The position numbers were made by a program, and so were the translations under genes. This document shows, one piece after another, positions 1 to 64,000 of a stretch of 64,000 nt of DNA. How positions within the stretch are numbered: the stretch's first letter is position 1; the number at the start of each line of letters is the position of its first letter. The DNA is from a virus: positions 31,356 through 95,355 of the IMG/VR virus record IMGVR_UViG_3300049893_000899. One strand, written 5' to 3'. Under the pieces are notes generated by a model, which searched no databases, was not told the origin of the DNA, and was given only the letters and a program-made list of their open reading frames with translations.

Positions 1-1
1 A

Positions 2-301
2 GGAGATCTTAGAGTTGTTTTACAGCAATTATGCTTCTCTTGTGGTTTATCTCCAGAAGTTTTAAATATGATTGACCTTGAGGTTAGTAGATCTAATCAG
101 TCAAAGTTGTTTAAGGATTCAGATGAAGTTCTTGAAGGAAAATTAACTTACGAGAAAGAAGGGGTAGGTTGCTTTGTTGAACAGACTTCTGACAATTCTT
201 TTGTGTTAAAGAGAAATTCAGACAACAAAGTTTTAAAGAATAAAGCTAGTTTCTTTAAGCCTAGCTTTGATTTTTTAAGAACAATTATTAATTTTAAGTA
301 A
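2..301 (+). CDS. Hypothetical protein, 5'-truncated by window edge
   Basis: The frame of ORF 68..301 is open back to position 2 (GDLRVVLQQLCFSCGLSPEVLNM...). Confidence 0.6.
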   Translation, partial: GDLRVVLQQLCFSCGLSPEVLNMIDLEVSRSNQSKLFKDSDEVLEGKLTYEKEGVGCFVEQTSDNSFVLKRNSDNKVLKNKASFFKPSFDFLRTIINFK

Positions 302-320
302 TTATTTAAACAAGATAGAT

Positions 321-491
321 ATGACATCACAAGAATTATTTGCAGAAATCAATGTTCTTTTTGAACAGCTTCAAAATGAAACAACTAAAAAGAGTAAAGC
401 ATCAAAACTTAGAGCAAGAACTAAGTCAGTACAACTAAGCAAGATGCTTAAAGAATTTAGAGCTTTATCTCGCAAAGAAAGTAAACAATAA
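321..491 (+). CDS. Histone H1-like (Hc1-family) small basic DNA-binding protein, 56 aa; missed by the ORF track
   Basis: Translated by hand: MTSQELFAEINVLFEQLQNETTKKSKASKLRARTKSVQLSKMLKEFRALSRKESKQ. The KA..RAR..S..L.K.LKEFR..S pattern resembles Bacteroidota Hc1 proteins. A terminator follows. Confidence 0.75.
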   Translation: MTSQELFAEINVLFEQLQNETTKKSKASKLRARTKSVQLSKMLKEFRALSRKESKQ

Positions 492-497
492 AAAAAC

Positions 498-528
498 AAA
501 AAGGTTATCGAGAGGTAGCCTTTTTTTT
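498..528 (+). terminator. Rho-independent terminator
   Basis: AGGTTATC-GAGA-GGTAGCCT stem (two G-U pairs, GNRA loop) followed by a T run. Confidence 0.75.
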
Positions 529-539
529 ACTTATCAACT

Positions 540-1202
540 ATGAAACCAACAGAAAAATTATTAGGCTATTATTGGGCTGAAGAGCTCAACGATGTTTTAT
601 TGTCTGAAGAAATGAAGACAACATCAAGATATATCTCTGGAAGAAGAAACTTTGCAAGTGTACTTCCGGAACAACAAGAAGTATTCTCTTTATTCAAAAG
701 ACTTCAGCTAAAGAACATTAGAATTGTATTTATATCTGAAGCTCCAACAAGCACAAAGTCAGCAGCTTCAGGCATAGGATATGCTTCTTTAGATCCGTTT
801 GAAACATATCCTGAAAACAAAGCTTTAATCAATCATATTGAAAAGAACTTCAAAGATGGCATGTGGTTAACTCCAGATAGAGATTTAAAGGATTTAGTTG
901 CTAATGGAATATTCTTCTTAAACCAAGACTTAACTTGCGAAGAAGATAACAGAACGGCTCATAAAGGACTATGGGAATCCTTTACTTCATCTGTTTTGAA
1001 GCTTATTGCTAAAGAAGAAAGACCTATATGCTTTATCCTTTGGGGCCAATCAAATATAGAGTTCTTTGACAAAAATACTAAAGGGTTAGATTTGTCTATT
1101 CACAAAGTGTTTAAGAAAGAAGATATCAAAGAAGAGTCCACTTGCTTAAAAGAAGCTTGCGATTTTGTTGAGAGTTATTACAAACAAAAATTAATAGTAT
1201 AA
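540..1202 (+). CDS. Uracil-DNA glycosylase (family 1 UNG)-like protein with degenerate catalytic motifs
   Basis: IRIVFISEAP~VKVVILGQDP; GIFFLNQDLT~GVLLLNTVLT; AHKGLWESFT~SH..GWE.FT; FILWG~FLLWG. GQDPY and HPSP motifs are absent. Confidence 0.75.
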   Translation: MKPTEKLLGYYWAEELNDVLLSEEMKTTSRYISGRRNFASVLPEQQEVFSLFKRLQLKNIRIVFISEAPTSTKSAASGIGYASLDPFETYPENKALINHIEKNFKDGMWLTPDRDLKDLVANGIFFLNQDLTCEEDNRTAHKGLWESFTSSVLKLIAKEERPICFILWGQSNIEFFDKNTKGLDLSIHKVFKKEDIKEESTCLKEACDFVESYYKQKLIV

Positions 1203-1778
1203 ATGAGTAAGGAAAAGACTAAATTAGCAATGATACATCCATTTGATAGTAGTAAATCAATGACTGTACTTCATCTACTCCAATCTGAAATATGGTTGAA
1301 GCACATGATAGATCAGATTGAATATCAAACAAAAAAGTTTGGATGGAAGCAGAACAAAGAGTTCATGAACAAGACCAAGAACGCTTTGCAATCTATTAGG
1401 TTTTATAATCATTCAATCAGAGTTGACTACAATGATGATGAAATGTATGAGGTTACAGCAAAAGTGTCAGATCAAATCTGCAAAGTAGTAAACCTTTCAT
1501 CAGAAGACAGAGCTAAAGTTTATGAACTCATTGAAGAGCTTACAGGAACGCAAAGTAAGTTCACTACAGACCACACAGAACTAATCAAAGAGTATCTTGG
1601 AAAACTAGACGAAGCAAGAGTTAAGTATTCAAAGATAATAAAACAAGAATGCGTTGGAGCTGTTGTACTTGGAGGTGAGTTCCCTACTGTTGAAGATGCT
1701 ATCAATGCACATAACATATTAGCTAGGCTAAATGTTACATATCAGTATCCAGTTAATTTGATTAGTGAAATTAAATAA
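1203..1778 (+). CDS. Hypothetical protein
   Basis: 191-aa ORF abutting the upstream stop codon. Confidence 0.7.
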   Translation: MSKEKTKLAMIHPFDSSKSMTVLHLLQSEIWLKHMIDQIEYQTKKFGWKQNKEFMNKTKNALQSIRFYNHSIRVDYNDDEMYEVTAKVSDQICKVVNLSSEDRAKVYELIEELTGTQSKFTTDHTELIKEYLGKLDEARVKYSKIIKQECVGAVVLGGEFPTVEDAINAHNILARLNVTYQYPVNLISEIK

Positions 1779-1788
1779 GGCGGAAATT

Positions 1789-1995
1789 ATGAATTACCAA
1801 CAGCAATTAAATTCAATACACAGTTATCTTATGTATAAGAAATTCCCTTATCATAGTTTATCTGTGATACACAGACACCAAGATTTAGGTTTTCACGTTT
1901 TCTTTTCGGATGATGTAAAGGAAATGGTAACTGATGAAATTAAAGAGCATTTAGCTGCTTATGCGTTTCATTGGTCTTTCGTTAAAAGCAATTAA
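1789..1995 (+). CDS. Hypothetical protein
   Basis: ATG at 1789 preferred over the GTG at 1765, which overlaps the upstream gene. Confidence 0.6.
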   Translation: MNYQQQLNSIHSYLMYKKFPYHSLSVIHRHQDLGFHVFFSDDVKEMVTDEIKEHLAAYAFHWSFVKSN

Positions 1996-2013
1996 TATTT
2001 AAAACTATGGCAA

Positions 2014-2134
2014 GACTAACGGTTTGCAGATTGGCGTTGTTGCCACACAAATGTTTAATTGAAACACTAAATTTAATAATATGGAAAATGATAATTTGAA
2101 AACGGAAAGCAATAACGCCAATGTGCTGTTAGCT
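2014..2134. mobile_element. attC-like recombination site 1
   Basis: TAAC(2017)-GGTTT-GCAGATTGGCGTTGTTGC(2026-2043)...GCAATAACGCCAATGTGC(2109-2126)-T-GTTA(2128); arms 16/18 complementary. Confidence 0.7.
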
Positions 2135-2299
2135 GCTGTGCCTGATTGTAAAGATATGGATTACGATAAGGTAAGGGCTATCGGCAAGGAAAAGTATTGT
2201 ATAAAAGGAATAAGCTGTAATTTCTGCGACTTCATGGATAGAGATAGAGGTAAAATAAATAGTTGCGTTCAGGAGTATGTCAAAAGGCATTGCATCTAA
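2081..2299 (+). CDS. Cassette-borne hypothetical Cys-rich protein
   Basis: ATG lies in the loop of site 1; stop codon lies in the TAAC of site 2. Confidence 0.65.
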   Translation: MENDNLKTESNNANVLLAAVPDCKDMDYDKVRAIGKEKYCIKGISCNFCDFMDRDRGKINSCVQEYVKRHCI

Positions 2300-2424
2300 C
2301 GTTTTGCAGCTAACCGAAGTTGGCGATTACGAAGCACAAAAATTCAAATTAAATAAATGTTAAACCGAAGCACAACAGCTCATTTCAGCACTACACCGCC
2401 AATCTTGGTTAGGTGCTGTTATAT
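2294..2424. mobile_element. attC-like recombination site 2
   Basis: TAAC(2297)-GTTTT-GCAGCTAACCGAAGTTGGCG(2306-2325)...CGCCAATCTTGGTTAGGTGC(2397-2416)-T-GTTA(2418); arms 16/20 complementary. Confidence 0.7.
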
Positions 2425-2450
2425 GCTGTGCTTCTCAAATCTTAATTAAA

Positions 2451-2651
2451 ATGACAAAAGGAACTTTTCAAAAAACAGTAGAAAGTGCAGAATACGATTT
2501 TGTTCGTGATAAAGCACAAAGAGAAACGATTGAATTACTTGCTAAGACTTTGATTGAAGTTAGAAAGCACATGACCGCACACATTCCTGAAAAGGTATTT
2601 GATATGGTTGATGATGCACTTTCTAAGTCGGGTTTTCAGCATAGCATATAA
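2451..2651 (+). CDS. Cassette-borne hypothetical protein
   Basis: 66-aa ORF ending in TAAC; bounded by a 14/15-bp inverted repeat (2418-2432 / 2638-2652). Confidence 0.65.
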   Translation: MTKGTFQKTVESAEYDFVRDKAQRETIELLAKTLIEVRKHMTAHIPEKVFDMVDDALSKSGFQHSI

Positions 2652-2670
2652 CTACAATATATACGCAGTT
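2649..2670. repeat. Array-terminal (attI-like) module, copy 1
   Basis: TAACTACAATATATACGCAGTT; 21/22 identical to 5999-6020. Confidence 0.65.
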
Positions 2671-2692
2671 AAACAAATAAACAATTAAGAAA

Positions 2693-3139
2693 ATGAAAGA
2701 AAAAATAAAAGGCTTTTCCGACCCTAGGCTGGTCGGTAGAGAGGTGTATGTTAGGGATGTGAAGATGGTTATTAGTAAAATAAATGATAGCCACACAATG
2801 TGTATAAAAAAAGAGTACGGTATTAATCGTTCATTTCTTCATGATGGAAGGCATACTTCGATTGATTTACTACCTATTTTATCCTTCACACCATACACCG
2901 TAGAAATAAATGAAAACGGTCAAGTAACAATCAAAGGCTACTCGGATGAAATTGAATTAGAATCAGAGGACAAGCCGAAAGAGGGTGATTGTGGTTGGTT
3001 TTGGGATTCTGAATATTGTCGTTATTTTAGGTATGGTACGATTGCAAGAATAAGCTCTGCTTACTATATTGGTACTGCTCCTTACAAAAACTTCTCAAAA
3101 ACATGCCCTGAGTGGATTAAAGAAATTGTAAATAAGTAA
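2693..3139 (+). CDS. Hypothetical protein
   Basis: 148-aa ORF with A-rich leader. Confidence 0.7.
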   Translation: MKEKIKGFSDPRLVGREVYVRDVKMVISKINDSHTMCIKKEYGINRSFLHDGRHTSIDLLPILSFTPYTVEINENGQVTIKGYSDEIELESEDKPKEGDCGWFWDSEYCRYFRYGTIARISSAYYIGTAPYKNFSKTCPEWIKEIVNK

Positions 3140-3142
3140 AAT

Positions 3143-3415
3143 ATGGAAAAAATAAGCGTAAAAGATAATAAAGTTATTTTAACCGTAACGCCACAAGAAA
3201 CTAATAAGTTCTTAGAAAAGGGTACTATTATTTCATGGAATGAAAGTATTAATTTCCTCGAAAACTATAAATCTGATGAAATAGTAGATGTTGTTGATAG
3301 TAATAGTAAAATTGACTTAGAAGCATCTAAAATGCTAAAAAGAATATCTGAGCTAAATATAGAAAAAGAATTGTTAATTAATAAACTATTAGAAACATGC
3401 AAGGAAGAAAAATAA
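3143..3415 (+). CDS. Hypothetical protein
   Basis: 90-aa ORF in a tightly packed run. Confidence 0.6.
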   Translation: MEKISVKDNKVILTVTPQETNKFLEKGTIISWNESINFLENYKSDEIVDVVDSNSKIDLEASKMLKRISELNIEKELLINKLLETCKEEK

Positions 3416-3861
3416 AACACAAAGAAACTGGAGAGGTTTTTATATTCTTACAGTTTGAGGCTTCATCTAAGACTTTAGACGACAACAAACAAGTAGTATC
3501 ATTAGCTGTTATAGTAGAAGATAAAAACGGAAATATTTGTATTTTCTCAGCTAATGATGTGCAATTCGTAAAAGAAGAGCCTATCAAAACAGAAACAACA
3601 GGAATAGACATGATGAAGCATAAAGCGGAATCAATGCCGACCTTACAAAATAGCATTGAAGTGTGGGCGTGTATGGATAGAAGTGGATTTGTTAATATTG
3701 CAGCAAAAAAGAATTTCTATAAAAATAATGAAATTTGGAGCTCTCACGATGAGTTGTTTATGTCAACTAACATAGAAGACTTCATACAAGCATTCCAAGG
3801 CTTATCTTGGAACGATGAAGGACCTAAGAAGTTTAGAATTAGTGTAGAGCCTTTGGGGTAA
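3397..3861 (+). CDS. Hypothetical protein
   Basis: 154-aa ORF overlapping the upstream gene end. Confidence 0.65.
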   Translation: MQGRKIKHKETGEVFIFLQFEASSKTLDDNKQVVSLAVIVEDKNGNICIFSANDVQFVKEEPIKTETTGIDMMKHKAESMPTLQNSIEVWACMDRSGFVNIAAKKNFYKNNEIWSSHDELFMSTNIEDFIQAFQGLSWNDEGPKKFRISVEPLG

Positions 3862-3898
3862 CGAATAAAAGCCGTTTTATTATGGAAAAAACATCATT

Positions 3899-4093
3899 AT
3901 GTTGTTAAAATTATTAAAGAGATTATTCAAATCTAAAACAAAATCAAAAAAAGATTCTAAAACAAAATCAAAAGAAGATGTTTTTATTCTTAGAAAATAT
4001 TGTAGTGGTTGTGATTCTATTCAAGTGCATCACGATAGCCCTTTTGAAGAGCCATTTTGTTATAGATGTTATAATAGACAACATGGGTATTAA
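3899..4093 (+). CDS. Small basic protein with CxxC...CxxC (possible Zn ribbon)
   Basis: CSGC and CYRC motifs; internal 24-bp tandem duplication at 3932-3979. Confidence 0.55.
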   Translation: MLLKLLKRLFKSKTKSKKDSKTKSKEDVFILRKYCSGCDSIQVHHDSPFEEPFCYRCYNRQHGY

Positions 4094-4126
4094 AAAATAA
4101 AAGCCGTTTTACTTAGTAGGACGGTA

Positions 4127-4351
4127 ATGTTAAATTTAAAAGATAAGATTATGGACAACCTAAAATTGACGACACCATTTGTTCCACAGGAACAAAACAC
4201 TATCTTTATTATGCAAGATAATGGCACAAGAGAAATTCTAAAGCTTTGTGGAAACGGAGATATTTTCGTAAAAGGCAGATTAGCAGAAAATGACAAAGAA
4301 GTAGTTGATGCTTTAAGAGAGTTTCTCAAAGGGCAAGGCTTATTAAAATAG
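4127..4351 (+). CDS. Hypothetical protein
   Basis: 74-aa ORF between repeat copies. Confidence 0.65.
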   Translation: MLNLKDKIMDNLKLTTPFVPQEQNTIFIMQDNGTREILKLCGNGDIFVKGRLAENDKEVVDALREFLKGQGLLK

Positions 4352-4408
4352 CCGATAACAAATAAAAGCCGTTTTACTCGGTTTGTAGTAACTTTAAAAT
4401 GAAATAAA

Positions 4409-4684
4409 ATGAGCAACACAACATTAAATTTAAACAGCGTGGGTACAACTACAAGCGTCAGTCTTTGGTCAACACCTGAAAGAGTAGATGTAATTGAAAA
4501 CTCTGATAGTATCGAGTTCGTGTATAAAGAAACTTCAATGATTTCCTACACATCAATTCCAGCACCACCACCACAAGTAAGAGTTTTCAAAATCGTCTTT
4601 TCTTGTGTAGATGGCAAGTGGAATAAATCGGAAAGAATTTATGGTCAAATTGTTCCTGCTGAAAATGAACGATACGTTTTTTAG
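4409..4684 (+). CDS. Hypothetical protein
   Basis: 91-aa ORF between repeat copies, followed by a divergent attI-like module at 4694-4714. Confidence 0.7.
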   Translation: MSNTTLNLNSVGTTTSVSLWSTPERVDVIENSDSIEFVYKETSMISYTSIPAPPPQVRVFKIVFSCVDGKWNKSERIYGQIVPAENERYVF

Positions 4685-4751
4685 CATTGCCTATAACTAT
4701 CAGATATGTGCAACAAACAAATAAAAGCCGTCTTACTAAACGATTAAGAAA

Positions 4752-5243
4752 ATGGAAAAAGTATTAGAAAAATTCACTATTGATGATGTGGAGGTTGGTG
4801 ATGTTTTTCTTCATAAACACAATAAATCAAGATTTACTGTTTCAGAAAAACATAAAGATAAAGGTTATATTCTTTTAAAAAGTTATGGAGCACTTTGGGC
4901 TTTAAGTTTTTACTATTTCGATCTAATTAAAAAAAGTAATAAAACTGAAACACAAACAGAGGAACAATTAATAGAACAACAGCCAACCTCAATAAAATCC
5001 GTCTTATCAGGTATTGACAAGCTTCTAGAATACAAAGAAAGTAAGTATGGCAATGCACTAAACAACGATCGTTTAAAAGTGTTTTCTGGTAAATGCAAAT
5101 TTGGAGATATACTTGACGCAAAACTAAACAGAGTAGCCAACGGAGAAGAGCTACTAAAGAACGATGTTGTAGATATAGCAGGCTATCTAATCCTAACACT
5201 AAGAGAAAAAGGATGGGATGATTTTAGTGAGTTTATGGACTGA
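4752..5243 (+). CDS. Protein with C-terminal DUF1599/Nmad1-like (all-alpha nucleotide pyrophosphatase-like) domain
   Basis: LLEYKESKYGNA...DAKLNRV...DVVDIAGYLIL pattern. Confidence 0.6.
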   Translation: MEKVLEKFTIDDVEVGDVFLHKHNKSRFTVSEKHKDKGYILLKSYGALWALSFYYFDLIKKSNKTETQTEEQLIEQQPTSIKSVLSGIDKLLEYKESKYGNALNNDRLKVFSGKCKFGDILDAKLNRVANGEELLKNDVVDIAGYLILTLREKGWDDFSEFMD

Positions 5244-5639
5244 AAATAAGGCTTAAATTTATGAGATATGACTGAAAAAGAATTGTTAATTGAGTTGTGT
5301 AATAATCTTGAAAAAGAACTCAATCAAAGAGATGGAAAGAAAACGCATAAAGTACAATTACAAAGCGGATTAAAGCCTGAAAACTATTTCGTTCCAATGA
5401 TGAGCATAGGAATAACAAGAAAATCGTATAATGGTGTTAGTATGGCTTGGTTTGTTGAAGTGTGGGTTGATGGAAAATGTATATTCAGAGAATCACATGT
5501 GCCACACAAAACAGAAAAGCTTGAAATAGTTGAAGGATTTTTGATTAAAAGGGTTTTCAGACACATCTTCACATTTGGAGTTATGTCAAGTAAAAAAACC
5601 ATTGATGAACTTGTGTGAATTATGGACTGAAAATAAGGC
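5233..5639 (+). repeat. Perfect 20-bp direct repeat TTATGGACTGAAAATAAGGC flanking ORF 5268..5618
   Basis: Copies at 5233-5252 and 5620-5639. Confidence 0.9.
5268..5618 (+). CDS. Hypothetical protein (apparently inserted gene)
   Basis: 116-aa ORF between 20-bp direct repeats. Confidence 0.7.
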   Translation: MTEKELLIELCNNLEKELNQRDGKKTHKVQLQSGLKPENYFVPMMSIGITRKSYNGVSMAWFVEVWVDGKCIFRESHVPHKTEKLEIVEGFLIKRVFRHIFTFGVMSSKKTIDELV

Positions 5640-5641
5640 GG

Positions 5642-5774
5642 CAATAACGGTTTGAAGCTATGCTTAGTTGCGGACTTAAATAACAAAATTTTTAATTAAC
5701 AACAAAATATAATAAAATGGAAAAAGTATCAGATTACAACGGAACTCCGCAATTAGGCATAGCTGCAGTTAGCA
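5642..5774. mobile_element. attC-like recombination site 3
   Basis: TAAC(5645)-GGTTT-GAAGCTATGCTTAGTTGCGGA(5654-5674)...TCCGCAATTAGGCATAGCTGC(5746-5766)-A-GTTA(5768); arms 18/21 complementary. Confidence 0.7.
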
Positions 5775-6001
5775 GCCGTTTTAATTTCGGACAAGAGGTG
5801 TGGTTCTTAAATGGACGACACATTATGAATGGTAAGATAGAAGCTGTTAGAGGGCAGAAACATTGCCTATACGAACACACCGACATTGAATTGGAAGTTT
5901 ACCATACAAGCGGTGAAATAGGGTGTAAGTTTTGGGTAAAAGATGAAGATTGTTTTGAAAGCAGACAAGCGTTGATAGATGCGGTCTTAAATGGCTGCTA
6001 A
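5717..6001 (+). CDS. Cassette-borne hypothetical protein (possible SH3-like beta barrel)
   Basis: ATG in the loop of site 3; FNFGQEVWFL...GKIEAV; ends in GGCTGCTAAC, complementary to GTTAGCAGCC at 5768. Confidence 0.7.
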   Translation: MEKVSDYNGTPQLGIAAVSSRFNFGQEVWFLNGRHIMNGKIEAVRGQKHCLYEHTDIELEVYHTSGEIGCKFWVKDEDCFESRQALIDAVLNGC

Positions 6002-6020
6002 CTATAATATATACGCAGTT
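5999..6020. repeat. Array-terminal (attI-like) module, copy 2
   Basis: TAACTATAATATATACGCAGTT. Confidence 0.65.
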
Positions 6021-6070
6021 CAAACTAAATAAGGCGGCAATAACTGCCGTCTTACTAAAAATAAATTATC

Positions 6071-6457
6071 ATGAGCGAATTTAGAATAGATTACTTTGAA
6101 CTTATGTTCTTAGCAGAATCAGTATCACCAAAAGGACCTATTGCACGGTCAATGTGCTTTGATAGCTTCTCTGATAAGCACTACCACCACATGAATGAGG
6201 GACAACGATTGCAGTTCTTTAATTACGTGCAAAAGCAACCTTACTTTACACTAGAAGACGAGCAATGCAGGCACTTTTACGCAAGATTTAATCCACAGAA
6301 TCAATACAAAGTTTCTTGCTTCTACGATGGAAAGGCACAAACAGTAGATTGCTATAGATTTGAAGACGAGTATAGGGTATCTAGGAATAGATTTATAAAT
6401 AGTGACTACATTAAAAGTATCGTTAGGGTTTACGATGGAGTGGTTATCAAGCAATAA
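6071..6457 (+). CDS. Hypothetical protein
   Basis: 128-aa ORF between repeat copies; its stop codon lies inside the repeat. Confidence 0.7.
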   Translation: MSEFRIDYFELMFLAESVSPKGPIARSMCFDSFSDKHYHHMNEGQRLQFFNYVQKQPYFTLEDEQCRHFYARFNPQNQYKVSCFYDGKAQTVDCYRFEDEYRVSRNRFINSDYIKSIVRVYDGVVIKQ

Positions 6458-6497
6458 GGCGGCAATAATTGATGTCTTACTTAAATAATATTAATCT

Positions 6498-6986
6498 ATG
6501 GCAAATATTTGTGATGTATACGTTGAGTTCTACAACGTGAAAGATGAACAAAAACATCTTATTACTGAAGAAAACTTCAAGAATGAAGAAATCAAAACAA
6601 ACAACGACGGTTGGGTTGATATAGAGTTTGTTAATGAAGGACTAAACACGTTATCTATGTCCTCAGCGTGGTCAGCTCCTATTTCTTGGTTTGAAGGTTT
6701 TTGCGCTGAACATGGCTTAGATGGAAGAATGTATTTCTATGAGCCTGGATGTTGTTATCATGGATATGCTGACGTTACAGATGGCCACATTCAAACAACA
6801 TACTATGATAATAATTTTGAATATCTTTACCTACATAATAACGAAGGCTTCTGGGATGAAGTAAATTATTTCTTAGAAGAAGATATGCTAGAAGAAGAAG
6901 AATGGAATGAAAGAGTTCTTAAGTATATTTCTCTTGAAGATAAGAAAACATTAATTGAAATGATTGAAAAACAAAAAAAGGGATAA
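6498..6986 (+). CDS. YubB/DUF1281-like ferredoxin-fold protein
   Basis: SAWSAP..WF...YFYEPGC.Y.G motif. Confidence 0.55.
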   Translation: MANICDVYVEFYNVKDEQKHLITEENFKNEEIKTNNDGWVDIEFVNEGLNTLSMSSAWSAPISWFEGFCAEHGLDGRMYFYEPGCCYHGYADVTDGHIQTTYYDNNFEYLYLHNNEGFWDEVNYFLEEDMLEEEEWNERVLKYISLEDKKTLIEMIEKQKKG

Positions 6987-7008
6987 CTTCGGTTATCCCT
7001 TTTTTTTT
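6973..7008. terminator. Bidirectional Rho-independent terminator at the convergence of the accessory and virion modules
   Basis: A7-GGGATAAC-TTCG-GTTATCCC-T9. Confidence 0.9.
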
Positions 7009-7024
7009 ACAAGACCAACGCTTA

Positions 7025-8158
7025 TTATAAAGCTTTAATCCAAAGTGTAGCTGATAATGATTTAGGTGATATACCAACAGGTTGTTGAGTATAGTTCCCT
7101 TGAAATCCAGTTTCACCATTTATAGTATGGTCATGATTACCTGCATTCTTAGTCATTGTTGCTGAAGTAGCAGTTGAAGGACCCCCTAATGACCAAGATT
7201 CAATACTAGCACCTGTTTGATTGGTATCAGCATTTCCATATCGAAACCCTTGATGGTTATGATCCCCACTTATACCAATCTCTATATTAGCTCCATTTGC
7301 ATCAACAGAGTGTTTATGTAAAGGTAATTGATTACCAGCTAACATAACAGTATCAGACCCATCTAAAGTGCCTATTGATCCAGTATTGTATCTTAAGAAT
7401 CTATCTGAGGCATTTGGCAAGTTAAACGTAGTAGTTCCATCTCCAGCCCCATAAGTAGCTCCAATAACAGCAAACAAAGCTGAATAAGTGGTTCTTGAAA
7501 CAGCAGCACCATCAGCTTTAAGAAATTTACTATTTGGAGCAATTGAACCAGAGTAACTTAAATATGTTCCAACAGGAAGGAATTCAGTTATATCAATCGT
7601 TCCGCCAGACACAGTTCCTAAAGCCTCTTCAACAGCAGTAACTCTAGTGTTTAAATCTTGTATCTGATTTAATATGTCTACAATAATGTTTTGAATATTA
7701 TTCAAAGAGTTTCTTAACCAAGTTGTAAAGCTTGTAGTTAATTTAACATTAAATATGTTTCTTTTGTCGCTATTCTCAGAAACAGTATCTATTGAAACAT
7801 CAACATTAAACCCAGAATAGTCTACAACATAATCTTGAGAATCAAATACCAAGTCATCTCCCTCTACATTTGTTACTTGAGGTAATTGATGTGGCTGAAC
7901 GAAAATAATTCTTTCATATACTTTATCAAGATAACTCTTAGCATTAGTATTGGTTGCAGCAATGCCTAATCCAGATAGTTCTTCTAACTTCTTAGTAGAA
8001 TCATACTCTTTAGCTAAGTCGTTTACTTCTGTCTTGAAAGTAACAGAATCAACTAACTCTCTAAACGTTGTCTCGTCAGGTCTATCACCATTCAAGAATC
8101 TATTGCCTCTTTTTGTGGCCTTCTTTGTAACTTCAAAGAAATAACTTTTTAACTTCAT
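7025..8158 (-). CDS. Phage tail-collar domain fibre protein
   Basis: LPVGTYLSYSGSIAPNSKFLKADGAAVSRTTYSALFAVIGATYGAGDGTTTFNLP; downstream HxH motifs; coiled coil upstream. Confidence 0.9.
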   Translation of the reverse strand: MKLKSYFFEVTKKATKRGNRFLNGDRPDETTFRELVDSVTFKTEVNDLAKEYDSTKKLEELSGLGIAATNTNAKSYLDKVYERIIFVQPHQLPQVTNVEGDDLVFDSQDYVVDYSGFNVDVSIDTVSENSDKRNIFNVKLTTSFTTWLRNSLNNIQNIIVDILNQIQDLNTRVTAVEEALGTVSGGTIDITEFLPVGTYLSYSGSIAPNSKFLKADGAAVSRTTYSALFAVIGATYGAGDGTTTFNLPNASDRFLRYNTGSIGTLDGSDTVMLAGNQLPLHKHSVDANGANIEIGISGDHNHQGFRYGNADTNQTGASIESWSLGGPSTATSATMTKNAGNHDHTINGETGFQGNYTQQPVGISPKSLSATLWIKAL

Positions 8159-8159
8159 A

Positions 8160-8759
8160 TTAGTAATTAACTATTTTTTGTCTTATTGTACTATACTTAC
8201 CTTTTTCGTGTATTACAGGCTTCTCATAAACAACGAAACTTCTCTTTCTATGTTTATGGATATGCTTAGTTATTTCGTCAATCGGGACGTTATGCTTCAA
8301 CAAAAGATCAAGATATACTTGATACACATCTTTATTTATAACGTATGACTGGCAACACAATACACCGTCTAATGTCCTTCCAAATCCACAAACAGATTCA
8401 AGACTGAACCTGTTTCCGTTTGACCAATTAAGATGAATGAAATCCCAGCCTAATCCTTTGTTAATAAACTTGTTGAAGTTTGTTATGTACTTCAAGTAGT
8501 TCTTTTCATCAATAATACTATCATCTTCAAAGATATGAATGTAAGGATATCCTTTTTCCATAGCCTCTTCAATAATGCTTATTGTGGTTAATTTAAGGCT
8601 TAAAGCTTGTTTGTTCCATCCTTCTGATGGATTCTCAACTTCTTCTTCTACTTCAACAGGTCTAACTATTTTATAAGAGAATATATTCATCCCTCTTAAT
8701 TTTTCAATTAAAGGATTCAATCTATCTGTACTTTCTTCTAAACTGATAATGTATATCAT
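8160..8759 (-). CDS. Glycosyltransferase family 25-like protein
   Basis: IYIISLEESTDR, IFEDD, SYVIN and PID motifs. Confidence 0.75.
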   Translation of the reverse strand: MIYIISLEESTDRLNPLIEKLRGMNIFSYKIVRPVEVEEEVENPSEGWNKQALSLKLTTISIIEEAMEKGYPYIHIFEDDSIIDEKNYLKYITNFNKFINKGLGWDFIHLNWSNGNRFSLESVCGFGRTLDGVLCCQSYVINKDVYQVYLDLLLKHNVPIDEITKHIHKHRKRSFVVYEKPVIHEKGKYSTIRQKIVNY

Positions 8760-9433
8760 AATATGATTCCATTAATTAATATCACAATATCTCCAACACA
8801 ACCACCTCCAGTATAAGTCATTTCTAAATTAGAAGCAGAAATATTTTTCATTGTATAAGTTGTATTATACGCGGCAGTAGTTGACTTATCAAAAGGAACT
8901 CCAGATATATTGTCAATATCTACAGTGTCAGTGTCAGGTATTCCCGGACCATTTGTTCCGTCCGTATCATAAGAGCCTTCAACTAAGGCGTAAGATCCTG
9001 GTAAATTTAAAGATGGATTTAAAACTGTTTCAGTAGAACCATCATTTTCTCCAAGCAGATCATTAAAATTAAACACTCCTGTTGAAGCTAGGTTTGAATT
9101 GCTTTTTAATAAGAAAACAATCTTATCAGGCTTTATATATGTTTTACCATCAAAATTAATTGGCATAACTTCAAAAGCAGGCATAACAAAGTCTGTAAAA
9201 TTCTTTGTTGTCAACTCTATTTTAGTTGTAAATGAATTGCCATTAACAGATGTATTACAGCTTATCTTGCAGTTAATATCTTCATAATTATTAATAAAAC
9301 TTGTTCTCCAAAGACTGTCAGCTAAAGTTTCAATAGACTCTCTAACGTCAATAGCTTTAACTTGTTTTGTTGAGTTAGGAAATATTTTACCGTATAGGTA
9401 AGTTTTAAATTCTTCAAATGTATTTTTTTTCAT
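8756..9433 (-). CDS. Hypothetical (probable virion) protein
   Basis: 225-aa beta-rich ORF in the tail module. Confidence 0.6.
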   Translation of the reverse strand: MKKNTFEEFKTYLYGKIFPNSTKQVKAIDVRESIETLADSLWRTSFINNYEDINCKISCNTSVNGNSFTTKIELTTKNFTDFVMPAFEVMPINFDGKTYIKPDKIVFLLKSNSNLASTGVFNFNDLLGENDGSTETVLNPSLNLPGSYALVEGSYDTDGTNGPGIPDTDTVDIDNISGVPFDKSTTAAYNTTYTMKNISASNLEMTYTGGGCVGDIVILINGIIL

Positions 9434-9436
9434 ATC

Positions 9437-9976
9437 TTAATTATTAAATTCTTCACTAAAGTCGTCGTTGAAATCCCCAAGTATATTTATAGCAACATCT
9501 TCACAAGAACCAACTATGAAAGCTATTTCGTCATCATCTTCATTGATAGACATGTTGCCAATGCCTTGACATCCTTCAATACATAAATCAGTCGTAAGCT
9601 CTACTTGGTATATATCTAGTAACGCGTCAAATATGCGTTCATAAGGAACGCCATACTTTACAGATAAACAAACTATATTCTTTCTTACGCAAGCTATATC
9701 GAATCCATCTGTCAAAACTTCTGTATTACAGCCATAAAGGAAAGCAGATCTCTCAATCTTAAACTTAATCATTCTAACATAGTAATGAATGAGAGTAAGA
9801 TATCCTATAGCTTCGTATTTAACGACAGACTTGTTTATTTTCCCTAGCTTATCTAAACCGTAAGCTTCAGACAAGATTAAATCAGAATACTCTTGAAGCA
9901 ACGTTGTAGCTGCATCAAAGTATTCTTCATCACTTGTTACAGGAAGATACTTTTGGCTATGTACTTTTAAGCTCAT
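9437..9976 (-). CDS. Hypothetical Cys-containing virion protein
   Basis: ORF overlaps the upstream stop (ATGA); acidic C-terminus. Confidence 0.6.
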   Translation of the reverse strand: MSLKVHSQKYLPVTSDEEYFDAATTLLQEYSDLILSEAYGLDKLGKINKSVVKYEAIGYLTLIHYYVRMIKFKIERSAFLYGCNTEVLTDGFDIACVRKNIVCLSVKYGVPYERIFDALLDIYQVELTTDLCIEGCQGIGNMSINEDDDEIAFIVGSCEDVAINILGDFNDDFSEEFNN

Positions 9977-11517
9977 TTGCAACCACAGTTTTTAGTTTTA
10001 GACTTAGTGTTTACTGTATTCTTACCGTTGCAGTCCATTCTCTTACATACCTCAGACAATTTAGCCAAAATATCTTTAGCTTCAGTAATCTTACTAATTA
10101 AAGAGTCTTCAATAGCAGTATAGAAATTGTTCAAGTAATAAAATGAATGTATCTTTTCAAAGAACAAGTTACTCAATGTAATCAATCTCATTGAAGCTAA
10201 TTGTTTCTCTAAAGTAGAATTACATCCGCAATTAGTTCCACATATAGCTTCTTCTATTGAAGTTGTAATACAATCTTCAATAGCGCAGAAATTAGTAACT
10301 ATAAAGATCTGTACTGCATCTTGATTGTTTTCAGTATACTTACACTCAACTTTATAGATTCCTGTTGTTATAGAGAAGTTTATTTTTGTTTTTGAAGCTA
10401 AATCAAATTCACTAACAACAACACCTTCAAAATCACTTATAGAAACTTCAACAGATTTATTTGTAGAGTAGTTTATGATATTGAATGAATCACAGATAGT
10501 CGATTGTTCAATCTTCAAGAAGTTCAATCCTTCAATAAGATATTCAGAAGAATAACTACATCCACATTCTAAATCGTTTATTGTAGCCTTAATAGTGTAG
10601 TCCCCGATCTTCTTAATATCAAAGTAAAGACTTACATCTAATCCATCAACACCTAAAGGAAATTCATCCTGAAGCAAGTCTACATTGTTTCCGTTGTTCT
10701 TAACTTCCCAAGTTAAAGTATATCTATCTAAAGGAATAGCTTCAACAAAAGTAATTGTAGGAACAATATGAACTTCTTCTCCAAGTGCGAATCCACAAGA
10801 ATTAGAAGCGTTTAAAGGACAGTCAGAGGTTAAAACTATTGAAGGCCTGTATTCTTCTATTAATAAGTTTGAAGCTACATCTAATCCCAAATAAACAGAT
10901 TGTTCGTCTACTTCTCCAGAAACAGTATTACCTTCTATTGTTGTAGCAAAATACTGATCCCATAGTTTAGCGTAAGTAGTAACAACAGAATCCCCATTCT
11001 CTCCTTCGCATCCACAGCCAACACCAGCGTTTCCTGGTAATACTTCAGTAGTTAGATCGTAAGCAACAGCTTCAACCTTAATCTGTAATTCAGTAGGATT
11101 GCAAGGCTCTAAAGTGAAAGACTTTCCTTTAGCTTTGCTCTTGTTGTCTATAAACCAAAATACATCAGCATCAATGTTTGAATTGTAATAGAAGTCAACA
11201 TCAAAAGAACAAGGATTTTTAAACGAGAAAAACCCAGGATAAGGCTTCTTGTATTCAGGATCAGAAACAAGTAATTGAGGGGCAAAATCAATAACAATCT
11301 CATTATCTACATCATAAACATTTGCAACAGTAACATCGTAAGGTGTATATCCTGTTTTGTTTATGGATATTGTCAATGAAGAATTATCTTCTAAAGTAAA
11401 GCTCAAAGGGCCAACAAATGGTACAGCACCACCAACAACTATTCCGTTTATGGCTATGTCTTCAAGGTTTATTGAAGCAGGCAAGCCTAGTGTCGTTATA
11501 TTTAAACTTAAATTCAT
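9973..11517 (-). CDS. Cys-rich structural protein with Ig/PKD-like segments (possible tail hub)
   Basis: Four CGC motifs including C-terminal KNCGCK; beta-rich; GDYTIKATI PKD-like strand. Confidence 0.5.
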   Translation of the reverse strand: MNLSLNITTLGLPASINLEDIAINGIVVGGAVPFVGPLSFTLEDNSSLTISINKTGYTPYDVTVANVYDVDNEIVIDFAPQLLVSDPEYKKPYPGFFSFKNPCSFDVDFYYNSNIDADVFWFIDNKSKAKGKSFTLEPCNPTELQIKVEAVAYDLTTEVLPGNAGVGCGCEGENGDSVVTTYAKLWDQYFATTIEGNTVSGEVDEQSVYLGLDVASNLLIEEYRPSIVLTSDCPLNASNSCGFALGEEVHIVPTITFVEAIPLDRYTLTWEVKNNGNNVDLLQDEFPLGVDGLDVSLYFDIKKIGDYTIKATINDLECGCSYSSEYLIEGLNFLKIEQSTICDSFNIINYSTNKSVEVSISDFEGVVVSEFDLASKTKINFSITTGIYKVECKYTENNQDAVQIFIVTNFCAIEDCITTSIEEAICGTNCGCNSTLEKQLASMRLITLSNLFFEKIHSFYYLNNFYTAIEDSLISKITEAKDILAKLSEVCKRMDCNGKNTVNTKSKTKNCGCK

Positions 11518-11873
11518 ATATTCGTTAATATTAATAGTATCGCCAATAAAGAAGAAACTACAGTTAATTTAACCGTAGTTTTCTTTCTTTTAATTTCTTC
11601 GTTCTTAATCTGAACGTTTTTAATTTTGATTAAGTCAGAATAGTAACAGTTAACACTATCTGTTTTTCTGTTCAACAACTCATTGTTCATCTTAAGATAG
11701 ATCAAAGTGTCCCTTATTATAGATAAATTCTTCTCGCATTTATAATAATAAGTAAACTTATCAATGTCCATTGTAACCTTATCACACCCTACAGTATCAT
11801 ATTTAATGAAACTACATTGAGAATAAGAACTTATCGAAATAAGTAATGCTAATATTGTTGTTGTTTTAACCAT
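11514..11873 (-). CDS. Spanin-like envelope protein (signal peptide, coiled coil, C-terminal TM)
   Basis: Hydrophobic N- and C-termini; overlaps the upstream TM/coiled-coil gene. Confidence 0.45.
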   Translation of the reverse strand: MVKTTTILALLISISSYSQCSFIKYDTVGCDKVTMDIDKFTYYYKCEKNLSIIRDTLIYLKMNNELLNRKTDSVNCYYSDLIKIKNVQIKNEEIKRKKTTVKLTVVSSLLAILLILTNI

Positions 11874-12154
11874 TCTATCGCTTCTTTTTTGTCTTCTACT
11901 GTAATTTTAACTCTTGTAAGTTCAATTGCTTTATCTATTATTGAGTCGTTCTTTGAACTCAATTTAGATATATCAATCTTTAATCTGTCAATTTTAGCTT
12001 GTTGTTTAATAGTAATCATATACAAGCTGTCCGCCTGACTAGCATTATCATCTGATATTTCTTTAAGCTTCTTTGTTTCGTAAAAGAATAAGCTAGCAAA
12101 TACTAACATTAAAACGAAAAGAATCAGATCAATATATGAGAATTTAAACGTCAT
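11849..12154 (-). CDS. i-spanin-like membrane protein
   Basis: N-terminal TM followed by coiled coil, in the lysis cluster. Confidence 0.5.
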   Translation of the reverse strand: MTFKFSYIDLILFVLMLVFASLFFYETKKLKEISDDNASQADSLYMITIKQQAKIDRLKIDISKLSSKNDSIIDKAIELTRVKITVEDKKEAIEWLKQQQY

Positions 12155-12160
12155 AACAAG

Positions 12161-12379
12161 TTACTTTTCAGATCCACCAATAATTTTGTGTAGTATCTTA
12201 TTAACTATAGAATCTTTAGACACAACTAAAGATAGACCTATAAGGAATAATACTAACTGAACAGAAACAAGTTGCATGTCTTTTCTATCTGTCCAAATCA
12301 TAGCTCCAGAAAAACAAAGTAGAGATATTCCTACTATTGTTGTTATTGGGCCGTTTTTAATGTTTTCAATTAATTTCAT
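12161..12379 (-). CDS. Holin-like 2-TM protein
   Basis: 72 aa with two hydrophobic helices. Confidence 0.55.
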   Translation of the reverse strand: MKLIENIKNGPITTIVGISLLCFSGAMIWTDRKDMQLVSVQLVLFLIGLSLVVSKDSIVNKILHKIIGGSEK

Positions 12380-12390
12380 AGTTGTTTTTT

Positions 12391-13020
12391 TTAAAGACCT
12401 ATTGATTCTTTCATTATATATTCTATTGCCTGAACAGATCTGCTCATTAGCTGTAATTCTTTAACTGTAAATTTATGTTTATCATTATATGATACAATAC
12501 AAAATCCATTTATATTTCCATTAATATACAACGGAAGATAAACAATGCCTTTCTTTTTAACTTTATCTCCAACCCATCTCAATAAAGGATCTTCATCTTT
12601 AGATAAGTCCTCTCTAAAAAACCAACCGTATTCTTTCATTTCAAGAACATATTCAGCATAAGGCTCTAATTGTTCTCCTACAAATTCTTGATGCCCAACA
12701 AATGTTTTATCATCGTAAGTAACAAGAGTAAATCTTTTTAAATGGATGTTGTCACCAGTAACCAATCCGTTATGTATATGGAAAACAGAAACATTATCAG
12801 CCTTGAAGTCTTCTCTGATGTTTTTACAAACCTTCTTAATCTTAACTGAATTTTTAAGATAAGCATCTATATTGCTTTTCTTTTTCATTGAAGAAAGACC
12901 ATAATAAGAAAAGGCTCCAATAAAAAATATCAGAACCATTAATGCCCATCTTTTAATTTTACCTCCCTCTGGCTTGAGGGAGATAATAAAACTTATTAAT
13001 CCAGAAAACAAAGTTTCCAT
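12391..13020 (-). CDS. Single-TM protein with GAF-like soluble domain (T4 holin T-like architecture)
   Basis: TM WALMVLIFFIGAFSYYGL; ADNVSVFHIHNG and VYLPLYINGNINGFCIVSY...FTVKELQLM. Confidence 0.55.
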   Translation of the reverse strand: METLFSGLISFIISLKPEGGKIKRWALMVLIFFIGAFSYYGLSSMKKKSNIDAYLKNSVKIKKVCKNIREDFKADNVSVFHIHNGLVTGDNIHLKRFTLVTYDDKTFVGHQEFVGEQLEPYAEYVLEMKEYGWFFREDLSKDEDPLLRWVGDKVKKKGIVYLPLYINGNINGFCIVSYNDKHKFTVKELQLMSRSVQAIEYIMKESIGL

Positions 13021-13025
13021 TTTTA

Positions 13026-13610
13026 TTAGAACTCTTTTAATATAGTAATAGTAACAAACTTTTGTCCTTTCGTCAATCCTATTATTCTTTCATAGTCCCA
13101 TTCTACATTACAAACCATACATCCGTATGACCATGCTCCAATAAGTTTCTGAACTATAGATTTAACCTTATCGAATAATCCATTATACGAGTTATAATGA
13201 AAATTGGTGTTTCTAATTATTAATTCTGGAGTTCCTAACTCTTCTGCAATACTATTATTGTTGTTGTCAGAGTAAGTTAAGATAGGTTTAACCTGTCTTA
13301 ATGCTGGCATCTTTCCATTGTGTAAGCCATAAGAAAAAGCCTTATACATAATCTGATTAGACTTAATTACAGCAGCACCTTTCTTGTTAACCTTCTTCCA
13401 ACCGCCTAATAACGCTGGAGTCCCTGGTCTAGTAGTACATGTTGTAGCAAGAACAAATTCTTTATTTTTAAACAAATAACACTTATCTTCAAACACATTC
13501 GGAGTCTGTGTTTCTTTTCTAACAAGTATTAAATGGTAATCATCTGGAAACCCTACAAATTCAGGTAGGGATTCCATTTTACCAAGAAGTTCATTATCGT
13601 TGTATGTCAT
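13026..13610 (-). CDS. Putative endolysin with L,D-transpeptidase-like Cys catalytic motif
   Basis: NFH...WSYGCMV (H...SxGC); adjacent to holin- and spanin-like genes. Confidence 0.55.
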   Translation of the reverse strand: MTYNDNELLGKMESLPEFVGFPDDYHLILVRKETQTPNVFEDKCYLFKNKEFVLATTCTTRPGTPALLGGWKKVNKKGAAVIKSNQIMYKAFSYGLHNGKMPALRQVKPILTYSDNNNNSIAEELGTPELIIRNTNFHYNSYNGLFDKVKSIVQKLIGAWSYGCMVCNVEWDYERIIGLTKGQKFVTITILKEF

Positions 13611-13827
13611 CTTCTTTGTTAATTAACTTTTCTTCAATCTTTCCTGATAAATTCAACAAAGCCAACTTAGTTCCTTTGTTTTGCATTCCAATTGTAGATA
13701 CTTGTTTATCTGCAATATTTAAGCATTCTAAAATAATGCCTAATTCTTGTTTAGTAAAATCAAATGAAATGAAATCTTCTGGATTCATTTTTGACTCAAC
13801 AACTTGTTCTTTTACTTGATCTTCCAT
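13594..13827 (-). CDS. Hypothetical protein
   Basis: 77-aa ORF overlapping its neighbours. Confidence 0.55.
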   Translation of the reverse strand: MEDQVKEQVVESKMNPEDFISFDFTKQELGIILECLNIADKQVSTIGMQNKGTKLALLNLSGKIEEKLINKEDDIQR

Positions 13828-14764
13828 AATCGTATGTTTCTTTTAATGTTTTAGCGTACAATTTACCAATTTTATACAGATTTTCTGTCTTTTTAGGAGA
13901 AAAATTAAAGGCATTTGAATAATACTCTCTTTTCATCCAATATATATTGACTTTAACTCCTTTGATTTTAGCTAAAGAAAGCCCTAAAACTAAAGAGCTA
14001 ACATCTGAATCATCATATACTCCTCTTAACACATTTAGTATTTTAGAGAATATGTTTTTAGCCTTTGTATTGTATTTAGAATCTTCTGGAGCTATGTATT
14101 TAGCTTCATCTCCACTAAGCAACTCCATTCTCTTGATCATATCATATATCCTTTTTGACTTAGGAGAATGCATAAACACATCAATTTCAGTACATCCTTG
14201 TAATACAGCTTCAGCAATACCAACGCCTTCAGATATACCTCCATCAGAAGTGTCTCTACCATATAGAGTTGTAGCTGTCATTATTATCGGAACAGCAGTA
14301 GAAGAAAATACGGCTTGTTTATACTCTTCAAATCCAGAATTAATACCAATCCATTCTATTGAAGCAGAATCATCAAAATGAACACCAACATCTGCTTTGA
14401 TATTCTTGCTTATAGCTTCATTAAACAGGTCTTTAGTTATTTTGGCGTCTATTATATTTTTCAAGTTATTATGTTGACCAACACTGTTTCTGCCTTTAAT
14501 TATAGAGAATACAGAGTGAAACAATATCTTTTTGAAAGAGAACTTTCCTTTTTTATTCAATAGATTAATGTTGTATATCCCATTATTATCTACAAGATAA
14601 GACGAATATAGTTCATCAAACTTCTCCATTTGATACATTAACACTATCAACGCTCCAGTAGATACACCGTTTGCGTAATCGTACTTAGGTCTCCCGAGAG
14701 CATCTAATACCCCGAGAGTATGGGGGCCATCTGCCCCACCTCCTGAAATAACTAATCCTTTCAT
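13796..14764 (-). CDS. Patatin-like phospholipase
   Basis: SGGGADG, GVSTG (GxSxG) and DGG motifs; true start is likely ATG at 14764 (MKGLVISGGG). Confidence 0.9.
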   Translation of the reverse strand: MKGLVISGGGADGPHTLGVLDALGRPKYDYANGVSTGALIVLMYQMEKFDELYSSYLVDNNGIYNINLLNKKGKFSFKKILFHSVFSIIKGRNSVGQHNNLKNIIDAKITKDLFNEAISKNIKADVGVHFDDSASIEWIGINSGFEEYKQAVFSSTAVPIIMTATTLYGRDTSDGGISEGVGIAEAVLQGCTEIDVFMHSPKSKRIYDMIKRMELLSGDEAKYIAPEDSKYNTKAKNIFSKILNVLRGVYDDSDVSSLVLGLSLAKIKGVKVNIYWMKREYYSNAFNFSPKKTENLYKIGKLYAKTLKETYDYGRSSKRTSC

Positions 14765-14765
14765 A

Positions 14766-17312
14766 TTAAGACTTTGCTGCGCAATAAATATTATATGATG
14801 AACCTGTAAATCCCGATAAGTTAGCAGGCATCCCTGACGGTGATCCTGAAACGAATTTACTTTTTGATATAGCGGCATCACTTGCTGCTGTTGTTTGAGC
14901 AAAAGTACAAGCACCAACTCCTTCTAATACTGCAAACCAATAAGACACACCAGCGGTAAGAGTAACAGAGCTACATGCTCCTGATGCAAATCCAACAGCA
15001 TTTGTTGAAGCTGATGCAGATGCTAGTAATGTATTTCCGTCAGCACTATAAATACCTAAATAAACAGTTGAAGCTGACAAAGATTTTACAAATGTATTAA
15101 TAGATGTAATAGTTACCGTCTTATCTGCTACAACCAAAGAAGCATAACAAGTGCCACTAAGAGCAACCCCTGTGCTACTCATTGTAATAGGATAGTTAGA
15201 TATTGAACCAGCGGAAGAGCCTCCTGACACAGTCTTTAATCCTACTTTACCTGTTGTGTTGTCATAATAATAAACTTTACCATCATCACTCAATGTAGGA
15301 TTCAATGCAGTAGTATCAAGCTCTTTCTGACCAATACCGAAAGAATAGTGCCATGCAGTTCCGTTGTAGAATTGATGTTTGTTTGTGTTGTATCGTATTG
15401 CCCCTGCTGTTGTGGTTGTACTATCGCCCACAACCATAGCTTTATTAGTGTTTAATCCTATTTGACCAGTAGATGTTAATTGTAGTAAACCAGTTGTTGT
15501 GCTGAAATTTAAAACGTTACTACTTAGGTCGTCACTCCACACTCTAAAACCTTGTTGAGCTACTACTGTAACAGGCTGACCGTTAAATAAGGCTACTATG
15601 TTGCCATAAGTACCACCATGCCCCTGCCCCCATAAACGTAGAGTTCTAGTGCCTAACACATTAAGGTTGGTCTCTGTATTATTAGATGTTATATTAAATA
15701 ATTCGCTTGTACCTACTCCGTTCCAAAAACGCAATCTTGAATCGGCACCATTTGCGCCTATTGAAACCTCGGCATTTGAACCTAACAACTTAGACTCAAA
15801 CGCTACCCTCGCCCCTGTACCTGCTAAATCTTCGACGTATAAATGTCTGTTTGTAGTAACAGTTTGGGATTTAGATATTCTAACATCACCAGTAAACGGC
15901 ATATTTGAGCCGTCTAATTTCGCATAACCATTAAGCAAACTTTTAACTGATCTAAATGAAGGTATGTAATTATCATCTAGTGTTATAGTGTTTTCTTTAG
16001 CTATCGCATTAGTGTCGTACCTTAAAAGACCGCTTTTAGTGTAGATATAATCAGCATCAACAGAATCATCAAACTGAAAGCCGAATCCATTCGATACAAT
16101 ACCTAAATAAGACCTAACATAATTACCAGTATCACCACCATCTAGCTCTACGAAGCTTTGCATCTCGGTTGAATAAGTTGTGGCTAAAGCATCAACCTTC
16201 TGGGAAGCAAAACCAAACTCACCAAATTGAACATCAAGACCGTTTGACGAGTGAGTCCTAGTTACCTGAAATTCTGAATCATTAAATGAAAAAGTAGATG
16301 TATATCCATTTTTAAATAAAATTCCATTTATCCCATTTGTAGTATCTATTCCTAAATTTCCACTAACGCCAGTATCAGTAATAGAAAAAGAAGCGTTTGT
16401 TTTTGCTCTTGCTATAAAAGTGCCTAATCTAGTCCCAGTAGTATTTCCTCCTAAAGAAAGAGTAAACGTTCCGTTGCTATTTAGAGTGGTGTTTTTAGTT
16501 AATGCGTTTGTGCCTCCAAATTCAACAACTCCAGAAACATTTGTCAATCCATTTGTGAATGTAGGCATTGAAACACTTGCCAAGTCATACTTGCCAGCGG
16601 TGTTGTCCCATACTAAGAATTTGCCGTTTTCTGTTAAAGTAGGTGATAAGGCGGCATTTGTTAATTCCTTAGTCCCTAAGTATCCTTGTAACTGAATAAT
16701 CCCATCTGCGTCTTGAAACGTTTGTGTTCTTGCAGGGCCAGCAAGTGTCATGTCGAAAAACATTCTCTGTCCAACCCCTTTATTATAGAACATTAATCCG
16801 TTTCTTAATCCTATCTGTCCATTTCCAGAACCTCCTTGTAATTTCGTAACATTGTATGTTCCATCGTGTTGCTCAACATACAAACCGCCTCCATTATTAT
16901 ACGTAAATGCCCCACCTAACAAAGGCGTTGAATTATCTGGCAGTCGTAATTGACCATCGGTAAAATCTATAGTAAACCCAAAATTACCAGCAGATATGAT
17001 TGTATCCTTAGTTAATGGGCCTTCAAGTCTAACAATACCACCAGATTCGGTTAATGCATTTTCAAACGTGAAAGAAGTTCCTGCGCTAAATTCAACTAAA
17101 TTTCCATTAGCAACACCATCTTTATACCAATACTTCTTATCACCTGATCCATCGTTAATAACAACAGTAAGACCTCTATATCTAAATGACAAAGGTATTG
17201 TATTATTAGCTTCTGTTACTGAGGCGTATGGAGTATAATCAGAACGAAGCGACTTAGCTTCCGAAGGCTTCCCTGAATTTATATATATATTATCACTTAA
17301 TGCTATTGCCAT
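14766..17312 (-). CDS. Tail fibre / receptor-binding protein
   Basis: 848 aa, G/T/S/N-rich, with internal repeated modules. Confidence 0.75.
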   Translation of the reverse strand: MAIALSDNIYINSGKPSEAKSLRSDYTPYASVTEANNTIPLSFRYRGLTVVINDGSGDKKYWYKDGVANGNLVEFSAGTSFTFENALTESGGIVRLEGPLTKDTIISAGNFGFTIDFTDGQLRLPDNSTPLLGGAFTYNNGGGLYVEQHDGTYNVTKLQGGSGNGQIGLRNGLMFYNKGVGQRMFFDMTLAGPARTQTFQDADGIIQLQGYLGTKELTNAALSPTLTENGKFLVWDNTAGKYDLASVSMPTFTNGLTNVSGVVEFGGTNALTKNTTLNSNGTFTLSLGGNTTGTRLGTFIARAKTNASFSITDTGVSGNLGIDTTNGINGILFKNGYTSTFSFNDSEFQVTRTHSSNGLDVQFGEFGFASQKVDALATTYSTEMQSFVELDGGDTGNYVRSYLGIVSNGFGFQFDDSVDADYIYTKSGLLRYDTNAIAKENTITLDDNYIPSFRSVKSLLNGYAKLDGSNMPFTGDVRISKSQTVTTNRHLYVEDLAGTGARVAFESKLLGSNAEVSIGANGADSRLRFWNGVGTSELFNITSNNTETNLNVLGTRTLRLWGQGHGGTYGNIVALFNGQPVTVVAQQGFRVWSDDLSSNVLNFSTTTGLLQLTSTGQIGLNTNKAMVVGDSTTTTAGAIRYNTNKHQFYNGTAWHYSFGIGQKELDTTALNPTLSDDGKVYYYDNTTGKVGLKTVSGGSSAGSISNYPITMSSTGVALSGTCYASLVVADKTVTITSINTFVKSLSASTVYLGIYSADGNTLLASASASTNAVGFASGACSSVTLTAGVSYWFAVLEGVGACTFAQTTAASDAAISKSKFVSGSPSGMPANLSGFTGSSYNIYCAAKS

Positions 17313-17314
17313 GA

Positions 17315-18286
17315 TTAACTATTTTTTAATTGCATTGATAATGTTTGTTCTGACTGTAAATTACTGATATAAACTTTGTAACTTATTCCATTCCACATAG
17401 AGGTAGGGCTATCTATTGATAAGACTGTTGCAGACGGAAACAGAGTAGTTGCGTTAAGTATATCGCCTTTATCAAGCTCTGTAACATACCACTTAGTCTT
17501 GCTTGTTGAAGTAGAAGGTATTGCAAACCAAATGTAATCATCTGACGTACTATTGAAATCTATTGTTATTGTTCCAGTAGATGAAGCTACAACCTTAGTT
17601 CCTGAATTAATCAATGCTTGATTAGCAGAAGGCCTATTTACACTAGCAGCAGCCCCACCAGAAGATACTTTGCCATAGAAGTAAGGATAAATACTATTTA
17701 CAGTAAAAGTCCTTGTGAACTCAACAGATTGCGTGTTTGTTGCTCTAATTTCCCAATCCTGAGAAATAGGAGATGTATTTGTTATTGTTCCTATTCCAAG
17801 CGCCTCACTACCGTCATTATCAAGCCCAAAAATAAGGAATGTGTTTGAATCTAAGTCTTTAATACTTATAGATGCAGGAGCTATGTTTCCATTGTTTGTA
17901 GTTGTCCAAGTGAATGTTTTGCTTCCTGATAAAACAGTTCCAACTTCTATTGTTGTAGCTTGTCCAGTAATACTGAAAGCTGAAAACGTAGGGTTCTGAT
18001 AAACAACGAGCATCTTCTCGAAAATCTCATTTGCCGTCTTACCTGTAAGAACATATCCAGCAGGTACTCCACCAACAGCAATAGTAGAAGGAGAGGCAAG
18101 GTCATAAACGCTACCACTACCATATACGAATTTGTTTTGTGTTTTATCCCAAACAATTGTTTTACCATCCTCAGCGGCAGTAGGAGAGTCAATGTCCTTG
18201 CCTCTTAGCTGAGTTTCTAAAGCAAGGCGTATCCCTGAAATTAACTCAGGGATAACACCAAATTTCCATTTGCCAAATATTTTCAT
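17315..18286 (-). CDS. Tail fibre-associated structural protein
   Basis: T/S-rich, Ig-like; shares the SPT..EDGK..VWD motif with the 848-aa fibre. Confidence 0.6.
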   Translation of the reverse strand: MKIFGKWKFGVIPELISGIRLALETQLRGKDIDSPTAAEDGKTIVWDKTQNKFVYGSGSVYDLASPSTIAVGGVPAGYVLTGKTANEIFEKMLVVYQNPTFSAFSITGQATTIEVGTVLSGSKTFTWTTTNNGNIAPASISIKDLDSNTFLIFGLDNDGSEALGIGTITNTSPISQDWEIRATNTQSVEFTRTFTVNSIYPYFYGKVSSGGAAASVNRPSANQALINSGTKVVASSTGTITIDFNSTSDDYIWFAIPSTSTSKTKWYVTELDKGDILNATTLFPSATVLSIDSPTSMWNGISYKVYISNLQSEQTLSMQLKNS

Positions 18287-18287
18287 A

Positions 18288-18851
18288 TTATGATAATGTT
18301 ATTTCTTGTGTTCTAAAAATACTGAATTTAAACATATCCTTCAATGAAGGCATAACATTCAATGCGTAGAAGTCAACCTCGTTGATATAAAGAGGATTTC
18401 CTTGTTCATCAACTTTTACAGTTCCAACAAGTTCTTGATTAATAACTTCTGTGTTGTCTTCATTATATTCAGGCTGAACTAAAGCAATATTTGCTCCAAC
18501 AACAACAGGTACTCCAGTAGTAGCAAAAGCATCTAAATCAACATACTTTTCAGTTGTTGCAACTGCTGGTCTATAAGTACGAGGATCATCGTTTGAGTTT
18601 ACTTGTAGTTGCCAAACTCCACCACCCCATACGCCATCTGTTTTAACTCCTCCAACATAAAGCTCTGTCTTCTGAATGTTTTCAATTTTCTTAGTATCTG
18701 CGTTTGAACTAAATGCGGTCATGTGCGTTCTCATTAACACTATACCATTTAATTCATACTCTACAGTTACTATTTGAGTAGCATTTGATTTCTCTACAAA
18801 CTGACCATTAACGATTTCACTATAATAGTCTCTTACATAAATTTTAGCCAT
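18288..18851 (-). CDS. Hypothetical protein in the fibre cluster
   Basis: 187-aa ORF tightly coupled to its neighbours. Confidence 0.65.
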   Translation of the reverse strand: MAKIYVRDYYSEIVNGQFVEKSNATQIVTVEYELNGIVLMRTHMTAFSSNADTKKIENIQKTELYVGGVKTDGVWGGGVWQLQVNSNDDPRTYRPAVATTEKYVDLDAFATTGVPVVVGANIALVQPEYNEDNTEVINQELVGTVKVDEQGNPLYINEVDFYALNVMPSLKDMFKFSIFRTQEITLS

Positions 18852-18869
18852 ATATTTTTTAATTAATTT

Positions 18870-20567
18870 TTAAATGTAATAATTTCTATATTTTAAATAT
18901 TTAACACCTGTATTCCTTGCGGTTGTTCCTACTGTCTTGTCTATTTTGCATAAAATAGATGTGTTTCTACCTGTTGAAATAGGTATATTTGTAGTGTTGT
19001 TTTCAACGTTAACTCCATTTATGAAGTAATCAACCCTTGAAGCAATATTGTTTACCTCAATTCTCAATTTATACCAAGTGTTCGCCGCTACTGTTACGCT
19101 TGTTGGCTTTGTTGTTCGTGTGCTATTTGAAGCCGTTACAACGTTAAAAACAGTGTTAACCCTATCATCGTATTGGAAATATGCTCCATCTGTCGGGAAG
19201 TTACCTGTTACAACGTTATCCCCAAATCCATACACACTACTAAATCTTTGAGTAGCTGGATCTGATAAGATAGGTATGAATATTTCAGCTTCAAAAACAT
19301 GAACGCCTGAACCTGAATAAAACTGCAAAGATGAACTATTTTTAATTACGTTACCAGTTCCCGTTGCGGTTGTTGCAGTTGTTAAATTTAAATAACCTGT
19401 CGGAAACCCTACACCACCAGCCACTAAAGTTCCATTTGTTACCGATACTTGCGTTTGACCCACAGTACCAGTTCCTAAAAAGAATTCATCAAATCTTTTA
19501 ACAAAATCAGGATATTTGACTGTAAACATCCAAGTTCCATTTGCCGTACTTCTATCAATTAAAACCGCTTTTAATTCGCAGTAAGGCTCTAGTCTGTAAG
19601 CAGTAGTAAAGTCTGAATATGTTATTTCTACAACTTCATTTGCGTTGTTTATAAATATAAATTCTTTAGTACCAGCGTAAGAAGTAGCATCTCCTAAACT
19701 CGTTAATTTACCCCAAGTTGTACCTGTGTAAATTTGAGTTTTTGCGGAATTGTAATTTAATGTGTTTAATGCTGATAAAGTAGAAACAATATTATAAGTA
19801 TCTCCTATCTTTTGAAGAGAGACCTGTGAGCCATCGAAAACATACGCACTACCTGCGTCTAATATAGTTGGAGATTTTGCTCCAACACTTAAAGGAGTGT
19901 TACCGATAACGTCGGCACTAACCCAACCTAAAGATTTTCTATTGTATGCAACTCCATCGTTTGGAGCATCAGAAATGCCACCAGTTGCAATAGTGAAAGT
20001 TCTATCCGTACTTAAATCTTGCGTTACACCGTTTATTGTTAATGTTGTTGATTTTAATGCTTTTGTAGATAATTCGGCATTGATTGCCGTTATCTGTCCG
20101 TTAATATTTATTAAACTAGCTTCAATAGCAAGAATATCCTGTATATTCTCATTGAATTGCATAGCAATAGCTTCTTTGTCTGAAGTCCATGTAGTCCCTG
20201 TATAGTAATAAAATCCATAAGGATAGTATGTTCCTCCCATAGAGCCAGGTAGCCAAGCCGTTCCTTGACTATTATAAACATAAGCCAGATCTCCAGTAAC
20301 CATTCCTGTAACTAACAACAAATCATTATAGTTAGCAGCAGAGAACTTAAACAAGCTACTTGTATTTAAAACAAGGTCTCCAGAGCCTACAACAGATTGC
20401 CCATTTATAGTTTTAATATTAACTCCAGAAACAAGAATATCTTGCTTTCCAGAGTTAATAGCGTCAATAGAAGCCTCTAGTAAATCTACATCGGATTGTA
20501 AAGCTAAATCTCCAAGGCTATAAACAGAAGGCTTCTTCTCAAATATATATTTACCAAATACTCTCAT
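18870..20567 (-). CDS. Tail fibre protein with C-terminal lectin/ConA-like domain
   Basis: KQDILVSGVNIKTINGQSVVGSGDL, TINGVTQDLSTDRTF and DAPNDGVAYNRK fibre motifs; WYKLRIEV...YFING. Confidence 0.75.
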   Translation of the reverse strand: MRVFGKYIFEKKPSVYSLGDLALQSDVDLLEASIDAINSGKQDILVSGVNIKTINGQSVVGSGDLVLNTSSLFKFSAANYNDLLLVTGMVTGDLAYVYNSQGTAWLPGSMGGTYYPYGFYYYTGTTWTSDKEAIAMQFNENIQDILAIEASLININGQITAINAELSTKALKSTTLTINGVTQDLSTDRTFTIATGGISDAPNDGVAYNRKSLGWVSADVIGNTPLSVGAKSPTILDAGSAYVFDGSQVSLQKIGDTYNIVSTLSALNTLNYNSAKTQIYTGTTWGKLTSLGDATSYAGTKEFIFINNANEVVEITYSDFTTAYRLEPYCELKAVLIDRSTANGTWMFTVKYPDFVKRFDEFFLGTGTVGQTQVSVTNGTLVAGGVGFPTGYLNLTTATTATGTGNVIKNSSSLQFYSGSGVHVFEAEIFIPILSDPATQRFSSVYGFGDNVVTGNFPTDGAYFQYDDRVNTVFNVVTASNSTRTTKPTSVTVAANTWYKLRIEVNNIASRVDYFINGVNVENNTTNIPISTGRNTSILCKIDKTVGTTARNTGVKYLKYRNYYI

Positions 20568-20959
20568 TATAATATCGTTACAGTTATATCTTCTTCAGAA
20601 CTAATAACTACAAGACATGAGTTATCATTAAGCTCAATAAAATCTTGAACACCTATCAACTCTCTTGTTGCAGTTAATTTAAAAGAAACTACAATATCAT
20701 TAGAGTTTAAATTATGATTTATTGTTTTGGTAAAATATCCAGTATAGTCTCCAGAGCCTACATCCCAAGATGTAATGTCCTCAGAGTATTTGTTTACTGT
20801 TGGAGGTGGTGTTATTTGAACAATTAGTTCAGATAACAACTTTTCTAAATCACTCAACAATTTCTCTTTTGAGTGACCTTTGTTCTCCTTGTTAGATACG
20901 TTGTCACGTATTCTAACAAGGGTAACCATTAATTCTTGTATTGTTTTAGTAGTTTCCAT
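20567..20959 (-). CDS. Hypothetical virion protein with HNLN motif
   Basis: TINHNLNSNDIVV motif, commonly seen in phage fibre proteins. Confidence 0.55.
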   Translation of the reverse strand: METTKTIQELMVTLVRIRDNVSNKENKGHSKEKLLSDLEKLLSELIVQITPPPTVNKYSEDITSWDVGSGDYTGYFTKTINHNLNSNDIVVSFKLTATRELIGVQDFIELNDNSCLVVISSEEDITVTIL

Positions 20960-23900
20960 TTTCAAGTCCGTTTATTTTGTTCTTAAGGTGTCCATCCATA
21001 AATAAACGGACATAATTGTCATGACTAACAATTCTTCCTAGATCTTTCGGGAGCTTATCAATATCTCCAGTGAATAAATCACCTGCTAATTTAGCTAAAT
21101 CTGATATAAAACCAAAACTTTGAGATACATTATTAAAACTTCTAAGTAATTCTCCTGGGTTAGCGAAGTATGTTAACTCATTGAATACTCTAAGTGCTAT
21201 ATACGGACTAAGGAATCGTATGTTTTCAATAAAGCCTCCTTCTTCATCATCTCCACCTGGAGCAACCAATGAAGAAAGAAGATACAACCCATAGAATGAA
21301 CCAGCAAAAATACCTGTCCATCTTAGCCTACTTGCGTTATAAGCTATAATTTCAGATACTTTATCATCATTTTTTCCAACAGCGGCTTTAACTCCTCCCA
21401 ACACTTTCTCTGCGGTACTACCTTCAGTTTTTCTATATCCTTCCATTATCTGAATTATCTCAGCAGTAACCATCCCCATTATGGCTTCATCTCCAAAAGC
21501 GTTTCCATTAATAAGGTCTTCATCATATTCTCCTGTTTCCGGATTGTAGAGAGTATCAAAATCTTTAAGAGCATATTGCCATCCAGCAAAAGTCATCATC
21601 ATCTTTCTAGGTAAGAATTTTCTTAATGACATTAAAGCTGGACCAGCTACTTTCTTATCCATCTCAGACAAGCCTCTATTTCCATAATAACCCTGAGTGT
21701 TAGATATTAAGTCAGAAATATTAAGTCCTATTTCAGAAACCATGTTATTATAAGATCTTTCATCTATCTCTCCTTTATCGTTTCTCATTATTCTACTTGT
21801 AAAGTTAGAAGTTGTAGCAAACACCTTTGGGCTTATAGATATCCTTCTTGACTTTTCGTCAAATATAATAGAATCATAAAGACTAACAGCTTCAGAGATT
21901 TCAGGAGTAGTTGTTCCATCTGCTTTAAGATATTCTCCATTCTCAGCAATACATCTTATTCCTTTAAGTTTAGCAATCGTTAACACAGTAGAAATCATGT
22001 GTTCACCAACAGCAAAAGGCATATGGCCAGCAGCGCCAAAGAAAGCTCTAACAGTTTTGTCATTCATTATATCTTGAACAAAAGCCTCATTGAAGTTTAA
22101 TCTTGAATTAAAGAATACCGTTATTGCTGTAAGCTTATCTGTTCTCATAGCATCATCAGCAGAGTAATTCTTCATTGAATCAACTATGTTCTTAAAGTAT
22201 TCAGTAGAAGCTTCTCCTATAAGATTAGAATCTAAAAGGTTATTAGCCTTGAATGCAATCATTGAAGACACCGTTCCAGCAGTAGCATTCACTAAACCAC
22301 CTTCAATATTTCCATTAAGTTTTGCTTTTGCAGAAATAGAAGTAATTGTTCCAAGGATCTTACTTATTGAATATCCTTTGCCAAACTGCATATCTTCTCT
22401 TCTCTTACCAAGAACATATTCATCAAATACAGATTCAGCAGCTTTAAGTCTTTGGCTGTTTCCTTTAGTGTTAAAAGCCTTATTGAAGTATTTTGTAATA
22501 ACTTTCTTTCCTCCTTCTTTTATGTTTATGTTCTGTTCTCTTAATAAAGCTTTAAGAGTTTCTCCCATAAACGCAGCTTTACTCATTTCTTCAAAGTTAA
22601 TGGCGCTATGATAGTTCATCATTAATATTGATAATATATCTTTAGATCTATCTTCAATCTTAATTCCTTTGTCTCTAAACTTAACAGGAGGTCTTTGAAT
22701 AGGTTCTCCATTAAATGTAGATCTTCTAACAATAGCCTCTTCATTAGACGCTCTCTCTTCTGCATCATTAACATAATCTAAGTCTTTAGATTGTTGATTC
22801 TTGATGGACTCATTAATTCCTTCTTTGAAGCCTTCTTTTAGTTTCCCTTCAGCATATAATTCATGAGATGTCTTTCCAACAAAAGGAAGCTCGTTATTAA
22901 TAAGCATATCTCCTTTTTCAAGATAACCATTAGACTTGTGTAGTAATATTTCAAACCCATCAGCTATCTTTTTCTCTTCAGTAGTAAGAGCAGCCCATTT
23001 AGCGGACTTATATTTAGGTAAAGGAATAAGTCTCCCTTTTCCATCAGTCTTTTTGGCGTCTTTCTCATAGTTTTCTTTTTTAAATATATCTATTTGCTTA
23101 CCAACATAATAAGTGCTTTTAATAGTCTTCTTTTGTTGTTCATTCAAATCCATATATTCTCTATATTGAGCCTTATCATATTCCCCAGACTCAAATCTAT
23201 CGTTTATTTGTTTAGCTTTAAGGTCGTACTCTTCTAAAGCCTTTTTGTAGTTCTCCATACCGATAGCTATATATCGTTGTCTTTCAGCTTCAAGACGCAT
23301 CCAGTCATACTCAGATACTAAGCATAGTCTATCTTCATCATTAACTCTCTGAACATAGAAGAACTTCTCATTAACCTCTTCATAGTTAACCCCTAATGTT
23401 TTATTCCATCCATTCTTATTTACATAATCTCTATACATAGAAGCAAGGTTGTCTTTTCCCCTAAACTCTTCTTGGTATTTAATTCTAACGTTATCTTTAG
23501 CTTTCTCTAAGTACGCCACAAAAGGAGTAATTATAGAGTCGTTTATCATCTTCTTATCGCAAAATGCCAACACTAAAGAAGAAATATCTCTTTCGTCTTC
23601 AGATAATCTTTTATAGATCGTATTATATCTTTCGTATAACCATTTCTCTTTATTCTTCTGGAAAGCTTGAACACCAATGTTAATTAGATTATCTCTTACA
23701 GCCTTGTCTTTAAAAGAACCTATTCCTCCTTTTATCTTTCTGAACAAGTCTCTAGCCTGCATCATTCTAACATTGATATGACCTCTATCTTCAAAAGCCA
23801 AAGTAAAAGCAAGAACTTTCTTAGAACTCTTCTCTAAAGATGAATTAGCTTCAGATATCTTTCTTTCAATAGAACGAAGAGCCTCGCTTAAGTCATTAAG

Positions 23901-26900
23901 AGTCTGTTTATGATATCTTTTTGCAAGTAAACGGTTGATTATATTTTCAAGAGAAGTCATATTTTCTTCGCTTGTTTCAACGTTAGTTTTTGTTCCTTCA
24001 AAGTCAATAACACCAGCATCAAGACCTATAGTTTTATTTATTAAATCACTAAGCTCAGCATAGCTAGGATTATCTGGCAAGGTAAGAGTGTCTTCTATAT
24101 TTTTAGTTGTGCTATTGTCCCCTGAAAGTCTTTTTACAATACCAACAATCTTTCTGTACTCCTCTTTTATTGTAGCCAATTCAGAATCAATCTTAGACTG
24201 TAATGCTGTATCTGGAATTCCACCATCTAATGAAGCTTGGATGTTTTTAAATCTCTTCAAAGAAGCAAAAATATCCCCAACATGAACACTTAAGTTAGCT
24301 ATTTCAACATCCTCAGTACTGCCTTTCGAAGCAAACTCAAGCTTAGGAGATATTTGTTTAGATATCAAATTAAACACACCAAGAATACTTATAGCCTTCT
24401 TAATCTGAGTAAGCTCGTCCCATCTTTCTTGTTGGTTTGCATGTTGAGCATAAAACTGCTCTAATGTCATTTTCCCTGGATTTGTTCCATCAATATCAAC
24501 ATCGTCAAGTATTTGTCTTAATGGGTCTCTAGTGATACTTGATATTAAGTCTGTTATTACTATGCTGTCATTATAAACGTCCATAGCCATTTCAACAAGT
24601 TGTCTCAAAACATAGAAGTCAGAAGCTTTACCAATCTCTGATCTTATCTGATCAATTGTTTCAACCATCTTGTTGATGTTTTGACTTCCGGAACTTGTGT
24701 CTATTCCAGACTTACTGGCAGCACTAACAGCTTCAGAAAGCATCTTGTTCAATCCATCCATAAATCCTTCAAGATCAACGTTTTCATCGTCTCTTATTGA
24801 GGCTATTAATGTATTAGTTGCTATATCTAAAGCTTCTTTCTTGTAGTTGTATTCAAAGTTACCAGCGTTATCAGACCCTTCATATCTTTCTTTAGCCTCT
24901 CTCATTGGTCCATCAGACTTAAAGTTAAATCTGTTTTCCATCACTTCATCTATATTGATGGTAGGCATATTATTGTATATGCTGCTATTAAGAACCTCGT
25001 TAGCCATTAAAGCAATAGCGTCATAGTCTAAACCAAGTTTCTTCTTGATGATATTGTAAACCTTGTTAACCCAGTTTCTTATTTTGCCAAATATAGATTC
25101 TTCAGCATTTTCAAATATCTCGGTACCTTTAAGACCTAAAGCAACTGCAAGAACTTCTTTTCTATGTAACTCAGAACCTTCTTTTAATTCAGGGTATCTA
25201 TCTGAAACTCTATCAGCTATATCTGTCTGCATAGCTTGGTCATACGCAGCCATTGCCTCAGAAGTATAAGCTCCACCAGATATATCAATGAATACGTGTG
25301 ATAACTCGTGTATAACTGTGTCTCTACTTAAATATTCCCTAGATCTAAGTTTTACAACAGGAAGTCCATCAACATAAGTAACTGATCCCCATGCTTTCAT
25401 ATTAGGGTCTATAATCACTTGATTAGCTCCCAACTTAGCCTCAAGAAGACCTATCTTTCTTGCTGTTCTTTTCTCGTCGTCTATCTTATCAAACTCAGAC
25501 ATCTTATTGTAATAGTCTTGATATTCATCTTGAACACTACCTGATTGATTCTTAAGAATAATATTGTCAATAAATTGATCAGCAAAGAAAATAGGACTTT
25601 CTTCTATCATTTTACCGGCAAGATCTAAAGCTGTACTATAACCAATTCTATTTAGAAACTTAATTGTTACAGGAATTACATTTGAAGAACCAGAAACTGG
25701 AGTTCTTCCAGTCATGAAATAATTCAATAGAACACCAATCTTAATTGGCATTGGAGCATCGTCAAATGATTCTGATATTTCATTAGATAAATCACTATGA
25801 ATTTCTCCTCTATTAAACTTTAGAGCTAATTTAAACTTGTCAGCAGGAGTCAGGTCTTCTAAATTATTTGAAGCCAATATAGCCGCTCTAGCTTCTTTAG
25901 ACGCTTCTCCTCCAGTTTTTGATATAGCTATAAGCCTATAAACATTCTGAACTTGTCTTCTTGTTCTTTCTTTTTCTCTATTCTTTTCGTAGTTCTTTTT
26001 TATTACTTGAATAACCTTGTTATCAGTATTAACATTTCCTTCAATAACAGCAACAAAGTCCTCTATCATTCTGTTGTTCTTATTTGAATCAGAAAACACT
26101 TTAGAAGCAAAGAACTTATTGTAGACATAAGAAGCCATCTCCTTCTCTACGTTTATTAATCCTCCAATACTTTTTATTGCACTGTAAAACTTTTTACGAT
26201 TAGCTATATTTTCTTTAGATGTGTCGTTTAAAATTGTAGAGATATATGTAGTTACTGTTTCGTTTGATACAATAGAAATTGAATTAAGAAGTACTGAAAG
26301 TTTTGCAAAAGAGTTTCTTAATGAACCTAAGTAAGTGTTGTTACTTAAATAGTTTTTGCTCATGTTTGCATTATTCTTGTATAGTCTATTTCTCAATTCA
26401 AAAGAACTTCTTTGAGAAAGTTTGTCGAACTTTAATTCAGTAGCTTGAGTTGATAGTTCTGAAGATAGAGAATTTAACTCATGATACATTTTTAACATAC
26501 TTATAATATAAGACATATTAATAGTTGTCATTGAGCCGGAATTAAAATCTTTTATGTCTTTAGCTAAAGAGTCAGCAGAAACATCAACTTTAACATATTT
26601 AAATTTCTTCATTTTAAAGTTATATTCTGCTGCTTTACTAAAAGCAGCCAAATCATTACCAGAAAAATCAATACCTTTTGAAGTTAAATATTGAATCATT
26701 CCATTTTCTCCATACTTACTATAAGCAAATATTACAGGATGATTTAAGTATAACATTGCTCTCATTGGATGAACTCCTGCTCTTATCATCGCAAATAACA
26801 TTCCAGAAGTAGTCTTATTTATATTAACATAAGAAAGGAATGGATCCTTTGCCATATCAACGAATCCATTAAGGAAAGAAGAGATAGCGTCAACAATAGA

Positions 26901-29900
26901 AACAGCAGTATTTTTAACTCTTTCTCTAGCGTAAGAAAGAACTTCAGTTTTTGCGTTTCCTTGATCTTGGCTAACATTGAACTTTGAAGCTATCATTGAA
27001 AGTATTGGATTCTGATATCCATAACCAATCTCAACCGCAGCCATATTCTGCTGGTTAGCAGTTGCTCCAATACCATCTTGTCCACCCATATTGTCACTTT
27101 TACTTCTAAGCTGAGTGATTGGGTTCATTATATCCAAGAACGACTTATTATTAATAGCATCTAAATCTCTTCCTTGAAGTTCTAATATGTCTTTAGTGTA
27201 ATCATCTTTTAACTCTGAAGCATCAACAGGCGCCATCTTATCTAAGTAAGCTTCAGTATTAGAGGAGTTAAGCATATTATACCAATGATTGAAAAGTTCA
27301 TCGTGCATCTGAGATATAACTCCAGCAGAACTTCCATCAGATTGGTTTGAGTTTCTTATTACGAATTTACCTTGTTTGTTCTTATAAACCTTTATAGATT
27401 TAAATATTAAGAACATCTTATCAATATCATAGTCAGAACCAGTCTTACCCGTTATTGATGGATATAATATTATACTATCTCCAAGATGCGGAGGAAGTAT
27501 ACCTACAATATCAAGGCTATCTATTGAAGATAGTTTTTGTGTAGGAATACGGTAACCTATAGCCTTATTGAAAACATCTTTATTGTTCTTCATTAAATCA
27601 GTTATCTCTTCATAAGACATCTTCTCTAATCCAGGGATGTTCTTGAAGAAACTCAAAGGAACTAAACACTCTCCAGCTTTTCCAGGAAGAGGGTGCATTA
27701 GCTTCGCGGAAGTTCTTCCATCTAAGAACATAATAGAAGACTTTTCTTCTTCACTCATAGAGTTAAGTCCAACAGGAGAAACCTGAACAGCAGAACCTCC
27801 AGGCATAGAAGGGTTAACAACCCCTTTCTGGAAAGAAGATATTACAGATGAAATTATTTGATAACTAGAAGGCCCAACTTCATCTAAGTTGAAAGGAGTT
27901 ATTTCGCTACTAGTTTTTTCTTTAATAAAATCAACAAGCTCTTTGTTGTTCTTTATTGCGTCTACCTTTAATAGTTTTCTTTTAATCCCTTCATTGAACT
28001 TCTTAACGTCTTTTATATTCCCACTATCAAAGTCCAACCCTAAGTTGTTCATAAACTCATAAGTAAGTCTTTCTGTTATTGCAGCTTCAATAGCATCAGT
28101 CTCTTCAAGGTATTTCTCTCCAGTATATTCAACTCCATTCTTGGTGTAGTAAACAAGTCCAGACTTAACGTTCTTCATAAGCTTTTTGAACTGAATCCCA
28201 ATAGAACGTAAAGATTTCCCCTCAGTAATCTTGTTTGGAGTAACTTGTTGCATACCGTGGTATCTATTCTCAAGTTCAATAGCAAACAAATCTTTACCAT
28301 TAATAGCCTCACTAAAGTCAATAGCTCCTTGTGATCCCATCTTAACAGCAGAATCAAATAAAACTTCATCAATACCATTCTTTTCCATATTCTCCAATAA
28401 AGAAGCTAATTCAGTTCCTTTATGGATAGCTGGGATTATTGGAATCATTGAATACTTAAGCATTGTAGGAACGGCAAGTAAGTGATTTAAAGATGCTGTT
28501 CCATCTTCATTAATGTTTGTTGTTCTTGAAGATATAGAATAATGGAAAGGCTTTTGAGGCCCAAACAAGTTTAATGCTTGTTGTTTTTCGTAGAAAGTAG
28601 GGACATGATTCTTGTCTTTAAGTTTCTCAACTAAAGTATTGTTAGATTCATCCCAATCTCCTTGACTTCTTCTGAAGTCAACATATCTATCTAATGTAAC
28701 AAATCCTTGCGCATCTGCTTCATTGTTTTTTAAATAAGGATTATATAACGCCTTGGCTTCAGCTTCAGACATTAACTTAGACTCAACGGCTGTTTTAACC
28801 AAGAAGCTATACAGCCCACCAGAATCTCTTTCTATGTCATTCAACACTGCAATTTTAAATGTAGGCTTGTTGAATATATAAGATTCTTTTGAAGGAGAAA
28901 CTAAAGCTTTATATCTTTTAACAATCTCTACAGCAGACTTAAAGAATCCTGGATGTATAGCGTTAGCATTAAACTGTCTCATATTTAAAGCTGTGTCGAT
29001 AAGAGTTACAGCTTCAAAGGCCACCATCCCACTCATATTTCTACTAGCTAAAGATCCGAAGTCAAACATCTCTTCTCGCATCTCTTTAACAGCAGAATCA
29101 ATTATGTCATTCACAACCTTATCTAATATAGCAGAATTACTCTTGTTGAATACATGCTTACCGTCTTTTGAGTCAAAGATAGCATTAACCTCTTCTTGAG
29201 AACTAAAGTCTAAATCAAGTATTGAAGAATTTTTATATTTTTTGTCGTAATGTTTAATTCCAATAAACTTAGTAAAAGGCATGTTTTTAGCAGCCTCATA
29301 AGCTTTGTATGCCTCTATTTCTGCCTCAAGGAACTTAATGATCTCCGTCTTAATAAATTCAGAGGCAAAAGCTCTTATGTTGCTTCCTGGATTCTTTCTT
29401 CTATAATCAACATACTCTGTTAAAGACACAGAATAGAATCTTTCAATGCCAGCATCAGCAGGTTGTAACATCCTCAAAGGATATATAATACTTCCTGTTG
29501 GATTTCCATTAACGTCAAACTTACCGTTAAACACAGGGCTTCTTAAAGCATTAATTTGTTCTTTGTAGTAAATTGAAACATCTTCAGTTATCGTGTTTTC
29601 TGAAGTATGCTTATTTTTTTCTTCACCTCTAGTCTTGATTATCTGAGAAAAGGAAAGTACTTTTTGAAAGAAACTCATTCCTCCTTTATAAGCAGAAGAA
29701 AATGCGTCTTCACTTATTCTTCCATATAGATTCAATATGTTTCCACCAGGCTTTCTTTTGTTTGCCCCATTCTTAACATCAGAAATAAATCTGTTTGATG
29801 AAGCTTCTTTGTTTATTGAGTAAACATTTTTACCTTCAGCTCCAATAGTATTTTCTTCATGTAAGCTACCAGAGATAATATCTTGTATTTGAGATATCTT

Positions 29901-32132
29901 CAACATAGCATCAATAGGAGATATTACATAGAAAGTATTCTTTAATACAGTCTCAGTTCTTGTAGCTACAGCGTTATAAAGTAAATCTTTTCCGTGATGT
30001 TGTGAACCGGCTTTATTGTAACAATTGTTTACATAAGCTGTAATTAAAGTAAACAATCTAACTGTTTCATCTGGAGTTTTCCCATATTCTTCAAAGAAGA
30101 AAGCTATTGCCTCTTTAGATAAGGAATCTTTCTTTCCTTGAGACAATAATTCATATATAGTATTTACAAGAGAGTTTTGAGCAAGCTTTAACCCAGCTCC
30201 ATCAACAAGAGATCTAGCATACACACTGTTTAAATAAGCTAACTCAGAAGGAACTACAAACGTGTCCTTCTCTTCTATAGAGTCGGTATGAGTCCCTTCT
30301 CCGTATCTCAACAACCTCTCTAATATACCTTTAGCTTTAGGGTCAAGATTTATTGTCCTAATTAAACTCTGTCTAAACTTTTCCTTAGTAGCATCAGGTC
30401 TTGGATTCATTAATCCAGAATAAACTATATCTCTAAACAGCTTTTTTCTTAATCCAGTAAAAGCCATTGCAAGCTCATTGATTTTCTCTTCAATAGAAGA
30501 TAAAGACGTTTCAGAGAATATTCTACTTTGTACTATTGTTTGAGATTGACCACTTCCAACCTTAACATCTTCAGTAGAAGCATCATACATATTAGACTTC
30601 ACGTTAGCAAAAGCATTAAAGAAAGAAGCCTTAAACATTTCAAGATACTCTTTCTCAGCTTTAGTTGAACCTTCTTTTTCAAGAAGGCCAACTATCTGGT
30701 TTAGTTCCGGCTTGATCTTCGCGTATCTCTTCAATGTAGCAACCATATCAGCGTATCTAGTAACTATTGTATACTCGACCTCGCCATCAACCTCTCTTGA
30801 AGACACCTTATTAGATGTTGATTCAAGAATACTATTTAATGTCTTCCACATCACTTTAAATGAATGTGTTTTAGGAAGACCTGTTCTTTTATCTATAACT
30901 ATATTACCTTCAATGTCTCTTTCAAAGATACTTGATAAGAAAGACTTAACGCTTGCATCAACACTATTAATCTGGCTAACAGTATTTGAAGCTTCAAGGT
31001 TATGAACCTTATTATCATAGCTTTCTTCATCATCTCCCTCTTCTTCTGTGCTAACCTCGTCCTCTTTAGGGTCGTTGTTTTTGTCTTCAAATACTTCAAC
31101 CCCAACAGAAGAAGTGTTAGATGTGATATCTGGCTCTTTCTCCTCTTCTCTAAAGACAACACCTTTTTCTTTAAGGTTGGCTTTAAGTAATGTTTTAAAC
31201 TTATCTTCTTGCTGAAGTAGAGCTATTAAATTATCTTTATATTGGTCAGTATAGTTTTCTTTCACATAAGAAACCATCTTGTCAAAAAGAGAATTTCCTT
31301 CTTCATGCCCAGAGAATAAATCAAGGAAGTCTTCCTCTAATCCTTTCTTGTTACTTTTAGCTACTTCACTATTCAACCCAAATTCATCAATTAATATTGT
31401 TGAAGCAGAATCAACATAAGCACTCATTAAAGAGTCGGAAATAGGTCTTCTTATATAAGAAACGCCATTCTCGTTTGCTATTGTAAAGCTGTTTTTAATT
31501 GTTTCTTCAAACTTAATTAAATCCTTCTTATCCTTAAAGTTATCTTTAAACGATTTGAAAGCATTATAAAAAGTATCATTACCAAGTCCAGACTCTCCTG
31601 TCTTTGTCCACTGAATAAAGTCATTGTATATTCCTATTGCAGCATTTAACTCAGAATAGAATAGATTTCCTTTTGACAGCTTATCAAAGCTATCAATAAA
31701 ACCATTTCTATCGTAGCCTAAAAACACCTCAGCAAAGTATAAGATGTTGTTGTGATCAGAAACAATATCAAATTCAGTATTCTTTGATATAGCGTCAATT
31801 AGATTGTTGAAGTTTCCTTCATTAGTAATGTATAGATTTATTATCGGATCTACAACAGACAAATCTAAATTAGGAAACTCTTCTTTTATTTTTGAAGAAA
31901 CAATAGAGTTACCGCTTTTTTTAAGCTCTTCAATACTTTTGAATACGTTTACATCTTTCTCGTTTACTGTATTGAAAAAGAAATTGTTTACTATATCTTC
32001 AGCAAATGGAGCTAATGAATGTTTTTCTCCTTTAGCTTCAGCATCATGGAAAGATGTTGTAGCTATTGTTTCTCCTTTAGCTCTTGCTATAACGCTAAAA
32101 GTTCTCGACGTATTTATTGGGCAACTAGACAT
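20946..32132 (-). CDS. Giant virion-packaged RNA polymerase (crAss-like, double-psi beta-barrel type) fused to a zincin protease domain
   Basis: 3728 aa; GYRIPTQ..SS and GSDYDIDKMF (catalytic Asp motif, nt ~27420-27434), ADAQGF, FVDMAKDP; HELSH...E zincin at ~25296-25310. Confidence 0.9.
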   Translation of the reverse strand: MSSCPINTSRTFSVIARAKGETIATTSFHDAEAKGEKHSLAPFAEDIVNNFFFNTVNEKDVNVFKSIEELKKSGNSIVSSKIKEEFPNLDLSVVDPIINLYITNEGNFNNLIDAISKNTEFDIVSDHNNILYFAEVFLGYDRNGFIDSFDKLSKGNLFYSELNAAIGIYNDFIQWTKTGESGLGNDTFYNAFKSFKDNFKDKKDLIKFEETIKNSFTIANENGVSYIRRPISDSLMSAYVDSASTILIDEFGLNSEVAKSNKKGLEEDFLDLFSGHEEGNSLFDKMVSYVKENYTDQYKDNLIALLQQEDKFKTLLKANLKEKGVVFREEEKEPDITSNTSSVGVEVFEDKNNDPKEDEVSTEEEGDDEESYDNKVHNLEASNTVSQINSVDASVKSFLSSIFERDIEGNIVIDKRTGLPKTHSFKVMWKTLNSILESTSNKVSSREVDGEVEYTIVTRYADMVATLKRYAKIKPELNQIVGLLEKEGSTKAEKEYLEMFKASFFNAFANVKSNMYDASTEDVKVGSGQSQTIVQSRIFSETSLSSIEEKINELAMAFTGLRKKLFRDIVYSGLMNPRPDATKEKFRQSLIRTINLDPKAKGILERLLRYGEGTHTDSIEEKDTFVVPSELAYLNSVYARSLVDGAGLKLAQNSLVNTIYELLSQGKKDSLSKEAIAFFFEEYGKTPDETVRLFTLITAYVNNCYNKAGSQHHGKDLLYNAVATRTETVLKNTFYVISPIDAMLKISQIQDIISGSLHEENTIGAEGKNVYSINKEASSNRFISDVKNGANKRKPGGNILNLYGRISEDAFSSAYKGGMSFFQKVLSFSQIIKTRGEEKNKHTSENTITEDVSIYYKEQINALRSPVFNGKFDVNGNPTGSIIYPLRMLQPADAGIERFYSVSLTEYVDYRRKNPGSNIRAFASEFIKTEIIKFLEAEIEAYKAYEAAKNMPFTKFIGIKHYDKKYKNSSILDLDFSSQEEVNAIFDSKDGKHVFNKSNSAILDKVVNDIIDSAVKEMREEMFDFGSLASRNMSGMVAFEAVTLIDTALNMRQFNANAIHPGFFKSAVEIVKRYKALVSPSKESYIFNKPTFKIAVLNDIERDSGGLYSFLVKTAVESKLMSEAEAKALYNPYLKNNEADAQGFVTLDRYVDFRRSQGDWDESNNTLVEKLKDKNHVPTFYEKQQALNLFGPQKPFHYSISSRTTNINEDGTASLNHLLAVPTMLKYSMIPIIPAIHKGTELASLLENMEKNGIDEVLFDSAVKMGSQGAIDFSEAINGKDLFAIELENRYHGMQQVTPNKITEGKSLRSIGIQFKKLMKNVKSGLVYYTKNGVEYTGEKYLEETDAIEAAITERLTYEFMNNLGLDFDSGNIKDVKKFNEGIKRKLLKVDAIKNNKELVDFIKEKTSSEITPFNLDEVGPSSYQIISSVISSFQKGVVNPSMPGGSAVQVSPVGLNSMSEEEKSSIMFLDGRTSAKLMHPLPGKAGECLVPLSFFKNIPGLEKMSYEEITDLMKNNKDVFNKAIGYRIPTQKLSSIDSLDIVGILPPHLGDSIILYPSITGKTGSDYDIDKMFLIFKSIKVYKNKQGKFVIRNSNQSDGSSAGVISQMHDELFNHWYNMLNSSNTEAYLDKMAPVDASELKDDYTKDILELQGRDLDAINNKSFLDIMNPITQLRSKSDNMGGQDGIGATANQQNMAAVEIGYGYQNPILSMIASKFNVSQDQGNAKTEVLSYARERVKNTAVSIVDAISSFLNGFVDMAKDPFLSYVNINKTTSGMLFAMIRAGVHPMRAMLYLNHPVIFAYSKYGENGMIQYLTSKGIDFSGNDLAAFSKAAEYNFKMKKFKYVKVDVSADSLAKDIKDFNSGSMTTINMSYIISMLKMYHELNSLSSELSTQATELKFDKLSQRSSFELRNRLYKNNANMSKNYLSNNTYLGSLRNSFAKLSVLLNSISIVSNETVTTYISTILNDTSKENIANRKKFYSAIKSIGGLINVEKEMASYVYNKFFASKVFSDSNKNNRMIEDFVAVIEGNVNTDNKVIQVIKKNYEKNREKERTRRQVQNVYRLIAISKTGGEASKEARAAILASNNLEDLTPADKFKLALKFNRGEIHSDLSNEISESFDDAPMPIKIGVLLNYFMTGRTPVSGSSNVIPVTIKFLNRIGYSTALDLAGKMIEESPIFFADQFIDNIILKNQSGSVQDEYQDYYNKMSEFDKIDDEKRTARKIGLLEAKLGANQVIIDPNMKAWGSVTYVDGLPVVKLRSREYLSRDTVIHELSHVFIDISGGAYTSEAMAAYDQAMQTDIADRVSDRYPELKEGSELHRKEVLAVALGLKGTEIFENAEESIFGKIRNWVNKVYNIIKKKLGLDYDAIALMANEVLNSSIYNNMPTINIDEVMENRFNFKSDGPMREAKERYEGSDNAGNFEYNYKKEALDIATNTLIASIRDDENVDLEGFMDGLNKMLSEAVSAASKSGIDTSSGSQNINKMVETIDQIRSEIGKASDFYVLRQLVEMAMDVYNDSIVITDLISSITRDPLRQILDDVDIDGTNPGKMTLEQFYAQHANQQERWDELTQIKKAISILGVFNLISKQISPKLEFASKGSTEDVEIANLSVHVGDIFASLKRFKNIQASLDGGIPDTALQSKIDSELATIKEEYRKIVGIVKRLSGDNSTTKNIEDTLTLPDNPSYAELSDLINKTIGLDAGVIDFEGTKTNVETSEENMTSLENIINRLLAKRYHKQTLNDLSEALRSIERKISEANSSLEKSSKKVLAFTLAFEDRGHINVRMMQARDLFRKIKGGIGSFKDKAVRDNLINIGVQAFQKNKEKWLYERYNTIYKRLSEDERDISSLVLAFCDKKMINDSIITPFVAYLEKAKDNVRIKYQEEFRGKDNLASMYRDYVNKNGWNKTLGVNYEEVNEKFFYVQRVNDEDRLCLVSEYDWMRLEAERQRYIAIGMENYKKALEEYDLKAKQINDRFESGEYDKAQYREYMDLNEQQKKTIKSTYYVGKQIDIFKKENYEKDAKKTDGKGRLIPLPKYKSAKWAALTTEEKKIADGFEILLHKSNGYLEKGDMLINNELPFVGKTSHELYAEGKLKEGFKEGINESIKNQQSKDLDYVNDAEERASNEEAIVRRSTFNGEPIQRPPVKFRDKGIKIEDRSKDILSILMMNYHSAINFEEMSKAAFMGETLKALLREQNINIKEGGKKVITKYFNKAFNTKGNSQRLKAAESVFDEYVLGKRREDMQFGKGYSISKILGTITSISAKAKLNGNIEGGLVNATAGTVSSMIAFKANNLLDSNLIGEASTEYFKNIVDSMKNYSADDAMRTDKLTAITVFFNSRLNFNEAFVQDIMNDKTVRAFFGAAGHMPFAVGEHMISTVLTIAKLKGIRCIAENGEYLKADGTTTPEISEAVSLYDSIIFDEKSRRISISPKVFATTSNFTSRIMRNDKGEIDERSYNNMVSEIGLNISDLISNTQGYYGNRGLSEMDKKVAGPALMSLRKFLPRKMMMTFAGWQYALKDFDTLYNPETGEYDEDLINGNAFGDEAIMGMVTAEIIQIMEGYRKTEGSTAEKVLGGVKAAVGKNDDKVSEIIAYNASRLRWTGIFAGSFYGLYLLSSLVAPGGDDEEGGFIENIRFLSPYIALRVFNELTYFANPGELLRSFNNVSQSFGFISDLAKLAGDLFTGDIDKLPKDLGRIVSHDNYVRLFMDGHLKNKINGLENGNY

Positions 32133-32134
32133 TA

Positions 32135-35100
32135 TTAACAGTTCTTGTTTTTATGTTCATCTATTTTCTTTACAAATATATCAATATTTTCATTTGTAAA
32201 AACATCTACTTCATTATATTCTTCAATTAGTTTATTGTCGATATCGTCAACAGGCTTGATGTTATTAATATAATTGTTAATTTCATGAGCGTTCATAGCT
32301 AAATCTAAATCAACTCCATATATTTCAGAAACCTCCCCAGCAATGCTATAAATAGAGTTATTACTCTTTATGTTTTCAACTTTAACCAAGTTAGATCTAT
32401 TATAAGAAGAAGAAACAGAGAATACTGATTTATTGTTATCTCTTCTCTTGTGAGCTATCACGTGTGTAAATCCAGTTATATTTATAGGCTTAAAAGATTG
32501 ATTTCCAAGATTCAAAGTAAGAGCTTGTACCATTAATTGCTTTCTGTATTTATCAACCTCTCCAGCTATTTTTGTTGAAGTCTTGTAATCAACAATAGTT
32601 CCTTCTCCAGTATTCATGTCAATAGCAATTAAGTCTATTGTTCCTGCTGTCGTTTTTGAAGGATCGTTTGTAGCATTAAATGCGTAAGGAATCTCAGTTA
32701 AGAAATAATGGTTGCCAAATTCTCTTCTTAATATTTTTGCAAGCTTATACGCTTCATCTACAACTTGTCTCGATGAAACTTCCCACTTAACTTTAAGTAT
32801 AGAGTTATCGTTATTGTATTCAGAAGCTCTTTTTTGAAACTTCTTATCATCATATACTGAAACTTTTTTAGCTTCAAGAGATCCAGGGACATCTTCTTTC
32901 ATAAAGTATTCCATAGCATAGTGAAACAATGTACCGAAAGAACCATGTGCAGGATTAATGTTTTTCTCTTTATCATCCAATCTCTCTGTTATTGAAGCTT
33001 CAAACGTTCCAATTTCCTTCTTACTTACTTCATCTTCTAAGATACGATAGTATCTTTTAATTTCATCTGTTCCCTCAAATAGGTCTACAATAATCTTTTT
33101 GTTTTTAAGCTTGTTGAAAGTGTTTATAAACCCAGTAACAAAAACCTTATTTTTACTTTTATGTATATCAATCTTACTTGCGCTAGGAATATAAGTTTTC
33201 TTATTCTTCTTTAAAGAACCAATAAAATCAGTTATAAGCTTCTCAGATTTCTTTATTGATTCATCTGTTGAATCTATCTTCTTTAAGTCTTTATTGTAAT
33301 TAGAAAGCTCTGAATCGCTAAAAAACATTATCTTTTCTTTAATATCGTTAGGTTCAGTTACTCCTGACTTCTTTAACATTTGCAAAGTATCTGAATTCGA
33401 TCTCCCTGCATAGTAAACAGTATTAGGGATATTTCCAACGTCTTTACCTCTTATACCTATAACTATACCCTTGTCGTCTAACATACTTAAAAGATATTCG
33501 TTATCAAGCTCACTATATATGTTAGAGCTATTAAGGTTTGAAGGAGATACGTATTCACTTTTATTTCTTACAGGAAGTCTTTTAATGTCTGAACCTGGCT
33601 CTTGTGCTTTCTTACTATAAACAGAAACATTTCCATCAGCAAAAGGAGTTTCAATATATCCTTTACTTAAAACATAATTAACTACAGCCTGCTCAGAATA
33701 AGGGCCTTGAACGTAAGAACTTGAAGACTTGTTTACATACTGCGTACTATCTAATAGTATCGAAGCTCCAGCTTCAATAATCTTATCAATCTCACTTATT
33801 GTAGCGTCATACTTTTCTTTACTTTGACCTAAAGCATGATTGCCTCCTGAGTTAGAAACAAATACAACATCTTGTTTACTGTATGTTCCGGCATTGACAG
33901 GTATTCCTTGCTGAAGCGCTTTATGAGCATAGTAATAAGTAGATGATTTCCCTTTAGTGTTTCCATCTTCTTGGTAAAGCTCTCCGTATACTTCTTTGTT
34001 TTTTTCTTTTCCAAGATTACCAAAAGCAAACTTAGTAGCTCTTCCTGCTTTATAGTGGTCTTTACCACCTTTGTCCATTTTTATTGCAAATCCTACTTTA
34101 CCTTGAGGCGCATTCTGTTGTGGTTCCGCCCCAACGCCAGAGCCATCTTGTTTTTTGAACCTAGCTTTAAATGCTGCTTCATCACCCTTTATATCTCCAT
34201 CCTTACTATTAACTCTAAAGGTCCATTCTTTAGGAACATTAACCTCAGATTTAATTCCAAGTTTACTTGAAGCCTTAACCCCTGCTTCATCAAAACCAGT
34301 CTGACCTCCACTTACAACTTTCTCTATTTTGTTGTTTAATCTTGGAGATGTAAGTACGGCTTCAAGAAGATCGTAAGTAAACTTATCTATATCCTCTTGT
34401 TTATAATCAGTTAGGTCATATATACCATTCCCAGCTATATTCAGAGTCTTAGCATTAACTTCATTCAGTTTATCAACAATTTCATTAACAAGTTCTGGAG
34501 TTACATTCAAACCTTTTGTTGGTTTTATTCTTAAACTTCCTGTTTTACTATGAGAAACCTCTTGTTCTACATCTCCTATGTTTATAGGGATATATTGTTT
34601 ATCTTGACTAACAACTTCTTTGAATGTTAGTTTTTCTCCAGGAATAGAAAAATCTTTCCCTAAATGTATTGTAGCGTCATGCGATGCATTGTAAGCAGTC
34701 CTTTCAGGATAAGAATTGAAGTTGTTGTTAAATTGAATATCTCCATCAACGCTTCCTATTCCGCTTTGAGCGCCACTATTGATCCAATTATACTTATTAA
34801 TTAAATAGTCTAGCGCATTAGCGTGTGAAGCCTCTTTTAAGTTAGCATAATATTGAATCTTTCTACCTTTAAGCTCTCCTGATTTTAATTTACTTAAAAT
34901 CCATTCTCTTCTTTCTGGTTTAACATCTTTAAATTTGTCAGTAATCAACCAATCTATATAATTCCTTACAGATTCTTCTGTTGAATTTGTTTTAATCGTT
35001 CCAGATCTATCAAAAGAAGCCCAAGGATTTGAATAAGTTTCAACATCACTTCCATTTTCCATAGAATAAATTCTATCATTATCTACAGCTTCTTTAATGT

Positions 35101-35980
35101 TAGCCCCCCTATCATATTTTCCTTCTGAAGTCTTTATATTCGACAAAACAATATTGTTGGAATTAATATCTATTTCTTTATATACATCAACACTTACTGG
35201 AGCCGCTTGTGTTGTAGTTGTTTGTTGTTGACTTACAAACTCTTTAAAGCCTTGTAGATCTTGTTTAGTACCTAATATGTGTATTTGTTCTGGTTCAAAA
35301 ACTACAAATGTGGGAAATTCATAAGTTCCATATTCATCACCAATATCTTCTTTAGAAATAGCTCCATCATTATTTATATCATATTCTTTAATATCTCTAA
35401 TGTCTTCTGCTAATTCAGGATTTTTTGTATTTATTAAAGAAGGTATAACTGTTCTTGTTGCAAAACCCATTATAGAAATACCTTCTTTATTACTAAAGTA
35501 AAATCCTTCACGCTTTCTTGGTACAAAAGATTGTTCACCTAAATAATCTTTTATAAAAACTTCTCCTATAAACTTATTAGTCCCATGATAAACAATATCC
35601 TTTACTTTACTATCAGGAAATATAGTATCAAGGTATTGAGAGTATTGCTCAGGTGTACCTATAGTGGCTAATATAGGGTACATTTCAAACAAATCTAAAA
35701 CATCTTGTCTTACTTCAGGTTGTTGTTGTTCTTCTACTTTCTCACTATATTCTTCAACAATAGAATCAATAACATTTTGAACCTCTCCAACAAACACATC
35801 TCCGTATTCATCTTTAAGATAGTTTATGTATAGATTAGTAACATCAATTAAAGGCGTTCCCTCAGGAATGCCTCCAGTTCTATCTGAGAACTCTTTAAAT
35901 ATAGACCAAAGTACAATGTCTTTCTCTTCTAGCTTTGCATCGAAAGCTTTCTCTGTGTTATTATATAAAGGACAGTTCAT
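32135..35980 (-). CDS. Polyvalent cargo protein: ART-PolyVal-like, DUF4326-like, SLOG (YpsA/MoCo carrier-like), unknown domain, PD-(D/E)XK nuclease
   Basis: IVYHGT/GFYFS/VVFEPEQI; NPW...Y..W...LKG...HA; ERT..N/LNIAGNG/VVSGGQTGFD; GTLFH...E...GTIDL...VDYKT...QL. Confidence 0.75.
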   Translation of the reverse strand: MNCPLYNNTEKAFDAKLEEKDIVLWSIFKEFSDRTGGIPEGTPLIDVTNLYINYLKDEYGDVFVGEVQNVIDSIVEEYSEKVEEQQQPEVRQDVLDLFEMYPILATIGTPEQYSQYLDTIFPDSKVKDIVYHGTNKFIGEVFIKDYLGEQSFVPRKREGFYFSNKEGISIMGFATRTVIPSLINTKNPELAEDIRDIKEYDINNDGAISKEDIGDEYGTYEFPTFVVFEPEQIHILGTKQDLQGFKEFVSQQQTTTTQAAPVSVDVYKEIDINSNNIVLSNIKTSEGKYDRGANIKEAVDNDRIYSMENGSDVETYSNPWASFDRSGTIKTNSTEESVRNYIDWLITDKFKDVKPERREWILSKLKSGELKGRKIQYYANLKEASHANALDYLINKYNWINSGAQSGIGSVDGDIQFNNNFNSYPERTAYNASHDATIHLGKDFSIPGEKLTFKEVVSQDKQYIPINIGDVEQEVSHSKTGSLRIKPTKGLNVTPELVNEIVDKLNEVNAKTLNIAGNGIYDLTDYKQEDIDKFTYDLLEAVLTSPRLNNKIEKVVSGGQTGFDEAGVKASSKLGIKSEVNVPKEWTFRVNSKDGDIKGDEAAFKARFKKQDGSGVGAEPQQNAPQGKVGFAIKMDKGGKDHYKAGRATKFAFGNLGKEKNKEVYGELYQEDGNTKGKSSTYYYAHKALQQGIPVNAGTYSKQDVVFVSNSGGNHALGQSKEKYDATISEIDKIIEAGASILLDSTQYVNKSSSSYVQGPYSEQAVVNYVLSKGYIETPFADGNVSVYSKKAQEPGSDIKRLPVRNKSEYVSPSNLNSSNIYSELDNEYLLSMLDDKGIVIGIRGKDVGNIPNTVYYAGRSNSDTLQMLKKSGVTEPNDIKEKIMFFSDSELSNYNKDLKKIDSTDESIKKSEKLITDFIGSLKKNKKTYIPSASKIDIHKSKNKVFVTGFINTFNKLKNKKIIVDLFEGTDEIKRYYRILEDEVSKKEIGTFEASITERLDDKEKNINPAHGSFGTLFHYAMEYFMKEDVPGSLEAKKVSVYDDKKFQKRASEYNNDNSILKVKWEVSSRQVVDEAYKLAKILRREFGNHYFLTEIPYAFNATNDPSKTTAGTIDLIAIDMNTGEGTIVDYKTSTKIAGEVDKYRKQLMVQALTLNLGNQSFKPINITGFTHVIAHKRRDNNKSVFSVSSSYNRSNLVKVENIKSNNSIYSIAGEVSEIYGVDLDLAMNAHEINNYINNIKPVDDIDNKLIEEYNEVDVFTNENIDIFVKKIDEHKNKNC

Positions 35981-35996
35981 TTTTACACTATAATTA

Positions 35997-38900
35997 TTAT
36001 ATGCAATTTAATCTTTCTAAAATGTTTTCAAGCGTTCTTTCTTTTATTTCTTTTGAAAGATTACCATTATTCTTGATTTTACTTGATTGATCAACAAACT
36101 CTGGTCTATTTTTATCTATTGCCATTGCTTCTATTTTATTAAACAAATCAATAACTTTATCAACTTTATTAGTTACAGTATCTCCTTCTTGAGAGAATGT
36201 TTCTGAACTCACATTGTTGTCTAACTTACCTTCCTTTCTAGCTTTAAAACTGTTTAACTTTTGACTAAGAATAATATTAGTCAACGTTCCAACACCTTTA
36301 AGAATTAGATTAGCAGCCTCATTAGTTAATGTTTCATCGTTCTGTGCCTTTATCTCTTTAAAGATAGCGGCTGTAGTACCATTGCTACTTAGTATCTCTT
36401 TAAGTTTATCTTCGTCAAAAGGTTTAGCGCCTTCTTGTTTCTTAGCTTCGTTTTGTTTATTGACTTGTTTCTCGTATTCTTCATTCAATCTCTTCTCGTA
36501 AGCCTCTTTGGATTGATCTATCAATGATACAGTTTTATACTCATTTGTTAAAGGATCATATTGATAATAAATATCATCGTTTAATAGTTTGGCTGTGAAC
36601 TTAGTTCCACTTTCATTACTAGTGAATAAAGTATTGTCTCCTTTGTTCACTAAAGCTATATTATAAGTTGTTACTTTATTTGTCAACACAGGAACACCTT
36701 CCTTCCCAGAATCTTTACCTAAGTCAACAGCGGGATATCCTTCGTTATGTTCAAGTTTTTGAACTACAAGAGTAACCTCGTTCTCAGTCAATTTATCCAT
36801 TTGGTCCTTTATTTTTTCTGACAACACGCTTCCTTCACCTTCCTTTCCAAGTAATTTAATGTTCATAGAGCTACCGAAATAATCAACCCCATTAACAGTA
36901 ACAACGAACTGAAATACTTTATTGCCTTTAGCAGACTCTCTTATGCCAAATATCTTAGCTACTCCATAAACAGGCCCCTCTCCTCTAGCCTCAGCTCTAT
37001 AAATGTAGTTAGCTAAATCTTGGTAAGGTTGTCTTACTTTTTCTTTATCTTGATATGGATTAAGTAAGTCATATTCTTCTTTTACTTTAAAATACTTAGC
37101 TTCGTTTTCTGCTATAAGTCTTTGAGTTTCTTCAATCTCATATTCTATTGCAGACAATTGAGAGTCATCAAAAGATTCGTCTTCAGACTGTTGAGCATTA
37201 TACTCTTCCTTTTCCTTCAACTCTTGAAGTCTTTTAAGTCTATCATGCAAACCTTCTCTTTCTGATTCTAGCTCATTAAATATGGCAGTTACCTTTTCAT
37301 TATTCTCTTCACTATAATCTACTTCTTTCTTTTTAGATAAGTTTGACTCATCTCCATCAACAGGGGCGCTAACTTTACTTCCTTTCTTCTTTCTAACTCT
37401 CGCAACTTTAACTCTGTTAATAGATATAGAATTAACATTGCCATCAACATCAGCTATAAGAGTAGCTGTTATATTGTTTCCGTAAGATTTAAGTAAAGCA
37501 TCAACATCAGATTCAGATAATCCATTAGCATCAAGAGGGATATCTACTGTTATAGATTTATCTCCTTGGTATATAAGCATCTCATATCCACCATCATCAT
37601 TCTTATAGATATCTACTTTTACGTCAGCCTTTCTTAAACTTGAGTTCTTTTGTTTTCTGCTTTTAATCTTACTGAAGAACTCGTTAATAACATTGTCTAA
37701 CTTAATCTTAAGCTTGAAACTATTAACTCCAATAAGAACAGAACCTTCCATTGTTTCAACAGAAGCAACATTCTCCGGTTGCTGTGGTTCAACAATAGTA
37801 AACCCAAGAGGGTCTTCATCTATTGTGTCTTCATACTCCTCGTCTGTTGTGGTGGATGGTTCTTCAGAAACAGGGACGTCATTTGAAACTTCAGAAGGAG
37901 TAGACGTTCCTTCATTATTTCTTAATTCATTTTGTATTCTTGTTTTATCTTTATCTTCTTGAGTCTGAAGAGATTCAAGGTTTTTATAAACCTCACTTAT
38001 CTTCTTCAAATCATCTTCAAGTAGTTTTTTCTTTTTTAATAATTTATTCTTTTCTTTTTCAGATTCAGCTTTATCAATCTCGCTTTCAATATCAGCAAGA
38101 AGTGTTAATATTTTAAATGTATCATTACGTAAAAGCTCCATATATTCTCCTCTATATCTAGCTTCTAGTTCACTGTTTTTCTTTAAGAACTTTCTTCTTT
38201 TATCAATTAAATTCTCAGTGTCTAATATTGAATCTATAAGATCCCCAAGAGCTTTTTGTTGACTATTGCTTAACTTAGATTTTATTATTGATCCATTAAA
38301 AGCGCTTATTCTTTCATGAAGAGTCTCAATGTCTTGTGGATCATAACTAGCGTCCTTACTTTTCTTTCCTTTAGAATCTTTTGTTCCTAATATAAAAGCG
38401 GCATCATCAAGTAGTTTGTTGAAAGAACCAGATACAGTTTTTAAATCTGTCATTAAAGCCTTTACAGAAGCAGATCTAAACTTTGAAGTTTGATGTCTTG
38501 ATTTTAACTTAGAAATATCTTCGTAATGTTCTTTTAATTGCTCTTTTAATTTCTTGAAGTTATCTCCATTGTATATATCATCTAACATTGGAGTGTACTT
38601 TGAATCCCCATCATGATTTATTTCAGCTATAAGTTCAGCTTTTAGTAAATCAGATTGAACAGGATCAAGTCCCATTGCGTCAACAACAGCGTCAACAGCA
38701 TTCGTTGTCTCTGCTTTTTTCTTGTTTAAAGTTTCAAAATCTTTATTAGCAAGCCACTCGCGAAGATGATCTTCAGCAATAGCCGCGTTCATTGAAACTT
38801 GATCTATATGAGAGTTTTCAGGTTTTGAGTTTTCTTTCTTACTCTCTTCTATCTTCTTCTGAATCTCAACAGCTTCTTCTTTCATCTGTTTAACGCTATC

Positions 38901-40418
38901 ATATTGACCAGTCAAAGAACTATAATCATTCTTCTTACTAATCTTTGTAGCATCGTCTCTAAGTTTTTGTCCAGCTTCAGAATCTTCAGCCATTGAAAGA
39001 TATGCGTCCAACTCTTTATTAAACCCATCAAAATTACCATCTCTTTCGTATCTATCAATCATAGATTGAAACAGCCTTGCTCTTGATATTGCTTCTTGTT
39101 TATTTTGATGATCAATATCACTTCCGGCTTGAGCTTCATTTCTTTTTTTATCGTTAGCTAATACATTTTTTAAATAGTTAACTGTAGCTATTTTTTCTCT
39201 AGCATCTTTAACTTGGTCCATGGTCATTCCTGTTGACTTTGCTTTATAAAAGTCAGAAACATTCCTAACCAAAGGAGAAGAAGACTCCATCATAATACCG
39301 CCTACAGCCCCTTGTAAAGCAGCAGTAAGAGTTCTGTCGTCAGACATTGCATCTTTGGTCTTGTCCCAAAAACCTCTAATATCTAATCCATCAAAACTAC
39401 CTTGTATAGTTTGATCTCCAATATAAACACCAGTCGCTTCTTGCCACCCTTCTTCAATGGCCTCTCCAACAGCATTATCTAAATACCCACCAACTTTTGT
39501 ATTTCTTAATTTGCCAACTGCTTTTGGAACATAGGATATACCTTTCATCAAAGAACTCTTAGTAGCTTGTTCAGCAGCCTCTTTACCGGCTCCAGCCAAA
39601 GCTTTTGCGCCAGTTTTCCCTGCAACATTAAACGCTTTAGAGAACTGAAAGAAGTCTATAGCTATTAATGGAGCTGTTGCTATGAAATGATTCTGAGCAG
39701 CCTTTAATGCCTCTTGTTTAGCAACACTTTCGTCTGCTCCAAGAGCAATCATTCTATCATAAGTTTCTTTCTTTGTTTGTGCTGAATTACCTAAACCTTC
39801 AGACATTCTACTTGCCATAGCAGCGGTAACACCACCAACGAAACCAGCAGCAGCTTCTCCAGCTCCAAGAAGACCTGCGGTAGCAAAACCAAGCCCACCA
39901 GTAAGATATCCTAATCCCATTAAAGCAACGGTATCAGACATACTCCTAGTTCCTTCCATCCACCAGCCAAAGTCAGAAGGATTAAAGCTACCTGGTTTTT
40001 CTGTATATATCTTTCCTGCCAAATCATCAGCACCCTCAACCATTGCGTCGCCAAGTTCTGTAGCCCAGTTTCCAATAGACTTTATATCATCATCATATAG
40101 CGCATCAAGTTCAAACAAGCTACCAACGCTTCTTATTGCTGAACCGGGAAGTCTCAACAATAAACCGCCAACGCCTTTTGTAAATTGTTCAACAGCGCCC
40201 TGACTGTCTGATAGACGTTGATTAAAGTCCATTCCAGACATAGGATTATAACCTGTCTCTTCTCTAAACTCGTCAAACGTTATTCCTTCTGGCATATAAA
40301 AAACTCCAGAAGTAGACGTATTCACAAAATGATCATACATCATTTTAGTTTCATCGCTTATGTTCTTGTTTTCAGCAAATTGCTTGTCGTACTTATTGTT
40401 ATATTGAGGATCTGGCAT
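35997..40418 (-). CDS. Large ejected cargo protein with N-terminal glycine-rich membrane-inserting segment
   Basis: 1473 aa; GLGYLTGGLGFATAGLLGAG; EAIEEGWQ motif; long coiled coils. Confidence 0.7.
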   Translation of the reverse strand: MPDPQYNNKYDKQFAENKNISDETKMMYDHFVNTSTSGVFYMPEGITFDEFREETGYNPMSGMDFNQRLSDSQGAVEQFTKGVGGLLLRLPGSAIRSVGSLFELDALYDDDIKSIGNWATELGDAMVEGADDLAGKIYTEKPGSFNPSDFGWWMEGTRSMSDTVALMGLGYLTGGLGFATAGLLGAGEAAAGFVGGVTAAMASRMSEGLGNSAQTKKETYDRMIALGADESVAKQEALKAAQNHFIATAPLIAIDFFQFSKAFNVAGKTGAKALAGAGKEAAEQATKSSLMKGISYVPKAVGKLRNTKVGGYLDNAVGEAIEEGWQEATGVYIGDQTIQGSFDGLDIRGFWDKTKDAMSDDRTLTAALQGAVGGIMMESSSPLVRNVSDFYKAKSTGMTMDQVKDAREKIATVNYLKNVLANDKKRNEAQAGSDIDHQNKQEAISRARLFQSMIDRYERDGNFDGFNKELDAYLSMAEDSEAGQKLRDDATKISKKNDYSSLTGQYDSVKQMKEEAVEIQKKIEESKKENSKPENSHIDQVSMNAAIAEDHLREWLANKDFETLNKKKAETTNAVDAVVDAMGLDPVQSDLLKAELIAEINHDGDSKYTPMLDDIYNGDNFKKLKEQLKEHYEDISKLKSRHQTSKFRSASVKALMTDLKTVSGSFNKLLDDAAFILGTKDSKGKKSKDASYDPQDIETLHERISAFNGSIIKSKLSNSQQKALGDLIDSILDTENLIDKRRKFLKKNSELEARYRGEYMELLRNDTFKILTLLADIESEIDKAESEKEKNKLLKKKKLLEDDLKKISEVYKNLESLQTQEDKDKTRIQNELRNNEGTSTPSEVSNDVPVSEEPSTTTDEEYEDTIDEDPLGFTIVEPQQPENVASVETMEGSVLIGVNSFKLKIKLDNVINEFFSKIKSRKQKNSSLRKADVKVDIYKNDDGGYEMLIYQGDKSITVDIPLDANGLSESDVDALLKSYGNNITATLIADVDGNVNSISINRVKVARVRKKKGSKVSAPVDGDESNLSKKKEVDYSEENNEKVTAIFNELESEREGLHDRLKRLQELKEKEEYNAQQSEDESFDDSQLSAIEYEIEETQRLIAENEAKYFKVKEEYDLLNPYQDKEKVRQPYQDLANYIYRAEARGEGPVYGVAKIFGIRESAKGNKVFQFVVTVNGVDYFGSSMNIKLLGKEGEGSVLSEKIKDQMDKLTENEVTLVVQKLEHNEGYPAVDLGKDSGKEGVPVLTNKVTTYNIALVNKGDNTLFTSNESGTKFTAKLLNDDIYYQYDPLTNEYKTVSLIDQSKEAYEKRLNEEYEKQVNKQNEAKKQEGAKPFDEDKLKEILSSNGTTAAIFKEIKAQNDETLTNEAANLILKGVGTLTNIILSQKLNSFKARKEGKLDNNVSSETFSQEGDTVTNKVDKVIDLFNKIEAMAIDKNRPEFVDQSSKIKNNGNLSKEIKERTLENILERLNCI

Positions 40419-40423
40419 GGCTA

Positions 40424-43063
40424 TTAAAATGTTTTATTTAAACTATAACTCTTACTTGCGTTTACATATTGATTAATAAAGTGAATAGCCTTATCACTCT
40501 CTCCTTTATTAGTTAAAGCTTTAAATACATTCATAACTTCATCTGGAACATCGTTGTTATCAATTAAATCTTTCGCGTCTTCAATTGTTTTTGCTGCAAC
40601 AGAAAAACCATTAGCTTTTTTGTATGCTGAAAACCCAACACTACTATCTGCGTGTGAAATAGAATTAAATATAAATGGATCGTATGTCTTATTAATTAAA
40701 GTACCATATCCATTAAACAGAGTATTCTCCGCATCTCTCATAAACTCTTGAGATATTTTACCTCCAGAATGAGCTTTCATTAAATTGAACTTAGTATAAG
40801 ATTGGAAAGCTTCATTCATTGTATGCAAAGTTCCATCTATATTAACAAAGTTATAATCATCAGGTTTATATAAAGATATATTCTTTTCTGCTTCAAACTG
40901 AGCTGAAGACATGTTTGATATTTGACTATCAGCTTTAGCTAGTTTTCCATAGAAAGTAATCTTATCAGAAGGAACTTTTACTACAATAGAAGTTTCCTCC
41001 TTTCCAAATTTAACTTTGTATTTTTGAAAGTAATTATTATTGTTAGTGCCTCTGAACGCATCGCCATCAATCTCATAAGTTCCGCCTTTTTGAGCTATAA
41101 AATCTAAAGGCTTTCCAGCCCATTCGCCTTCTAATCCAGGAGCATCTCCTTCTCCACTTATGATAGTTCCACTTTTAACAGCGGCAGAAGCAACAAGTTG
41201 ATTCATGTCGTTTTGAAGTTCTTTCTTTTGACCAGTAGTTAGTTTTAAACCAGCATTTGCAGCATAGTAATTAGCGGCAGGAGAAGCTTTCAATGTCACG
41301 GCTCCAGCGGTTGCTTTCTCAAATTCTTTACTGTTGCCAAAAACACTTGAAGCATTGTTTTTTAATATTGACATAGGAGAAATCCCTTCGTTATTTAAAA
41401 GATATGGCTTCTTGTTTGTGCCTCTTTTATAATAAGCAAAATTACCGTTTTCATCTTTTTTAACATAAAGGCCATTGTTTAAAGTAACCAATCCTCCTTC
41501 TGTTATTTTCTTAAATTGATCTTTTGTTATTTCAACTTCAGTTCTTTCATTTGTATTTCCATCTATAATTGGATTAAGTTCAATTTTATTGCCAATATTA
41601 TTGAGTATTTTATCAATTATATGATCTCTTCCAGCAATATAACTCATATACCCTTCTAGCTTCTCAATCATTTGTCTTTTAGTTTCAGGAGTATGTTTAG
41701 ATTTCTCTATCCTAGATTTTGCGTCTTCAAATGTTGATTGGTTAAGTTTATCATAAGGTATATGAACTCCTGCCGCAGCAAAAAGAGTAGCGTCATTATT
41801 GTATGCTGCTCTATTTTGTTCGTTTTTATCTGCAAAATCCCCAAGATTTTTTCCGTATGTTTCAGTAGTAACGCTTTGAGAATCGAATTCCGTTATACCT
41901 CCACCAGTAGTTAAAGAAGAAAGCCCTCCTCCTTCTCCACCACCTTCTCCATAAGACCATTTAATATATTGAGTATTGGGATCTATATTGTGTTTAATCT
42001 CAGAATAAGAACCACCAAGTGCTGATTTATACATGAATGAATTTATAGCGTTGTTAACCTGACCACTTGAAATCTTATCCATCATTTCAGGTGTAATCTC
42101 TTCTCCTTTTCGTATAACAACAGTAGCGCCTTCATCTTCTTTAAGAGTTATCTGACCATTTGAATTGCTTGGATCGTCTTTGTCAACTAACGGAACGATT
42201 TTGGTTCCAATAACTTTCATGTCTCTGTCGGCAATAAGCTTGCCATCAGGAGAATTCAATATACCTGCATAGAATCCGTTTTGGATTTTAGGTTTAGTTT
42301 CAAATTCAAATTGCTCTCTTGCTTTTGGGTTAGCTTGAAAAAATCCCTCCATTAACATTAGCAATTTATCTTGGCGCAAAACTTTCTTAGAATCAGTTAC
42401 CGTTCCTGCATCATAAACCTCCAACATTCCAAGTTCATTATTCATCCTTGCCATAGGGGTTCCAATGTTTCCATATTGTTTTTCGAACTCAACAGAATCA
42501 GCTTGTTTGAGCTTGTTTACATAATCTGTCATTAAATCAGCTACATCAATCCATTCTGGAACTTGCGCTCCATTATATGAGTGCCAAGACCCATCTTCTC
42601 CCTTTCTTGTGCCACCGTTTAATTTATGCGCTAAATATTGGTTTTGAAGATAAGCGTCTTGAGAAGACTTACTATGCTTAGATGCAGCTAAATCAGTTCT
42701 AAGTTTCTTGAATTGATCGTACGTTCCTTGGTAAGCAGCAAGTTCCCCTATTGTTCTCGACTTGTAAGCTTCTTTTAATAAATGCTCTATATCTCCTCCA
42801 ATAACAGAATAATCACCTCCAGCTCCATATATCATCATTGATGATTGATCTATGAAGTTGTTTGCAGCTTTATCTCTAGCTGCCTTATCATCATCAATAG
42901 CATCAGCACTAACAAGTGTTGACAACTGATTAACCATTGCTTTGCCAGCATCGTGCTTCTTTTGTTTAGCGTCTAGCGCTCTATACATAAGATCCCAAGG
43001 CTTGTCAACGTGTAGTGACATGCTTTGGGCTATCTTTGGAGTTTCGTATTTATTTACAGGCAT
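40424..43063 (-). CDS. Putative cargo/ejection protein
   Basis: 879 aa, no Cys seen; lies between cargo 1 and the RNAP cluster. Confidence 0.6.
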   Translation of the reverse strand: MPVNKYETPKIAQSMSLHVDKPWDLMYRALDAKQKKHDAGKAMVNQLSTLVSADAIDDDKAARDKAANNFIDQSSMMIYGAGGDYSVIGGDIEHLLKEAYKSRTIGELAAYQGTYDQFKKLRTDLAASKHSKSSQDAYLQNQYLAHKLNGGTRKGEDGSWHSYNGAQVPEWIDVADLMTDYVNKLKQADSVEFEKQYGNIGTPMARMNNELGMLEVYDAGTVTDSKKVLRQDKLLMLMEGFFQANPKAREQFEFETKPKIQNGFYAGILNSPDGKLIADRDMKVIGTKIVPLVDKDDPSNSNGQITLKEDEGATVVIRKGEEITPEMMDKISSGQVNNAINSFMYKSALGGSYSEIKHNIDPNTQYIKWSYGEGGGEGGGLSSLTTGGGITEFDSQSVTTETYGKNLGDFADKNEQNRAAYNNDATLFAAAGVHIPYDKLNQSTFEDAKSRIEKSKHTPETKRQMIEKLEGYMSYIAGRDHIIDKILNNIGNKIELNPIIDGNTNERTEVEITKDQFKKITEGGLVTLNNGLYVKKDENGNFAYYKRGTNKKPYLLNNEGISPMSILKNNASSVFGNSKEFEKATAGAVTLKASPAANYYAANAGLKLTTGQKKELQNDMNQLVASAAVKSGTIISGEGDAPGLEGEWAGKPLDFIAQKGGTYEIDGDAFRGTNNNNYFQKYKVKFGKEETSIVVKVPSDKITFYGKLAKADSQISNMSSAQFEAEKNISLYKPDDYNFVNIDGTLHTMNEAFQSYTKFNLMKAHSGGKISQEFMRDAENTLFNGYGTLINKTYDPFIFNSISHADSSVGFSAYKKANGFSVAAKTIEDAKDLIDNNDVPDEVMNVFKALTNKGESDKAIHFINQYVNASKSYSLNKTF

Positions 43064-43091
43064 ATAAAATATCTTTTAGATTTCAATATTA

Positions 43092-44987
43092 TTAATGGAT
43101 GAACAACTGAAGAGCTTCATAGTCTTCTGTTCTCCCTTTTTCTTTTAGATACTCCGCAAAAGCTTGTCTTCCATTAACTTCTTTTAAGTTGAATTTAAGA
43201 TCGCCAGCTTCTTTAGTCATGTTTTTAACTCTTATAGCGACATTTGGATCCACTGTTTTACCATCGTATTCAACTTTTCCTGTTTTTTCATTAACCTTAA
43301 AGTCAAATATATCATTCATCAATCCCATGCCCAATCTATCATTAGCATCTTTTTTATAGTCAACTATTGCTTGTTGTTTCTGTTGAGTTAATTCTTGGCT
43401 AGCAGCTCCAGTAAACTCTCTTTGAGCTTTCTGCGCCATTTGATTACCTTCATTAACCCTGACTGTATCTTGAACATTATACTGAGCTTCAGTATTAGCT
43501 AAATCAGTATTAGCTTTCTGTATTGCAGCACTTCTCTCGTACTTAGATCTATTAAGTTCAGCAAGGCTTCTAGTTGTTTGAGCAGAAACCATAGCTTTTG
43601 AAGAACCAGATTCGCCTTTTGAAGTATAGGCTGTGTCTGCATTTCTATTCATTATCTTTTGCTGCATCAATATATCTTGTCGTTGTTGTTCAACGTCAGT
43701 CTTATCTTTATATCTATCAAGTCTAAGAGGAACAGCAGCAGTCTTATCTGGCCCAGACAATCCTCTTAATGTATTGTATAAAGCATTAGTATATCTATAA
43801 GGACTATCAGAAGAACTAAATAATCCTTTGTCTTCTTTTTTATTTTCTTCTTCTTTATCTTCTTTTTTGAATTTAGAAGCGAATGTATTAAGTCTATCTT
43901 TTAAAGATCTTTTAGGATCTTCAGGTTCTTGCGGAACTATTTCTGTTAAATCAGGATTAAGTCCTTTGTCTTGAAAACTAGCAGCAACATTCTCTCTTGA
44001 CATAGGCTTTGCAAATGGCGTATTATCTATTACAGGCGCCTCAGTTGGTGCATTGCCTATTGTTGACGGAGTTGTCTCTGATTTATTAACATAATGTTCT
44101 TTCCACTTAGCTGCGGTTTGTGGGCCAACGGCTTTGTATCTTAAATCTCTTTTAACAGGAACTCCACCAATTATACCGCCTTGCGCAACCCAATCGTCAT
44201 AATTCTGCCCTTGATTAATTGCTTCTTGTCTAAAGGCTTTTTTATATTCATCATTCTTTCCAAGTTCATCAAGATACGTATTAGCATCAACATTAAGTCT
44301 TTTAGCTTCAGCGTCAATAACATTAAACCAAGCTCCATCAGTATATTTACCATTAGGCTTAACTTCTCCTTGAGGAAGTTTTTTAGCTTCTTCTTGGAGC
44401 ATTGCTTTAGCAGCCAACGATCCACTTTTAGCAGCGCTAGCCAATGCAATTATCTTATGTCTTTTTTGTGGATCGTTTTGCGAGTTAACAATGAAGTCAC
44501 CAGGCTTAACGTCAATATCATCACCACCTTCTTCATGTGGTCTAGTTCCTATTTCTACATCAAAGTTATCTCCATCTACATGCACCTCTCCTTTTTCCAT
44601 CTCAACAGTTTCGTATCTATTAGACTTCAAACCTTTTCTAGCTTGTAGAGGTTGGTCTTTGTCGTCAAGAGCTTTATCTCCATACATCTCGTAAGCCTTT
44701 CTCTGTTGGTCTAAAGTTCTATTAGAACTAATAGTCTTCTGTCTTTTAACAAGTTCAGATCCTAAAGAGTAAACACCCATAGCAGCACCACCAACAGCAG
44801 CACCAACAGGGCCACCGATAGCACCACCAATGCTAGCTCCAGTAGCAGCAGAGTTAGCAACAGTAGCTCCAATATCTAAAGCATTAGCAGGAGGTGTGTT
44901 TGATTCAAACATTACCCCAGTTGGAAACTTTCTTGTTCTGTCTACTGCCTTACTATATCTATCTCTTTGTATGTTATACTTACCCAT
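43092..44987 (-). CDS. Cargo protein 1-like (crAss ejection protein)
   Basis: Glycine-zipper TM GASIGGAIGGPVGAAVGG; EMEKGE...HEEGG motif; directly follows the muzzle gene. Confidence 0.65.
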   Translation of the reverse strand: MGKYNIQRDRYSKAVDRTRKFPTGVMFESNTPPANALDIGATVANSAATGASIGGAIGGPVGAAVGGAAMGVYSLGSELVKRQKTISSNRTLDQQRKAYEMYGDKALDDKDQPLQARKGLKSNRYETVEMEKGEVHVDGDNFDVEIGTRPHEEGGDDIDVKPGDFIVNSQNDPQKRHKIIALASAAKSGSLAAKAMLQEEAKKLPQGEVKPNGKYTDGAWFNVIDAEAKRLNVDANTYLDELGKNDEYKKAFRQEAINQGQNYDDWVAQGGIIGGVPVKRDLRYKAVGPQTAAKWKEHYVNKSETTPSTIGNAPTEAPVIDNTPFAKPMSRENVAASFQDKGLNPDLTEIVPQEPEDPKRSLKDRLNTFASKFKKEDKEEENKKEDKGLFSSSDSPYRYTNALYNTLRGLSGPDKTAAVPLRLDRYKDKTDVEQQRQDILMQQKIMNRNADTAYTSKGESGSSKAMVSAQTTRSLAELNRSKYERSAAIQKANTDLANTEAQYNVQDTVRVNEGNQMAQKAQREFTGAASQELTQQKQQAIVDYKKDANDRLGMGLMNDIFDFKVNEKTGKVEYDGKTVDPNVAIRVKNMTKEAGDLKFNLKEVNGRQAFAEYLKEKGRTEDYEALQLFIH

Positions 44988-44988
44988 G

Positions 44989-47900
44989 TTAACCGTGGTT
45001 TATTCTATATGAAATACCTATTAAATCCAAAACAAATTTATAGTTATCATTATTGTCATACGTAAAGGTAGTAAATAATGATGAACCTTTCAACCTTGTT
45101 TTGAACATCTTGTTGAAATCTATGTTTGAGTTATTAAATATGTCGTTACCGTAATCCATTACAGCATCCAAAGGTATTGACATGTGATATTTATCTTTTG
45201 TAAATGTAATCTTTCTTTGGTCGTTAGGAAGCGTCATAGGGAACTTATTTCCAACAACCAATCCAATCTCTCCAGATCTTCTGTTCTTCGTGTAGAAGTC
45301 ACAAGAATTGAAAGTATCAAGCTCAATCCTTTTGTCGTTGTTAAAGCTTTTAGACTTAACTACAACATTATCGAACACCTTCTCATAGAAAGGCTCTTCA
45401 ACAAATTCAACTGTTATTGAAGAAGGATATAGATTGCCATAGAAACTTCCGTAATCTCCTTTATTGTGGTGCCACATTGAAGTGTTATCAGGAATGAAAG
45501 AGTACATATTTAAGTCCCTATTGATATAGCAACTTCCAATGTAATCGTGTTCTGATATGAATTTACCTGAATAGAATGAATAAGAGTAAGTAAAGCTACT
45601 TTCCCCAGATACTTTAGAGATTATCACTCTGTTCAACAAAGGATCGTAGCCAGCAGAATATCCAATTCCAGAGAAAGGATTATCGTTAACTACAGAGCCA
45701 GTAAACATATCTATATTCATATTCTTCTCAAAGAATGAACTCATTGTAGAAACGCCTATATCTTCTAGTTTCTCTCCAAGAAGAATAAACATCTTATTCT
45801 GAAGTAAGTCAGGGAAGAAGAATCCAAATGGAGTTTCTATACATCCGTACTTATTTACACATCCACCATATCCTCCAGTAGAATCGACAACCATCTTAGA
45901 TGGATTCGTGAACATACCGCCAGGCCCCATTACAATATCTCCAATAGAAGTAGCTTCTCTAACAACATCTCCAACGTAATGTCTCCATAAAGCCTTTGGA
46001 GTATGTGAGAACAATGTATTCGCATGAACGAATGTGTTTGTTATTGGACCGGTATGTTTAGGCAAGTCATGGAAGTTGTTTACAGGAAACACTTTGAACG
46101 AATCTCTACGTTCTGTTTCAAAGGCTTTATCGCTATATATTATCCTTGTTTCATAATTTCCAGCAGAAGACTCAGTATTTCCTCTAGTGAAATTTGTTAT
46201 TATATTGTCTTCATAAGAATACAAAGTATTATAACCACGAGAATCCCCTTCCTGAACCTGAACACTTAATACGTCGATAGCTGAATCTAATGGGAAATAA
46301 GTAGGTTCAGCAATAGGATTGTCTTCATCAGTCCTATCAATATATTTATGTCTATACTCAGTATTTACATTTGACTCTACAATAAAGTAAGAAAAACTTC
46401 TAAAGTCTGCTCCTTTTTGGTAGGCTCCAACCTGAGAAGTTGTATTATCATAATACCCTTTTTCAACAGTAACTCCAAGTAAACCTTGAGCAGATCTACT
46501 TAAACCTCTATGATAATATATGTCACAGTTTCTTACAGAATAAGCTCCAATAAAAGTATCTCCACCAAATACATCTACAATTTCATCTCCTGAGTTAATA
46601 GGGAGTGTTCTTGATGTAATACAGTGAACATATTCTGAATTACCAATATCTCCATATTGAGCAGTGTTGTTTAGCTCTATATTATACAGGTAATTCTCAT
46701 TATATGAACTATAATTCATTTGGTCTGGATTATTATTTAATCCGCCTGTCCCAATAGATAAATCTCCTCCAAACACGATTTCAACATTAGAAGAAACCCC
46801 AGATCCACTCGGCAACGCTACAGAAGTCTTTAAGAATAAATGCCTAGAAGTATCTTGATTGTCCAACTTGAAATCAAGGCCATCAGGTTGGCTTATCGAG
46901 TTTTGTTGTATGAAGTTTGACTTTATAATATCCTCTCCATCTAAACTAACAATATCAATATCATTGTAAATACAATACATCCAAAATGCCATGTATTTAT
47001 GATAATTAGCCTCTCCCCAAGCAACAAAAAATTCAGCTAAAGTCTTAGAGTATTCTTTCTTTACATACTCTTTGTTTCCAAATATCTTAGCCACAGGTTT
47101 AATCTTGGCCCCATTAGCTTCATTAGGATTAAACTCTATTAAGTCTGTATCAGGAGAATGGAATGCCATCTTATCATTTACGCCTGTTTCATATTTAAAT
47201 GCAACAGAAGGATCTCCAGTAACACTTTCATTAGCAATTGTTATTGAAGTGTTATTAAAGAATGGCATCTTCTTATATATCGTATTAAGATGATTTCCAT
47301 CAGCATTAATATCACTACTTGTCTTAACGTATTGATGAACTATACCTTGAGCCAATATAGACTTATTCTCTATAACATTTCTTCTTTCTCTTCTAATTGT
47401 AATAGACTGTATCTCTTTAGCAATATGTTCAGGAATTTCTTCATTGAACTTAAACTTCAACTTAATCAATCTAATCAACACACCACTACCATCATTTCTA
47501 TAATGTGGTTCTTGCTCCAATGTAGGCATCTTATGATGTCTAACAAAGCTAGTTATTAATCCAAATGATTCGTCATACTCAGGACCAACGCCAGGATAAT
47601 TCTGGTTTGGCGGATATTCCTTTGTAGAAACATAAGTCCCTAACTTACCCGTTATAGTATCTGCATCAGTAGTTAAGTTTGTTGACTTATCATTGCCTGG
47701 TATATGGAAGCATAAAGTCTTATTACCATTATTGAAGTTCACATCAAAAGAGAAACTATAAACCTCTCCTCTTCTATAAGTCTTTTTATAATGAGTCATC
47801 TGTTCATTCTTGTAGTCTAAGAATGAATCTTCTGTTAATATGTTACTTTCAGTAGTTATTATAGAACCATATACAGAGATATAACCACCACTATCATAAG

Positions 47901-49323
47901 TTTCGTTATTTGAAGTGTCTTCTATGTTTATTATTTCAATCTTACTTACACTTGTTGGTGTTGAAGCAAAAAGAAGCTCAACAGAATCAAGACCAACCAA
48001 GGTAGCTGAAGTAGGGTTTTCAAACACTACATTAGTGCCCAATACATCTAAACTATAATTAGTTAATACAGTAAGGGTAGATTGGTCAACGGACTTATTG
48101 AACTTCAATACAATAGTCTTTTCATCCCCATTTGTTTCTGAAGCATTCTTTATGTAAGGCTCAGAATATAATCCAAAAGGAATTGATGTCAATCCAAATC
48201 TAGCGTCTCCATAAGGAACTTCTTCTATCTCATAATATACTTCAATATTGTTAGCTATAAGCTGAAGCTCTTGGTCAAACTTCCTTCCGCCATCAACAAG
48301 ATTACTATAAAATAGTACACCATCTTTTTGAGCAACATTCTTTGCCGACTCATAAGTAATACCTTCAGCTCTAAGCTCCTCTAAAGAAACAGGAGTTCTA
48401 TCTGTCTCTGTCCCATTATAAGTAAAAGTTATCTCGCTTGTAGTAATATTTATTAAAGGTAATGCTTCAGCGACAAAAGTATTCAACGATCCTGTTCTTC
48501 TTATTACAACAATTTCAAGGTAAGGAAATGATGTATCTATATTTTCTATATTTAGTCTTATAGACTTATTTACATTACCAAAATCATAATACTCTCCATC
48601 ATATTTATCTCTACCCTCAGAAACTCTATTGTCAACAATAGGAATTATATTTGATGGTATTCCATATGAAGTTGCATTTAATGATTCAGTTTTATACCTA
48701 GCTATAAACTGATATATACCTACATTTAAAGATCCACTGTCTTCTCTTATAACATCAAGCCTAACTGAAGGAATTGATATATTTGGAACAGCTTTAATGT
48801 TATCCGATATATCTCCAGTAACAGGAGGACTATCTAAAGATACTGAACCAAAATTCTTTGGATAGTCAGTAAAATATACAACACGTTCTCCAGTGAAAAG
48901 TTTTCTAGCCTCAATATCAATAGGTCTGGATTTGCTGAAGCCAAGTTCAGCGTTGACATCCGTATCTGTAGGGACTTTTCTTGTATAAAAGTTGTCAGCA
49001 TCAATAATCCCAATCTGACTGTTTCCAGAATCATCCGCAAGAGCCACGATAATATCGGAACCAAGAACAAAGTAACCGATAACACTAAATCCAGTTGGTA
49101 ATACTGCATCAATCTCAAGTGTTCCTTTTTCATTAACCATTGAAAATAGGTCTCTTCCATCTCCTTTATTTACAAAATTTTTAGCATGTCTATATTCAGT
49201 TCCTTGCAAATACAACTCAGAACCATTCTTATTCATTCCTCCAGTGAAAGTCTTTATCTCTACTTTGTTTGAAGAAGAGTTACGTCCACTAAGTAATTCT
49301 TTTAAATCATTAATATCTGCCAT
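44989..49323 (-). CDS. Tail muzzle / stabilisation protein
   Basis: 1444 aa; TFTGGMNK N-terminus; KTYRRGEVYSF, FGGDTFI, EKVFDN; crAssvirus synteny. Confidence 0.8.
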   Translation of the reverse strand: MADINDLKELLSGRNSSSNKVEIKTFTGGMNKNGSELYLQGTEYRHAKNFVNKGDGRDLFSMVNEKGTLEIDAVLPTGFSVIGYFVLGSDIIVALADDSGNSQIGIIDADNFYTRKVPTDTDVNAELGFSKSRPIDIEARKLFTGERVVYFTDYPKNFGSVSLDSPPVTGDISDNIKAVPNISIPSVRLDVIREDSGSLNVGIYQFIARYKTESLNATSYGIPSNIIPIVDNRVSEGRDKYDGEYYDFGNVNKSIRLNIENIDTSFPYLEIVVIRRTGSLNTFVAEALPLINITTSEITFTYNGTETDRTPVSLEELRAEGITYESAKNVAQKDGVLFYSNLVDGGRKFDQELQLIANNIEVYYEIEEVPYGDARFGLTSIPFGLYSEPYIKNASETNGDEKTIVLKFNKSVDQSTLTVLTNYSLDVLGTNVVFENPTSATLVGLDSVELLFASTPTSVSKIEIINIEDTSNNETYDSGGYISVYGSIITTESNILTEDSFLDYKNEQMTHYKKTYRRGEVYSFSFDVNFNNGNKTLCFHIPGNDKSTNLTTDADTITGKLGTYVSTKEYPPNQNYPGVGPEYDESFGLITSFVRHHKMPTLEQEPHYRNDGSGVLIRLIKLKFKFNEEIPEHIAKEIQSITIRRERRNVIENKSILAQGIVHQYVKTSSDINADGNHLNTIYKKMPFFNNTSITIANESVTGDPSVAFKYETGVNDKMAFHSPDTDLIEFNPNEANGAKIKPVAKIFGNKEYVKKEYSKTLAEFFVAWGEANYHKYMAFWMYCIYNDIDIVSLDGEDIIKSNFIQQNSISQPDGLDFKLDNQDTSRHLFLKTSVALPSGSGVSSNVEIVFGGDLSIGTGGLNNNPDQMNYSSYNENYLYNIELNNTAQYGDIGNSEYVHCITSRTLPINSGDEIVDVFGGDTFIGAYSVRNCDIYYHRGLSRSAQGLLGVTVEKGYYDNTTSQVGAYQKGADFRSFSYFIVESNVNTEYRHKYIDRTDEDNPIAEPTYFPLDSAIDVLSVQVQEGDSRGYNTLYSYEDNIITNFTRGNTESSAGNYETRIIYSDKAFETERRDSFKVFPVNNFHDLPKHTGPITNTFVHANTLFSHTPKALWRHYVGDVVREATSIGDIVMGPGGMFTNPSKMVVDSTGGYGGCVNKYGCIETPFGFFFPDLLQNKMFILLGEKLEDIGVSTMSSFFEKNMNIDMFTGSVVNDNPFSGIGYSAGYDPLLNRVIISKVSGESSFTYSYSFYSGKFISEHDYIGSCYINRDLNMYSFIPDNTSMWHHNKGDYGSFYGNLYPSSITVEFVEEPFYEKVFDNVVVKSKSFNNDKRIELDTFNSCDFYTKNRRSGEIGLVVGNKFPMTLPNDQRKITFTKDKYHMSIPLDAVMDYGNDIFNNSNIDFNKMFKTRLKGSSLFTTFTYDNNDNYKFVLDLIGISYRINHG

Positions 49324-49325
49324 AA

Positions 49326-50171
49326 TTAAATTCTTTTACCAAAGTCAAAGTTCTCAGGTCTGCCCACCTCGTTGAAGTCACTATAAAAAGAATAATTATC
49401 AATCTTTAATGTTAACCATATATTCTTAAGCTGCTCTAACATCTCTAGGTCTGGAGCATTTGCTTCAGCTCTAGCTTGTAAACAATACTTGTTCCACATA
49501 CTTCTAACAAGCATAAAATCATTCAAAGCTCTGCTTTTAAATTCAAATCCCCTTATATTTAATTGGTAAACCGTTCTCCAGAATAAGGCATCAAAAAACG
49601 ATACATGATCAGGAACCATTGGGAATCCATCACAGTCAACAGGAAAAGATAAATACTCTATTGTAACGAATCCAGTTTGAAACATAGTTCTTATTGTTCC
49701 ATTATGAATCTTGTAATCGTTATTATAGCCTATCGTGTCGTTTGTAGCTCCGTTAAGGATTCTTTCGTTTCCGTGCATATATTTCCCAGTATGGTCATAT
49801 CTATCAATCTTATCGTATTCTACATACATAAGATCGCGAATAACATCCATTGGAATATTTGTTTCAATATCTCCATTTGTAACACCGGCTTCAAATAGAA
49901 GTTTGTCAATGTTTACACTGTTTTTTGGAGATGCTTTAATTGTTCTAGTAACCCTAATAAGATTAAAGAAGTCACAAGGAAGCTTAGCCATGTAGTTATC
50001 AACCACAAGGTTTACTTTCTTTGGTTCCATTTGGTAGTAAGTACCAATATGCTTTAACGCTTCAGCAGACCATTCTACAATGTCATGCCAAGGTAATTCT
50101 CTTTCGCCAATTCCAAGATCCCTTCCAATCTTACTTATGACTTCTTTAATGCTTGTTAGTTTATAAATCAT
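49326..50171 (-). CDS. Tail ring (tubular) protein
   Basis: W..EAL..IG, KLPCDF, EY.SFPVD.DGFPMVPD; located upstream of the muzzle gene. Confidence 0.75.
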   Translation of the reverse strand: MIYKLTSIKEVISKIGRDLGIGERELPWHDIVEWSAEALKHIGTYYQMEPKKVNLVVDNYMAKLPCDFFNLIRVTRTIKASPKNSVNIDKLLFEAGVTNGDIETNIPMDVIRDLMYVEYDKIDRYDHTGKYMHGNERILNGATNDTIGYNNDYKIHNGTIRTMFQTGFVTIEYLSFPVDCDGFPMVPDHVSFFDALFWRTVYQLNIRGFEFKSRALNDFMLVRSMWNKYCLQARAEANAPDLEMLEQLKNIWLTLKIDNYSFYSDFNEVGRPENFDFGKRI

Positions 50172-50710
50172 GGCCTATATACGGTAACGTCTCTATATCT
50201 TTTATAGAAGTTTTTTATTTTAAGTTTCTCTTTCAACTTCTCTCTACTAAATTTATTTAACTTGAAAGTAAAGAAGAACATTGAATTGTGATCTTTCCTC
50301 TTCTTGAACCACTTGCTCTTAAAAGAAAACCCATCGAACTCAGTGTTATCTATGTAAACCTTTCTTCCAAACTCTTTAGTTTTATTGAAGTCTAAAGGAG
50401 CAATCATATCTCCAGTAGCAGACATCTTAAATCCTTTTGTCTTCAATATGTATAACCAACCAAGTTTGTAAGGCAGGTTTATAACAGCACCATTTAACAT
50501 TTCTTCAAGGATCTCTTCATTCAATATCCTTCTAACGTTAGCTAGTTCTGTTTTAGTAAACCTGAACTTCTTTTGACCTTCTTTGTACTTCTTGTAGTAA
50601 ACACATCCATTTGCTGAAGTTACTCTTGTTCTTGTAGACCTACTCTTCATGTAGTGATCAGCAAACTTTGTGTGTGTTGTTTTCCTTGTTTTTTTCTCTT
50701 TCTGTTCCAT
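50168..50710 (-). CDS. IHF/HU-like DNA-binding protein
   Basis: Basic protein; INLPYKLGWLYI.K; conserved position in crAss-like tail modules. Confidence 0.65.
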   Translation of the reverse strand: MEQKEKKTRKTTHTKFADHYMKSRSTRTRVTSANGCVYYKKYKEGQKKFRFTKTELANVRRILNEEILEEMLNGAVINLPYKLGWLYILKTKGFKMSATGDMIAPLDFNKTKEFGRKVYIDNTEFDGFSFKSKWFKKRKDHNSMFFFTFKLNKFSREKLKEKLKIKNFYKRYRDVTVYRP

Positions 50711-50717
50711 CTATAAA

Positions 50718-51404
50718 TTAATTAGTGTCTATACCATCGTTAACAGTATCTGGTGGCACTGTCAACTGCATTCTCATTTCCACGTTAGCAACCATAGACA
50801 TAAGCCTATCCATATTACTAGCTTCAAAAGGATATTCATAATTAAATCCTACATTACAAGGCTCATTGTTGTCTGGACAATCACAAGTTCTAAACTTATT
50901 AGCCTTTGTAGGATCCTCAAATATTCCTTGAATATTAATGTAAGATAATAAGCCTCTAGGATTAACTATGTAAATATAACCATCAGCATAAAACCATCTA
51001 GGCTCTTTGTTGGTATACTTTCTGAAGCTATCCCAGTATATGTTAGAATATGTTGTTTCTTGATATCTTGGAGCATCTAAACCAAGCTCTCCAACATACA
51101 TAAATCCTGTACTCTTTTCTTTTGGAGCTATTGTAGCCGGGAGTTCAAACTTAGTTCTAAGAACACATCCATATCCATCGCAACCACACCCTGAAGGATC
51201 AACTTCAATAAGCTCAACCTTCCCTAAGTTCTGTATTACATCAGTAGATATTTGGCTACTCTTAGAAGCGTCTTGTTTTAGTATTACAGCTCTGTAATAG
51301 TTAACTATAAAGGCCCATTGTCTGTCTGATATCTTTTCATCATCAGAAGTATGTCCGCCTGCCTTTAAGTTTTTTATGTTATATATTATCTCGCTAAGAA
51401 GCAT
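50718..51404 (-). CDS. Tail ring/adaptor protein
   Basis: Start is likely ATG at 51404 (MLLSEIIY); YYRA..LKQ, DGYIY, I.GIFEDP, EYP. Confidence 0.7.
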   Translation of the reverse strand: MLLSEIIYNIKNLKAGGHTSDDEKISDRQWAFIVNYYRAVILKQDASKSSQISTDVIQNLGKVELIEVDPSGCGCDGYGCVLRTKFELPATIAPKEKSTGFMYVGELGLDAPRYQETTYSNIYWDSFRKYTNKEPRWFYADGYIYIVNPRGLLSYINIQGIFEDPTKANKFRTCDCPDNNEPCNVGFNYEYPFEASNMDRLMSMVANVEMRMQLTVPPDTVNDGIDTN

Positions 51405-51553
51405 ATCTTTAATGTTCAATAATTTAATTACGAAATTTAATGAAAAAAAACTAAAAATCTTAATGTTAATATTTTTAATTAAAATCAAAAGTAATGTTTT
51501 GTTTTTTTTAATAAACGCTTTTTATTATTCGGTAAATTTACCATATTTACTTC

Positions 51554-52240
51554 ATGAAAAATTCAGTTATACTAAATAGTTCTGATCGCGAGTTATTCGG
51601 AACAATAATAAGACAAGATACGAAAACACAAATGTTAAGTGTTTCAGATTTACAAAAAGCTTATGAAAAAGGAAGATGGCAATATGGTTGGACTGGGCAA
51701 ACAATAAGTCAACTAATGCTTACTGATGAATTGGCTAAAAAGTGCTACGGAGTGCTTCTTGAGTGCGATCTGGTAAAATGCGACATGTCGAATTTTATGG
51801 AAATGGTAAAAAATAGCAGCCTTATAGTTGTTTTAAAAAAACTAGAAGCATATAAAGTAACAGGAAGAGGAGACAATAAACAAATATTTGCTCACCCATA
51901 TATTTTTGTTACAATAGCAATAGAGTTGAATTATATTTTATATGGAAAGGTTATAAAATGGATTTCAGACAGCCTTATTTTCAACAGAATAGAAGCAGGC
52001 GTACTATATCAACCAATGAATTCAGCTATAAAGTCAATCATAAATAATCCTGACTATTCAAAATATGCAATATTAATAAACAAAAAAATATTCGGGCAAC
52101 ATATAACAGGAATGAGAAATATGGCTTCAGCTAAAGAATTAAAGTCGATAGCTAAATTAGAAGAAACCGTAACGAAAGCTATTGAGATGGGATGGGTTAA
52201 AAATGAAGAAGATTTAATTAATGCAATAAACAACTTGTAA
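51554..52240 (+). CDS. KilA-N domain protein
   Basis: IIRQDTKTQMLSVSDL...GRG...FAHPYIFVTIA.EL...VIKW; counter-oriented within the virion module. Confidence 0.8.
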   Translation: MKNSVILNSSDRELFGTIIRQDTKTQMLSVSDLQKAYEKGRWQYGWTGQTISQLMLTDELAKKCYGVLLECDLVKCDMSNFMEMVKNSSLIVVLKKLEAYKVTGRGDNKQIFAHPYIFVTIAIELNYILYGKVIKWISDSLIFNRIEAGVLYQPMNSAIKSIINNPDYSKYAILINKKIFGQHITGMRNMASAKELKSIAKLEETVTKAIEMGWVKNEEDLINAINNL

Positions 52241-52244
52241 TATT

Positions 52245-52388
52245 ATGACAGATAAACAGAAAAGAGATAAAATAATCCTAGAGATCAGCACGATAAGAAA
52301 AAATCTAAGGATTGCTATAGACAAAAAGATGTGGAGTTACGTAGATTCACAGATACAAAGATTAGTTGCTCTTGAGAGTAAGATATAA
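52245..52388 (+). CDS. Small hypothetical protein (47 aa), missed by the ORF track
   Basis: MTDKQKRDKIILEISTIRKNLRIAIDKKMWSYVDSQIQRLVALESKI; fills the gap between KilA-N and the terminator. Confidence 0.5.
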   Translation: MTDKQKRDKIILEISTIRKNLRIAIDKKMWSYVDSQIQRLVALESKI

Positions 52389-52416
52389 AAAAAGCCTATC
52401 AAATGATAGGCTTTTT
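52387..52416. terminator. Bidirectional terminator
   Basis: AAAAAAGCCTATCA-AA-TGATAGGCTTTTT inverted repeat between convergent genes. Confidence 0.85.
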
Positions 52417-52436
52417 ATTTTTAGTAAACCAAATGA

Positions 52437-53702
52437 TTACAAAGAAGCAATCTCAGTAAACCCTAAAACACCATTGAAATATCCATTTAAGATATCCAAG
52501 AAGTTGTCTCCTGAGTTAGTAAATTGAGCTGTTCCTGTAGGAGCAAACAAATGAATTGCAATTGGATTTTGCTTCAAGTGCATGAAGTCACCTCTATTGA
52601 TTGTGTCTGCCTCAATGTTAATTACAGAGTAAGTTGCATTGAAGTCAACAGCAGACTGAGGGTTGATTTTTGAATCATACCATTCAGTTCTTGAAGTAAC
52701 ACCACTATAACCTTGAGCAAAGAACTCATAGTCATAAACCTGTCTTGGAGTACCAACACCACCAAATGCAGGAGTAGCAACAGTTTTGATAACTGGAGTT
52801 TGAGTGTCTAATGGATTAGATTCAACAAACACTGCATCGAAATCAGTATACTCAAAAGTATCAATTCCGTTCCATTTAACAGTTTGAGAAACTAATTTGA
52901 AACCAAACTTAGTTGAACCAGTAACAGTTACTTTTCCAGTAGAACCAGATGATAAAGTAGTAGACGTTCCGTTGTAAGGAGAATCTAACTTAACAACAGT
53001 TGAACTGATAACGCTAGATACTAAATAAGTAGCATCAGTAGTAGCCGTACCAAAACGAACAACATCACCAACAGCTAAACCATGAGCGCCACCGTAAGTA
53101 ACATATTTACTTCCTTTAACTACAGTTGCAGTTTGAGCGATATCAACATCAGCACTGTCAGCAACAACACATAAGTCAACGAATCTTCCGTCATTTAAAG
53201 ACTTGTTAGTTCCGTTTTGAACTCTTGTGTAGAATAACTTTAAGATGTCGTAAGCTAATTCTGATCTTGTAGCAGAAACACCAGTTACAACATTGAATAA
53301 TTCACGAGTCTGTTTTTGATCGTAAATTCTCTTGTCGTCTAACATTAATACATTTAATGTGTACTCAGTTTCATCAGCAATGTTGATGTTACCAGTAGTA
53401 CCATTATATCCTAAGTAAACTGTCTTTAAAGTAGGAGCAGCATAAGCAGCAGACTCATATTTAGTAACAGCAGAACCTTGGATTGGAGCAGATAAACGGA
53501 AAGTACCGTCACCAGTTCCTTGTGCAACGAAAACTTTACCAGCAGCCGGAATTGAAGCAGCAGCAGAAGCAGTCGTAACAATAGACATATCCTCTTTTAA
53601 CAAGAATAAGTCACCCTTTTTGATTCCAGGTAGAGTGGTAACACCGTTAGTGTTTGCGCCATCTCCAATACCTACGAAATTAACTCTCGAGAAATTTGAC
53701 AT
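52437..53702 (-). CDS. Auxiliary capsid (decoration) protein
   Basis: 421 aa; codon bias resembling the MCP; G.G...QV...E...GY.G motif; crAssvirus synteny. Confidence 0.65.
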   Translation of the reverse strand: MSNFSRVNFVGIGDGANTNGVTTLPGIKKGDLFLLKEDMSIVTTASAAASIPAAGKVFVAQGTGDGTFRLSAPIQGSAVTKYESAAYAAPTLKTVYLGYNGTTGNINIADETEYTLNVLMLDDKRIYDQKQTRELFNVVTGVSATRSELAYDILKLFYTRVQNGTNKSLNDGRFVDLCVVADSADVDIAQTATVVKGSKYVTYGGAHGLAVGDVVRFGTATTDATYLVSSVISSTVVKLDSPYNGTSTTLSSGSTGKVTVTGSTKFGFKLVSQTVKWNGIDTFEYTDFDAVFVESNPLDTQTPVIKTVATPAFGGVGTPRQVYDYEFFAQGYSGVTSRTEWYDSKINPQSAVDFNATYSVINIEADTINRGDFMHLKQNPIAIHLFAPTGTAQFTNSGDNFLDILNGYFNGVLGFTEIASL

Positions 53703-53721
53703 ATATTTAAATTTAGATTAC

Positions 53722-54402
53722 TTATTCAACCAATCCACCTTGGACTGATATTGTCTTTACTCTGTCCGACTGTATTATTTCTATTGCCATAGCAATAGCG
53801 GTCTGTATAATTTCTCTGTGTGTATGCTGAGCTAACGAAAACTCAACAACATCTCCACCATAAGTTCCTACATTTACATTTTGAGGATACTTGAAATAAG
53901 TTAATTTAACCTTAGGAATTTCAAACGTTCCATCAGATTCTAAAATAATATTATCCCCCTCAAAATACAATATAGGCTCCAAGTCATAAGGCTTATTAAA
54001 AGGATCATTTACAATTTCTGTATAATCATCCTGTTGTATTAAGTTTACCTTTGACAAATAAGGCAGGCAGTTTGCCTTTTTAACAACTGCCATAGCCTTA
54101 TCGTAGATCATATAATTATCTGGCAAGACAACAATATATGAGTGAGTGCCGTAATCATCCACAACTTTAGTAGAGGCAATTTCAGAAGTAACGATAATCT
54201 TTCTAAGGTCTTCAGTTCTCTTCTGGCCATATTCGTTACCCGTCTTATAGATGTTATTACCTCCATATCTAGTCTTAATAAAAGACTCTTGAGCATTGCT
54301 TAGATGTAGGTCAATAACCTCAGCAGGAAGCTCTGTTATCTGTCCAGAACTCTGCTTATCTATTCCAACAAGGAACTCTATATGTGCTTCTCCTATATTC
54401 AT
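53722..54402 (-). CDS. Head-tail ring protein
   Basis: IDL.L..AQ..FIK, E..QKRTEDLR.I, LTY.KYP, H.EII..A. Confidence 0.7.
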   Translation of the reverse strand: MNIGEAHIEFLVGIDKQSSGQITELPAEVIDLHLSNAQESFIKTRYGGNNIYKTGNEYGQKRTEDLRKIIVTSEIASTKVVDDYGTHSYIVVLPDNYMIYDKAMAVVKKANCLPYLSKVNLIQQDDYTEIVNDPFNKPYDLEPILYFEGDNIILESDGTFEIPKVKLTYFKYPQNVNVGTYGGDVVEFSLAQHTHREIIQTAIAMAIEIIQSDRVKTISVQGGLVE

Positions 54403-55355
54403 TATGGCATAAATTCTTGTGGCTCAACATCAGCAGGGCTACTATCATCAGTAGCTACTTCCTTTTTAAGAGAAGGCTTCTTGTTTGCCGTTCTTGATTT
54501 TAATACTTCATTCATTGTTGCTACCGTTTCTTTTGAAGCTTCAATGATTTCATCAGTAACAATCTTAGTTGCTTTCGTTGAAGCTTGCTCTAAGGCAGCT
54601 TTAATATACTGTAATGTTCCAGAGTTCTCAGGCTTCATTAAACTAGTAACAGTGTTCTCTAATCCAAACCCTAAAGCCTCTCCATTGAAGTATATTGTGC
54701 TATTATCAATATGTGCCTTATCTTTTCTAAGTACACCAAACTGAATAGCTTTAACAACTACAATTTTATATTTCAAAGTCTTATCTGACGCGATAGAGAT
54801 AAACTTCTTAGTATCTGAATCTATTAGTTTACCTATCATGCCGTCGATAGTATCTATTGCATCCTCTCTTAGGTTTTTAACATTATGTCCAGCTACAGCT
54901 AAGATATCAATCATATCATTTACAGATAATGAATTGTAGATCTCTACAGCTTTATTTCTATCTCTGAACGATAACGCTTCATTCTTATGAACTTCTTTCT
55001 CTTGATAGATTACAAACAATTTGTTAGGAGATGTGTTTGACTTGTCAATACCATCAGCAACAAGTTTGTGTGCCTTCAAGAATTTAATTGCTAATTCATC
55101 ATCAGGAATACTCTCGTCAAACTCTCTAGTTTCTCCAGCAAGTAAAACATAGAAATCATCCCAATAAACTGAATTAGGTGCTAAATGTAATTTAGGTAGA
55201 TTCATCTTCTCCTCTAATACCCTAGCGTCTTCTTCTGTTAACCCGGTAACAGGGTGTCCGTACTTTCCTAGAACTGGCCCGATCTTGTCTGATGCTAAAT
55301 CAAACTTCTCTTTACCTGCCCAAGTCTTTCTTGTAACTCTTTTTAATTTATACAT
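54402..55355 (-). CDS. Conserved crAss-like protein downstream of the MCP
   Basis: Start is likely ATG at 55355 (MYKLKR); TGL.EE...LE, YW..F. Confidence 0.65.
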   Translation of the reverse strand: MYKLKRVTRKTWAGKEKFDLASDKIGPVLGKYGHPVTGLTEEDARVLEEKMNLPKLHLAPNSVYWDDFYVLLAGETREFDESIPDDELAIKFLKAHKLVADGIDKSNTSPNKLFVIYQEKEVHKNEALSFRDRNKAVEIYNSLSVNDMIDILAVAGHNVKNLREDAIDTIDGMIGKLIDSDTKKFISIASDKTLKYKIVVVKAIQFGVLRKDKAHIDNSTIYFNGEALGFGLENTVTSLMKPENSGTLQYIKAALEQASTKATKIVTDEIIEASKETVATMNEVLKSRTANKKPSLKKEVATDDSSPADVEPQEFMP

Positions 55356-55387
55356 ATTCTTTCTTCTAACTTTTTTCAAATATAAAA

Positions 55388-55415
55388 CAAAGAAAGGACT
55401 TTCGCCCTTTCTTTG
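55388..55415 (-). terminator. Terminator after the major capsid gene
   Basis: Minus strand CAAAGAAAGGGC-GAAA-GTCCTTTCTTTG followed by TTTT. Confidence 0.75.
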
Positions 55416-55427
55416 AGTATTTTTTTA

Positions 55428-56894
55428 TTATTCAGCCATCATGATCAACTCACCACAAGAAGTAGGGTCTTGAACTTGAACACCAAATTCCGCAAGGAAG
55501 TGAACATCGTAACCATCTTTACCTGTAGCTCTTGATTGATTAAGAGACTTAGCAACACCTGAATATGGATCAGTAGAACCTGCAACATGCCAGTAAGCCA
55601 TTTCAGAATCTTTAGAAACAATCTTACGAATGTTAGAAACACCGTCTTTTCTACCGAAGTTTAAGATGGTGAATCTGTAAGACTCTAAAGGTTTCTTAGT
55701 AACTGGATGTAATTGTCTGTTACGAATAACATCATCGTAAGGAGCGAATTCTTTAACAGTTAACTTGATACCATTCATGAACTCTACAGTTTTGAAATAA
55801 CCAGTTAAAACTAACTCAGAACCAGAACCATTGATGAAAGTACCAGAGTTAGTAACAGTAATGTTATTCCCTTTAGCGTATTCACGAATAGCTCTATCAA
55901 ACTCACGCATACCCATTTTACCAGTTAAGGCAACAAAGTGAGTATCACCACCCCATTGAGTAGCATTGTAAGATAAATCCAATAAGAAATCATCTAACAA
56001 GTTGTAAGTCATCTTAGTGTAGAAACGAATGTTAGAAGCTGCAATTTGTTGACGAATACCAGCACCGTGGAAAATTGGTCTTGCATTTTGTCCTTTTAAA
56101 GAAACTTCACCTTGAGCGTTTTTATTGTAAACAGAGTAGATCATAGATCTGTCTTGCTCACGATACCACTCACCCATTGCTGTCCACTCAGTTAACTTAG
56201 ACCACATTTTAGTCTTGTTACCTTGAGCATCTTGCAATTCGATAACCATAACTGCATTATGCGCGTTACGAGTTACGTTGTAAGTCTTACGTAAAGTAGA
56301 AATTTGGTTCTTTAATTTGAACGGTGTAGAGAACGCTACGCCTCCTCCTTTGTCAGAATACTCTTCAACAGTAGTGTAGTCTTTAGAGAATCTAGCACCT
56401 TTGCTAATCATAGCGATATCAACAAAGTAAGTAGGATCTGGATTATTGTGAACACAAGTATAAACCCATCCTAAACCATCTTGATATGGCTCTTCAACGA
56501 TATGGTATTGAACTTGGTCGTCAGCAACGATGTTATCGTTAATGTCAAACCATTTCTCTTCCATTACAATTCTGAAACGAGTATTACCGTAACCAGGAGT
56601 TCCACTAACAGCGTCAGGAGAATCTTCTAATACATTGATTACTCTCTCAGTTTGAGAATGTAAATCCCAAGTGTACTCACGACCATTGATAGTCTGAGTG
56701 TTTTTTAAACCACCAGTTAATAACGAAAGAACGTTATCACCAGCCTTGTAACCATGAGCATAAGATAAGATTGAACCAACCTTATCTGGAGCTGTTAAGT
56801 AAGCGTTCGCTAAATGATTAGACTCAACAAGACCTGTAAAATCTCTTGAAGAGTAAATCTGTAGCGGACTAATTTGCTGTTTACCTAAAGACAT
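55428..56894 (-). CDS. Major capsid protein (crAss-like)
   Basis: 488 aa; strong codon bias; NHL, GAGIRQQI, LTGKMGM..F, P..K.P.ESYR, D.TSCGEL; follows portal and scaffold. Confidence 0.9.
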   Translation of the reverse strand: MSLGKQQISPLQIYSSRDFTGLVESNHLANAYLTAPDKVGSILSYAHGYKAGDNVLSLLTGGLKNTQTINGREYTWDLHSQTERVINVLEDSPDAVSGTPGYGNTRFRIVMEEKWFDINDNIVADDQVQYHIVEEPYQDGLGWVYTCVHNNPDPTYFVDIAMISKGARFSKDYTTVEEYSDKGGGVAFSTPFKLKNQISTLRKTYNVTRNAHNAVMVIELQDAQGNKTKMWSKLTEWTAMGEWYREQDRSMIYSVYNKNAQGEVSLKGQNARPIFHGAGIRQQIAASNIRFYTKMTYNLLDDFLLDLSYNATQWGGDTHFVALTGKMGMREFDRAIREYAKGNNITVTNSGTFINGSGSELVLTGYFKTVEFMNGIKLTVKEFAPYDDVIRNRQLHPVTKKPLESYRFTILNFGRKDGVSNIRKIVSKDSEMAYWHVAGSTDPYSGVAKSLNQSRATGKDGYDVHFLAEFGVQVQDPTSCGELIMMAE

Positions 56895-56915
56895 ATATTT
56901 AACTTAATTTAATTA

Positions 56916-57989
56916 CTATGACATCCAAGAATCTAGTGCTGACAAACTTCCTTCTGTATCATCTACTCTTGGAGACCTTGAAGAAGGTTTTCTTGAGTTA
57001 GAGTCAGTATAGTTGTCAACTTTCTTCTTAAACTTTACTACTTCTTTTGTTTGTGCAACTTTAACCAATTTATCTAAAGTTATCTTATTCTTCTTGATGT
57101 AAGCGTATAGAAGATCTGAATCTCCATCTTCATCAATCATTACTTGAGTCTTACCGTCCTTAACAGGCTTCAAGATATAATCTGCTAATGATTCTCTCTC
57201 TTCTTTAGAAAGCTCCATTCCAGCAATCTTGTTCTTTGTTAAGATTCTATTTCTATACTCAAGGTTTTCTTTCTCAAACTGTTCTCTTCTAGCTCTCTCT
57301 TGATTCTCTAAGTTAGATCTTCTCTCAGCTTCTTTTCTTTCTTGAAGTGAAATCATATTCTTTTGAGAAATCTCTGCTTGTATCTTCTTAATGCCAGCAG
57401 CTTCGTAAGCTTTAACAGTTTCAGCTATCTTTTCAGAAGATAAACCCTTAGACTTCAAGTCGTCTTCAATAACATAAGACTGATGCGCATCGTTATCAAT
57501 ATCAATAGTATTATAGTCTACTGTATTGAACACGTCAATCAATCCATCTATTGTAGCGTTATCTTTGTTAGATAGGATATATTTAAATGCTTTAACAATA
57601 TCTTGGTCAACATTATCATTGCCTTCAAATAGAGAATTAATTCTCTGATTAACTGTATCGTTAATCATTTCATTGAAGCCTTCTTCAGAGTCTTCATACT
57701 CTTTAGATTCATCATAATGTAAAACACCTTTCTCAACTAACGCAGACATTGTCTGTCCGAATGTAGATACCGATTCAGGCTCTTCCTCTTTCGGTGTTTC
57801 TTGTCCTTCTTCTGGAGTTTCATCCTCTTTAGGCTGAACTTCCTCTTCAGGCTCTTCTTGTTCTTCTTCTGCTATAACAGTATCTCCAGCGAAATCTCCA
57901 CTAAGATCTGTTACTCCAGAGTTATCTTCAGCTAGTTCCTCTCCCGAAACTAAATCAGATAAGAAATTAAAATCGTCTCCTCCTGTCAT
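56916..57989 (-). CDS. Putative scaffolding protein
   Basis: Very acidic N-terminus and coiled coil, immediately upstream of the MCP. Confidence 0.65.
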   Translation of the reverse strand: MTGGDDFNFLSDLVSGEELAEDNSGVTDLSGDFAGDTVIAEEEQEEPEEEVQPKEDETPEEGQETPKEEEPESVSTFGQTMSALVEKGVLHYDESKEYEDSEEGFNEMINDTVNQRINSLFEGNDNVDQDIVKAFKYILSNKDNATIDGLIDVFNTVDYNTIDIDNDAHQSYVIEDDLKSKGLSSEKIAETVKAYEAAGIKKIQAEISQKNMISLQERKEAERRSNLENQERARREQFEKENLEYRNRILTKNKIAGMELSKEERESLADYILKPVKDGKTQVMIDEDGDSDLLYAYIKKNKITLDKLVKVAQTKEVVKFKKKVDNYTDSNSRKPSSRSPRVDDTEGSLSALDSWMS

Positions 57990-58025
57990 ATCAATTGTAA
58001 ATTACGTTTTAATGTTAATTCAATA

Positions 58026-58065
58026 CAAAAGTTGCTGTCATTTTTTTCATGACGGTCAACTTTTG
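58026..58065. promoter_or_regulatory. Intergenic hairpin upstream of the scaffold/MCP genes
   Basis: CAAAAGTTG-CTGTCAT-N7-ATGACGG-T-CAACTTTTG. Confidence 0.5.
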
Positions 58066-58078
58066 ATGCTGTTTTGGG

Positions 58079-59020
58079 TTATCTTCTTTTTGTGCTATAA
58101 TTCAATTTTTTATAAAACCCACCGTCTCCAGGTTTAAGTTTTTTTCTTTCAGCAAACATCCCTGTTTCTTTAGTAACGTTATTTTCCATATCATTAGAGT
58201 CTGTTGCTTTTTTTTGATTATGATCTATTAATCCATTTTCAGAATACAACCTTGCCATTCTTTTGCTTTTAAATGGAATAAATTCTTTGTTGTCTATTGC
58301 ATATTTAACTGGATCTTGCCCTGATTCTGGTAGATTAGTTAATTTATCTTCCCCTGGTTTTTGAACTACAGTAGGAAAGGCTAAAGTACTTTTATTAACC
58401 CCAGCAGTACCCATTAAATGAGTTTGTTTCTGTCCTGGATTATTTGGATCTTCTATATATGGAGTTTCATTTCCTTTATTGTAATCATCTACTCTTTGAA
58501 TAAAGTTCATGTTTTTGTTCTCTTCATTTATCCTTTTAAAAAATTTACTATTAGGATTGTCGTTTCTTGAAAACATTTCATTAAACTTCCTCTGATAATT
58601 CCCATATTTATCTTTACCATCTCCATCAGTAAACTCATTAAAAGACTCTTTTGCTTTAGTTAGAAATCCTTTCTTCAATTCAGATCCAGGCTCTACAGTT
58701 GTATTATCAACTTCAGGTTTAGCTTCAACAGCATTAGGGTCAACGATAGGAGTTGGAGGCCCGGCTGTCTTCTTGCTCTCTGGAGTAGCTGTTTCAACTT
58801 CTTTCTTTGCTGTTGTTTTATCAGTCTTTGGAGCTTTAGCAATAGAATCATATATAGCAGCAGCACTAGAAGCTACTTGTGATACCTTAGCCAAATTATG
58901 AGCAACCTTGTCCTCAATTTTTGGACCCTGAACAATGGTAGCAGTTGAGCCTTGATGCCAATCAGGCTCAAAGCTCATACCGTACTCCATCTTTCTTTTA
59001 TTCTTATTAAACTTTATCAT
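58079..59020 (-). CDS. Hypothetical protein
   Basis: 313-aa ORF between portal and scaffold. Confidence 0.65.
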   Translation of the reverse strand: MIKFNKNKRKMEYGMSFEPDWHQGSTATIVQGPKIEDKVAHNLAKVSQVASSAAAIYDSIAKAPKTDKTTAKKEVETATPESKKTAGPPTPIVDPNAVEAKPEVDNTTVEPGSELKKGFLTKAKESFNEFTDGDGKDKYGNYQRKFNEMFSRNDNPNSKFFKRINEENKNMNFIQRVDDYNKGNETPYIEDPNNPGQKQTHLMGTAGVNKSTLAFPTVVQKPGEDKLTNLPESGQDPVKYAIDNKEFIPFKSKRMARLYSENGLIDHNQKKATDSNDMENNVTKETGMFAERKKLKPGDGGFYKKLNYSTKRR

Positions 59021-59023
59021 AGT

Positions 59024-61474
59024 TTATTTTTTTCTAGCAGCTTCAGCATTAGTCTTGTTCTTAAGAGCAGTCTTAGCTTTAAGCTTCTCTATCTCCATCT
59101 TATTCTCCATCTCCTCTCGCTTAAGCTCTCTATCCTTCTCTTTCTCCTTCTCATTAGAAGTTCTATCCTTCTCTCTCTGTTGAGCTTCACTCGTCTGTCT
59201 TGACTTCTCGATAGCTTTATTACCCCATTCAATAACATCAGGGATATTATTCATATTTCTATCTTTCTCTTCATCAAAACCAGAAGCAACAATAGTAGCT
59301 TTAAGAATATCATTCTCTCTATCAAGTTGATTCTCCATAGCCTCAAACTCTCTAGCCTCTCTCTTATCTTGTAATTGAGCCTGAACAGCTTGATCTCTTG
59401 ATTCTCTTTCAGCTTGAGCTTGTTGAGCTTGACTCTGTTCAAGTCTAACCTCTCCATTCTCAATATATTCAATACCTTCAATAAGAGAAGCAGATCTGTA
59501 TAATTTAGCCAAGTCAGAAAGATTAACCTTACCCTGTTGTAAAGCAGCTTCTGCCAATGCTTCAATGCGCATTTTATTTCTCTTATCTTTAGAGTAGTTA
59601 GAGATAAACACTCCAATATCAGAATCCATTAACATCTCTCCGTCAACAAGTAAAGATTGTACTGTATTGTCTTTCGACATATAAGTGAATCTTTTCCCTC
59701 CAGCAGTAGTAAACTTAGACATCTCAATATAAGCTGTTAATACAGCTTGTTTAATCTCGTCATGTCTAAAGAAGTAATGCTCAGTAATATAGCCTGAATT
59801 AATTAAAGCTGTATTAAGACCAGTAGTAGTTTCATATTGAGAAGTGGAGCCAAGTTGTTGTGGGTTCATTCCGCACACTTGGTCCATCAGGAACTCAATC
59901 TTAGCCATAATACCAATATACTGTTGTACTACGTTAGCTAAAGACAAGTCTATACTCTGGAACTGATTAAACCTAGAAACAGAGTTAGGATCTCCATCTC
60001 TACCTTCTTCCATTGAGTTAATCCAAGCAATACCAAGGTTATCAAAGTAGTACATCCATTGCTTCATGTCTATACCGTTTGATTTAGGTATCTGAGCCAA
60101 GTCAAACACCATCTTCTTACCTTTTGCTTTAGCTATCTCATTTTCAAGTCTTAACCAGATAGTATTATACAACATCTGATACGGAGCAAGTAAATCAACT
60201 ATACTTGTCGCTTCAGAGTTTAAGTTATTATACAATCCACCAATATAAGGAGACCACACCTCTGTAGGGCTGTCAATCTTTCTCATTTGGTTTCTACAAG
60301 GATTAATGTCAACATAGATGTCAGCGCCAATCTTATGTCCCATCCAATATTCTGGCAACCATTGCCACTCTAAAGTAGCCCCAATAGCTTTAAGCTCTTC
60401 TGTTAGCTTGAATGAATCATCTACGTCTTCCGTCATTGGCATCCCAGATTCAGGATCAACATACGAAAGATATCCAATCTTCTTCATTGACTTCCACACA
60501 CAAGTAACAACTCTAATGTTTCCATTGTATCGTTGATTTACATTGTATGTATCTAAATCCTTCATTGTAGCCGCATCATACGCGAATCCAGGGTACATGA
60601 TATTGTTACTCATTGAGTTAACAATCTCCCCATCATCAAGCATCTTCAGTTGAGCTTCAGTAAGGTATAATCCAAATTCATCTATAACTTCCCCTCTTGA
60701 CATGAAGCGTTCCTCTCTCTGCCAATCAGATAAGTGAACCCATTCAGTCTCAGGCCCTTTTTCAAACTCAAAGTTTAATGGGTTTACAACCCTTAAAGAC
60801 GTCCTTCCATTTACCGCCCCAACATAATAAACCTCTTCTGAAGCTATTGCGGCATGGCTGAATCCTTTGTTAAACTTAGCCGGCAATCTATCTGAGTGCA
60901 TTGCATCTTCAACTATCACTGAAGCGTAATGTTCTCTGATGTCTCTAATTGTTCTGCCGGTGTTCATTTGTTTCTTAAGCTCCTTGAAAGAAAGGATTGA
61001 ATCCATCTTTTGCTCAATCTCTGGATCATTTGGATCAAGCTGAAAAATAGCCATTAACTTCTGCTGTGTAGTCATTAACAACTCTTGTGTCTGTTGTTCT
61101 ACCTTAGAGTTAACAACGTGGCCACCAACTCCAACAACATGGTAATCAAACGGTCGCTCTAACTCTTCCCCAACCAATCTATCAACCCTAATCCTTACTA
61201 AGTTATAGTCTCTAAGCTTAGAAGGAGAACCTCCAAACTGTCCGCCAAACTTAAAAGGGTCTGTCACATACTTATAATTCTCCTCATTTATTCTGGAGTT
61301 CATTAAGTCATAGTTAGCCTGTTTGCTTTGCTTAGATGAACGACCATTCCTCTTCAAAGAGAAAGCCATACCATCAACAGCATCAACACATTGCTCTCTC
61401 CATTTGTCAGTCTTCTTTGACAAAGGAAGCATCTGTTGAGGTAAATACCTCTGGATATTAATGTCTGTACTCAT
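59024..61474 (-). CDS. Portal protein
   Basis: 816 aa; LP.Q.LP..KK..KW, L.GEE..RPF, VVNP, S.VD.L.PYQ..YN; follows the terminase. Confidence 0.9.
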   Translation of the reverse strand: MSTDINIQRYLPQQMLPLSKKTDKWREQCVDAVDGMAFSLKRNGRSSKQSKQANYDLMNSRINEENYKYVTDPFKFGGQFGGSPSKLRDYNLVRIRVDRLVGEELERPFDYHVVGVGGHVVNSKVEQQTQELLMTTQQKLMAIFQLDPNDPEIEQKMDSILSFKELKKQMNTGRTIRDIREHYASVIVEDAMHSDRLPAKFNKGFSHAAIASEEVYYVGAVNGRTSLRVVNPLNFEFEKGPETEWVHLSDWQREERFMSRGEVIDEFGLYLTEAQLKMLDDGEIVNSMSNNIMYPGFAYDAATMKDLDTYNVNQRYNGNIRVVTCVWKSMKKIGYLSYVDPESGMPMTEDVDDSFKLTEELKAIGATLEWQWLPEYWMGHKIGADIYVDINPCRNQMRKIDSPTEVWSPYIGGLYNNLNSEATSIVDLLAPYQMLYNTIWLRLENEIAKAKGKKMVFDLAQIPKSNGIDMKQWMYYFDNLGIAWINSMEEGRDGDPNSVSRFNQFQSIDLSLANVVQQYIGIMAKIEFLMDQVCGMNPQQLGSTSQYETTTGLNTALINSGYITEHYFFRHDEIKQAVLTAYIEMSKFTTAGGKRFTYMSKDNTVQSLLVDGEMLMDSDIGVFISNYSKDKRNKMRIEALAEAALQQGKVNLSDLAKLYRSASLIEGIEYIENGEVRLEQSQAQQAQAERESRDQAVQAQLQDKREAREFEAMENQLDRENDILKATIVASGFDEEKDRNMNNIPDVIEWGNKAIEKSRQTSEAQQREKDRTSNEKEKEKDRELKREEMENKMEIEKLKAKTALKNKTNAEAARKK

Positions 61475-63676
61475 TTATTCAAATAGTTTTTCTTCAAGAA
61501 AGAAATCCTTTCTAATCTTTTTACCCGAACCTTCCTCTATCTTTATGTAATGATGTTGGAGTCTATTGCATATAAGTAATAAGAACGCTATTACACGGTC
61601 AAAGTTACCTGTCTTATTATACGATATCAACTCCTTCAACAAACCAGCAGAGAATATCTTGTTTACTCCAAGAACACCAGCTTCATCTTCTTCATTAAGC
61701 CAGTCCCTCGCGTAAATCTCAAGCTCCTCCTTAATCTTGTTTGTCATATGTATGCCGTAATCCCTATCTACATTACTCTTTTCTGTAGCCTTAAGAAATG
61801 TAGGCATTTTTGCTAACAAATGTAACGATTTTTTTTGCTTAAAGTGAAACTTCATTGAATTTTTCTCATTCTCGTACAGATTGGTAGCGTTATAATAAGC
61901 ACACAATCTCCTAACATTCTCATGGTGTTCTTCTGCCCTATCAGGTCTTGCAGTGTATTCAGCAACAATAAACTCCCTCGCGCTGCCGTGTCTAAAGTCG
62001 CCAATCTTATAGATAAAAGTAGATCCTAACGAAACTGAGTTAGGAGCCTTGTCTTGGTCATAGGGGTCTGTCGCTGCAATATACATACCATAAGGAATCT
62101 CTCCAGGTGCCGGGTGTTCCCATATCTGTACTGAACCAGTGGTATCATCTGTAGATTTCATTGGAAACCCACAAGCTCTTTTCTTGTTATGTAAATCCGG
62201 AGACCACTTAACGCCATACGTAGCATTAGGATCCGAAACTAAATCACCTAGTTGTCCATTTACTTGAGGAATATCGCAGTTTTCTACAAACTTCAACTGA
62301 TCAATTAAGTCTGCAATAGGGAATATGTTACCTCCGGATATTAAGAAAGCTTCAGAAGGCACAATAGGGTTGTTTTGTAGTTCATTATTCAACGGTTCTT
62401 TACTTGAACCTGAAGCCAACTTGTCCCTCTTGCTGTCAATATATTTCATTGCCTGTTCCTTCTTAGTGAACAGGTTATTGTCTTTGAAGTCATTCAAGCC
62501 TTTATAGTAAGGCAAGAAGTAACCTATCTTCTTTGCTGAGCCTTCAAAAGCATCAGAAAATCCTAAACAGTCAAACTGCTCAGGGTTATAGAATATCTCT
62601 TTAAGCTGTTCTGTAGCTCCAGAGATCATTTCACCACCGGTACCAAAAACCCATATAACTCCAAATTTAGAAGAGGAGTTCATGGTATTCTCTTTCAAGG
62701 CACCCATGGCATCAATAAGGTTAGACATAAAACCTGCCTCTTCAATAAAGACTAAGTTGTTACGCAAACCGTTACCTGCTGTAGCCTTCTCTTGGAATGT
62801 TCTATGTGATATCATAGAACCACTACCCTTCACCTTACCAGTCTTCAAGTCTTTAACACTTGCCAACATATCCTTACCAGGCATCAATGACCCTGAAGTT
62901 TCATGCTGGAAAGGAGCCATATAGTACATATCCCCCTCTTCAAAAGAACCATATAGGTTATTATACCCATCAAGGAACTTATCAAGCAAACCCTTGCTAT
63001 ACTTAGCATCAAACGCTCCAACAAGAGAAGAACTTCGTAAAGGCTCCCCTGCTTTTTTAGCATCTACATACTGTTCATATCCTTCAGCTCCATCTGTAAT
63101 AAAGTTATGACATAACAAAGCCGCAGCAAAGAAAGACTTACCAGTACCCCTGGCCTCAAGGTCAACAACATTCTTAGCTTCGTTCTTATATAAAGGAATA
63201 CCACTTAGATTGTGGCTATCCCAAAGATAACTCAACGCGTCTACATACTCCTTAAAAGAACCATCTTCTTTAAACACTGTAACATCAAGGAAGTGAAACC
63301 TATAGTCTTCTTTTATAGCTTCAAAGTCTCCATTATACTCTTCGTTAAGTTCTTTTACAAGCCTAACACAGGTCTTTTCTTTATCATCACTGAAGCCAGA
63401 AAAGCCTTTAGCTACAAGATAGATATAGGCTTTCTCCCATTCATTATCTCGTAGCCAAGGCCTTCCTAATATCTCCTGTTTAGAAAACCTATCTTTCTTA
63501 ACCTTAATCTTGAAGTGGTTAACATAGAAGTAAAGAACCCCAGGGCAATAATACCCTCCAGCCCACATACCATCAAAGACTCTTCTCTTCTCGTCCTTCC
63601 AGTATATCTTGTACTCCATACTTTTAGGATGAAAGATTGGAGCCTCGTTGAAAGTATATAAACTAGGATTTCTCAT
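61475..63676 (-). CDS. terL: Terminase large subunit
   Basis: Walker A ARGTGKS, Walker B VFIEEAG, FGTGG, nuclease DPYD and NFDRV. Confidence 0.92.
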   Translation of the reverse strand: MRNPSLYTFNEAPIFHPKSMEYKIYWKDEKRRVFDGMWAGGYYCPGVLYFYVNHFKIKVKKDRFSKQEILGRPWLRDNEWEKAYIYLVAKGFSGFSDDKEKTCVRLVKELNEEYNGDFEAIKEDYRFHFLDVTVFKEDGSFKEYVDALSYLWDSHNLSGIPLYKNEAKNVVDLEARGTGKSFFAAALLCHNFITDGAEGYEQYVDAKKAGEPLRSSSLVGAFDAKYSKGLLDKFLDGYNNLYGSFEEGDMYYMAPFQHETSGSLMPGKDMLASVKDLKTGKVKGSGSMISHRTFQEKATAGNGLRNNLVFIEEAGFMSNLIDAMGALKENTMNSSSKFGVIWVFGTGGEMISGATEQLKEIFYNPEQFDCLGFSDAFEGSAKKIGYFLPYYKGLNDFKDNNLFTKKEQAMKYIDSKRDKLASGSSKEPLNNELQNNPIVPSEAFLISGGNIFPIADLIDQLKFVENCDIPQVNGQLGDLVSDPNATYGVKWSPDLHNKKRACGFPMKSTDDTTGSVQIWEHPAPGEIPYGMYIAATDPYDQDKAPNSVSLGSTFIYKIGDFRHGSAREFIVAEYTARPDRAEEHHENVRRLCAYYNATNLYENEKNSMKFHFKQKKSLHLLAKMPTFLKATEKSNVDRDYGIHMTNKIKEELEIYARDWLNEEDEAGVLGVNKIFSAGLLKELISYNKTGNFDRVIAFLLLICNRLQHHYIKIEEGSGKKIRKDFFLEEKLFE

Positions 63677-64000
63677 TCGCTTCTCTCTCTCTTCTTTCTT
63701 CTAAACTACCATAACTAAGTCTACATAAAGCAGTGAAGTCCATTTTGTCCCTCTCTTCTTCTGATAACTTATAAAACTCAGGTCTAGCGTGCTTAACACG
63801 CCTTCTTAATGTCCACACTCCAAGGCCAGGTAATATTATACTCTTAACCTCTGGATCGTCCATCATCTTAGTTATCAAGTCAAACTGAGCCATAAACACT
63901 AAGTCTATATCCTCCGGCTTTAACTTAGTACCATCAGCACTAACTCCACCAAGTCTCTCAATAACTCTCTTATAAATTTTTAATCTTTGCTGTGTTAACA
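63663..64000 (-). CDS. HU/IHF-like small protein, 5'-truncated by window edge
   Basis: Frame is open from 63899 to the edge (LTQQRLKIYKRVIERLGG...); ILPGLGVWT resembles the HU I.LPGFG.F motif. Confidence 0.5.
   Translation of the reverse strand, partial: LTQQRLKIYKRVIERLGGVSADGTKLKPEDIDLVFMAQFDLITKMMDDPEVKSIILPGLGVWTLRRRVKHARPEFYKLSEEERDKMDFTALCRLSYGSLEERREREANEKS

What the first reader, a model, noticed from the sequence alone, without database searches (positions are those of the whole stretch)
32120..36010. Terminal cysteines on consecutive giant cargo proteins suggest head-to-tail disulfide chaining
Seen: the 1473-aa protein has a single Cys that I can find, at the penultimate residue (...ERLNCI). 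The next gene product (1281 aa) has only two, at residue 3 (MNCP) and the last residue (...KNKNC). The following 3728-aa RNAP starts MSSCP and has only about 5 other Cys. The upstream 631- and 879-aa cargo proteins show none. The DUF4326-like domain in the 1281-aa protein even lacks the Cys residues that family normally has. Inference: C-terminal Cys of protein n bonds to the N-terminal CP motif of protein n+1, in gene order. This would make a covalent train of about 6500 aa that is threaded through the tail in sequence and released by reduction in the cytoplasm: a redox-cleavable polyprotein built from separate genes.
Basis: partly seen in the sequence, partly recalled or inferred. Interest (0 to 1): 0.82.

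Follow-up and report, generated by a model that had tools for sequence, protein, structure and literature searches.

The report
Terminal cysteines chain crAss cargo proteins
Three giant proteins that this crAss-like phage probably packs into its particle and injects (the last holds its RNA polymerase) have almost no cysteine except one at each end facing the next protein. Relatives keep such pairs where the genes are separate and lack them where they are fused, which points to end-to-end disulfide links, seen so far in one unrelated phage only.

Summary
The 1473-aa protein has one Cys (residue 1472 of 1473). The 1281-aa protein has two (3 and 1281). The 3728-aa RNA polymerase protein has Cys4 plus five internal ones. 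The 879- and 631-aa proteins have none.

- In 35 sequence clusters of Crassvirales loci, gene junctions carry a Cys on both facing ends (45) or on neither (46). Only 8 are discordant, and most of those are explained.
- Fused orthologues of more than 3900 aa have no Cys at the fusion point. The window's own polymerase is such a fusion.
- phi14:2 and crAss001 obey the rule, in crAss001 across opposite strands.

A cryo-EM structure of the unrelated cyanophage A4 shows the proposed bond: gp27 Cys1715 to gp26 Cys5. I confirmed these are the only cysteines of two consecutive genes.

No disulfide between crassvirus cargo proteins has been shown. Ordered threading and release by reduction remain inference. 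The DUF4326 remark was not confirmed.

This scan has noted the same rule on other genomes. I found no paper describing it for Crassvirales.

Verdict: real, probably a disulfide-linked ejection chain (about 0.7); a new variant of a known kind.

The parts
35997..40418 (-). First link: 1473-aa protein, positional and N-terminal (residues 17-434) relative of the gp67-like protein that precedes the polymerase in other Crassvirales. Its single Cys is at 1472.
   Evidence: BLASTP to the 1629-aa protein of L009, 5e-14. Its C-terminal 1200 aa have no relative among 1.8 billion representative proteins.
36003..36005 (-). TGC codon of Cys1472, the penultimate residue of the 1473-aa protein
32135..35980 (-). 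Middle link: 1281-aa polyvalent-type protein whose only Cys are residues 3 and 1281
35972..35974 (-). TGT codon of Cys3 of the 1281-aa protein (MNCP)
32138..32140 (-). TGT codon of Cys1281, the last residue, followed by TAA, two bases and the ATG of the polymerase gene
35171..35797 (-). Residues about 62-270 of the 1281-aa protein. They are homologous to stretches of metagenomic relatives that overlap their Pfam ART-PolyVal match (ADP-ribosyltransferase of polyvalent proteins).
   Evidence: phmmer 1e-32 to P0028 residues 93-286; P0018 residues 371-567; ART-PolyVal at P0028 139-258 and P0018 424-561. The window protein itself does not reach the Pfam model.
34157..34717 (-). Residues 422-608 of the 1281-aa protein: SLOG/YpsA-like domain
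   Evidence: phrog_10774, 6e-18; cpYpsA 1e-4, below cut-off; tblastn hits annotated as molybdenum cofactor carrier
32492..32983 (-). Residues 1000-1163 of the 1281-aa protein: PD-(D/E)XK nuclease domain
   Evidence: PF12705, 7.8e-8, above cut-off; phrog_69 exonuclease
20946..32132 (-). Last link: 3728-aa protein, a fusion of the crAss-type virion RNA polymerase (phi14:2 g066-like) with a g065/gp49-like C-terminal part. It has Cys4 and no Cys near its C-terminus.
32121..32123 (-). TGC codon of Cys4 of the polymerase protein (MSSCP)
26730..28952 (-). Conserved polymerase core (residues 1061-1801), with the catalytic GSDYDIDKM motif at residues 1567-1571 (27420-27434)
   Evidence: 26% identity to phi14:2 g066; invariant GSDxDxD; PDB 6VR4, 2.9e-45
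25458..26723 (-). Inferred fusion zone between the g066-like and g065-like parts (residues about 1804-2225). It is free of Cys; no Cys lies between residues 1489 and 2858.
   Evidence: (polymerase core ends at residue 1804; the g065-like match to the 1737-aa protein of L009 starts at 2225)
20952..23024 (-). Residues 3037-3727: region homologous to the separate protein that follows the polymerase in relatives (phi14:2 g065, crAss001 gp49)
40424..43063 (-). 879-aa Cys-free protein upstream of the chain. By position it is a cargo or ejection protein; it is not part of the Cys chain.
   Evidence: No family found. Relatives have Cys-free proteins at the same place.
43092..44987 (-). 631-aa Cys-free protein upstream of the chain, directly after the muzzle-like 1444-aa gene

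Best explanation
The three consecutive genes encode virion-packaged, ejected proteins. They have been purged of cysteine except for one connector Cys at each end that faces the next protein. In the oxidised virion, Cys1472 of the 1473-aa protein bonds to Cys3 of the 1281-aa polyvalent protein. Cys1281 of that protein bonds to Cys4 of the polymerase fusion. Because each link sits within 0-3 residues of a chain end, the product is a nearly linear thread of 6482 aa. It can pass the tail as a fused polyprotein would, and it falls apart into three proteins in the reducing host cytoplasm.

Shown here: the sequence signature, its order-wide conservation, its coupling to gene splits, and a solved example of such a bond in another phage.

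Inferred: that the bond forms in crassviruses, the order of ejection, and release by reduction.
For: 1. Window: 4 of 9 Cys in 6482 aa lie at the facing ends, and none at the two outer ends (p = 6e-7).

2. Cultured crassviruses.
- phi14:2: g067 (1797 aa) has its only Cys as the last residue. The polymerase g066 (2180 aa) has only Cys3 and Cys2179. g065 (1421 aa) has only Cys3.
- crAss001: gp47 has only Cys2339 of 2341. gp50 has Cys5, Cys1334 and Cys2404 of 2412. gp49 has only Cys5. gp47 lies on the opposite strand, so this is not a product of overlapping nucleotide signals. These proteins were found in virions by mass spectrometry (annotation; PMC10172136).

3. Wider survey: 80 IMG/VR loci plus phage records.
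- In 35 clusters (50% identity), junction counts are 45 with both Cys, 46 with neither, 4 with C only and 4 with N only (Fisher 1e-18).
- Loci recoded TAG=Q obey the rule too.
- In 136 proteins of at least 1000 aa, 156 of 310 Cys lie in terminal windows that make up 0.85% of residues.

4. Fusions lack the pair.
- Proteins of 3890-4720 aa (L006, L008, L020, L026, L045, L046, L065) have one Cys in total, at -1 to -4.
- L026, L045 and L065 align to gp67-like proteins at the N-terminus and to split polymerases further on.
- The window's own polymerase-g065 fusion has no Cys in the fusion zone.
- A polymerase gene interrupted at the catalytic motif (L078) has no Cys at that break.

5. The pair persists when Cys-rich genes are inserted between the partners (L015; L029 likewise, across an inserted ORF with two internal Cys).

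6. 120 relatives of the 1281-aa protein have 167 Cys in 183,817 aa, and 83% of them are terminal. The 27 with both ends tagged are the shortest class (median 1090 aa), as expected of middle links.

7. Precedent: cryo-EM of cyanophage A4 shows a disulfide between gp27 Cys1715 and gp26 Cys5 (PMC12002296). In the genome these are the only Cys of two consecutive genes, at -3 of 1717 aa and at +5 of 1114 aa.

8. The crAss001 virion does contain disulfides, in the gp57 dimer and the tail hub and ring proteins.

9. The sequence context differs between junction types. C[PIV]N follows the Cys in 20 of 51 proteins after the polymerase and in 0 of 27 polymerase N-termini. This fits specific pairing.
Against: - No disulfide between crassvirus cargo proteins has been observed. 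The polymerase-related cargo proteins were not resolved in the crAss001 map.
- Assembly takes place in a reducing cytoplasm, and gut crassviruses live in a low-redox habitat. When and whether the bonds form is therefore open.
- Beyond a short motif, the terminal segments are not conserved.
- A few junctions depart from the rule. The Cys is at -18 in L028 and at -32 in L014. One N-terminal Cys in L051 has no visible partner.
- A middle link with two Cys could also cyclise.
- The junction statistics are dereplicated by sequence cluster but are not corrected for phylogeny.
- Copy numbers of the three proteins per virion are unknown.
Confidence: 0.7

Rival explanations
1. The terminal Cys do form disulfides, but not as an ordered head-to-tail chain. 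They could pair at random (N-N, C-C, N-C) among many packed copies, cyclise the two-Cys middle protein, or tie cargo ends to portal, capsid or tail proteins. The result would be a tethered network rather than a train.
For: - With only terminal thiols available, chemistry alone does not dictate the partner.
- The crAss001 virion has disulfides among structural proteins.
- The terminal segments show little conserved sequence that could give specificity.
- L051 has an N-terminal Cys without a visible partner.
Against: - Anchoring to structural proteins does not explain why both facing Cys disappear together on fusion.
- It also does not explain why the outer ends of the first and last protein never carry a Cys.
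- C-tagged and N-tagged ends are equal in number in the window and in the four cultured or reference genomes read in full: phi14:2, crAss001, cr118_1 and A4.
- The A4 structure shows a specific C-to-N bond, held by a C-terminal helix docked in the partner.
- Junction-type-specific motifs exist.
Confidence: 0.14
2. The facing Cys form a clasp that is not a disulfide, for example a shared metal ion, or thiols needed only for non-covalent docking of the two ends.
For: - The comparative data show that the two Cys are coupled, not what chemistry couples them.
- A reducing, anaerobic habitat would favour a thiolate-metal bridge over a disulfide.
Against: - Each junction has only two Cys, and no conserved His, Asp or further Cys is nearby to complete a metal site (logos).
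- The one solved example is a disulfide.
- A metal clasp of two ligands at floppy ends would be weak.
Confidence: 0.07
3. The terminal Cys serve separate purposes unrelated to each other. Examples are an N-terminal processing, acylation or packaging signal and a C-terminal signal, or by-products of nucleotide signals at gene boundaries.
For: - N-terminal M-[SA]-C recalls motifs that are modified in other systems.
- The genes are tightly packed (2- and 16-nt gaps), so boundary sequences could be constrained.
Against: - The two sides are strongly coupled.
- The pair survives opposite-strand placement in crAss001 and inserted genes in L015.
- The Cys position varies (3-6 from the start, 1-7 from the end) and the flanks vary, so there is no fixed nucleotide motif.
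- There is no signal peptide before the Cys, so it is not a lipobox (direct reading).
- No HINT/intein or peptidase family was found.
Confidence: 0.05
4. Chance placement of a few Cys in Cys-poor proteins.
For: The proteins have very few Cys, so small numbers are involved in the window alone.
Against: p = 6e-7 in the window, 2e-237 in 120 relatives, and Fisher 1e-18 across clusters.
Confidence: 0.01

Closest known systems
Cyanopodophage A4 (Anabaena phage A-4L) pre-ejectosome, gp27-gp26 disulfide Cys1715-Cys5 (PNAS 2025, PMC12002296)
   Same: Two consecutive genes encode large ejection proteins. Each has a single Cys, at -3 of the upstream protein and at +5 of the downstream one. Cryo-EM of the virion shows them disulfide-bonded. 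The sequence signature is the same as at both junctions of the window.
   Different: - A4 is an unrelated phage family (Saffermanviridae), and I found no sequence similarity: no PDB match for the 1281- or 1473-aa proteins.
- A4 has one link, not a chain of two or more, and no RNA polymerase or polyvalent effector in the pair.
- The paper reports the bond as a local stabiliser of a pentameric ring. It does not present it as a rule tied to gene splits, nor as a way to thread proteins.
RNA-polymerase cargo block of Crassvirales: phi14:2 g067-g066-g065 (g066 = PDB 6VR4) and crAss001 gp47-gp50-gp49
   Same: - The place in the structural module is the same, after the muzzle-like gene and two Cys-free proteins.
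- The polymerase core is homologous, with the DxDxD motif.
- A g065/gp49-like part is present.
- The terminal-Cys rule is the same.
   Different: - In the window the polymerase and the g065-like protein are fused, without Cys at the fusion.
- An extra 1281-aa polyvalent protein tagged at both ends sits between the gp67-like protein and the polymerase.
- The papers on these phages that I could read do not mention the cargo cysteines.
Fused giant polyproteins of some crAss-like phages (gp67-like + polymerase, or all three parts in one chain)
   Same: The parts and their order are the same. [quoted passage not shown] The disulfide chain would give the same linear topology.
   Different: A peptide bond takes the place of the proposed disulfide. 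The fused forms have no Cys at the joint and would need a protease, not a reductant, to separate.
Cys-free ejection proteins of Schitoviridae (N4 gp50-gp52, DEV gp71-gp73) and T7 (gp15, gp16)
   Same: Ejected proteins, including a giant virion RNA polymerase, are depleted of cysteine. N4 gp50, gp51 and gp52 have none. T7 gp15 and gp16 have none. The depletion is described as a conserved feature in PMC11445570.
   Different: These phages have no terminal Cys pairs at all. The crass and A4 proteins keep exactly the facing terminal Cys.
Polyvalent proteins of phages and conjugative elements (Iyer et al. 2017, PMC5512222)
   Same: The 1281-aa protein strings together unrelated effector-type domains: ART-PolyVal-like, SLOG-like and PD-(D/E)XK. 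Its relatives shuffle these domains.
   Different: That paper proposes proteolytic release of the domains and does not mention cysteines or disulfides.

Membership tests
Crassvirales virion RNA-polymerase cargo block | Giant protein with the two-barrel polymerase core and the catalytic DxDxD motif | tested here: met
   tblastn to phi14:2 g066 (8e-39). PDB 6VR4 at 2.9e-45. Invariant GSDxDxD in alignment A1. GSDYDIDKM at residues 1567-1571.
Crassvirales virion RNA-polymerase cargo block | Position inside the structural module, downstream of terminase, portal, major head protein, the muzzle-like protein and two smaller cargo proteins | tested here: met
   PHROGs: terminase, portal and major head protein, and a virion structural protein for the 1444-aa gene. 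The gene order matches phi14:2 and crAss001.
Crassvirales virion RNA-polymerase cargo block | A g065/gp49-like polymerase-associated part | tested here: met
   Window residues 3081-3688 match phi14:2 g065 (1.6e-10). Residues 3087-3400 match crAss001 gp49 (1.3e-7). In the window this part is fused to the polymerase.
Crassvirales virion RNA-polymerase cargo block | Proteins physically present in the virion and ejected | not testable with these tools
   Shown by proteomics for phi14:2 and crAss001 only (annotation; PMC10172136). Inferred by homology and position for the window.
Disulfide-linked consecutive ejection proteins (A4 gp27-gp26 type) | Consecutive genes for large, Cys-depleted virion proteins, with one Cys within a few residues of the upstream C-terminus and one within a few residues of the downstream N-terminus | tested here: met
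   Window. A4. Relatives.
Disulfide-linked consecutive ejection proteins (A4 gp27-gp26 type) | The disulfide is seen in the virion | not testable with these tools
   Seen by cryo-EM in A4 only. No structure or redox gel exists for this phage or any crassvirus cargo.
Disulfide-linked consecutive ejection proteins (A4 gp27-gp26 type) | The C-terminal segment of the upstream protein docks on the downstream protein | not tested
The last 20-30 residues of both upstream proteins read as amphipathic helix; this is my reading only.
Disulfide-linked consecutive ejection proteins (A4 gp27-gp26 type) | Sequence homology to A4 gp26 or gp27 | tested here: not met
   There was no PDB sequence match for the 1281-aa or 1473-aa protein at E <= 0.01. 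I did not check that the PDB copy holds the A4 chains. The likeness is one of mechanism, not of family.
Polyvalent proteins (Iyer et al. 2017) | Several unrelated effector-type domains in one phage polypeptide, shuffled among relatives | tested here: met
   PD-(D/E)XK. SLOG-like phrog_10774. An ART-PolyVal-like region shown by transitive homology. Relatives carry these domains at different positions.
   No DUF4326 hit at E <= 10.
Split inteins / protein trans-splicing | HINT domain halves flanking the junction, with a Cys as first residue of the intein and of the C-extein | tested here: not met
   No HINT or intein family in Pfam for any of the three proteins. The Cys are 0-3 residues from the ends, so there is no room for intein halves.
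Bacterial lipoproteins | Signal peptide with a lipobox before the Cys | tested here: not met
   The Cys is at residue 3 or 4, directly after the start, with no hydrophobic leader.

The most novel reading that the evidence does not exclude
The terminal Cys tags form a modular coupling system. Any effector gene that carries an N-terminal M-[SA]-C tag and a C-terminal Cys tag can be plugged into the injected thread, as the 1281-aa polyvalent protein is here. Junction-specific flanking motifs would set the order. The phage would then deliver a programmable, redox-cleavable train of enzymes and its RNA polymerase in fixed stoichiometry. The same principle may extend to other podophages, A4 being the first example.
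Probability: 0.35. Interest if true: 0.88.

Novelty: new variant of a known kind. Interest (0 to 1): 0.75.

Why it matters
Crassviruses are the most abundant phages of the human gut. They must push several megadaltons of protein, including a giant RNA polymerase, through a narrow tail before the DNA. How the order and stoichiometry of that cargo are set is an open question; the crAss001 paper says order is 'likely' set by packing and mutual interactions.

A disulfide-linked thread would answer both points. It would explain why split and fused gene layouts are interchangeable in evolution. It would explain the extreme purge of cysteine from these proteins. It would also give release without a protease.

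The idea can be tested directly with cultured phages (phi14:2, crAss001) by a non-reducing gel and disulfide mapping. It also suggests a natural design for redox-released protein delivery.

Tried and rejected
I could not read the neighbours of the 120 metagenomic relatives and used IMG/VR loci instead.
- Close relatives of this phage were not found. Megablast of 31000-37000 against phages found nothing. The search for related loci with the 1281-aa protein alone found nothing.
- The 1473-aa protein has no word-index relative but itself. Its last 1200 aa have no relative among 1.8 billion representatives. The ESM Atlas gave only unnamed viral clusters. Direct orthologue conservation of Cys1472 therefore rests on positional orthologues.
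- I looked for the SLOG-like domain fused into crAss001 gp50 as a further split-versus-fused example. BLASTP found no such match in the reference strain, so I dropped that argument. The hits to PhiCrAssBcn phages were not followed up.
- DUF4326 was not found.
- Rejected readings: intein, lipoprotein, metal site and nucleotide-signal. See the rivals and the membership test.
- The first literature search was swamped by Neurospora crassa.
- Later searches found no paper on cargo cysteines in Crassvirales or polyvalent proteins. The library lacks most subscription journals.

Full report
**What is in the window.** The window is the structural half of a crAss-like phage genome. The exact protein look-up places it on a 95-kb contig.
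- On the minus strand lie terminase, portal and major head protein (PHROGs), then a 1444-aa muzzle-like virion protein.
- Five large genes follow, of 631, 879, 1473, 1281 and 3728 aa.
- The 3728-aa protein carries the crAss-type virion RNA polymerase core. It is 26% identical to phi14:2 g066 over 741 residues and matches PDB 6VR4 at 2.9e-45. The catalytic GSDYDIDKM motif is at residues 1567-1571.
- Its last 650 residues match the separate protein that follows the polymerase in relatives: phi14:2 g065 and crAss001 gp49. It is therefore a polymerase-g065 fusion.
- The 1473-aa protein resembles gp67-like proteins only in its first 430 residues. The rest is an orphan.
- The 1281-aa protein is a polyvalent-type effector. 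It has an ART-PolyVal-like region, a SLOG-like domain and a PD-(D/E)XK nuclease domain.

**The observation.**
- The 1473-aa protein has one Cys, at 1472. The 1281-aa protein has Cys3 and Cys1281. The polymerase protein has Cys4 and five internal Cys. The 879- and 631-aa proteins have none.
- The four terminal codons were read in the DNA.
- The starts are the first ATG after the upstream stop. The next Met lies 100 and 236 residues in.
- Four of nine Cys within 18 terminal positions per protein has a binomial probability of 6e-7.
- The DUF4326 remark could not be reproduced.

Cultured and reference crassviruses follow the rule.
- phi14:2: all four Cys in 5398 aa of g067, g066 and g065 are terminal and face each other.
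- crAss001: gp47 has only Cys2339 of 2341, gp50 has Cys5 and Cys2404 of 2412 (plus one internal), and gp49 has only Cys5. gp47 is on the other strand.
- cr118_1 has one pair (Cys4943 of 4946, then Cys3). In cr110_1 the pair appears once the start is moved to the MSC at Met15.

I then fetched 80 IMG/VR loci with a polymerase-core alignment and read all plus-strand ORFs. For 17 loci this needed TAG=Q.
- Dereplicated to 35 clusters at 50% identity, junctions between large ORFs split into 45 with Cys on both facing ends, 46 with neither, 4 with C only and 4 with N only (Fisher 1e-18).
- Six of the eight discordant junctions are explained. In L015 and L029 an unrelated gene is inserted between the partners, so the pair is simply bridged. 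In L003 the start is set too far upstream. In L028 the Cys is at -18. L014, a discordant junction at the 80% level only, has the Cys at -32.
- L051 keeps one N-terminal Cys without a visible partner.
- In 136 complete proteins of at least 1000 aa, Cys is 0.108% of residues. Half of these Cys lie in terminal windows that make up 0.85% of the sequence.

**Fusions and other controls.**
- Where the gp67-like protein and the polymerase are one gene, the whole protein of 3890-4720 aa has a single Cys at -1 to -4. The next protein has Cys3-5 (L006, L008, L020, L026, L045, L046, L065).
- These are true fusions. L026, L045 and L065 match gp67-like proteins at the N-terminus and split polymerases further on.
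- The window gives the mirror case. Its polymerase-g065 joint, between residues 1804 and 2225, lies in a Cys-free stretch from 1489 to 2858.
- A polymerase gene interrupted inside the catalytic motif by about 940 nt (L078) has no Cys at that break. One would expect this if the two parts are joined before or during translation.
- Extra modules tagged at both ends occur elsewhere: the 1167-aa protein in L008, 871 aa in L051 and 345 aa in L033.
- Among 120 metagenomic relatives of the 1281-aa protein, 83% of all 167 Cys are terminal. The 27 relatives tagged at both ends are the shortest class.
- The outer ends of the first and last protein never carry a Cys.

**What chemistry?** Sequence comparison shows that the two Cys are functionally coupled. 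It does not show what couples them.
The paper shows a disulfide between gp27 Cys1715 and gp26 Cys5, with the C-terminal helix of gp27 lying in a cleft of gp26.
- In the A-4L genome these are the only cysteines of two consecutive genes, at -3 of 1717 aa and at +5 of 1114 aa. That is the window's signature in an unrelated podophage, with the bond seen.
- The crAss001 virion also contains disulfides among structural proteins.
- No conserved His, Asp or extra Cys flanks the junction Cys. This argues against a metal site.
- No intein, peptidase or lipobox features are present.

**Why only at the ends?**
- Ejected proteins of N4 and T7 have no Cys at all. This purge is a described feature of Schitoviridae (PMC11445570).
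- Crassvirus cargo shares the purge but keeps the facing terminal Cys.
- A link within 0-7 residues of each end leaves the joined product nearly linear. It could therefore pass the constrictions that force partial unfolding of cargo. This last point is my inference.

**Specificity.**
- The N-terminal context differs by junction. Polymerase N-termini read M-[SA]-C-x-[IV]. Proteins after the polymerase often read C-[PIV]-N: 20 of 51 against 0 of 27 (p = 6e-5, not phylogenetically corrected).
- Both N-termini in the window are of the C-P type.
- This fits ordered pairing but does not prove it.

**What remains open.** No crassvirus cargo disulfide has been seen. Also unknown are when the bonds form, how many copies of each protein are packed, and whether the two-Cys middle link can cyclise. 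I could not run a co-fold.

**Literature.** I found no paper that describes the rule for Crassvirales or polyvalent proteins. The searchable library is incomplete.

**Earlier notes of this scan.** This scan has recorded the same rule on many other crAss-like genomes. I re-derived it here independently before reading those notes, and took from them only the A4 lead.

**Verdict.** The feature is real and conserved across the order. It is most likely a head-to-tail disulfide chain of ejected proteins (about 0.7). It is a multi-link variant, including a polymerase and an effector, of a bond documented once in phage A4.

Noticed in passing
L078:11476-12419 (also L029:11920-11977): In some IMG/VR relatives the polymerase gene is interrupted. 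L078 has a gap of about 940 nt exactly inside the catalytic GSD|FDVDKM motif, which looks like an intron or a similar insertion. L029 is split about 60 nt apart. Neither break carries terminal Cys.
   Followed up: partly
L029:15738-17459 and L051:13122-16607: Two ORFs (573 and 1161 aa) with similar N-termini (MSKNIEVEGGEIAI / MNKHIEAEGNELVM) sit inside the polymerase block. Each has two internal Cys seven residues apart and no terminal Cys. They look like an inserted module that is not part of the chain.
   Followed up: no
L051:16677-19292: An 871-aa protein has Cys3 and a last-residue Cys, but no C-terminal Cys is visible on the preceding chain protein. This is the one unexplained exception to the pairing rule.
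   Followed up: partly
L004, L054, L059, L060, L069-L077, L079, L080, L082, L085: 17 related loci give whole cargo genes only if TAG is read as Gln (NCBI table 15). The terminal-Cys rule holds there too.
   Followed up: yes
L083:1-11997: A polymerase-containing ORF of at least 3998 aa (open at the 5' end) has no Cys at all, and no tagged ORF of 300 aa or more follows it. It may be a fully fused form with no partner.
   Followed up: no
window 13796-17312 (-): Two proteins of the tail-fibre region also end with Cys. The 848-aa protein has Cys844 (...NIYCAAKS). The overlapping 360/373-aa ORF ends ...KRTSC. Both have other Cys. crAss001 tail hub proteins are disulfide-bonded, so these may be structural links of a different kind.
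   Followed up: no
window 35997-39599 (-): The last 1200 residues of the 1473-aa protein have no detectable relative among 1.8 billion representative proteins.
   Followed up: yes
L088:3729-4319 (T7 gene 14): T7 gp14 has one Cys, at residue 2 (MCW...), while gp15 and gp16 have none. N4 gp54, next to the Cys-free ejection genes, starts MSC.
   Followed up: no
N-termini of proteins after the polymerase, e.g. L026:14034, L040:5180, L049:14282, L054:14229: There is a recurrent N-terminal motif, C-P-N-[IVLKT]-[NS]-x-x-E-W. It may be a small docking element of the last link.
   Followed up: partly
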